A stretch of DNA of 46,449 nucleotides, from assembly GCA_003344405.1 (NCBI GenBank), contig NOWV01000169.1, positions 124,001-170,449 on the forward strand. Reading direction: 5' to 3'. Positions 1-46,449 of the stretch are shown here, in pieces; the first letter of the stretch is position 1; each line of letters opens with the position of its first letter. Below the pieces are notes generated by a model. It did not search any database. It had not been told where the DNA came from and saw only the letters and a list, made by a program, of their open reading frames with translations. The position numbers and the translations under genes are program-made. Source of the DNA: Trichoplax sp. H2 (taxonomy: Eukaryota).

Positions 1-88
1 TAGAGCATGTCGTGATATTTTTGCATCGTTTGTAAAAATTTAAATTTTTCTATCATTACCTGAAATTCGATTTCTAAAATATTTATAG

Positions 89-1875
89 GTGAGGCGGAGT
101 TCTCAAGGACTTATAGTGAGATGGAAGCGACCGTATGTTCAAGGTTAACTATGGTAGCGCAATGTTTGCAGGAAATCATAGAATCAGCTATTCCGACAAA
201 GACATGCACTGAATGTTCCGTTAAAGTAAGGGCTTCGTTAATCCATTGCTGCGTGTTCAGTGTTCAGTTTATACTTTACCCTCACATCAATAGTAGCGCT
301 TAGTAAGCAAATTGATACTTTGAAATGCATCTTAATCTCCAAATAGTATTGCTTGCGTTACGAATGTATGAGTTGCGAACCCGTACAGGACCAAAATCGA
401 AAGTTTATTTAGAATATATTCGATTTCGAAATTCACGATCTCTCTTTTAGGGTGTTACGCGATTGTATACCAGTATGACCTTCCTTGTCAAGCATGTAAG
501 TATTCTTCAGTTTCGGCTGGATAGATTAGTAATCTTCAGCTGTTCTAGTGATAGATTACTCAACAATGAAATGTTAATACTATATTATTAATTTAATCCC
601 GTAGTATATGCAGTTATTTATGCGAAGACGTGTCACTGTCTCTGAAAGATTCGAAAATTTGGTAATAGTAAAACAAATACTAAAATATTATAGTTTAAAA
701 TATTATAGTTTTTAATCATAAACATTTTCATCATCTTATTAACTTAAATTGCAGGTAAAACTGTCTGGATTGCAAGTAACACCTAAGGTTTATGCAATGC
801 TTACATATCTTCAGGTGGATACTTTGGTACATTTACCTATTTCCATTGGTACATAAATCACTTAAAAATCTTTCTTTACAATATATATCAATAAGGCAAA
901 TCGTGCCATAATTGAAGATACAGATGATAATCGAATTAGGAAGAAACGGAAGGGGAAGAGCAATAGTTCCTCCACAACTCGCGGAAATGTAACCAATTTA
1001 ATACGCCTTACTATCTTACAGCTTTTGTTCGAAAATTTTTCATACATGATTTAAAATATCATCTAGGCTATTTCTTTCGTGATTTGATGTAATGATATTC
1101 ATTGCAGGCAGTACGAGAATCACGTGTTATTCCGAATTTAATTTATGCTATTGAAATGTACGAAGCTCATCTCATTCGTTTGGAGGCGAAATTGCAAGTG
1201 AGGTTTTTGCTCAATTTTATGCTAAAGCACCGAAAATGGAATATCCTACAGTTTGGTGCAACATTAGCATATTATTATTATTATATGCTGTATATCAATA
1301 AACTGATTATTCTGTATTTATAGTTAATTATTGTGGTAGCATGATGCTTACAGTAAAATTACCAGTACGGTAATAATTATTAAAAGTATTTTTTTTACGG
1401 TGATTATGTAGTTACTATTACTGCAGTACTGCTAGAGTACTAAGGTGCTTCTAAGATAGCAAACTTCTTGCATCACATTCATTGGCTTGTTGATTTATAT
1501 GACTTTGTTAGGTAAACCTGATGCAATATTTCAAGCGGAGTACATCTCGCGACTTTAAAATTCATGGAGCTACCTTACAGACTATAATCGACGATGATAG
1601 TGACGACTCATATGAAGTTCCAATGGAAGTCAGTTCTCACAGTCTCTTATATGTAATAATAGGATGAATTTATTACGTTAAGATACTGAACAACTGTAGC
1701 GTTTGATGAAACGATATAGCGTATAAGCGATCCAAAGTCTGATCTTTTTCTAGATTATATTTAATATTTAAGGGTTGTTTACACTTTTTAATCAAATTCT
1801 AATTTTACGGCTATCGTTTCGACCATTTTTATGAAGGTATCAGAAAAGAATCGACCAAGAAAGAAGTTAAAATAG
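89..1875 (+). CDS. FANCI: Fanconi anemia group I protein, 3' exons only (5' part lies outside the window). Approximate exons 89-225, 451-495, 755-813, 896-988, 1109-1197, 1512-1628, 1837-1875
   Basis: Spliced translation gives VKLSGLQVTPKVYAMLTYLQ ... RESRVIPNLIYAIEMYEAHLIRLEAKLQ|VNLMQYFKRSTSRDFKIHG ... RPRKKLK*. This matches the FANCI C-terminus (IPNLIFAIEQYE...VNLMQHMKLSTSRDFKI plus a basic tail). GT-AG junctions keep frame; TAG at 1873-1875. Confidence 0.93.
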
Positions 1876-3483
1876 AAGACTTGAGTGATCTGCTACCCGG
1901 ATAGTTTCGAAATGATCAGATTTTCGTGTCCTTTTAAATCATAACTAGAAGTAAAGTCCATGCATACTAATCAAGAAAATTACGCTATTTTTGTTTCTAA
2001 TCTAGTACAATTATATAATTCAGCAATTATCCTTCAATTACTTCATGTTTGTAACGGCTTTGGATATTTACTTATAAACCGTGTAATGTGACGGTGGAAA
2101 TTACTAAATTGGCCCAAATACAAGCACAATAATACTGTACGTATGATTATAATGGGTTACATGGTTAAGTAGGTAAAATCACTAGAGCTACGCGGTGTAT
2201 TCTGGATTCAGTCGAAATTTATTTAATTAAGTTAATGACATCGTTACGTTTTGTGACGTTCATGTTTGTCACTTCAAGCGTTACTATAAATTTCTTTGAG
2301 AAAAAGTTTTCGTATTTACATGTGCTCGTATGAGAATAGAATAAAATAGCCTAATGATGTTGTTTTCAATATTTCTTATCAGCATAGTTCCTTTTTTTTT
2401 TAAAGTTTTATGATCGCTAGATTAAACTATTTGATATTGGTGAATTTTTATGTAAGGTAGGATTTTATCATCCGTTTTCATTCAGTATACACTACAGCTG
2501 TATCACCAATATACTGTACATTTCAATGTACATTACAGTTCGTATTTCAATTTTTGTTGATACAATTAAAAAGAATTAGTTTTTTCATACTGATATAAAT
2601 TTTATTTTACGCCACTACAATAAAGCCTTGCATCGTCATTACCTAGATCGTAGTTTTTAGCTTATTCTGATCCAGTCCTTGGGAATCTACATTATTACGC
2701 GGTAGGTTTAGTCCGATTTGTCAAGGTTCGGAGTATACATTTTCCGATATTTAGCATACCATACGAACTGCATAGTAGCTACGGAGTGTATACAAAACAG
2801 TATACCATGTGCAGGAGAAGGAATTCCGTAAATTGCGCGTCTTGCGAAGATCCATAAAGAAACATAAGTGACCTAAGCATCATGATATCACATTCACTAA
2901 GCCGTTGCGATGTGGAGTAATATACTGTCCAGTGCAGAGTACATTGCGTAGCCTATCCGGCTGTATATCTATTTTTTTATGTGAACGCATAGACCTGATA
3001 TGTAAATATTCCTCTTTTCCTTTAAGTAGTCTTTGATAAATATCAGAGATTCTTTTTCCTTATTGTGATTGTAAACACGCGTAAAATCCAGCATCAAGAA
3101 TCTCTACAACTATTTAAGTTCATATCATAAGCAAAATTGCTACCAATATATCGTGAGTGAGCCAAGATAACACGTAAAACGCTTGAAGGTCATACTTCAT
3201 GCCTATAATTTCCATTTAGCTGCAGTTTAGTATGTAGTCTCCTTAAACTGTCTTGTAATGAATTATTATGGACATGTTAGCTAGTCACTTCCGTCCTTCG
3301 TATAATACGAAGATTATTCATTCCAGAATTGTGCTAAAGAACTATGATGCAATAAAACGAAATAACTTAAAACTATTCCATCGCTAAAATTTCTGAGGCG
3401 GCGAAGACTATCCCGTAATAAAAATAAAAAATGATCAAAAGTTCATTACCAATATCGATCTTACAAGATGAACATTTTTTTTC

Positions 3484-4332
3484 TCAGATCCGATAAGGCG
3501 CTCTCATATCATTAATCGCAGTTTCAAATTCCTTTGTACTAATCATTACCACGGAACAGTACTGAATCATTTCGTTAACGCTTGTGGAACTAATATCTTG
3601 CATCTTAACGTGATACGCTAGCTCGGCTTTATTAAATAATAATTCACATTCGGGATAAGCAAACTCAAATCCTTTTGCATCTCGGTCATTAGCTGAAAAG
3701 GTTTTAAGTATCAAGAGATAATAGTCGAATTTCATATTTTCTGTTTTTAAATCCTTCATAAGTGTATCGTATAAATTCAGTCCAATAGCCGGTGGAATAT
3801 CTAGGAAGCGTTCACATAAAAGCATGTATACACTATAGGAGGATAGAATCTTATTCATCTTCAGCGATACTTCTTGATCGGAACAATTATTCAAGCACCA
3901 AACACGAATTTCATCAATAACATTCTCTCCGTTAGCCATATTAAGAGCAGTTATAAACGCAAATATGTCTCTGTAATTTTCATCATCATTATCATCATCT
4001 CCCGATGAAATAACTACGGAACCAATATTTGCTTGAGATGAGATTAACATAGCTAAATCGTTCGTGTCAAAGTTGCATCCTAAAAATAGGCTATCTAAAA
4101 AATTTTGTAATGCGTAACTATCAGTATCTTTTATACTACATCCGCTGAATTCAACATTGACGTTGAATTCCGAATCAATACTGTCCGCGTTGCTATCTAT
4201 CTCATGGCTTGTTTCACTATCACTTGAACTTGGTGAGCGAACTGACTCATCTTGTGACGAAGCATTTGAAGTGGAACTCTCGTCCTCTTCTGTACAAAGG
4301 CGGAATTTTTTGCACTTTGGCTGATCGGCCAT
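3484..4332 (-). CDS. BCCIP: BCCIP/Bcp1 homolog, single exon, 282 aa
   Basis: Acidic Ser-rich N-terminus followed by VNVEF...D...LQNFLDSLF, QANIGSVV, LLCERFLDIPPAIG and FDYYLLILK...YPECELL, typical of the BCCIP/Bcp1 family. Confidence 0.9.
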   Translation of the reverse strand: MADQPKCKKFRLCTEEDESSTSNASSQDESVRSPSSSDSETSHEIDSNADSIDSEFNVNVEFSGCSIKDTDSYALQNFLDSLFLGCNFDTNDLAMLISSQANIGSVVISSGDDDNDDENYRDIFAFITALNMANGENVIDEIRVWCLNNCSDQEVSLKMNKILSSYSVYMLLCERFLDIPPAIGLNLYDTLMKDLKTENMKFDYYLLILKTFSANDRDAKGFEFAYPECELLFNKAELAYHVKMQDISSTSVNEMIQYCSVVMISTKEFETAINDMRAPYRI

Positions 4333-4359
4333 TCTAGGACTTAAAATTTAATATTTTAC

Positions 4360-4830
4360 TTTTGTACTGCACAATTTTCAAAAGCTTATTCGACACGGCC
4401 TCACTACTACAGTATCCACAGCAGCATGCAGAAGTGACAATGAAGATCACGGTACTGTACTGTACAGTGTACAGTATACTGAATCACCCTGGGAAACGAA
4501 TTTTGACATACTGTACTGTACAGTACTGTACTGTACTGTATGTACAAAAAAAGACAAGCAGTAAGGTTTCTACTGTACAGTGTACAGTAGTACGTACAGT
4601 ACATACGGTACAATGTACAGTACACGGTATACAGTACTGTTTGGTATCGCGCGCGGTATGATTTTTATGATTTCTTGGTCCACGATGGTCAGCTCCAGTC
4701 CGAAGAATAGGTAGTGTTCCGTTTGACAATCAGTAAGTAAATCACGCAGCATCACGAGTAGCTCGGATCATAATACTGTACTGTACAGTGTACCGTAAGA
4801 CAGCGCAATCATTATACTGTAGTACTATAT
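4360..4830. repeat. Dense CAGTA/TACTG pentamer repeat in the BCCIP-NOC3L divergent promoter
   Basis: Runs such as ctgtactgtacagtactgtactgtactgta (~4511-4540); these generate the spurious YCTVQ-rich ORFs on both strands. Confidence 0.85.
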
Positions 4831-4984
4831 TATTTCTACTACCGCATTAGTATGAGCAGCAGTTAAAGCGATACAGTTTATTCTGATATCTCGTGCAGTG
4901 TTTTATTGTATGAACAAGAACAACATCTTCCAGAAAGACTACTAATTTGAACTGTATTCTACAATACTGTAGAAGAAGATAATA

Positions 4985-7900
4985 ATGAGCAATCATTTCA
5001 CCGTTGAAGCATCTAATCAGTTGGGGTGCAGTAAAGAAATTGATCATAACTCCAGAGAAGGAAAGAACAATTATAATCATAGCAATGCCTCAAAATTTAA
5101 AAATTATCGGAAACGAAAAATGCATGAAGTTGAAGAGAGTCATGTACGCTACTTGTTACCAATTAAACGTCACGGGAAAGTTATCCAACAGAGGGCTGTA
5201 ATAAAGGGCGTAAAGGAAAGATTTTCGGGTACGTATTAATGTTAATAACTTGATACGCATTACTTTCTGAGTAAATTGCTTTTGCAGATCCTATACATCA
5301 AATCAGTCGTATAGTATTCCAGCACAGTACTGTATCGCAATCATCTCGGATGAACTTATTTAACGTGATTTACATTCCCTTAATCGGTCAAGGCTAAATG
5401 TTTTACTGCAGTATACTAATTTTAAATTGTAGATTCTGGAGAGAAGGGTACCGTTGGTAAAATGGAAAGCAGAGGTAATATTAAATGTAACTTAAAAATT
5501 ACGCATAAACAGTAAATATATGAACTAATTTCGATTCTCTGAGATGCGATGATACGAGTATATAATTATGTATTGTTAAGTGCAGTCCAACATGATGATA
5601 AAGTCTAAAGTACTGCATGATATAGTTCTAGAAATAGACGCTTCCAACGAACATACGGAAGAAGACGTTGATTGCATTGCTCAGCTGTACGTAAGAAGAC
5701 AGCAAAAACTATCTCAGAAAAAAAATACTATAGCTCAATTCGCCTGTGCAATAATAGAGAACCCTGAACAAAACGTAAGGCTATACATTTATAGCATAAT
5801 GTATAGAATGGGATGGAAAATTGTGAGACTTTGTTTCAGCTAGCTTCGTCTTGTATCTTAACGTTTAGCTTGATTCCTTAGAAGTGTTAAGAAAGATGTG
5901 CAAGGAAGACGATACTGATATTACTGTTACCATTCGAAAGTTAGCGATGGTTTCGACAACTGAAGTATTTAAAGATATTGTACCTAGGTCAATATGTTGG
6001 TTCCAATTACTGATTAATTATATTAAAGTACTAATCTAGTTGTACACTTTACAGTAGCTATAGTAATTGGAATATGAGTACTGAGCACTACACGATATCC
6101 TTTTTTATTGAGATAATATCACTACCTTGCGTTTCCTAAATGAACTGATCTTTTAAGAATCATAAATCTTTTACAGCTATCGTATTCGAGTTTCGTCTGA
6201 AAAGGAGCAGATAACTCGGGTACGTAGTACGGTATTATGACGAAGATAAAATCCTACAATATAACACATTATGGAAACTATGTAATATCTCTACATGCAA
6301 CCTACCTGTACAGTGAAATAGACATCATTGTTAATATGTTTCATATAAGATTTCTAAAGATGTAAAAAGACTAAGATTCTATGAAACTAGATTATTAAAA
6401 AACTACCAACAATTTCTTAGTACCCTGGAAGGATTTGTAACAGGTAAAATACAGCATCCTAAGATTGTAATGTATACGTTTCACCAACGAACACTTTTCA
6501 TGAATAATTAATTAGATTATAAGCCAGAAGGAAAAAGTTTTGATGTAAAATCTCAGATCGAATCCTCATTTTTATCGATGGAAAAGGTAAGAAGTTTGCT
6601 TAAGAGTTTATAGTAACACCTGGATCGTTAGTAATGTGAGATTACTTATGGGGTATTTACAGACACTGGCCACAACTGCAGCTCGCTGTTTATGTAATCT
6701 GCTCTTATCGTTGAGTCATTTTAATTTTCGTTCAAATATTTTAACAATCGTTATTCAGATGGTAAACTCTAATGATTTGGATGTAAGTTAAATGATCGAA
6801 CGATAATATTTAATTCTTCTTACTGATCTCGGAAAGTGTACATGATCAGTATCGTTAAGGTTGAAATACTAATGATTCGTAATTTAATATGATGTAGATC
6901 TCTAAATGCAGTTACGATGCCTTAAATGCGCTATATAAAAACGATGTGCAAGGAGAAATATCATTAGAGGTGCATACGAATGTAATTGACCCACTGTATA
7001 CTCAGTTGGTACAGTGCAACATACCATCACAATTTATCTTATTTGCTCTAGCTTCAAACATTAAAACATAGGGCGTTAGAGTTACATCGAAAATGGTGAA
7101 ATCTAAAAATTTTAACATAAAGGAAAAGGTAGATTTGATCGCTTATCTTGCAAAGCCTTGGTAATTAATTTTAGAATTAAAACTTAGATTCGATGAACTA
7201 GGTACTGGACACTTTCTTGTTTCTGCGTTTCTCGCACGAACGACTGCATAAGTATACAGTTGAGGAAGTTAGCGTTAAGGAAAAACGGGTTATACGTAAG
7301 CATGAAAAGAGGCAAAATTTTAGAAAAGAACGCAAGGTTTTTATGGCTTCATACCGAAATTTCTATGAGATTATGATACTAAATTCAATATCATTTCATT
7401 TGTTTCTGTATCAGCTACGAAGTGATGCTAGAAAACTGCAGCAAGACTTATTTGCGGTTGAGGGAGGCGAGGATGAAGAAAAACGAGCTAAGATTGTATG
7501 TTTATCCGTATAGATCTTATTCCTTATAAAGACGAGATTTTGTAATTCAAGATAAAAGTTTGAATTGCTTAATATAAAATGATTGGCTCTGGATGTGATT
7601 ATTCGACATCCGTTTCCACCTTGCTAAACTTAATTTTCTTTGTTAATTAAACATTTATATCAGGAAACTGAAATTCTCGGTTGCATGTTTTCAATATACT
7701 TTCAAGTACTGAAATCCGATTCAAAATTGAAACTGTTGTTGTCGGTACTAAAAGGCATTGCAAAGTAAGTCTCTTTGATTGAATTCTGATGTAATAAATC
7801 ATATTTCGATGACATTACCTAATTACTTTCAGATTCGCCCACTTGATAAGTATAGATTACTTTGAGGATTTAATGACACTTCTAGGACACCTGCTTGACA

Positions 7901-9447
7901 CTCAGGTTAAGGAATAAAGATTGTAATACTTTATCTCTGATCTGTTACTCTAACGCTAGAATAAGCTCTCGTACTAACAGTTATAATACATGAAAGCAGA
8001 CCTTGAACAAAAATCAACAAATCGCCTGCGTTCTAACTGCTTTTAAGATTTTAACTGGGAGAGGTTTGACTTATTAACCTTTCATTTCATATCAAACTAC
8101 AATCAATTACAGCTAATGATCTACTTTTCTCAGGAGAAGCTCTAAGCATTGATCCGCGTCGTTTTTATGGAAGCATGTATAATATCCTCTTGAAATTACC
8201 CTTAAATGGTATAATTAATAATTTATAGTAATGCACGTATGAGGAAATTCTTTTCGTCGGCCTATTTAAATATCATAATGATAACTTTGGTATGTTCAAA
8301 TGTTTGTTTTAACGTGGGAAATGTCCTATTGGATTTACCATAAAGGTTACAAGAATGATTTCTTATTGCTTATCGAGTGTTTGGAATTGATGTTATGTAG
8401 GAAACGGAACCAGGTTGGCGAAATAAAAGAGGAGTTATTATGATCTTTAGCCTTTAAGTTAAAACTGTAAATATCTGATAGTTAATTTAGGAATATGACC
8501 TATTTATTATAGGTAACTGTTCAAAGATTATTTGCTTACATTAAAAGACTTTGTACTACATCTTTGTTACTGTTTCCAAACGAAGCTATACCTTTACAAT
8601 CTTTAATTGGAACTCTATTGCAGGTAATTCTTATATTGATGTCATCGAAGGTACCATGAACACTTTTTAATTACAGTTATTATACTTGAAGTTTATATTT
8701 CTTTCTTTTGGAAAGATTCATCCTAAAACCGAACAGCTATTAGAAAGTGATGGTACAACTTGGAAATTATTTCTCCCTCATGTTGAAAAATGGGAGCCTT
8801 GCGATGCAAATATTACAGTTTTATGGGAATTAGCCCTGCTGAAAGTAGTTTCTACTTTGAACCTTTTTGTGAATTATTGAAATATTTACTATTTTATGAT
8901 CATTATTTGTTGTAGGTCCATTACCATCCAACTTTATCTACTTACTCAAGATATTTATCTCGTGGTGCTTCGTTAATTGGGCAAGATAGCTCGGATCAGT
9001 CATTGTCACGCAAGTAAGCAAAAGAATATTTCTCTTTTTAACCAATATACAGTAATTATATTATCTACTGTTAGCTGCAATCGATCGCTAAGAAATTATT
9101 CCCACACCAAAGGCGTGATCTTTCAATTTCAATCATGGAAATGAAGAATACTTTAATATTCATTTTCGATTTTGTAGTAATCCAGTTTTACTTTATGAAA
9201 TGTTTAACAATCGTGGATATCATCCTACATTTCCGAAGGAGAAGAGATGTCATTTCAAGAAGGTACCATCACAACACTTTTCTCCAATGTGATTCCTCGT
9301 AGCTTTCTGTAATTGATTAAAACACTTAACACTATTTCTATTTTATAGGAATATCAGGATTCCAATGTTACATTTGATGGGATTCAATACACTCAAACAG
9401 ATTTGTTAAAGCTGTTGAATAATATCTACGATGACGAATCGATGTAA
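4985..9447 (+). CDS. NOC3L: Nucleolar complex protein 3 homolog, about 20 short exons; start codon provisional
   Basis: Exon translations LLPIKRHGKVI, KNTIAQFACAIIENPEQN, RKLAMVSTTEVFKDIVPS|YRIR, LLLSLSHFNFRSNIL, VLKGIAK|FAHLISIDYFEDL and GEALSIDPRRFY match NOC3/CBF-Mak21 motifs. Last exon 9349-9447 ends in TAA. Confidence 0.92.
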
Positions 9448-10467
9448 CCCCATAGAATGTTTCTGTTAGATTTATTCATTACTTTTAATAAATAAAAAAA
9501 CAAGCGGACAACTTTAACTCTGTTTAGAAAATACTAACTGCTTTCTTTATTCAGCTTACGCATTTCGAAACGGACGTAATTAATCAAATATTTCAGATAT
9601 ATTTATGCTTCGGAATCTTAGCCAGCAATTCCTTGTGTCTTTACTTTTAGTAATCAAACCCGCCCTAGCCATACTTCGCGTACTGTACTGTACTGTACAG
9701 TGTGTATGTATGGTACTTGCACTTTTGACTTTATATGTTATCACTAACTGGATAGTGGTCTATTCACTTTCTTGATTCCAAAATTTAGCTTCAATAAATA
9801 GTTGACGCATACAGTCTACTCTAAAAGTGAAGCCGTAATGTAACAGTTAATTCTTCATTGGTATAATCAATAAGAGAAGGAAAATTACGCATCTGGTTGG
9901 ACCTTGTTTATTAGATAAGCTACGGACAGTTGTGCTAGTGCATTTTAAACTTAATTCGATATGTAACGAATTTAAAGATTCAATAATATTCGATGATTTT
10001 AACATCAAGACTGCAGTAAGTACAGTACAATGTAACGGCCACAGTTTTTTATCTGTTTATTAATTCATAGGTTAATAGCCAGTTCAAACGACAGAGCAAT
10101 AACAACATGATACTAATTATTATTTATTAATTATATATATATATTATAATTATCGGCTGTACGTGTACTACAGTCGAGTAGTAATACGGCACTAAGAACA
10201 TTTTAAATCAATATTTCTCGTAATCTGGTAATGTAAATAGTAACACTTTATTATCATTAAATAAGGAGAAAACTATTCGAAAGTATTTCGTACAGTATGA
10301 TTTAAGATTTTTACTGATAACCACAGAGCGATACCTTGAAGATTGTGTCTTAAATATACAATTTTTCAAAGCTAATAAAGCAAACTTTTTAATACAGAGA
10401 TCCTTACACTATTATGATGCTTTCGTAGTAACACTTAATTTAGGTAACGTTATAAAGTAGAAGGAAA

Positions 10468-11940
10468 TTAATCGAAGCCTTTCCAGTCACTTGAGTCTGA
10501 GTCATTATCACTTTCAATAACACCAATTTTATGTACTCCATCCTTTAAAGAAGGAGTACCTCTGCCTTTCCCCATTATTTGCGCTTTAATGATAACAGTC
10601 AGGTATTCATTATCTAATAACTTGCTAACGTTATCAGATCTTGAAATCTTTTCTCCTTTGTAAATAATAAAGTGCTCCCTAAATAGACCTTCCTTGATTA
10701 CAGCTAATTCAGCCCCAATTGTATAACATTTCTTAGCGGCATTATAAACAATATGAGAAACCTTAATGTAAATGTTTTGCATCGGAGGTATAACTACATG
10801 TTCCCCTAATATGTCTAGTAAATGAAAGACGTAAAAAGTAGCTTAAAATGACTGTTACATTTTCTGAATTTTTAAAAGATAGCATCTAAAAAGGACGCCG
10901 TCTGTTACTGTCCTATTTTGAACTTATGAACTTACGTAACAAATTACGTGTATCGTATGTTTATTATATAGTTTCGTAATTTCAAACGGTTTCGATAATA
11001 CCTGGAATATCAAATTCTATTCGGTATTTATGCAGGACCTTTAAGAAGCCAATATGAGCAAAAATTTGTGAGTTTCCCTTTGTAGTGATGTTAATGGTGG
11101 TGTCGTCAGAAATACTGCCAATAAATTGCACTCTGTGAACTGAAAACAAAGATTTACTGAATAGTGGAATAACTGTCCTTTGTGTGCCGTTTACCGTACT
11201 GTACAGTATACCATAGTCAATATGCGGGTATATAGTGACAAAAAGTATAAATGATCGACACCCAGAGATGAAACCAGATAGCAAACTAAAGATCTTGCTT
11301 AGAGTACAGTAAAGCAAAGTTTGGAGTCGATCAAACCCCATATGCACGCATTCCTTATATGATCGTACAGTAGAACAGTCCACATTAAAAATACAGAATA
11401 CAGTACAAGAAGTCAGGAACTAACCGCCAACTACTCTACTCAGTTACCTTATTAATACTACGTACAGCCAATTCGATATGTCACACTGCCTGTCCAGTAC
11501 AGTACAGTACAGTGCAGTGTACAGTAAAACATCACGTACTATACACAGTATGTACAGTATGTGTTACAGCCTTTACTTTTTAGTGGTCTCTAACTAAAAT
11601 GAGGATAAAGTAATTGCATGGTAGTAGTACTGTACATATGTATGTGAAGCAGTGAAACAACATACTGTACTACAGTATAAATAACTGAGTTTCGCCAGTG
11701 CCTTACCAAGTACAGTATTACAGTAAAATCGTAACCGTTAGGAGTCCGGTCCAGTCCGGGATCACGTTCCTATTTTAGTGTACAGTAGAGCTGTAGAGCT
11801 GTATAGTATAATACTGTACAATGTAGATGTAGTGTAAAGTAAATTATGTTATGTTTTACATGCTCATACGTAACCTTCTGATTAGTATCCGTTTTAAGTT
11901 TATCGTTTCAACTTTTCTACCTACCTTCGTCTTCTGCCAT
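10468..11940 (-). CDS. ADISSP: ADISSP/C20orf27 (UPF0687) homolog, three exons: 11940-11925, 11139-11002, ~10814-10468
   Basis: Spliced MAEDE-V-HRVQF...AHIGFLKVLHKYRIEFDIP...QIMGKGRGTPSLKDGVHKIG...DSDSSDWKGFD*, matching family motifs GFLKILHRYEITF and GTPMLLDGV...DSEHSDWHGFD. Both introns are phase 1, GT-AG. Confidence 0.88.
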
Positions 11941-12114
11941 CAGTAAATATTAGGTAAATATTTTTAGAGGGTTATCAACGCGCTTTGACTTTTGAAAAAC
12001 TCCTTACTGTCAGAAACGTACTCAAATATTTAAGTATAATGAAAAGCACTTTTCAACAAGCTAACAAATTGGAGTCAGTGGACAAGCGGACGTGAATCAA
12101 CAACCGCACCAACC

Positions 12115-12605
12115 GTCATACTGTACTGTAGTACAGACTGTACACTGTACAGTACAGTAGTGTAGTGTATTTATTAGTACTGTACAGTACAGTACTGTTC
12201 GTCGGTTCAAGTCACATTTTTTCAATTTTTTTTCCTATTTACAGTAATGTACAGTACTGTACAGTATTGTACTAACTGTACTGTACACCATACGAGAAAA
12301 AAGTTGTTTGAATCATTGCCTACCCCCTCTTATTATACTGTACTGTACAGTACAGTACACAGTACAGTACTGTACAGTACTGTATGCTAAAATCAGGGTA
12401 CTGTACACTGTACAGTACAGTACGGTATGCCAAAAATACAGTACAGTACTGTACAAAAAAGTACAGTACTACAGTACTGTACAGTCCTAGCAGTACAGCA
12501 GTACTGTACACTGTACAGTATCTCATCGGCATCCAACTAGAGGGGTCTTCATGATCCGGTCTGGTGGTAGCTGTATTGTATATTGTACAATACAGTACTC
12601 TACGT
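12115..12605. repeat. Dense CAGTA/TACTG pentamer repeat in the ADISSP-CNNM divergent promoter, extending into ADISSP intron 1 (~11490-11830)
   Basis: For example tactgtactgtacagtacagtacacagtacagtactgtacagtactgta at ~12336-12384. Confidence 0.85.
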
Positions 12606-12709
12606 ACCAGGGACTTCTAAGGGAGTTCTAGCAGTAATTACTCTTGTAGTACGGTAACGTTTTCGTACTAACTTACTGAGTTTCAAATTCCGTTGTTTGA
12701 CCAATATAC

Positions 12710-15371
12710 ATGGCGCCCCTTGCTTTCAATCGAGGGTATAAATTTCTACGATTGATTCAATACAAATTTATCATTTATTATTTCATCACAATCTTTACTT
12801 TGCAACTAGAGTGTGTAAAATCTAATAAACTTCTAGCTAAGGAAGATTCATTTCATTATACTACGAATGGTTTAACCGAAATTTCTGTTAATGACACCAT
12901 TGTTGATGTTACTCATCCTTTGAAAGAGGATCGAATTAGGCGTTCACATAACCAACTCCTAAATTCGACGACGATTCTATCTATTTTACCTTTAACAGCT
13001 ACCGCCAAGTTTAAAGATAACGGCGCTTTAAGTTTTCCAGCTTACACAAAGATACATTGCCGTATAGTTGGTAGGCAAATAACGCCGACAACTCAAGTTG
13101 GGTTTTCTGTAACACATGGAGAAAGCGGACATTCATGCGATGTTGTGGGTAGTATTGCCCCCTCCGATGTTATTGTAGATGACTTGACTAAAAACATATC
13201 TGGAAACTTTTCCTTCTCAACTGATAAAATTGGCATTACTTTTTATCTTTGCACGCGTCAATCTAGAAATGACACTTGGGTACACCAAGGACGAGAACCC
13301 TGGCTGACTATAGAAGCTTTTGGCATTCCCTTACCGTTGTTTGTGAAGATATTATTTCTGATTGCCTTGCTTTTACTATCAGGATTATTTAGCGGACTTA
13401 ATTTAGGACTAATGGCCCTAGATCCGACAGAATTACAAGTAGTCATTACGGCTGGCAACGAAACTGAACAGAAATATGCGAAAGTAATCGAACCTATTCG
13501 ACGACATGGAAATTATCTCCTGTGTACCATCTTACTGGGCAACGTCTTAGTAAATAATACATTAACTATTTTATTAGATGATATCACGTCAGGGATAGTA
13601 GCTGTCATTGGTGCAACAATTTCTATTGTCATACTTGGAGAGATTATACCACAATCTATCTGTTCCAGATATGGTTTAGCAATTGGCGCTAGGACTATCT
13701 GGTTGACTAAATTATTCATGGTTGTTACGGCTCCATTATCTTACCCATTAAGTATGATCCTTGACTGGATTCTTGGAGCTGAAATTGGTCGTATTTACAC
13801 TCGAGAAAAATTATTAAAGTTTCTTGAGATAACCAAGAAACATAATGACATTGAAAACGATGAAATGCAAATGATATCAGGTGTACTTAATTTTAAGAAG
13901 AAAACTGTAGTAGACGTCATGACTAAATACGAAGACGTTTTTATGCTCGAAATCGACTCTATTTTAGACTTCGATACAATCGACAGAATCTACCAAAGTG
14001 GTCACAGTCGAATCCCAGTCTATGAAGGAGATTGTTGTAGCGTGGTCTCAATTTTACACGTGAAAGATTTGGCTTTTGTTGATCCGGATGATAGATCACC
14101 TTTGCGAGCTATCGTCGAATGTCACAACCGTCCCGTAAATTGGGTGTACGATGATACGTCATTAGATAGAATGTTAGATTATTTTAAGAAAGGTATTTCT
14201 CACATGGTACTGATTAAGGTGGTTCGACAAGTTGACGATCGTGATCCAGTATATGATATACTTGGAGTTGTTACTCTGGAAGACGTGATTGAAGAACTGA
14301 TACAAAGCGAAATCGTTGATGAGACCGACGTTTACAGTATGTTGATACTATTTTCAATTATATTTATTACTGTTAATAAAATACAAATTATTTTTTGAAC
14401 TTAGAATATTAACACTTTCTTTAGTAACACTATATACTTTTCATTTACTCATTTCGATTTCGTTCAACCCTACATGTAGCTATGTTAAGATAATTAATTA
14501 AATCAGGGTATTGTTTTTAAAATATAGTCGACAACAGGTCTCGGAAGCCAGTCCCAAATCGAAAGAATATTATTGATTTGTCGATGTATCGCGATGCTGA
14601 TTCAGTTTCGTTATCGCCTCAACAAACCTTAGCCGTGTTTCGTTACCTTTCTTCAGGTATGTGATGATGACTGATTTAATTGGTGACGAAATTAGTTATC
14701 TTTAATTAAATACGATTGCTGCTTATATTGCAAACTGTTGTAAATATCAAATATCTTAATCTATTACTTCATGGCGGTAAAATTCTTCATTAGTTGTAGA
14801 TCCATTTTTTGAAGAGTTTATATCAGAAACGATCCTTAAACGTCTGCTAAAGAAAGAGGTTGTCTTCGACCTTCATGTTGCAGGTGCAACCGTTAGCAAA
14901 AAAACTTTGTACGAAAGCGGTATACCGGCTGATTACTTCATTATGATTGTGGAAGGAAAGGTATCTGTTATCGTTGGCGCAGAGAATCTCGGATTTGAAA
15001 GTGGGTCATTTTCGTATTTCGGTGCTCCATGCTTAATTAAGAAAATGCCAGATAGTACGAATAAAATCAGCAGCATAAATTTGTGCGACCAGGAGCTAAA
15101 AAATCCGACTAATTGCTCAAATTCTTCCACTTTTATACCGGATTATTCAGTATATGCCATCACAGACTTACTCTATATCAAGGTAACTGCTACTCAATAT
15201 ATTGCTGCTAGGCAAGCTACGGAATACGAAAGAACTAGGTCCTCATTTCGTAGTAATGATAAAAGTAACTTGCACAACATGAAGGAATCTTCCAAGAACT
15301 TACCTGAAGACTGCCTAGCTATTAGTATCTCTGCTAGCAACTTAAGAAAATCGAATGAAAGCTTAGTATGA
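12710..15371 (+). CDS. CNNM: CNNM/ACDP metal (Mg2+) transporter, exons 12710-14336, 14528-14656, 14794-15371
   Basis: N-terminal hydrophobic segment and extracellular domain, DUF21 TM domain (LSGLFSGLNLGLMALDPTEL; ILGEIIPQSICSRYGL), CBS pair (SGHSRIPVYEG; GVVTLEDVIEELIQSEIVDETDVY|IDNR), and CNBH-like domain (DYFIMIVEGKVSV...FESGSFSYFG). Confidence 0.96.
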
Positions 15372-18300
15372 AACCCTTATTTGTAAAAATAATTTTACTG
15401 GTATCACTACGTTTATACACGTATCGCAGCATCACAAGACTTGATATTAACTTATTCACTTTATTCGAAGATTGCTTAAAGTTTCATACTGATGTGAACA
15501 TCGAGGTTGAAAAATTTTATGTATATTTCTTAATGATCATTTTATTAGCTGGTTAGTGATACCTACCCTTTTCTGGATGCATAAGTTGTCAAGAACAGGG
15601 ATGGCCATAGCTGTAGACCATATATGTTGAGTTATCTACTGTATAATATCATGATCTGACATTTATATTGTATGATGAGCGTGTAGTATTGGAATACACA
15701 GTAATGGAAATGATATTGTTAAGCTAAGATTCTTGGGATAATTCAATCATGATTTCTTTGGTCTTATTGATTCTATTTTAATGAAGGATGATTTTTGTTT
15801 GATAATATGCTGCTTTATTTTTAGGGTGACTGTATCTACTATATATACGTTGAAGTTTTTCATCATGAATATAAATAACTCTTATAGAATAAATCTAGTT
15901 CTATTCACTGTTTATCATCCATTCGACACTGCTAGAAGTGACATGTTTAGACTAAAAGAAGCCAGTAACGAGACTAGCAGCTAGCAGAGAGTAGTCCTTG
16001 GCTAAAATATATATGGATATTACAATATATATGCAATCTACAATTTTATAATATGAATTTTTTATACGTACAATAAACAAATTATGCTGATGGCTTATAC
16101 TCGCATAAGGAGTATAGATGTTATGTATCTATATTATTTTACACGTTAGTTACTCCGCGAGTAGCTCGTAGATTAAACCTTTTTATTACGCAACACGTGC
16201 TTTTATACTTCCACTATATGCCATCATGATATGCGACCTTCGCTAGCTACATTTAGGGCTATGATCTACAGTATAAAATGTAAGACCTCCCTCATTTTGT
16301 TCTAGTAGTCCGCATGAGTCAATCTATGGCTTATTTTTGTTTAAGTAGCCCGCAATCTAAATCAATCATGCTTCAATGTTACTGTTCAGTACTGTAACGA
16401 AGTGTACAGAAGCTCTCGTCTCTTCCTTTCAGTAATACCTAGTTATATACTGCGCAGTACAGGAGCTGAGCAGGAAAGAAAGTTTTACTTTTTGTAAGCT
16501 ACAGTATACACTACAATACTGCACTGTATGTACTAAAAAATTTTTTTTCCCTTCTATTTTTTAAATCATCGAAATGATTTCACTATTTTTTTACTGAAAA
16601 CTGTAAAGTTGTCCCTTTTGGGCCAACGTAGACTACTGTATGATCCATACCACAACAGTACACGGGAGTACAGCACTGTATACAGTATCTGGATTTTATA
16701 TTTCATGGAGTCGAGTATCCTTAGAAATTAAAATACTGCTATCCTCTTATACTGCACAGTATTCTAGACCATATACGATACAGTGCTGTAGGATACAGAA
16801 ATCAGTTTGCTTAATGATTTATAATTATACTGTATATATAATTATTAAAGAGAGAAAAGTACGCACTACGCCGCGCTTCTGCATATTTGCACATTCACGT
16901 TAGTACAGTTTCATTTATTATATACGATACGAAAATCGTAAGAATTTACAGTGTTGTAAACGGTAATGCTGTACTGTGTCTTTTTAATTAACTTAAAGAC
17001 TTCAAGAAATCAAGATTGAAATTTAATTTAATTTATTTATTTCTGAAGTTACAAGTTATACTGATCGGAATACTGTACTGTACTCTATTAAATAATGTAG
17101 TACGCGTACTTACAGTATCATAATTATAATGAGATAGATTTGTGTGCATATAATGTGCTCAGTCATCAACAGCATCTTATCGTATTCTCTGCGAAGTGTA
17201 GCAAGCTTACTAGTTATATACTTACCTAAATTTATCTTTACAACTAGTGTACGTGGATAAATACGCCCGCTGAAGATGTCTAGTACCCCCATCGCTCGTA
17301 ATACTCGCGTACCTTACTTACATTTTTACTAATATGTATATGTTAACATATACATACTCGCATAGTCTTTACTTGTCCAATTTTACTTTATGTATTAGCA
17401 TGTCACAGGTTACAGTGTTCGTATAGTGTACACTTGCTTCTCGAAATTTAGAGCATTGTGATTAGTATAGCTTTAAATACATTTAATTCAATTTTAATAG
17501 CGTTGCTTTCGTATAGTCTTGACAAGCAGACAGTAAATTCCTTGAGTTAATTATACGATTGTTGTATATATATAATGATACTGTAGTAGCTTACGCGTGC
17601 AATAATAATAACGACGTTGTGTGTGCAGTTCTTTCTCTTTTAGTACGGTCGGTATTCCTAGCGGTCGCAGGCGCATATAATCACAATTTCTGATTAACTA
17701 AATTATAGCCTGTTGCAGAGCATTTACGGCTACAATCTGTAAATATCGTGTAAACTAAAACTTAGCTCTGTATTCTGGTTATCTTGTAGATATGTTATGC
17801 ACAATAACTGATGGCACATATCAGATAAGATACTGTGCAGTATTATTAGCTTTTCTGCGTATAACTTTATACATACACTTTCTATGCCAAGGTGCGTAAC
17901 AGGGTCGGGTGTAGTGGGATAGATATAGATTATGATGACTTATTTTTACAATAGTACAGTAGGTAACAGATATATAATTGTATATTGATTAGTTTAAGTT
18001 CCTATGGTACAGTATTAGTGTAATGCTGCTTTTTGAGTATATTAGACTCTCTATTAGGTTAATGAATACTGCGATGTAAAGCAATTACGAATTTCAAGTG
18101 AGTAATAAATAGATTTAGTAAAAAACCTATGAAAGCCTAGAAACTTCGATCTCTTAAAATCTCTTCGTAATAGCAATTAGAGTTGCGAACAGTAGACCAA
18201 TTTAAAAATCATCAAAAATCTTCATAATTCGAAATCCACACAATTACTCTAATTCAAGACATAAACTTATGGCATATTAATTTCACGAGATTATTCTTTT

Positions 18301-18681
18301 CCATTTGAGAACTAAATGTAATGAAGTAATCATCAATTACGTTTTATTGATTAGTGAAAGGTGAGCTTATAATCATTCAGTAACAATTTTTATAGATAAC
18401 AGTAAAGTAAAACATAAAATAATAAAATTCACATTACGTAAGCCTGTAATCACATTTCATTGTAAATCGCGCACTATAAAGCTTTATTGTGTCATCTGAA
18501 ATAACCATAGCATCCAAGATGTAAAGTAACTATAAAAACTCGACATACTGAACACAATTAGAATCAAACGATGTATCACGAATACTTGATGTTGATATTA
18601 AGCTAATTAATTGTTTAATATTACGCCACCATTGATCAAATACCGCGATTTACTAATTTATATTGTAAGCTACTTACGTAA

Positions 18682-19635
18682 TCATGCATTATATCGATCA
18701 AAGTAAATATGACCTTGATCGTGATTATCATATTGGTGATTGTAGCTATAATACTTAGTTATTGTAGCGGTATGATGTATATTGTACATTACCGTAGTCG
18801 GTTCTGGAATATATCTTGTGATAGTCCGATAGATGGTATGGTAACTGACTAGTGACCTACTTTTATACGTTTGTTTGGCATTTATACTAATGTGCTCCTT
18901 ATCAACAGAAGGACGAATATTTAACGGTAAATATTTCTTGAGATCTTTAAAGTAAAATTTGTTATATTGGATACTCGGTACCGGTGCTTTATGGATTGAA
19001 TTACGATATTTTTCTCCTTGATAGCTTTTACGATATGGTAAAGTTGTATAATCTTTCGGAATAATTTTCTTAATCATATTCCCTAAAAACAGGCGTAATG
19101 GATACTATCAGCTTATCCTATATTAAATCTTCTTACATAAATGAAAAATACTATTGCAGAGTGTAATAATAACTCGTGTAGATGGACAAGGATTATAGAG
19201 ATAAAGAAACGATCTTTATAAAAGAAACAGATATACCCAACTGGCAAAGATCAGCTTTAACATGGAGCTAACGTACAGTAGAGACGCAACGACTGCGTCA
19301 GTTACATCTAACAGCAAGATATACAGCAACATATATAGTGCAGTACAGTAAGCGTACAATCGTGTGATATATCGTGGTACGTTACTGAGTTAGATAAAGA
19401 GTCATTAAACGAGCATGTATGAATAGACATACAGTGGGTCGTACGACACAGAGTAATGCAGCAAATTGGAAAATCTTAAACGTTTAATATCAGCACTTAT
19501 AAGTAACTTCTTCAGTGACTTCTTCGTACCATTTCCTTTCTCACTAATGGGATAAGAAGAAATAGAGCCTAAGGAAGGTTCAATAATGGCTATCAGTATT
19601 TTAAGTCCAAGTAAAAATAAGGTGATGTGTTTCAT
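18682..19635 (-). CDS. Uncharacterised predicted secreted Tyr/Lys/His-rich protein (gene C), exons 19635-19530 and 19082-18682, 168 aa
   Basis: Exon 1 encodes a signal-peptide-like MKHITLFLLGLKILIAIIEPSLG. The phase-1 donor G|gtacga joins acceptor tttttag|GG in frame with the 131-aa ORF. TATA lies upstream and AATAAA downstream (18488-18483). The C-terminus resembles that of gene A. Confidence 0.72.
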
Positions 19636-19670
19636 TCTGATGTTGAAAGGAAATATGATTTATACAACAG

Positions 19671-19678
19671 TATTTATA
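19671..19678 (-). promoter_or_regulatory. Candidate TATA box of gene C
   Basis: TATAAATA on the minus strand, 36 bp upstream of the ATG, identical to the gene A TATA. The AT-rich background lowers specificity. Confidence 0.45.
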
Positions 19679-20743
19679 TTCTCATCGATAAGTTCACTAC
19701 TTGTTACACTTACGCAAAAGGTAATAACGACAATAACTAGGGGTAAATAACATCGCAAAGGCAGAATATTCGTATAGAATCCGAATCAGACAAAGCAAAT
19801 GGAGTTGTTTGGTATGGATCCAGTATGAATATTAGACCTTTAAAAGGTACAGACCATACAGTACTCCTACTTACTAAGCATAGAGGAGTATCTCTATTTA
19901 ATTTTTAATTATCAGTCCCAATGTGCAAAATTTACTAATTGCATATCACAACACTTTTAGAATAACAAGTAAACAATCTTTTCTCACACTAAATCACTAT
20001 TTTGTTGCCCGAGAGATGAGGGCATGCCGTGAATTAGGATCCTGTTGATCATCTATCTGGTTTGGCATTGGTCTACATCATGAACAATATTTACGATTAA
20101 AAATATATTTATTAATGATTTGACAGACAGATGCTAATTGTGTTAGTACCGATTATCGAACTTACTTATATCGTCTTAGCGGAGATAATCTATTTAACAC
20201 GGAAACAGTGTTATTTTTCTCATATAGTATTTGTTCACATATCATCTTTAAATCTGTTGGAAAGATAACGGGGCGAGTTGGTCTAATTGCAGTGTATCGG
20301 CATCGAGTATAAAATTGCTTAACATTGTCAGAAGTCTGATCGATCATTCGGACATAATGTGCAAGTTCAGCTAGTCTCTGATAAGCAAATTTTTAGTTAC
20401 AGTTTACAAATTATAACAGTTTCACATGACATGCATGCTGTACGACTCGGTCCAATGCTATTAGGGCAGGCACAAATACGCGCATAGTATAATTAGTAAA
20501 AAATTGATTAGGCTAGATACGAGAACTAGTTCAATTGGTCTTGATTTATTTTAGCAGCGCAATTTAAGCAATTAAGTGAGTTTTAGCAGACTGTAAATGT
20601 TCTAAATATCGGAAGTCGCTCTGTGAAGATTATATGATGCAGTACAAATATTATACTGTAACACCGTGTCATCAGCAAAATTCAACGGTAAATCAGACTC
20701 ACTAACCGTACAATGCAGTACTTCTATAATAAGTACTGCACCT

Positions 20744-21876
20744 GTACGATACTTTGATAGAGAAGAGAATACAGTACATCTCACAGAGTAAATTACAGTA
20801 TTAAAAGAGAGGCCAAAAATATGTCGACTGACTGTTTCTCTGGTCATTTTAACCAGGGACTGTAACAGTTTTACGTTAAGTCTTTATTCGAGGGCCTGTC
20901 TTGCTCCTTACTCTTATTACATATACGACCGTCGCAACTAGTCTCTTATCCAGTGAATATAATGTAATGTACTGTATATGTTGTACAGTATATCAAACGT
21001 TATCATAATGTACTATCTATCCCTAATACCTTAATACGGTATTCATATCTAAAGCGTAACAAGTCATAAGCATCACATCTAATACTATGAACCACACGAA
21101 TGTACAATGACGTACAGTATACCGTCACATCTCCTTCTTTATTTAAGTACTAGTTCATACAGTATAGTGCAATCATCGAGCTATGTTAAGCTACAATGAT
21201 GTATACCGTTACGGGGACTACTCGAAAGTAGTTGCTGTTTTAACTATACTGTACAAATTTGAGTGAGTGACCATACAGTATAAAATCGTATACTATTCTG
21301 TACCGTACAGTACTGTATACAGTAAGAAATTTTCTGATACGCGTACAACATGCTAATGATGGTTCTACACTCTACAGTCTCTACCAGTATTGTGCGTTTT
21401 TGGAAATGCAGTACGGTTAAACGAAAACTGAGTTTACTATTATTCCTACTCTGCACGTTTAAACGCAAACCGCGTTTTTAGATAGTCCAAAAGCCGTGTT
21501 TAAACGAAAACACGTTTTCTCTAGGGTAAAGAACGTGTCTTTTTTACCAATATGTCCTTACAATACACGGAGAGTATATCAACTCACTTCGGTTGAAATA
21601 AAACCCTCCTGACGTTTTTAACAAACGTGCGTTCCTCTTCGTGGTCTACCTCCTTTCATTAATTACTAGTGCAAACTCCCGTCGCTTTGCTGACGGTTTA
21701 CGATAATGTGCTCATTTAACAGATAGTATTACCATTTGTCGTACTATTACGTATAATTAATTAATGAATCCCATCTAACCCGTAACATTACGATGTACAG
21801 TATACAGTATACATGTATAAGAAGTGTATTCATCATGTAGTACGAGTAGGATAGTACTTTCATGCTTAACTAGATT
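20744..21876 (+). repeat. Copy 1 of a 1.1-kb near-identical duplicated block (copy 2 at 30081-31151)
   Basis: Collinear match from gtacgatactttgatagagaag to catgcttaactagatt, with scattered substitutions and indels. Confidence 0.95.
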
Positions 21877-22529
21877 AATAAGTTGCATGTAAACATATTA
21901 GTAAAGTACACTACTGTTACTCTTCATTTTTGTCGTTAACTTAAGGACTGAATGCATATTGTAAATTATATAAGTCTTTTACGCTATCATCTTATTTTCA
22001 TATATAGTATTAGTTATACTGTACCAATTCACTTTCATAAAGAAATAATGTATAAGTACACGTGCTCTGAGTAGCAACGAATGTCGAGAAAGATTCAATT
22101 TTTTCAATATTCTGCTGCGAGTATTTTGACTGATTTATATTTTAATTGCTCAAAAGTGCGATAAAAGTTATTAATCCTACCCTAGACGCCATGGTCTACT
22201 ATTTGATGGAATGACATTGACGCAGATTCTAATATCTAGCTAAGTATAATCGAATACAGTAATAACTTTAACTTTATGTTGAGTCAGAACACGGGTGACT
22301 GGTTATACCAAACTATTCATTACAAACAATAAAGGAGAAAAAATGTTAGGAATCGAACTTTATTTAGTTAAAATGATACTTATGAAAATATAGTGCGCTA
22401 CCTATTAGTACAATATTTTATAAATTGGAAAGGGTGATAATTATAGCCTTGACATGGACAATCCGTAATTCAAATGTATTTAAGTGGCTCGTAGTTTATC
22501 AAAAATTGCCAGTGTAAGCTGTGTTAACA

Positions 22530-24048
22530 CTAATTATATTGTTCGTAATAAATATTATCTGCAGTACGATAAATAATCGATGTGACTGTAGTTGGTTCGT
22601 AACGAGTCAAAGTGTAAACGCTTGTAAACGACCTTGTTTGAAAATCGGTTTCAGTTACTGTTTCACGGTTTGTTGCAATTGAACGAACCGTCGTTGAACG
22701 AATAACAGTTGGTGTCGATGTAGTGGTTGAGTATTCAGTTACGGTGTAAAAATTATTTTGTGGGTTATAGCCTTTCAACGTAAATGCTACAGTTTTAGTA
22801 GCTGTCTGTCTTACTATTGTTGGACTAAAAACTGTCCTATATTCTGTTGCGGTTCTGGTTGTTGTAATTAAACTTCTTAATGTAGACGATAACGTCATGA
22901 AACTACTCACGGTAGTAACTGACGTGGTGGTGGTAGTTGAGTAATCAGTATAATATTTTGTGATTGGTTGATATATGGTTATTAGATCCGTTACGTAAAA
23001 GTGTTCTTCATCTTGAAGAGTTTTAACTTTCTCATGTTTCTGTTTAAAGCTAGTTAAACCAGGAGTGCGCCCTGTATTGTACGTAAATACAACATATTAA
23101 TTACAACCAGATTGGTTATTGTTAAATATGGATTATATCATTATTTACAATGTAAAGAATATACGTATATGTATATTCAAGCTCCATTACTGGAGAAAGA
23201 ATATCGAAAATCAAAATTAGAGGCAAAGAATAATATGCTGGAAAATCATTGCCCAAATCTATAGATATACCGTCGGACGATTTTATTTCGGAGTTATTAT
23301 GCAAAGCTACTATTACAATTTACCATAGCACTAGATGATCTAATTATCAATTTCAATACCAATTAATCCAATGAAATCTTTAAATTTAAGATATTCTAAA
23401 TAAAGAATCCTAATGTATTGCAAAATACCAAGAATATAAACATTCTTGAAAATATTACTTGGTCAGTATGGTCGATAAAATATTTATGCAACTATTTGAA
23501 AGATTGTGTTCTAATAGGTATTTATTGAGCTAATCGCAAAAAGGAGCCATAAAAGATGAAGCGGGCTTGAACCAAAATTAAAGAACGAATTTTTAAACAA
23601 TATGAATTCATCCGAATTAGGGCAATACATGAGTTAGTAATTAATTCATAAACTTTCAAGATAACATACCTTTATTCTTACAGACCGATATGTCACAATA
23701 AGCCCAAGACTTTAAGTTAATATAGCACCATGGTCCTCCCATTTTGCGATCAGGATTTCTACAGTAGTTGTGATTGTAACTATATTTCGAGCTATCATGG
23801 CTGAAATGGTTATTCCAATAAATACACTTCTCTCCATGCTTGGTTATACTTGTCTTTCCTTGGTAATTATATCCATAGTCCGTGGGATCGAAGCAATCAC
23901 CTAAATTTTTATATTGATTCTTCTGATACCAATCAATGTTGCGTTCTTGTTTGAATAGTGGATGAATATGATATGAATTTGCTTCACATACGAAGATATA
24001 GTTATTGATACATAACAAATACGTAATTAACTCAAACGCTATCATCAT
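22530..24048 (-). CDS. Predicted secreted single-kringle + Thr-rich protein (gene A), exons 24048-23670 and 23071-22530, 306 aa
   Basis: Signal-like N-terminus, then a six-Cys kringle DCF...YQG..S.T..G..C..W...HNYCRNPD...PWCY....WAYCDISVC. Phase-1 splice AAAG|gtatgt...tacag|GG is in frame with the Thr-rich ORF. No TM segment. Confidence 0.85.
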
Positions 24049-24137
24049 ATCAGAAAGACAATTTATCTTCTATATTCACAAAAGGGGTTCGTATTTGATT
24101 AACAATCTCAATAAGCACCTTTGACTTCGGCGAAGCC

Positions 24138-24145
24138 TATTTATA
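24138..24145 (-). promoter_or_regulatory. Candidate TATA box of gene A
   Basis: TATAAATA on the minus strand, about 90 bp upstream of ATG 24048. Confidence 0.5.
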
Positions 24146-24349
24146 TCTTTCGCAGTGTTGAATAAGTAAATTTTATTTTGATATCTTCAGTTGTTATTAA
24201 AAACAACAGCAAATATGTTTACCGTAAATATGTTATTGCAAGAATAGTTTCGTTAACACCAACAAAGATATTAATCATAACTGACACTTTCGGACCCTAA
24301 TAAATAAGAAAGCTACTGCATCTTGCCGACACTTGGTTTTTCTTTATGG

Positions 24350-24356
24350 TATATAA
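24350..24356 (+). promoter_or_regulatory. Candidate TATA box of gene B
   Basis: TATATAA(GG) about 70 bp upstream of ATG 24424. Confidence 0.5.
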
Positions 24357-24423
24357 GGACCATTCAATGATAATTTGATTTGATTTTTTGGGGGATCGAA
24401 CTTCATCATTAACTCAATTAATC

Positions 24424-25614
24424 ATGAACGCAATATACTTCTCGAAGATATCACTGGCCATCATGTTGATACATTATAGTTGCTGTAACGCTGTATTTGG
24501 AAAAAAAAACTTTAAAAATCGCTTTATTGCTAAAAGAGACTATCATTTTTACGGAGACATTCGACGTGATTGCTATAATCGAGCCACATTGGGTTCCGAT
24601 TATAGCGGCGAAATTAGTTGGACGCAGTATGGCAAGCCATGCATGTTCTGGAATACTTATGGAAGACGAGGAACAAATTATTTTTCCTATAAGCATAACT
24701 ACTGTAGAAATCCTGATAGAAAGCCTGGAGGGCCATGGTGTTACCACGATTTTAATTCTTGGGGCTACTGCGATGTTCCTAAGTGCAGTAATGCTAAAGG
24801 TATTGATATAACATTTATTGATAAGGAATACTTTCAAGTTACTTCATGATTTGTGGCTTTCAATCATATCGCTCATTGGCAGAAACAGCTATAGATTTGG
24901 TTCATGCAACTTATGTTGTACATTATGATGATTGGTCTGCATGGTATTTTTTAACACCATACAGGACGATCATAATCGCAACGAACGTAAAATGATATAT
25001 AAAAAATTGATATTTTATCGCAGTTTGAGATTGTTTTATATGCAGTACGATTAGAGTGATTTTTAGTTAATTCGATGCTTTTGATGCTTGCTTTAGAATT
25101 GTATTATAGACAACATGAGAAGGAAAAATTATACAAGAAGAAAATTCGCTATTATACAATAACAGAATATATTACAAAACCGGTGTACGTTCCATATACT
25201 CGCTCATCTATGGTTACTACTACTACAACGGTAACAGCCCTATCACGTTCCCTTGTTACTGTTCCAGTTACTGCGCGAAGTACAAGTCTAGAGGTAGAAA
25301 CTATGACTAAATTTAGAACGGAACAGAGCCTTAAGCTTATAACAACTACTAAGACTACAACAGACTACCTTGATACATTTGGCGATACAATCTTTCCTGA
25401 AATATTTACCTCAAGTATTACAACAACAGCATCAACTACTACCATATTTATTACCGAGACCAGTCAAACAACATTCGACTTAACCGTTACTCGAACTGTC
25501 ACCAATTTTGAGACCACAACCATTTTGACAACCTCGCCTGTTACTAGTCGATCAATCATTACTAGAGAAATTTATCGTACGATCGTTAATGATGATTCTG
25601 ATTATTTTCTGTAG
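24424..25614 (+). CDS. Predicted secreted single-kringle + Thr-rich protein (gene B), exons 24424-24799 and 25097-25614, 297 aa
   Basis: Signal peptide MNAIYFSKISLAIMLIHYSCCNA, a KR site, and kringle DCY...YSG...KHNYCRNPDRKPGGPWCY...WGYCDVPKC. Phase-1 splice AAAG|gtattg...tttag|AA is in frame with the Thr-rich ORF. AATAAA at 25754-25759. Confidence 0.87.
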
Positions 25615-27669
25615 TGTTTCAACTAATATTTCAAAGTAGTTTAATAAGTCACCGTATAAACGTGGTACGATACGATCAATTTTCTCTTTAAAAATAGATT
25701 ACACACTGTTCTGTTAATGTACATTTAATGTTGAAATGAATTTGGATGTCTACAATAAAGACCTTGAATTGTACCGTAACTTAAAAATCATACTTTTACT
25801 GCATTTCTTGGTCGATTATAATTTATGCTCATTTGGAAAGGGTGAATTAACGAATTTTAAAGAATTTACGTTTCTTAAATTACGTTCTTACTAATGAGAA
25901 TTTCAATATCAAAGTCGTAGATCAAATCATTAAAAGGATTTCACAAAAATGAAATTAGTATCATTTCATAAATACTGTCATCCATAACTAGCTCCTATCT
26001 GTGGTTAGCAGAGGTTAAGTGATAAATTATCAATTCATGACATCATATGGATGCTATAGCCTGATTCGATATACTACTACTCGCTTACTTTTAGAAAAAT
26101 GGCTTCTAATATTAGGCTTTGCATAGTGCAGCTTAGGATATTTATATGCTGTATCAGCATACTTTTATGTTTAAAGATTCAGAAGCAATGAAAGTAACGG
26201 TGCAATGTTATACTTTGCCAATGGGAGGAATGAATTAAAAACTATGATTAATGTAATTATTGAAGGCTACGGCCCTTTCTAGTGTTTAAGGTGATCAATT
26301 GATCACTTGCCCCACTATCTATATATTTCTATCCCATAAGCATTAATTATTTCAAGATTGAAAGATATCTACAGTAGGACTAAAACTTTTGCACCGTTTG
26401 TATGATTAAAATGTGTGCAGACAAATTTCTACTGACTGACTGTATGAGTGCTTAAACGCTTTTGGGCACAGTAACGACTTGCATCGATTACACAATTTAT
26501 CAATTTGTATGAAACCTACAGTTCGTCATCTTACTGGTAATGTACAAGTGCAGTAGGCTAATGATATTACGGCTTAGTAAGTACAGTATGTACAGTAAGA
26601 ACTTGATGAAGCTCGATGTTATGTAGAGGGTAGATAAGCCGTTTACGTTTTTATGAAACGAATCTTGGGATGAAATATCATAAACTTGATTGGTAACGTG
26701 ATTATTCATTTATTAAATATACGCGTACAATACATGTAATGGGCCTAAATTGTAGCCTCGAGCTAAGTGTTAGCTGCCTAGGTATTCACAAATATGTCCT
26801 AGTAAACTTTTTAGTTATCGCTATAGTTGAATCAAAACATAGCGTGAATATTAAACTAACAAAAGCGAAACGGGAGTCTTTCAAGTTACCATTTCTGGGC
26901 TTTAAAATTGGTATCAGCGTCCCTGCATATAAAGGCAGTGATCGTTTACAGTTGTTCGACAAAATGTTGCTCACTGTTATTATTTCTGATAGCGCTTAAA
27001 GAAGAGCCTTAAGTTAATAACTTTAACCGTGACTCAATATAAGAGTCGTTACGAAATGTTATTAAGTGATATTATTACAATAATAAATACATGTTACACA
27101 TGAAAGACTGCATTCTGCCGTGATCAAGTACTAGAATATCTATTTAAGTAAATTACTATAAGACAGTACGAGTACACGAATACATTTATCTTAATGGAAA
27201 TAGCAATAGCAGCAATACGATAATTTGATAGATACTATACTGTACTGATACAGTAATGACTCAATCCTGTTGCAAGTTTCGTTACAGCCCTAAATACAGC
27301 ATATTTAGTTTCGTAATCATGTAAAAAATATTGGCAAGAGCTACCTTTATGTATTTCTGTATACAAATATATAAAAACTGAAAATACTGCATTTGTTATA
27401 GGCTCTACAAATTCGCCACATTAAAGACATACAAGAACAACAAATGCAGTATAGGTAGCATAGGCATTTACAGTAACAGACAGAAAATAAGCAAAAGAAG
27501 ACGAAATAATAGTGTCAACTGAACGCAAAGAATTTCTTCTGATCTACTGTATTTTACGGTCAACTCATTGTTTGAAAGTTATCATCTTATTCTAGTACTG
27601 ACCGCATCATCAACGATCACTTTCATTGTAATTCACAAAATTTTTTATTTCAATTCGAAAAATTGTAAG

Positions 27670-30600
27670 TTAATCCATCCCTTTATCATCTTGTGCAGTT
27701 TTACGATCACTATTCCATGAAGACATATGAGTCGTTTCTATTGGACTTCCACGATACTCTTCATCATCCAATCCATTCGAACCATCATATTGGGTATTAA
27801 CCAATCGCGTAATCATACGTTCGTCATCTTCACCCAAATCACCGCCCATCAGAGACGGTTCTCCAACAATCATTACGTCTTGAGATGGCATGACAACATT
27901 TGGTGCGTCAGGCGACTTCTTTTTGGTTGACGAAATATTAGAATTACCAGTGGTCGTCGAAGCTCTACGTTTACGTTTCTTAGCTTGCGATTGCTTGTTT
28001 TGTGATGAACCTGATGACTCGTCAATTGTAGGCACAGGTATAGAAGTATGAGACAATTCTTGTGGTTTCACGATCGATTGCTGCGGAATCACTGGCACAG
28101 CCATACCTGCAAAATTTACTATGTTTTCATCGAAACGTTACTAAACTACTTATACATTAAATTGTTTTTGTGAAACCTGTGGAGGTACCAGCTACTTGGC
28201 TTTTCTGAAGCACGGTTAAATTCAGACATTCTATAGTGTATTAACAATGCCAATCTATATGAGTACATAACTCTTAAATTAAATTGTACAGAATCGGATA
28301 AAATATTAAGAAATTTTACCACGAGGATTTACAGGATTCGCACTACTCTTTTGTTTAGACATTAATTCTTGCATCAGTTGTAGTGTTACACACATCTATT
28401 AGCGGGAATCAGTCAATTAATTATTCAATATTTAAATTAAAAACCGTACCGTTAGTATTATTAATCTACGCACACGAAGATATTTCATCGTTTCAGTCAA
28501 TAAGTCACGGCGAGAGGGACTTTTATTAATTCCTTCCGAAAAGCTTACTTGTGCAGAAACCTAAAAGTTAACAAGGCTTTTCATACAGGTGAACAGATGA
28601 GGTTAACCTTAATAAACACGAGGCAATCAAATTTGTAGTATTTACTCCATAGGATCCATTTTCATTTGCGTTAACTTGCATGTATTCTTTATGATTCTTA
28701 ATAGCAAACATCCATCTTCGAATTCTCATACTATCATCACATGTCAAATCTAATGTCAGTTTACCTTCTGTATATACCTATGAAATAACAAGATAATTAA
28801 TACTTGATTTTATATCATTAATCATTAACGCCAAAGATTTAATACAAATATACTTTTAAAGGACATGGCGATCCATGGTCAGATACCATCGCAGCATCAT
28901 CACATTCCATAGTAATGATACTTCTTGCAACAGAATCTCTTGGTTGATTGAGAATAAAGTACAAATCTGTTACTCCACGGTCAAACATGCTTCGAAAAAA
29001 CCTAGGAATTAACGTGCGTCCAATAGCTGAAAGAAAGTTGTAACGCAATCACTCAGTTAAATCGCAAAATAATCCATAAATATATGCATTTGACAGCATA
29101 ATTAGCTATCATATTATTGTTAACAATTAAATATCTGCAAAAGTCTCATTGGGAATATTTACTGTTAAACCAGTCAAACTCAAGTGCAATAAATTCTAAC
29201 ATTACAGTAAGCAGCACAAGCTTTCGTCGGCGTCATAATTGCCTAACACTGTACGATTGCAATACAATAAAATAATTTCCATTTAAATCGTGATGAAAAC
29301 CCTTTGATTTCTTTATGCCGGGAATGATACGAGGACAATGTACTACTGTACACATATGCGTAATCTATATGTATACAGTAAATATAGATCACTATAAATC
29401 TTATATCGTAAAATTTTATCAAGTTTAGATTCTGTCAGGGAATTAGCGATAGCCCTATATTTCGATGGCACTGTGCTCCATAACATTAAGTAGAATCAGT
29501 ACGTAACACGAGGCGTGAGGAGACAACAAATCGCCTCAAAACACTTGCATGACCATAGGTGAACTCTTCATATTTCACTAAACTTGTAGTAACAGACTTA
29601 CAATCATAAAGCAACAAACAGTGCCATGCATTTAGAACAGCCTTATCACTGTATCATGAATAATTATTTATACCTCGAAAGAATAATTCCAGGGCTAGGA
29701 TTACTTCCGCTTAACAACTCTGATTATACCATCCCAATGTGAAGCAACCCGCATTGGAAATGCTATGCCATCTCCCGGATTAATATTCGTACATACTGAT
29801 CTACTCTGTTACTTTTGCAGAACAGGGTCTTAATCTGCAATCACAGATTTAATCTCTGAATTAATCTCTGAATTAAAAAATACTTATGTTATTAAGTTCT
29901 TGATGATTTCGTGTAGCACAACTTGTATATGCATCTACCTCATAACTTAAGACATTGATGCTTGTTTATAAACCCGTAAGTATTCCTATACATGATCTAC
30001 AATACTAACGCCTGAATTTTTCATATTTGTAGGTGTTCAAACTTACATCAATTTTTGTTTNNNNNNNNNNNNNNNNNNNNGTACGATACTTTGATAGAGA
30101 AGAGAATACAGTACGTCTCACAGAGTAAACTACAGTATTAAAAGAGAGGCCAAAAATATGTCGACTGACTATTTCTCTGGTCATTTTAACCAGGGACTGT
30201 AACAGTTTTACGTTAAGTCTTTATTCGAGGGCCTGTCTTGCTCCTTACTCTTATTACATTTACGACCGTCGCAACTAGTCTCTTATCCAGTGAATATAAT
30301 GTATACGTTGTACAGTACAGTATATCAAACGTTATCATACTGTACTATCTATCCCTAATACCTTAATACGGTATTCATGTCTAAAGCGTAACAAGTCATA
30401 AGCAGCACATCCAATACTATGAACCACACGAATGTTCAATGTACATACAATGACCGTACAGTATACCGTCACATCTCCTTCTTTATCTAAGTACTAGTTC
30501 ATACAGTACTGTATAGTGCAATCATCGAGCTATGTTAAGCTACAATGATGTATACCGTTACGGGGACTTCTCGAAAGTAGTTGCTGTTTTAACTATACAG

Positions 30601-33225
30601 TACTGTACAAATTTGAGTGAGTGAACATACAGTATAAAATCGTATACTGTTCTGTACTGTACAGTATACAGTAAGAAGTTTTCTGATACGCGTATAACAT
30701 GCTAATGGCGGTTCTACACTCTACACTCTCTACCAGTGTTGTGCGTTTTTGGAAATGCAGTACGGTTAAACGAAAACTGAGTTTACTATTATTCCTACTC
30801 TGCACGTTTAAACGCAAACCGCGTTTTTAGATAGTCCAAAAGCCGTGTTTAAACGAAAACACGTTTTCTAAGGGTAAAAGAACGTGTCTTTTTTACCAAT
30901 ATGTCCTTACAATACACGGAGAGTATATCAACTCACTTCGGTTGAAATAAAACCATCATGACGTTTTTAACAAACGTGCGTTCCTCTTCGTGGTCTACCT
31001 CCTTTCATTAATTACATTATAATACGTATAATTAATTAATGAATCCCATCTAACCCGTAACACTACGATGTACAGTATACAGTATACGTGTATAAGAAGT
31101 GTATTCAACATGTAGTGCGAGTAGGATAGTACTTTCATGCTTAACTAGATTNNNNNNNNNNNNNNNNNNNNCCGCTTAACAACTCTGATTATACCATCCC
31201 AATGTAAAGCAACCCACATTGGAAATGCTATGCCATCTCCCGGATTAATATTCGTACATACTGATCTACTCTGTTACTTTGCAGAACAGGGTCTTAATCT
31301 GCAATCACAGATTTAATCTCTGAATTAAATAATACTTATGTTATTAAGTTCTTGATGATTTCGTGTAGCACAACTTGTATATGCATCTACCTCATAACTT
31401 AAGACATTGATGCTTGTTTATAAACCCGTAAGTATTCCTATACATGATCTACAATACTAACGCCTGAATTTTTCATATTTGTAGGTGTTCAAACTTACAT
31501 CAATTTTTGTTTAAGTAAACAAATTACAGCATAGTTCAACCAACTAATGAGCTACTCCGGCACCTGCTACCGAATTATAACATACATATGTACCAACTCT
31601 GGTAGTTACTCGCAGGTTCTAGCATTAGCAAATAGAGAAACCTACACCTCTGGTTTCAAATGATTACAAAGAGCCAGGCAAACTTCAATATGAGTAACGA
31701 GAAAGCGAATGAATAAATTTTATAAAAATATTTAAGCACTAAGGACGAAAGCTGAAAGTAAATTAATATGAATAATGAAAAGGAATGATTCCCCATTAAA
31801 GCATTTCATATTGTAGATGCATACTATACGTACAATGGAAAAATATTTTATCGTTTGCATCTTTGAAAACCTCACAGCCATCTCATAACTACTTGCATTA
31901 GCTACAGCGAGTGTAAATTCTATAAGACAAGATATGATAAAACACATCTACCTATATTACAGAAAGATGCCAGAAGTTTCTCCGCATAATTATTAATAAT
32001 TCCGAAATATAGTACATGACGTTATTGATTGTACACGGCTATAAAAATATTCAAACCGTTACGAAGCATCTCAGATTAGACTGTATTACTGTACAATATA
32101 AGAATACCATAAGGTTTTAAAATATCATAGTTTCAAAATATTAGACAATCTTGATTACAAAAATCTTAGTGCATGTCCCCAATTTATATTTCTGCGCTTA
32201 CACAACTGTAACAAGCTATAAATTTTTAAACGAATAACTATTACTCGTAAAGATTACTTACTCAAGCGGTTACGAGAGTCATCATTCGGACTTAACTTAA
32301 TTATAGTTAACGTAGCATCATCTTCAAAAAAGTCTGCGGCAAAAGCGTCCCACCACATGTTGTCACTACTCTACAAATATCATCGATATGCATCGAAGGT
32401 GTAGGTATAGACTTAAATTTAAGTTCTCCGTATAGCCGTTAGTTAAGGGCAATCAATTTAAATTACGTATTTTTAAAATTGCAACACAAAACAGTTAAGT
32501 CTATAAAATTACTTCAAACGAAGAGTTCATCTATATTATATAAAGATTAATAGCTAGAAAGAGGTATGTCTTACTAAGCTTCTTGTTCGTAATTTTTTAT
32601 TCATTCTGTATATAATGTAATCTGGCATAACAGCTGAATTTCTTCGAAAGCCACTTCTGTAACATTTTAAAAACTAGTAATTAAGATTAGGAAGGTTATG
32701 AACATATCCAACAGCTTTTTTATGATACGTCCGGTCGATTCTAAGGAGGTTCCTAGTACATCTATCTTATACAATATCACATTAACGAAAATTATTTTTT
32801 TGATCTAGCACAAATTCGGGATAAAAATATTGTCTGCAGTAACAAATTTAAGTATTTACCGTAATGTGTGATTAGATAGTTGTTATCTTTCCTAATTAAG
32901 AATTCAATTCACTAATGATAAAGCGAAATGGGTTATACTGTACATCCTGATAATAATTAAAAGGACTAAAACAATCTGTTTACATTACATATCTTATCAC
33001 CATAGTCTACGAAATGCTCCAGTATCTACTTTATAGTAAAAATATTGGTGCCATTTGTACGTACGGTAGCCAATCCTAGTAGTCCTTGTAGCACTGCAAT
33101 GCACTTGACAGTATATCTTGATTTCCCAAAGATTATTAATGATATGATATATAGTGACAGTGAAATTACTTTCTAGAAACTTACTCAATATCCGGCATCG
33201 GAGACTGCATAGGATGGGTTGGCAT
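27670..33225 (-). CDS. LDB: LIM domain-binding protein (LDB1/LDB2/Chip ortholog), multi-exon; start ATG 33225 provisional
   Basis: Exons encode DYIIYRMNKKL, SDNMWWDAFAADFFEDDATLT, IGRTLIPRFFRSMF, VYTEGKLTLDLTCDDSMRIRRW, MQELMSK, the NLS KKRKRR and the LIM-interaction domain DVMIVGEPSLMGGDLGEDDERMITRLVNTQYD. Confidence 0.95.
29707..30060 (+). repeat. 354-bp segment duplicated at 31172-31512 on the far side of the gaps
   Basis: Direct near-identity; differs by a 12-bp tandem duplication (ttaatctctgaa), a 1-bp indel and a few substitutions. Confidence 0.95.
30061..30080. other. Assembly gap (20 N)
   Basis: Run of N. Confidence 1.
30081..31151 (+). repeat. Copy 2 of the 1.1-kb block, an entire gap-bounded contig inside an LDB intron
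   Basis: Matches 20744-21876 end to end. Confidence 0.95.
31152..31171. other. Assembly gap (20 N)
   Basis: Run of N. Confidence 1.
31172..31512 (+). repeat. Second copy of 29707-30060
   Basis: Direct near-identity. Confidence 0.95.
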
Positions 33226-34219
33226 CTTCGCTTCTATATTTTCAACACTTAAACAGGAATAAGACATCAAGTAGAAAAATTTTTACGCCATGAGATTGTA
33301 CACTGTGTGAATACTCTATGCACAAAGCTTCAATCATTTTGAAAAATATTGTTTGGTACAAGCAAAATAACTCACAACAGTAAATGTAGCAGAGTACAGT
33401 ATTGTTTAAAGACATACAGTACAGTACAACTGCAACTAATTCATCTTCACGATACCGTACTGTACAGTATATTGTACGTAATCGACAATATAGTACAGTA
33501 TGCTCCAGTCCAAGATAGCAAATTGACAATAAATGAGTAGCTATGAACCTACTGGATAGTACTGTACAGTAGTGTTAGCTTGAAAGTAAATCAACTCTTT
33601 CAGTCTCTACTTCTGTACAGAGTTATTTCCTGTATTATAGTATTTTATTACCTTTTCTACAGAAACTGTAGTGCAGTTCCACCGAATATACTGAAGACTG
33701 AAGTTTCGCAACCACTTAGGATTCTATCGATAGTTTTAATAGTTTATATTTTATTACATTTTTTATTATTGTGAACAGTTCAGTGCTGTAACTGAAAACT
33801 TTAGATTAAGCTCAGATCAGTTAACTGCAAATTATCTGCAATACGTTAGCCCGAATCAATTAAATCATTCTCTGTCTCTGCTTTATCTATTTACAGTCTA
33901 TATAGTCCAGCTACTATACAGTATCCAAAACTTTAAAAATACCTACTGTAGTCTGGAAATTGAGCATTCGAGGCAGAAATAATACTGTGCTCGTATTGCA
34001 TGGAGGATGTCTTCCGCATTAAACTTAATAATACTACACACTGCATATTTTATAGTTCACAAAGAACGATACAACACATTTTTAGCTCTTGATACATTTA
34101 TTAAAATGCGGATTTATAAAGAAAGTCTCACCGGTTGCCTCAAATAGTACCCCTACAAGGATTTTTACTGGAAGCGGATGGAAATGAAAATCGGGCTACC
34201 TCTTTCGTACGTATATAAC

Positions 34220-34970
34220 ATATACAGTACATTATACAGTAAATACAGTACTGTACGTACTGTATACTGTACTATACTGTACACTACAGTATTATTGTAC
34301 TGTACAGTGTACAGTACAGTACTGTCCCGACACAGGTACAGTATACTGTACGCGAATAATGATTGTTTCTTTCTTTTACTGTACTGTACGGTATGTAGCA
34401 TTGATACTGCTATTGATAAAGATAGGTTTTAGCCGTTTAGGACAGTACTGTACAGTACAGTACGTAGTGGAAAGACAATAGTAACTGCACACTGTACAGT
34501 ACTTTACAGTACAGTACACAAGGTAGCATGGGCTACTGTACTCAGTGTAGTGTACAGTACAGTATGGTAATGTTCTCTACGAGAATTTTCTAATAGTAAA
34601 AAGATACAAGCGATACTGTACTGTACAGTACTTATACAGTAGACTGAGACGAGAGAGAGCTGTTTCAGAGAAAAGAACTTTATTACTGTACAGTACACCG
34701 TACAGTACTGTACAGTATAGTACAGTACACTGAGTGAGTGTACAGTGTACAGTACTGGAAGAAAACTCATCACATGACGCTCGTTGGCTGGCTGGATTTT
34801 TAGATAAAGTACAGTACAGTACATTACAATACGATACCATCTCACACACCTGCATAATACAGTACAGTACAATACAGTACAGTAGTGCATATCAGTAAGC
34901 CGTTTTACGAATAATACTGTATTGTATGTACAGTACATTGTACAGTACTGTATATTTATACTGTAGTTAG
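34220..34970. repeat. Dense CAGTA/TACTG pentamer repeat in the LDB-SLC49A3 divergent promoter (also 33400-33570)
   Basis: For example tactgtacagtacaccgtacagtactgtacagtatagtacagtacac at ~34684-34730. Confidence 0.85.
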
Positions 34971-35037
34971 TTAAAACTAAAACTAACTACGATTTTAAAG
35001 TAAACAAGACTGTAGTAGTAATTAGAATTAATTAATT

Positions 35038-38000
35038 ATGGAAGGAGATGCACAGCTACAATCCACTTCGTCATACAGAGATGGAGAATTTGTTGTTTAT
35101 ACCCGGAGATGGTTTATGTTACTTGTCATCTGTTTGGCAAATGTTGGCAATGCAATGGTATTGTTGTAAATTATTTTATTTTAATAGTTATAAGCTGCGA
35201 ATTATTACAGTTATTACCGAAATACCATGGTACGGAGATGGATGATTTTACACCAATTCGTATTGCAGTATACTGTACTGTATTGCTTTGATATTAGCTT
35301 AATTTTTCGTATTACAGTTTACGACCATCAAATTGTAAATTAGTAAAATATCAATCCACTATTATGGGTAAAATACAGAGCATTTGATAATAATGTAAAG
35401 ACTACAGTAATTATAATAATTAATTATTCTAATGATAAACACAGGTACTGTAGTCTTTAGGAACCGTCAGAGAATACTTAAAAAAACGTTATTTCAGTTC
35501 TGTAATTATAAATAAGATACGTACTCGTATTTAGCACGGGCCTGTACGGCGAGTGACCAACATCAATATCGATCATGAATAGACTAAAATACTATATTTC
35601 GTGTGTTCAACCATGCTGAAGAGTACCGTACTTGCATATTGCAAAACCTAAAATATTATTATGGTAATTATTAGCTTACAGTTAGATAGAATAAATTGAT
35701 CAATAACTGCTAACGCGTAATTAACGCGATTAACCCTTTTGATAACAGTGACTACTGTGCATTGATTAAGATAGAATACTTTAGAATGCAGTGTAATAGT
35801 GTAAGGGCTACTAGTAGTCCTTAAATAATATCACTGGGCTAACTTTATTAATGTGGGTACTAGAGATGCTAGAGGAAGAGACTGGACATACGAGTATCTT
35901 TGATTAAAAGATTCCGATAATTTCTTTAAAGAGTACACGTACTAGCCATACTGTATATCTGTAATTATATACAATTTTTAGTAGCCCTTGTACGTATAAT
36001 AAAAGTAGGCATAATTGTAGTTATATTAATTCGGGATTATTTACTGAATTATCCGCTTCAGAATAATTCGTCGACGACTAGCCAATTCTCACTCATGACT
36101 CAGTAATCGATACCTTACTACTTCAAGTAACTGCCTTCTTGCAGATTATACCTAGTAATAAATTCTATTCTTTATTGAAAGAAGTGAAAAGCTTAAGTAC
36201 TATACGTTCGGATACACTAGTTTATATTGCTATTAAAGAAATAATAAAACCATATTATATCAGCTACAGGAAACGTCAAAATTGGAAAGTGTAAGCATGT
36301 AACCATCTGATAATTAATAGCGAATAAAGATTGCAGACAAGGAGTTCTCTATCTTCATAAAATGGTTAATTATAATTATAGAGTATAATATTGTTGATTA
36401 AAACATCTCTAATTCTCTTTTATCATAATATTATAATTACAACTATGCAGATAAAAATAATGTAGATAACTGTACTCAGCAAAGAAATTTTAAAGAAATT
36501 CGATAGCATATTATCGAGGCCATATTTGAATTTACTGGTATCAAACATTATTCATTCAGGTACTTAGTAGTAATTGCACCCGGATTTAACTATAATTATG
36601 AACAGCATACCCGGGGCACAAATTTTTACATTTGCAATCCCTAATTCAAAGTCAGGCACAGCTACACTAATATTACAACATATTAATCTGGAAAGGCCAT
36701 GATATTATGGCCTAGGCTAAGTATACTAGTAGCATATCATAGTATTACGGCGCGATTTACATACTCTGACATTAACGGATGATTTATTGAAAATTCTGGT
36801 CTCGTATGAAAGCGGCACCATTTAACGTTAAAATTGATTAGCTGTGATTACATATTAATTTTAAGGTTCGAAGATTTATGAACTTTATTTACTGAATTAA
36901 ACACTGTATATATTTCACTTAGATGTGGATATCTTTTGCATCAGTAGCCGATGTTACCGCAGAATTTTACGATGTCACCTCCTTTCAAGTTGATTTCCTA
37001 TCTTTGACCTACATGATTGCATTCCTGGTAATCGGTTTATTTTCGTCCTGGCTTATAGATACATGGGGCCTACGGATAGGTGTAAGATACGAATGATTAT
37101 TTACGGTAGTAGGGTCAGTAGTTTCTCCTTGGTAAAGATATATAAAAGGAACGTGAACAATAATTTATCAGGATCGTTCCTGCTACAGATTGGTGATACC
37201 ATATGATCTTAACGGATCATGTTTCTAGTCAACTGGACAGATGTTTATTTTAACAGAGTATTAGCTCATCTCTATTGATAAACGTAGAGCAATTATTTTT
37301 TCCTAACAATGATTTGTTTCTGTTATAGGTTTTATTCAGTGTTTATGTCACTTTAATTGGCGCAGTAATCAGAATCTTGAGTGGACTCTCTTTTGTAAAT
37401 AAGAGATACAAATATTCTGTAGTTATGATAGGACAAACCTTAGGTGCAATTGCTCAACCATTCTTGTTGGAATCACCAACAAAACTAGCGGCATTGTGGT
37501 TTCCTGGCAATCAACGAGCTATCGCTAACACTCTAAGTACAATGTGTATGTGAAAGTAAATCATTTGCTATCGTATGTTAAAGAAATCACATAAAGAATT
37601 AGTTGCTTCTTTAAGGCAATTCTTTATGTTAATATTGTGATGAAATTCGATTGCAAGGTATAAGTGTGGTGGTCGGCTAGTATTTGATAAAGTAGAGCAT
37701 TTTAAAAGTAAAGCACTGTACGTTAAGAAGTTACATGTTGGTCGCCCACGATCACAATTTTAAGTTCATGATACCAGTATCGTTACCGCAGCCTTCACTC
37801 TGTGATAGCTACATTCTAAGATAAATACATTTTAAGAATACAGTAAGTAGCGTTAAATTGCGGCTCAAAATAATAAGATCTAATCTTAATCAAATTAAAT
37901 TTGTATTGCTGCAAACAGCAAACCCCTGCGGAATCCTTCTGGCGAATGCTCTTTCTCCTGTCATAGTTACTAGTACAAATAAGTTACCGTTAATGGTAAG

Positions 38001-39383
38001 TGTAATGCATGCATTTTTCCTGCAATGAGTTCGATGGCTATGAAGCTGTTAGTAACATTAATTTTCATATTTTCTTAGCTTGAACTGTATACGATTATAC
38101 CGGCAATAGCTGTTATTCTAGCTACTTTAGGATTTTGTGAGAATACCCCGCCGAGACCACCTAGCTCATCAGCTGCAGAAGTTGGGGAACCTTTCTTTGA
38201 CGGCTTAAAATTGGTATGATCAGCAATGTATCTCAATTTTGATTTATAAATTTGACTGATCCCTTTAATTCTATTCGTCATGCCTATCGGATTATTTATT
38301 GCAGGTATTCCAGTCTCGATCTTATATTGTTTTATTCATATGTATGGGAGTTGGAATCGGCATATTTAGTGCATTGAGTACCGTTATCGAACAAGTTCTC
38401 TGCGTTCGCGGTTATAGTAATGTATGTCGTGTACGATGAATGCAAGAAGATGTCTGATATATAATAGTTTATACTTTACGAAAGATATATATCGGTATGT
38501 CATAATTCCTTTCGATCCAATTAGGAGTTCTCTGGGCTTTGCGGTGCCCTTATGATTGGATGCGGCTTAATCGGAGCGCTTCTCAGCGGCGTATATGTAG
38601 ATCGAACTAAAAAGTTTATCGAAACCGCGAAGGTCTTGATATGTTGCGCTACCTTCACCTTAATAGCATTTTCTATAGTAAGTGTACCTTCTAATATTTT
38701 ATCAATCCTATTTTGTATTCGCAATATATATTAAATATTTATGCCTCGTATAATGCAAATCTCTTCGGCTATTTATATTTTTTATTGCGCAATTTATATA
38801 ACATTTTGAGGTAGAATTTTCGACAGTTCATGATAATAAGTCTTATTTTATGTCTGTAGATCACCCGATTTCGGGGCTTACCTGCTCCAACTATACTATG
38901 TATATGTCTTTTCGGAGCATTTGCATTTGGACTTCTTCCAGTCGGTCTAGAATTAGCTGTGGAATGTACTTACCCTGTAGCGGAAGCAACGAGTTCTGGT
39001 CTTCTATGGATGTCGGGGTATAATGCATGTTACTATGAATCTTAGTTATTACATCGTAAAAAATTGCTAATCTCGATATAAAAAATGTTCTTTTCCGCTT
39101 AAAGCGTCTAATATGAATATTATTTCTTAGGCAAATTTTTGGAATTATTTGTATCGTATCTTCTCAGGCTGTATCTACGCCACTTCCTGTGGCTGAAATA
39201 CCTTACTCTAACTGCGCTAATAGTACGGCTAATAGAGACAGTGGACCTCTTGATATGACATGGTCATTGCTATTTATGTCCTCATTTGCTGTAATCGCAT
39301 CATGTTTGCTAGTAGTACTTTTTCATACACCTTATAAACGGTTAAATGCTGAAAAAAAATATGGAGAAGAGTATGGTTGTTGA
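35038..39383 (+). CDS. SLC49A3: MFS transporter SLC49A3/MFSD7 (FLVCR family), multi-exon; exon 1 35038-35157, exon 2 from 36923
   Basis: Spliced VYTRRWFMLLVICLANVGNAM|MWISFA..., GQTLGAIAQPFLLESPTKLAALWFPGNQRAIANTLSTM|ANPCGILLANALSP, PPRPPSSSAA, GLELAVECTYPVAEATSSG and FHTPYKRLNAE match MFSD7. Confidence 0.92.
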
Positions 39384-42300
39384 TATAATTGATGTACTGT
39401 ATACTAAGATCTTATAAGATCTTATAACTAATATTTCGTTACATGATTTATATGAATTAAAATAACAATTATCATACTTTATTCGCTGAAATTATAATTT
39501 GCACATTCAATACATATTCACATTGGACACTTGCACTATATTAGCCGACTACGCACAACACCCAGAGTCATGTAGTGGTTTTAGAAAACTTAGTTTTATG
39601 TGCCCTATGTCAATTTTAAATATATATAATCTGCATGCCTTTAGACAGCATGATTTCTTTTCATTTACTGAACTTTTAGTTAATTAGTATACGCTTATAC
39701 AATACACTTTTTTTTAACACAATGCCTATATGGCCTTGACATAATGCGTAAATACTTTCGGCTTTAATAGCAGAATTTGTAGTCGTATGCCTGATTCCTT
39801 TCATAAATTGCTTTTTCGGTAAAGGTGCCCGTGCATACAGTACTATCTATTCTATATCAGAAATTTCTTAGCTAGAATTTGAATTGATTTACGTACACGT
39901 ATGATTCTACTGAAGTAGGCGCTGTTTCAGGTTACTCACATGTAGTAGTTAAAACGTACAGACGTTGCCTTGAATTAATTGTATAACAATTGCCTGCGCG
40001 TTTGTTTATTGAATTCTATCTTCATTGTACCATACCTACTACGCGATTACTAGGGTTACTGATATCAATCCGTCAGGATTCAGGTGGTATACTGTACGGA
40101 ATTTTAGTATACGGAATGCATTTGTAATAAAGGTTAATTTTTTAGAATTCTCCTTCAAGCTTTTCTTATTATAATAAGTATTGTAGTCGTAAAAATAACT
40201 TAATTTGGTTTAACCACAGTAAGATTACCTTAGTATCGTAACATATTGTAACCCGACTTCTTTATTCGGGTTAGAAATTAAGAATATTCTATACCATAAC
40301 TTTGATAAGGATATCACGATGTTAGATTGTAATTCATGCGATGTACTTAATTAGTATAATGCTCATGCTTCAATTATGATAAAAAAAACTTGTAACCAAT
40401 TTCGATTACAAAGTACAGTTGAAATAATGATACTTCGTTATTGAATACAGCGTAAACCTAAACATTTCGATCTGGGTTCTAATTTAAGATTGTTAGTCTG
40501 TCTTAGTCTATTTTTTAGTTATATGTTATATACCGTAGAAGAGTACAATTTGTAGATTTAGTAATTTTGGGAATCTGGGGTACAATTTATCTGATCAGAT
40601 GTGTTCAATTGCTAGTTTTGTTTGGAATACTTTAGAATAGTAATTTGATAGTACTGTATGTTACCACCAATTGCTCTGCGTAGCATATAAAAGGTGGCGT
40701 AGTTCAAGTCTTAGCTGAAGATAGAAAGTGAAGATTAGAATCTTCCTGTATTCGGGAGTAAATCGTATTTTACGTTGGTAGTTTGATTGGTTGAGGCAGT
40801 AATTCTGCCCTTATTATCATTTTTAACTAATTTTTATAAGTTGTTTGCTAAATCATAAATAAACTGGTGTTTTCCCCTAATTTTCCTTTAGTTAGAAGTC
40901 AAAAGTTATTAGACTTAAACTTTTACGTTCATTTTATTACTCATTTCTGTACTGTACTTCGTATCTCATAGATTAATGTTACGAAATGTTCATATATGAT
41001 ATTTAGTATAGACAAATAGAGTATATTATATTGTATTACAAGCGGATTATCCTAGTTACTATACTGTACTGTACAGCAAAATAATAATTCTTTTTAATTA
41101 TCACGGCACATGCGTATAGTGTCTGTAGTACAGTATAATATGTACTGTATGATACTTAATTGTAGATATCTTGGCCAACTGCGTTAGTGTACAGAACTGT
41201 ACAGTACTGTACTGTACATTGGATCCCTCAACTGTACAGTACATATATATATCAATAGCTTTCTATCATACTGCGTTGATATAAAATAACATAACATAGG
41301 AAGCCCTAAAAGTTATTCAGTTGTTATAAATTTTCCTGAGGTCGCTGGAAGTAGAGTAAAAAGCTAACCCTTAAATATCAGACAGTCGGAGCTATATCGC
41401 TCTGATCCTACGTAATAATCTTCTTGGCAAGTGCCCAGAAGTATTACACTGTCTATTTAATTAATTAAATGATACTGAATTTGAACGAACGTGTTACGTA
41501 TTGCTAGCGCCTGCTACCATCTTATTTTATGACACCTTGTATTCTTATCAGTTACTGTATGGTAGTACTGTAGTTCTGTTACGTATCGGATATTATTGTT
41601 TGGAGCATTGATTCCGGTGTATAAAGAGGTTGGAAGAATTAATAAAGGTAGATATTCTCGTGGAAAGATAGCTGCTAGTCTCACTCCAGTTATCTGAGTT
41701 ACAACCTTTTACACCCTACAAATCTAACTAACGCAATGCACGTGCTACCGTATATTAACTTCCTTCACCTGGGTTACTATGGCACGGTGATGTACTATTC
41801 AAGTACTAGTGGGTTCGACTAGTATACTGTAATTACTCAGTCATTTACATTGGTACATCAGGCACGTACACCTCTTCAAGTTCTATACATGAATAGTGTA
41901 CACATACTCTACGTGATTGCGATTACAAAAATACTACATTATGGTGTTACTACAGACAGTCACTTACTAGAAGCTTATAACCGCTTCTCCTTTCCATAAT
42001 TATGTTTATTACAGTTATAAAAAGACTGTTAACTGTAAACACTTATGGGTAAGACCACTTAATAGGCGAAGGGATTCCATGTCGGTATTTTATTATTATG
42101 AAAAGACTGCTTTCAATCAAACAAAGTATAAACCGAAACATTCAAAGTTCTATAAATAGCTAGAGCAAGTTATAAAATAAATCAAGTCAATTGTGAATCA
42201 TTGTAACAATACAAATGTCATGTACTGCCGAATGCATCGATTTCGAAGTACGCGTATGGTATAAGCACAAATAGCTACGTATTATAATTACAAATACGAT

Positions 42301-42442
42301 AAAAGTGATTGGTTTCTTTCATGTTTTCGTTCTAGGTTTCCGGCGAGAATACAAGTTTATATAAGCTTTTGTTGTCAACAGTTGTAAGCCCTTCACGAAT
42401 TTGAACAACCTGTAATTCATCAAGAAACGAACGGAGATGGAA

Positions 42443-45400
42443 TTACATGCCACGAGGTCTAGCAGGTCTACCTCGCCCACGACCTGCCATATCCCGTGAA
42501 ATCGGAGGTGGACCGTCCGAACTAGACTTCGGACCTTTGATGGTTTCATCTACAGATAAAATTAAACAGGCAGCTTCCACAGCAGCGGTAATAGCATTAT
42601 TTTTGATGATGGCTGGTTCCCATACACAAGCTTCGAAGTTATCAGTGATATCTTCTCGATTGATATCGACACCATACCAAATACCTCCTACCAGAGCAGA
42701 TTTGTTACTGAATGCATTATATAATAAATATTTCTTTATTGCTAAATTGGTTAAATTACCTTCTGCATGCTTTTGTCTTAATTTATTAAGAATATTAGTA
42801 GCATCGAAGCCAGCATTATCGCATAATTGCCTAGGAATAATTTCTAATGCCATTGCCATCGCACCAATGATTAATTGTTCTTTACCATAAATCGTACGAG
42901 AACATTCCCTCAAATAACGTGAGAGTTCCATTTCGATCGCGCCACCTCCAGCAACAACAGAATCATTCTTCATAGCTCTTCTTACAATCATAATGGCATC
43001 ATGAAGTGATCTCTCCGTTTCTTCCATAAATTGCTGAGCGCCACCACGAATGATAATGGTACATGTCTTAGCCTTCGGGCATCCAGTAAAAATGTTATAC
43101 CTATCGAACGGAGAGAAAAAGAAGAATTTCCCAATTTCCCAAATAGTTCAGATGTCTTGTAATATTTTATCACCAAAAGTTTCGAGAAAATTTGTAACAA
43201 TCCTAACGTACTATAATGCAACATGTATTGAGAATTATCCTTACCTATCACCACCAATCTGCTCCTCTACGAAGAGCTTACAGTTCCCAAGAACATCATC
43301 TTTGAGATCTTGGACAGATGTTTGGATACTACCTCCACAGGCCTTTAACGTTCTCTTCATATCTTCCTCTTGCACCCGACCAGCGCAAAATATATCACTA
43401 ACAATAGATAAATTAAGTAAGCCATTCTCAATTAAAGATTAGTTAAACAAGTTATTATAATATTAGCCATAAATTAAAATAACGAACCGATCAGCAAAGT
43501 ATTGAGTAGCAACATCGCCAATAGGCAATTTTGACAACACAACTTTAGCTCCACTTTCCACGATCTTTTCTAATTTGTCATATAATATTTTCCATTCTGC
43601 ATCAACTACTGCTTGGTACTCCTATATATATTAATTCCGATATAAATAACGAGCGATCGAAAAATTAAACCAGAAAATTCTTGCGTTACAACACCTTAAC
43701 GTTATCGATCCTAACTTCTGCGTTTTCCTTTTCTGCTTTTAATTCTAATTCTACATTTAAAAGTACAATCTTTGGATTTTGGTATCTTTTTGGCTGCATT
43801 TCAAAACCAGCATAAGAAAAAGTCTTCTTAAATGCAACACCAGCCACCAAGCGAGAATCCTGTAGGCCGCCTCCTGCTACTTTTTTCATGCCAATCATAT
43901 CTAGTGGCAATAAATCATCCAGCATAGTAACAGCGTCTACTACTATTTTCGCGAAAAAGTCCTTTTGTGAAGAAATTAACTTAGAGCTCATAGCAGTCAT
44001 TGCACATTTTTCAAGCAGCTTTCTCTGCTCACTAAAAACAGAGCAAATAAACGCTAAAGGTTATATGCTAACAGATCTGTTGTTGAAAATGTATAATTCA
44101 AAATAATTGATTTAGCTACCTCGCATCTTCACTTTTAACGTGAACTGCCATATCCTGAATTTTTCTTAGAGCCTGTTTGTACCAGAAAAATACTTAAACT
44201 TTGAATAGCAGCAATCAATAATCTTTAGATGAGTACAAACTTCACGGCAAATATATTATTAAGAGATTGTGATAATTACCAGTTCAGCTCCACGTCGTAA
44301 GCTTTTAATTATAATACGAGGATGAACGCCATCTTCAACGAAGAGCTTTACTTGTTTCATAAATTCAGTAGCGAGTAAAACTACCGTAGTCGTTCCATCG
44401 CCAACCTGCATAGAGATAAATGATATTAGTTATCTCTTGGATCTATATCGAAAATTAGCATTAGAAAGACGTGCAAACTTGTTACAAAATTTTAAAAACA
44501 ATTTTAGTTGCCTAAATTAATGTGAGTTACCTCACGATAGTTTAGATAAAAAGAACATTTGCTATCGAGTTTCACTTATTGCATTATATATTTAGTTATC
44601 AGATTAGATTTCAGTAATATTAGACTACTTTAATAAATGGTCAAAACATTTTAATAATATTATTGCTCCCATAAGTATGACTGGTGTGTCTCTACTGCCA
44701 TGCTTTACTGCAACTTACTTGCCACTCACTGCCAGACTCCTAAAAGTTACTGGCAGTAGCAGCCCCCTTATTTTACTGTCAGTAAGATACTAAATATGAC
44801 TAAATAAGCTGGAGAGCTTTGATTTGTGGTGTTGGAAGGAATCCATAGTTATTGCTACAGGAAGGTATTCAGACTAAGACAATTGCTCCTCCCGGACAAC
44901 TGCCAAAAATTAAGTTATAACATTGGATTATGTTACTTGCAAGGAATTTTATTTTGTTATCTATGAATCCATATAAAATTTTATTCAAGTGGATTGCATA
45001 AGCATCCTCTAATTCCTTTGTCTTATAAATCTTTAAGAAATATAAGGCTTAACTTAATACAACTATGTCAGTCCTAAGCTATATCAATTGAAGGATAATG
45101 CTGCAGAAACCGGGTTAATATAGATTCGTAATGTATTACAATAGTAAATGTCGTTTAGGAATACACATGCTGCAAAGATATTAACTGGCAGCCGCGCCAT
45201 TTTGCACTATATAATTATATACTGGCTGATTAGAAAGGGTTTCAGGGGTGATACGATTCAGACAATGATAATTCAGTCTCTGTTGTTTACCTCTGCGTCC
45301 TGAGATTGTGCAATATCAACTAAAATCTTTGCTGCCGGATGGACGATTTCCAACCTCTTCATAATAGTTGCCCCATCGTTTGAAATTGTAGTTCGACCTG

Positions 45401-46342
45401 TAAATAAAAAGAATAACAAAGGATAAGGCTTATTAAGGAATGTTACGCAGTGTAGTAAAGCTTTTTACGAAAATTAATCATAATTTGCGCATTAAATTAT
45501 GAATCGACTAATGTACAAGCAAAATGCAAAACTTATCGTAGCTAATTTACAGTTCAAGCATATAAAGTAAAAATTTATTCTATTTCTGTGCTCATTAATA
45601 ATAATAAAGCAGGTTCAATGAAATTGATCCGAAGGTTCGCACTACTGTCAATAATCCTATCATTAACAACAATTAATCGATTACATAGATAAATTAATTC
45701 ATCAATTCTCAACTTAGCCTAAAGTTAACTGCGATTAGCAATCGTTCTTCTATTCTGAATAAACGAAACAGCATCATGATCCATATATCATGTTACAACA
45801 TACTGCTATTCGAATGCACGGCACTAACATCTTCATTTAGTATTTCAGCAGATTACAGATCCGAAATTTACTATCATTGGCAGCAGCCTACGGTTATTTC
45901 AGTATTCGCATATGAAACAGTGCAGTCATTCTATTTCATATACTGTAATTACTCGGATAAAATTAACGAATAATAGTTCACTATTACAGCTTTTCAACTA
46001 TTCTAAAATACCTGTACTGTCAACAATCAGCTTATCCATACCACGCGGTCCGAGAGTAGTTTGAACAGCGTCTGCAATGAGTTGGCAAGCATTAATGTTA
46101 CTTATCAGTTGCGGTTTTCCTTGGGAAGTATCAGTTCCATCTTTTAACAGAATGATTTGTGGCTGCTGTAAAACGTTTGCGATGCCCGTTAAGTATTCGA
46201 TAAATTATTAATAAAATAATACAAAATTTCATATCAAATCCCTGGATTAAACTGTAACTCTATCTCAATCGTATTATAGCATATCGATGCAGAGAAAAAA
46301 TGGTAGATGACATAAGATTTAATCCTGATTATAACCTACCAT
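42443..46342 (-). CDS. CCT7: T-complex protein 1 subunit eta; first coding exon is the ATG alone (46342-46340)
   Basis: [87 protein letters not shown] and the C-terminal GRGRGRP are diagnostic of the eta subunit. Confidence 0.97.
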
Positions 46343-46449
46343 TAAGGAGGCCATATTCGATTTGCTTGTAGCCTGTGTACAGTAAGTTATCTCACAACTA
46401 TCGTTGGCTTTCCTCTACTTTATGGCCCGGCCCGCGCACGCACGCACCG

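What the first reader, a model, noticed from the sequence alone, without database searches (positions are those of the whole stretch)
18682..25614. Three-gene cluster of related secreted proteins: candidate adhesive or extracellular-coat system
Seen: three genes share one layout, namely TATA box, signal-peptide exon, one phase-1 intron and a low-complexity second exon. All contain IYRT near the C-terminus. A and C also share TRY(IP)EPTTV and a terminal [NH]IY[YF][ED][QR]YN. A and B carry a kringle while C does not, and none has a TM segment, GPI-like tail or protease domain. The cluster interrupts a run of conserved housekeeping genes. Known: kringles usually occur in plasminogen/HGF/prothrombin-type proteases, ROR/MuSK or Kremen. 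I do not recognise this architecture. Inference: a lineage-specific family of co-secreted structural proteins (mucus, adhesive or surface coat), with kringle-bearing and kringle-less subunits.
Basis: partly seen in the sequence, partly recalled or inferred. Interest (0 to 1): 0.8.

Follow-up and report, generated by a model that had tools for sequence, protein, structure and literature searches.

The report
Placozoan kringle plus threonine-rich secreted proteins
Three neighbouring genes of the simple marine animal Trichoplax encode small, probably secreted proteins, two with a kringle binding module and a threonine-rich tail; they are real and confined to this phylum, but what they do is still unknown.

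Summary
The window is Trichoplax DNA. Three two-exon genes with phase-1 GT..AG introns lie at 18682-19635(-) [C], 22530-24048(-) [A] and 24424-25614(+) [B]. A and B carry one Pfam kringle; C has none. The A and B kringles are 48% identical. Their tails are collinear, and C is weakly but significantly related to the tail of A. The quoted motifs are essentially unique to these exons in the window.

B is already a public model auto-named 'Kremen protein 1', and A is a truncated public model. C exists publicly only inside a model that fuses it to A. A published orthogroup table lists A and B as neighbours beside Ldb in four placozoan species.

A profile of the tails found nothing outside these loci among 1.84 billion representatives. 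That search also missed B, so the absence is weak evidence.

The mucus or adhesive reading has no support. Published co-expression modules hold 3 of 8 orthologues. Two are meiosis or germline-like modules in Trichoplax sp. H2, and one is a peptidergic module.

Best reading: secreted, O-glycosylated kringle-headed extracellular proteins. This is a new variant of a known kind, of modest interest.

The parts
22530..24048 (-). Gene A: exon 1 24048..23670 (signal peptide plus kringle), phase-1 intron 23669..23072, exon 2 23071..22530 (Thr-rich tail, stop included); 306 aa
   Evidence: Searches give the model. The junction is identical in public models P0005 and P0007. Exon 2 is 84% identical to an ORF from another source, P0004, which stays open to the same C-terminus.
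23680..23895 (-). Kringle of A, Cys1 to Cys6 (residues 52-123)
   Evidence: Pfam PF00051 scores 53.2 bits against a 34.3 cut-off. It has six Cys. The best solved relatives are plasminogen and HGF kringles.
22533..22607 (-). Conserved C-terminal block of A: TRYEPTTV, IYRT and the terminal NIYYEQYN
   Evidence: One search shows the motifs are unique in the window. The last 52 residues are 45/52 identical to P0004.
24049..24423 (.). 375-nt head-to-head interval between the A and B start codons, with one TATA-like element facing each gene (24139-24145 minus strand, 24350-24356 plus strand)
   Evidence: Promoter function is inferred only.
24424..25614 (+). Gene B: exon 1 24424..24799 (signal peptide plus kringle), phase-1 intron 24800..25096, exon 2 25097..25614 (Thr-rich tail, IYRT at 25570-25581); 297 aa
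   Evidence: One search gives the model. Public protein P0006 (284 aa, starting at the second Met) matches exon 2 at 100% and uses the same junction.
24571..24786 (+). Kringle of B, Cys1 to Cys6 (residues 50-121)
   Evidence: Pfam PF00051 scores 41.3 bits. It is 48% identical to the A kringle, E 3e-28. It has six Cys.
18682..19635 (-). Gene C (candidate): exon 1 19635..19530 (signal-peptide-like), phase-1 intron 19529..19083, exon 2 19082..18682 (Tyr/Lys/Ile-rich, no Cys, no kringle); 168 aa. Motifs: IYRT 18823-18834, TRYIPEPTTV 18790-18819, HIYFDRYN 18688-18711
   Evidence: The same splice junction occurs inside public fused model P0007. In the shuffle test against the A tail, 0 of 2000 shuffles reached the observed score. 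No separate public model and no orthologue were found.
20165..20377 (-). Open frame used as a linking exon in public models P0005 and P0007 (A exon 2 internal donor -> this exon -> C). It has an AG acceptor and a GTAAGT donor, and no Pfam family.
   Evidence: Whether it is ever transcribed or spliced this way is unknown.

Best explanation
A and B are ancient head-to-head paralogues specific to placozoans. Each encodes a small secreted protein made of three parts: an N-terminal signal peptide; one compact kringle stabilised by three disulfides, which would act as the protein-binding head; and a tail of about 170 residues. The tail is 36% Thr+Ser, poor in Pro and Gly, about one third hydrophobic or aromatic, and ends in a conserved Tyr-rich block.

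I read the tail as a mucin-type O-glycosylated, extended or beta-rich extracellular segment. Its Tyr-rich end would mediate association or cross-linking. On this reading the proteins work outside the cell as components of a coat or matrix, not as enzymes or receptors.

C is most likely a third, kringle-less member. It is a small basic Tyr/Lys-rich secreted protein derived from an A-like gene, and it keeps the phase-1 intron and the C-terminal block.

Shown: exon structure, kringles, paralogy, and conservation of the A-B pair across placozoans. Inferred: secretion, glycosylation, extracellular structural role, and the independence of C.
For: Gene models agree with public models.

Kringles are above the Pfam cut-off with six Cys each. 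No other domain was found.

The only hydrophobic segment is N-terminal.

Paralogy:
- The A and B kringles are 48% identical.
- The A and B tails are collinear, z about 6, with 0/2000 shuffles reaching the observed score.
- C against the A tail gives z about 4.9, 0/2000.

The A tail is 84% identical, without indels, to an independent ORF (P0004). Its last third is 45/52 identical, so the sequence and not just the composition is constrained.

Orthogroups OG_6844 (B) and OG_6845 (A) each hold one gene from all four placozoan species. Their gene numbers are adjacent and lie next to Ldb.

Tail composition: T+S 36%, up to 54-56% in 50-residue windows.

None of A, B, C or P0004 has an N-x-S/T sequon, where domain-wise shuffles expect 6.5 for A+B+C. 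P(0)=0.0009, noticed post hoc. Such avoidance only makes sense for proteins that pass through the ER.

C is an old paralogue: DNA identity to A is only 61% over 92 nt. It still keeps open frames of 35+133 codons, a signal-like exon and canonical splice sites.
Against: No signal-peptide, O-glycosylation or GPI predictor could be run.

No transcript or protein evidence was seen directly.

Both structure predictions were uninformative, with mean pLDDT 30.9 and 32.7.

The tail has only 3% Pro and more than 30% hydrophobic residues, which is unlike classical PTS mucin domains.

Five of the 8 A/B orthologues are in no expression module, and the three that are do not point to secretory gland or epithelial cells. 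An abundant structural product would be expected to be a strong cell-type marker.

C has no separate public model and no detectable orthologue. Codon-usage scoring could not tell it from chance ORFs.
Confidence: 0.5

Rival explanations
1. Egg-coat or germline-associated proteins. A, B and C are made in oocyte or germline-state cells and stored for secretion, for example in cortical granules. They would build or harden the multilayered 'fertilization membrane' (eggshell), perhaps through cross-linking of Tyr-rich ends.
For: In Trichoplax sp. H2, B (TrispH2_007833) is in module TrH2.purple, which the authors annotate as 'meiosis'. The A/C model (TrispH2_007832) is in TrH2.green, together with RAD51, RAD52, MLH3, FBXO43, an HSF5-like factor, CDC20 and CDK2.

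Placozoan oocytes have cortical granules and a 2-3-layered fertilization membrane. No composition is given in the passages read from PMC3098260.

The mature proteins are 8-13% Tyr and free of N-glycan sequons. That dityrosine hardens egg envelopes in other animals is recalled, not tested here.
Against: Module memberships are moderate (0.68-0.74), in large modules. TrH2.green occurs 422 times in the file and is dominated by housekeeping, cell-cycle and repair genes.

A/C and B are in different modules. TrH2.green carries no curated annotation.

The H1, H13 and H23 orthologues do not show this pattern. H23 B is in 'peptidergic_kappa'.

Counts for the fused H2 model cannot be assigned to A or to C.
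Confidence: 0.15
2. One reading: co-secreted mucus, adhesive or gliding-coat proteins from ventral gland or epithelial cells.
For: The proteins have a secreted-type layout and a Thr-rich tail. C is a small, basic, Tyr/Lys-rich protein with K+R 22 against D+E 10 and Y 13%. That composition is reminiscent, by recall, of marine adhesive proteins.

The feature-based atlas search gave only weak leads to arthropod Thr-rich 'hypothetical' and 'putative Zonadhesin' clusters, scoring 0.83-0.87, below the tool's 0.9 line.
Against: None of the 8 orthologues is in a gland, ventral or dorsal epithelial, or lipophil module.

The mucocyte markers reported in PMC12013895 are a VWD/TIL/C8/PTS gel-forming mucin and other genes. 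The gene numbers and 'kringle' have 0 occurrences in its text and its 3 held supplement files.
Confidence: 0.12
3. Soluble kringle ligands or modulators of signalling, acting like HGF NK-type fragments or Kremen-like Wnt modulators and released by peptidergic secretory cells. The tail would be only a glycosylated spacer.
For: The automatic names are 'hepatocyte_growth_factor', 'lipoprotein_a' and 'Kremen protein 1'. The closest solved kringles are from plasminogen, HGF, prothrombin and ROR1. H23 B is in the peptidergic_kappa module, membership 0.518.
Against: The names rest on the kringle alone. There is no PAN, WSC, CUB, protease or TM part.

The tail and its C-terminal block are conserved as sequence, which a mere spacer would not need.

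Only 1 of 8 orthologues links to a peptidergic module, and weakly.
Confidence: 0.08
4. C is not an independent gene. Either its exons are downstream exons of read-through or alternative A transcripts, as in the public fused model, or it is a non-functional leftover of an old partial duplication.
For: P0007 is letter-identical to the window. It joins truncated A, the frame 20165-20377 and all of C, using canonical AG and GTAAGT sites and an AG directly before C's ATG.

No separate C model exists in any of four species by gene numbering. No homologue was found. The codon-usage test was uninformative.
Against: The fused model discards the last 52 residues of A, which are 45/52 identical in P0004.

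The two public models use different internal donors, 22910 and 22688. Both start in mid-kringle, so they look like predictor artefacts.

In the fusion, C's signal-like segment would sit mid-protein.

C has its own TATA-like elements at -43/-29 and AATAAA at +194. A has AATAAA at +166.

C's frame stays open despite saturating DNA divergence from A.
Confidence: 0.3

Closest known systems
Kremen 1/2 (the automatic NCBI name of gene B)
   Same: One extracellular kringle near the N-terminus after a signal peptide.
   Different: No WSC domain, no CUB domain and no transmembrane segment. A Thr-rich tail takes their place. The name reflects a best hit to the kringle only.
Plasminogen / HGF / apolipoprotein(a) kringle proteins (automatic names in the published orthogroup table)
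   Same: These are the closest solved kringles. Plasminogen kringles score 30-41 bits each and HGF K1 39 bits. The NYCRNPD...GGPWCY core and six Cys are present.
   Different: There is a single kringle, about 72 residues from Cys1 to Cys6, with a shortened loop (alignment). There is no PAN/apple domain and no serine-protease domain. In the alignment a Lys in A lies opposite the second Asp after the conserved NP in plasminogen kringles 1, 4 and 5, and B has the same D-R-K. That this Asp belongs to the lysine-binding site is recalled.
Mucin-like (PTS) domains of secreted and membrane mucins
   Same: High Thr+Ser: 36% over the tail, 45-46% in the best 100-residue window, with runs of 4-5 Thr. This makes dense O-glycosylation plausible.
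   Different: Pro is only 2-3% and hydrophobic plus aromatic residues are 31-34%. There are no VWD/C8/TIL modules. The tail is conserved as sequence without indels. There are no tandem repeats.
Thr/Val/Ile-rich, beta-aggregating regions of fungal cell-surface adhesins such as Als (recalled; a functional analogy only)
   Same: A Thr-rich, beta-branched, Pro-poor segment following a globular binding head. Thr/Ser pairs are weakly enriched at spacings 2 and 4, z 1.4-2.9.
   Different: No sequence relationship was tested or expected. There is no GPI signal-like hydrophobic tail. Aggregation was not tested.

Membership tests
Kringle domain (Pfam PF00051) | Match to the family HMM above the gathering score | tested here: met
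   A exon 1 scores 53.2 bits and B exon 1 scores 41.3 bits against a 34.3 cut-off. C and all second exons have no match.
Kringle domain (Pfam PF00051) | Six cysteines for three disulfides | tested here: met
   A: Cys 52, 75, 96, 108, 118, 123. B: Cys 50, 73, 94, 106, 116, 121. The disulfide pairing itself is not testable here.
Lysine-binding kringles (plasminogen K1/K4/K5 type) | Pair of acidic residues in the stretch after the conserved NP (the role of these residues is recalled) | tested here: not met
   In the alignment, A has D-R-K where plasminogen kringles 1, 4 and 5 have D-x-D. B has the same D-R-K.
Kremen | WSC and CUB domains after the kringle | tested here: not met
   There is no WSC or CUB match in any exon at E up to 1.
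Kremen | Single-pass transmembrane segment | tested here: not met
   The maximum 19-residue hydropathy after residue 30 is 0.89 (A) and 0.94 (B). No dedicated TM predictor was available.
Plasminogen/HGF family | PAN/apple domain, several kringles and a trypsin-like domain | tested here: not met
   Pfam finds one kringle and nothing else. Both genes end at stop codons that are also the ends of P0006 and, two codons later, of P0004.
Gel-forming mucins | VWD, C8 and TIL modules | tested here: not met
   No such Pfam match. The placozoan gel-forming mucin described in PMC12013895 is a different gene.
Mucin-like PTS domain | Ser+Thr about 40% or more together with appreciable Pro (thresholds recalled) | tested here: inconclusive
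   The best 100-residue windows have S+T 45% (A) and 46% (B), but Pro is only 2-3%. Glycosylation is not testable here.
The A/B/C family itself | Significant similarity of the second exons beyond composition | tested here: met
   Shuffle tests: A-B 0/2000, A-C 0/2000, B-C 62/2000. Composition-adjusted BLASTP is weak: E 0.05, 0.003 and 0.23.

The most novel reading that the evidence does not exclude
A, B and C are the first molecular components of the placozoan egg envelope. They would be kringle-headed, N-glycan-free, Thr/Tyr-rich proteins, plus a small basic Tyr/Lys-rich partner, made in germline-state cells, released from cortical granules and cross-linked through their conserved Tyr-rich ends into the 'fertilization membrane'. 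More broadly, they could be a placozoan-specific self-assembling extracellular material.
Probability: 0.12. Interest if true: 0.7.

Novelty: new variant of a known kind. Interest (0 to 1): 0.36.

Why it matters
Placozoans are a key lineage for early animal evolution. Their extracellular materials (mucus, adhesive, egg envelope) are almost uncharacterised at the molecular level.

The kringle is a classic mobile module bounded by phase-1 introns. Here it is joined to a lineage-specific Thr-rich tail that has been conserved across the phylum. This would be a clean example of exon-shuffling-type innovation outside bilaterians.

If the germline hint is real, these genes would be handles on placozoan sexual reproduction, which is poorly understood.

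Practically, the locus shows that current public models are wrong in three ways. A is truncated in mid-kringle, A is fused to C, and the names 'Kremen' and 'HGF' rest on the kringle alone.

Tried and rejected
- AlphaFold2 of B (P0006, single sequence) and of the A tail with the 4-row alignment A1 gave mean pLDDT 30.9 and 32.7. Nothing was usable, so no fold search was run.
- Complex prediction with the A kringle plus C exon 2 gave no verdict, score 0.00. This is not evidence either way.
- Codon-usage log-odds trained on 1,687 codons of flanking genes did not separate C, A or B from chance ORFs.
- ESM-Atlas look-alikes: the A tail scored 0.87 at best, below the 0.9 line. C gave no usable hit.
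- A PDB sequence search with the tail profile gave 0 hits at E up to 1.
- The word-based homologue search for C exon 2 found 1 candidate and no hit.
- A weak tblastn match of C to 17557-17682(-) is a Tyr-rich chance ORF.
- Identifying P0007 with TrispH2_007832 is my inference.
- The 2018 single-cell paper (Sebe-Pedros et al.) is not held.
- Literature searches:
  - The gene identifiers returned 0 papers.
  - Trichoplax+kringle returned 12 papers and Trichoplax+Kremen 6 (listings). I read passages of two from the kringle list.
  - kringle+threonine-rich+secreted returned 15 papers. I read passages of two.
  - None of the passages read describes this family.
- No tRNA or Rfam match lies anywhere in the window.
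- Rejected reading: a Kremen or HGF orthologue. The defining domains are absent.
- Rejected reading: a recent tandem duplication. DNA similarity is low.
- Not checked: eukaryotic genome or transcriptome DNA.

Full report
Origin and setting

The window has about 33% G+C and comes from a placozoan of the genus Trichoplax.
- Exon 2 of gene A matches 'uncharacterized protein TRIADDRAFT_61766 [Trichoplax adhaerens]' at 100% over the shared part.
- Exon 2 of gene B matches, at 100% and in full, a 284-aa protein named 'Kremen protein 1 [Trichoplax sp. H2]'.
- A third public protein, P0007, is letter-identical to the window. The T. adhaerens model P0005 differs at 3 of 61 residues in one linking exon.

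Pfam on the larger flanking frames gives these neighbours:
- BCCIP, 3484-4347(-)
- DUF4517, 10468-11419(-)
- CNNM, 12701-15371(+)
- an Ldb LIM-interaction domain, 27670-28137(-)
- a CCT chaperonin subunit, 42443-44060(-)

The anatomy

Reading the region and assembling exons by coordinates gives three two-exon genes.
- A(-): 24048..23670 + 23071..22530, 306 aa.
- B(+): 24424..24799 + 25097..25614, 297 aa.
- C(-): 19635..19530 + 19082..18682, 168 aa.

Each has one GT..AG intron in phase 1, of 598, 297 and 447 nt.

The B junction is the one in public protein P0006, which simply starts at the second Met. The A and C junctions are the ones used inside public models P0005 and P0007.

Exon 1 of A and of B contains a hydrophobic N-terminus and a whole kringle. 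Pfam PF00051 scores 53.2 and 41.3 bits against a cut-off of 34.3, and each kringle has six Cys. Exon 1 of C is only a signal-like segment.

No Pfam family reaches its cut-off in any second exon or in C.

After residue 30, no 19-residue window exceeds a hydropathy of 0.94. I therefore see no TM segment and no hydrophobic GPI-type tail. No dedicated predictor was available.

A and B face away from each other with 375 nt between their start codons. TATA-like heptamers lie at -97, -74 and -43/-29. AATAAA lies 166, 140 and 194 nt after the stops. In a 67% A+T genome these are weak evidence.

Relatedness

- The two kringles are 48% identical, E 3e-28.
- The A and B tails align end to end at about 30% identity. 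Composition-adjusted BLASTP is weak, E 0.05. A Smith-Waterman score against 2000 shuffles of the partner gives z of about 6, with 0 of 2000 reaching the observed score.
- C against the A tail gives E 0.003 and 0 of 2000 shuffles, z about 4.9.
- C against B is marginal, 62 of 2000.
- In the six-frame translation of the whole window, IYRT occurs 4 times, 3 of them in these exons. TRY(IP)EPTTV and the terminal motif occur only in A and C.
- At DNA level C and A are barely alignable (61% over 92 nt, E 0.057). A and B align only over the kringle core, at 70% over 116 nt. These are old paralogues, not a recent duplication.

- Exon 1 of A and B is more than a signal exon.
- C's second exon is Tyr/Lys/Ile-rich (Y 14%, K 11%, T 8%) rather than Thr-rich.
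- C's IYRT is not at the position homologous to A's.

What is public already

B is a complete public model with an automatic name.

A is public only as models that begin in mid-kringle, lacking the signal peptide and half of the domain. These models leave exon 2 early through internal GT sites at 22910 (P0005) or 22688 (P0007) and enter a frame at 20165-20377. P0007 then continues through an AG immediately before C's ATG into all of C.

I regard these as predictor artefacts, or at most minor isoforms, for three reasons.
- An independent ORF, P0004 (183 aa, unnamed source), is 84% identical to A exon 2 without indels. It stays open to the same C-terminus plus two codons.
- Identity by thirds of the A tail is 33/48, 65/74 and 45/52. 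The part the public models discard is as conserved as the rest.
- The H2 annotation was made with MAKER, Augustus and GeneMark using RNA-seq evidence (passages of PMC6057997). Some transcript support for a read-through therefore cannot be excluded.

Conservation across the phylum

I searched the supplementary orthogroup table of Najle et al. 2023 (PMC10580291, file 4) by gene id and read the returned passages.
- OG_6845 holds Tadh_TriadG61766, TrH2_TrispH2_007832, Hhon_g03341 and HoiH23_PlH23_007946.
- OG_6844 holds Tadh_TriadG61767, TrH2_TrispH2_007833, Hhon_g03340 and HoiH23_PlH23_007945.

The order implied by gene numbers is:
- H2: CNNM-A-B-Ldb.
- H23: Ldb-B-A-CNNM-eRF1.
- H13: Ldb-B-A-eRF1.

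The A-B pair next to Ldb therefore predates the split of the placozoan genera. It does not 'interrupt' anything recently. No separate gene sits where C would be in H13 or H23. That file was cut when stored, and gene order is inferred from numbering only.

Beyond placozoans

- Word-based searches found 2 hits among 259 candidates for the A tail, 1 among 449 for the B tail and 0 among 1 for C. All hits are from these loci.
- An HMM of the four tails (alignment A1), run over 1,835,955,588 representatives, returned only 3 proteins: P0007, P0004 and P0005.
- B itself, a member of the profile, was not returned. The library therefore does not represent even this genus fully, and the absence elsewhere is suggestive only.
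- The tail profile has no relative among solved structures.
- No eukaryotic DNA collection was available.

What the sequences suggest

- The kringles are closest to plasminogen, HGF, prothrombin and ROR1 kringles, with a shortened loop between the second and third Cys.
- Where plasminogen kringles 1, 4 and 5 have D-x-D after the conserved NP, both A and B have D-R-K. By recall, that Asp pair is the anionic centre of the lysine-binding site. Canonical lysine binding is therefore unlikely.
- The A and B tails are 36% Thr+Ser, reaching 54-56% in 50-residue windows. They have only 3% Pro and 1% Gly, and 31-34% hydrophobic plus aromatic residues. There are no tandem repeats there.
- Thr/Ser pairs are mildly enriched at spacings 2 and 4, z 1.4-2.9.
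- This is not a classical PTS mucin composition. It looks more like a glycosylated, beta-prone segment.
- Mature A, B and C are 10%, 8% and 13% Tyr. C is basic and has no Cys.
- None of A, B, C or P0004 has an N-x-S/T sequon, although domain-wise shuffles expect 6.5 in A+B+C; P(0)=0.0009. I noticed this after the fact, so it is a lead. Flanking intracellular and membrane genes show no such depletion.
- Avoidance of N-glycan sites is meaningful only for proteins that traverse the ER, and it would suit tightly packing or cross-linked material.

Expression evidence

I saw no reads. In the WGCNA module table of Najle et al. (file 3; sheet a read in full, and sheet b searched by id and read in part 65), only 3 of the 8 A/B orthologues appear.
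- TrispH2_007833 (B) is in TrH2.purple, membership 0.684, curated as 'meiosis'.
- TrispH2_007832 (the A/C model) is in TrH2.green, membership 0.744. This module has no curated label. Its members include serine dehydratase, an HSF5-like factor, FBXO43, RAD51, RAD52, MLH3, CDK2, CKS1B, CDC20, MAD2L1, TOP2A and CENPE, many housekeeping genes, and the window neighbour TrispH2_007830.
- HoiH23_PlH23_007945 (B) is in HoiH23.greenyellow, membership 0.518, curated as 'peptidergic_kappa'.
- The other five orthologues (both H1 genes, both H13 genes and H23 A) are in no module.

Nothing links the family to gland, lipophil or epithelial modules. The 2025 study of placozoan secretory cells (PMC12013895) names a VWD/TIL/C8/PTS mucin and other markers for mucocytes. 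It has 0 occurrences of these gene numbers or of 'kringle' in its text and in its 3 held supplement files.

The mucus or adhesive interpretation is thus unsupported, though not excluded. The H2 data hint instead at a germline or meiotic cell state.

Placozoan oocytes hold cortical granules and build a two- to three-layered 'fertilization membrane'. Its composition is not given in the passages I read (PMC3098260). Tyr-rich, N-glycan-free secreted proteins would be reasonable building blocks. That is my boldest reading, at low probability.

Verdict

- The feature is real, and the three-gene description is essentially right.
- A and B are phylum-wide, head-to-head paralogues. They encode a signal peptide, a kringle and a Thr-rich tail, an architecture that matches none of Kremen, HGF/plasminogen, ROR or gel-forming mucins on their defining domains.
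- C is a plausible kringle-less relative whose independence from A remains open.
- Most likely these are secreted, O-glycosylated extracellular coat or matrix proteins. Where they act is unknown.
- The family is uncharacterised. There were 0 papers for the gene identifiers, and the topic searches and the passages read describe no such family.
- It is, however, not unannotated. Lineage-specific secreted proteins are common, so I rate the interest as modest.

Noticed in passing
window-wide; clusters at about 4450-5330, 9680-9700, 11190-12600, 16385-17080, 20600-21400, 30310-30610, 33415-35280, 41060-41215: A pentamer-based repeat (TACAG/TACTG)n, often as the palindromic TACAGTACTGTA. There are 62 matches with up to 1 mismatch against 0.36 expected. 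TRF arrays lie at 12336-12520 and 34684-34728. It fills intergenic DNA and creates long stop-free frames reading ...YCTVLYCTV..., which mimic ORFs of 90-160 aa.
   Followed up: partly
20165-20377 (-): A 71-codon frame with a good AG acceptor and a consensus GTAAGT donor. Two public gene models use it to link A to downstream sequence. It has no Pfam family. It differs at 3 of 61 residues between the T. adhaerens model and the window, whereas the A part is 78/78 identical. Whether it is a real exon, a UTR exon of C or noise is unknown.
   Followed up: partly
genes A, B, C (18682-25614) and P0004: N-x-S/T sequons are completely absent from the mature proteins, despite N-, S- and T-rich composition. 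Shuffles expect 6.5, P about 0.0009, noticed post hoc. Flanking genes are not depleted.
   Followed up: yes
23670-24048 (-) and 24424-24462 (+): Public models are truncated at the 5' end. Both A models start at an internal Met in mid-kringle and so lose the signal peptide and the Pfam hit. The B model starts 13 codons downstream of the first ATG.
   Followed up: yes
10468-11419 (-): The DUF4517 (C20orf27-like) neighbour, TrispH2_007830 by gene numbering, sits in the same unannotated H2 co-expression module (TrH2.green, 0.686) as the A/C model. This could mean regional co-expression rather than shared function.
   Followed up: no
not in the window (search behaviour): The profile search over 1.84 billion representatives did not return gene B, although B's own tail was in the profile. 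Negative results from that library should be read with care.
   Followed up: no
Najle et al. 2023 Table S3 (file 3): 'Kringle' occurs 71 times in the module table of the four placozoans. Examples are single-kringle genes TriadG31001 and TriadG29648 in gland modules. Placozoans seem to have many small kringle-only genes, and whether any share the Thr-rich tail was not examined.
   Followed up: no
1-46449: No tRNA gene and no Rfam family at gathering score anywhere in the window.
   Followed up: yes
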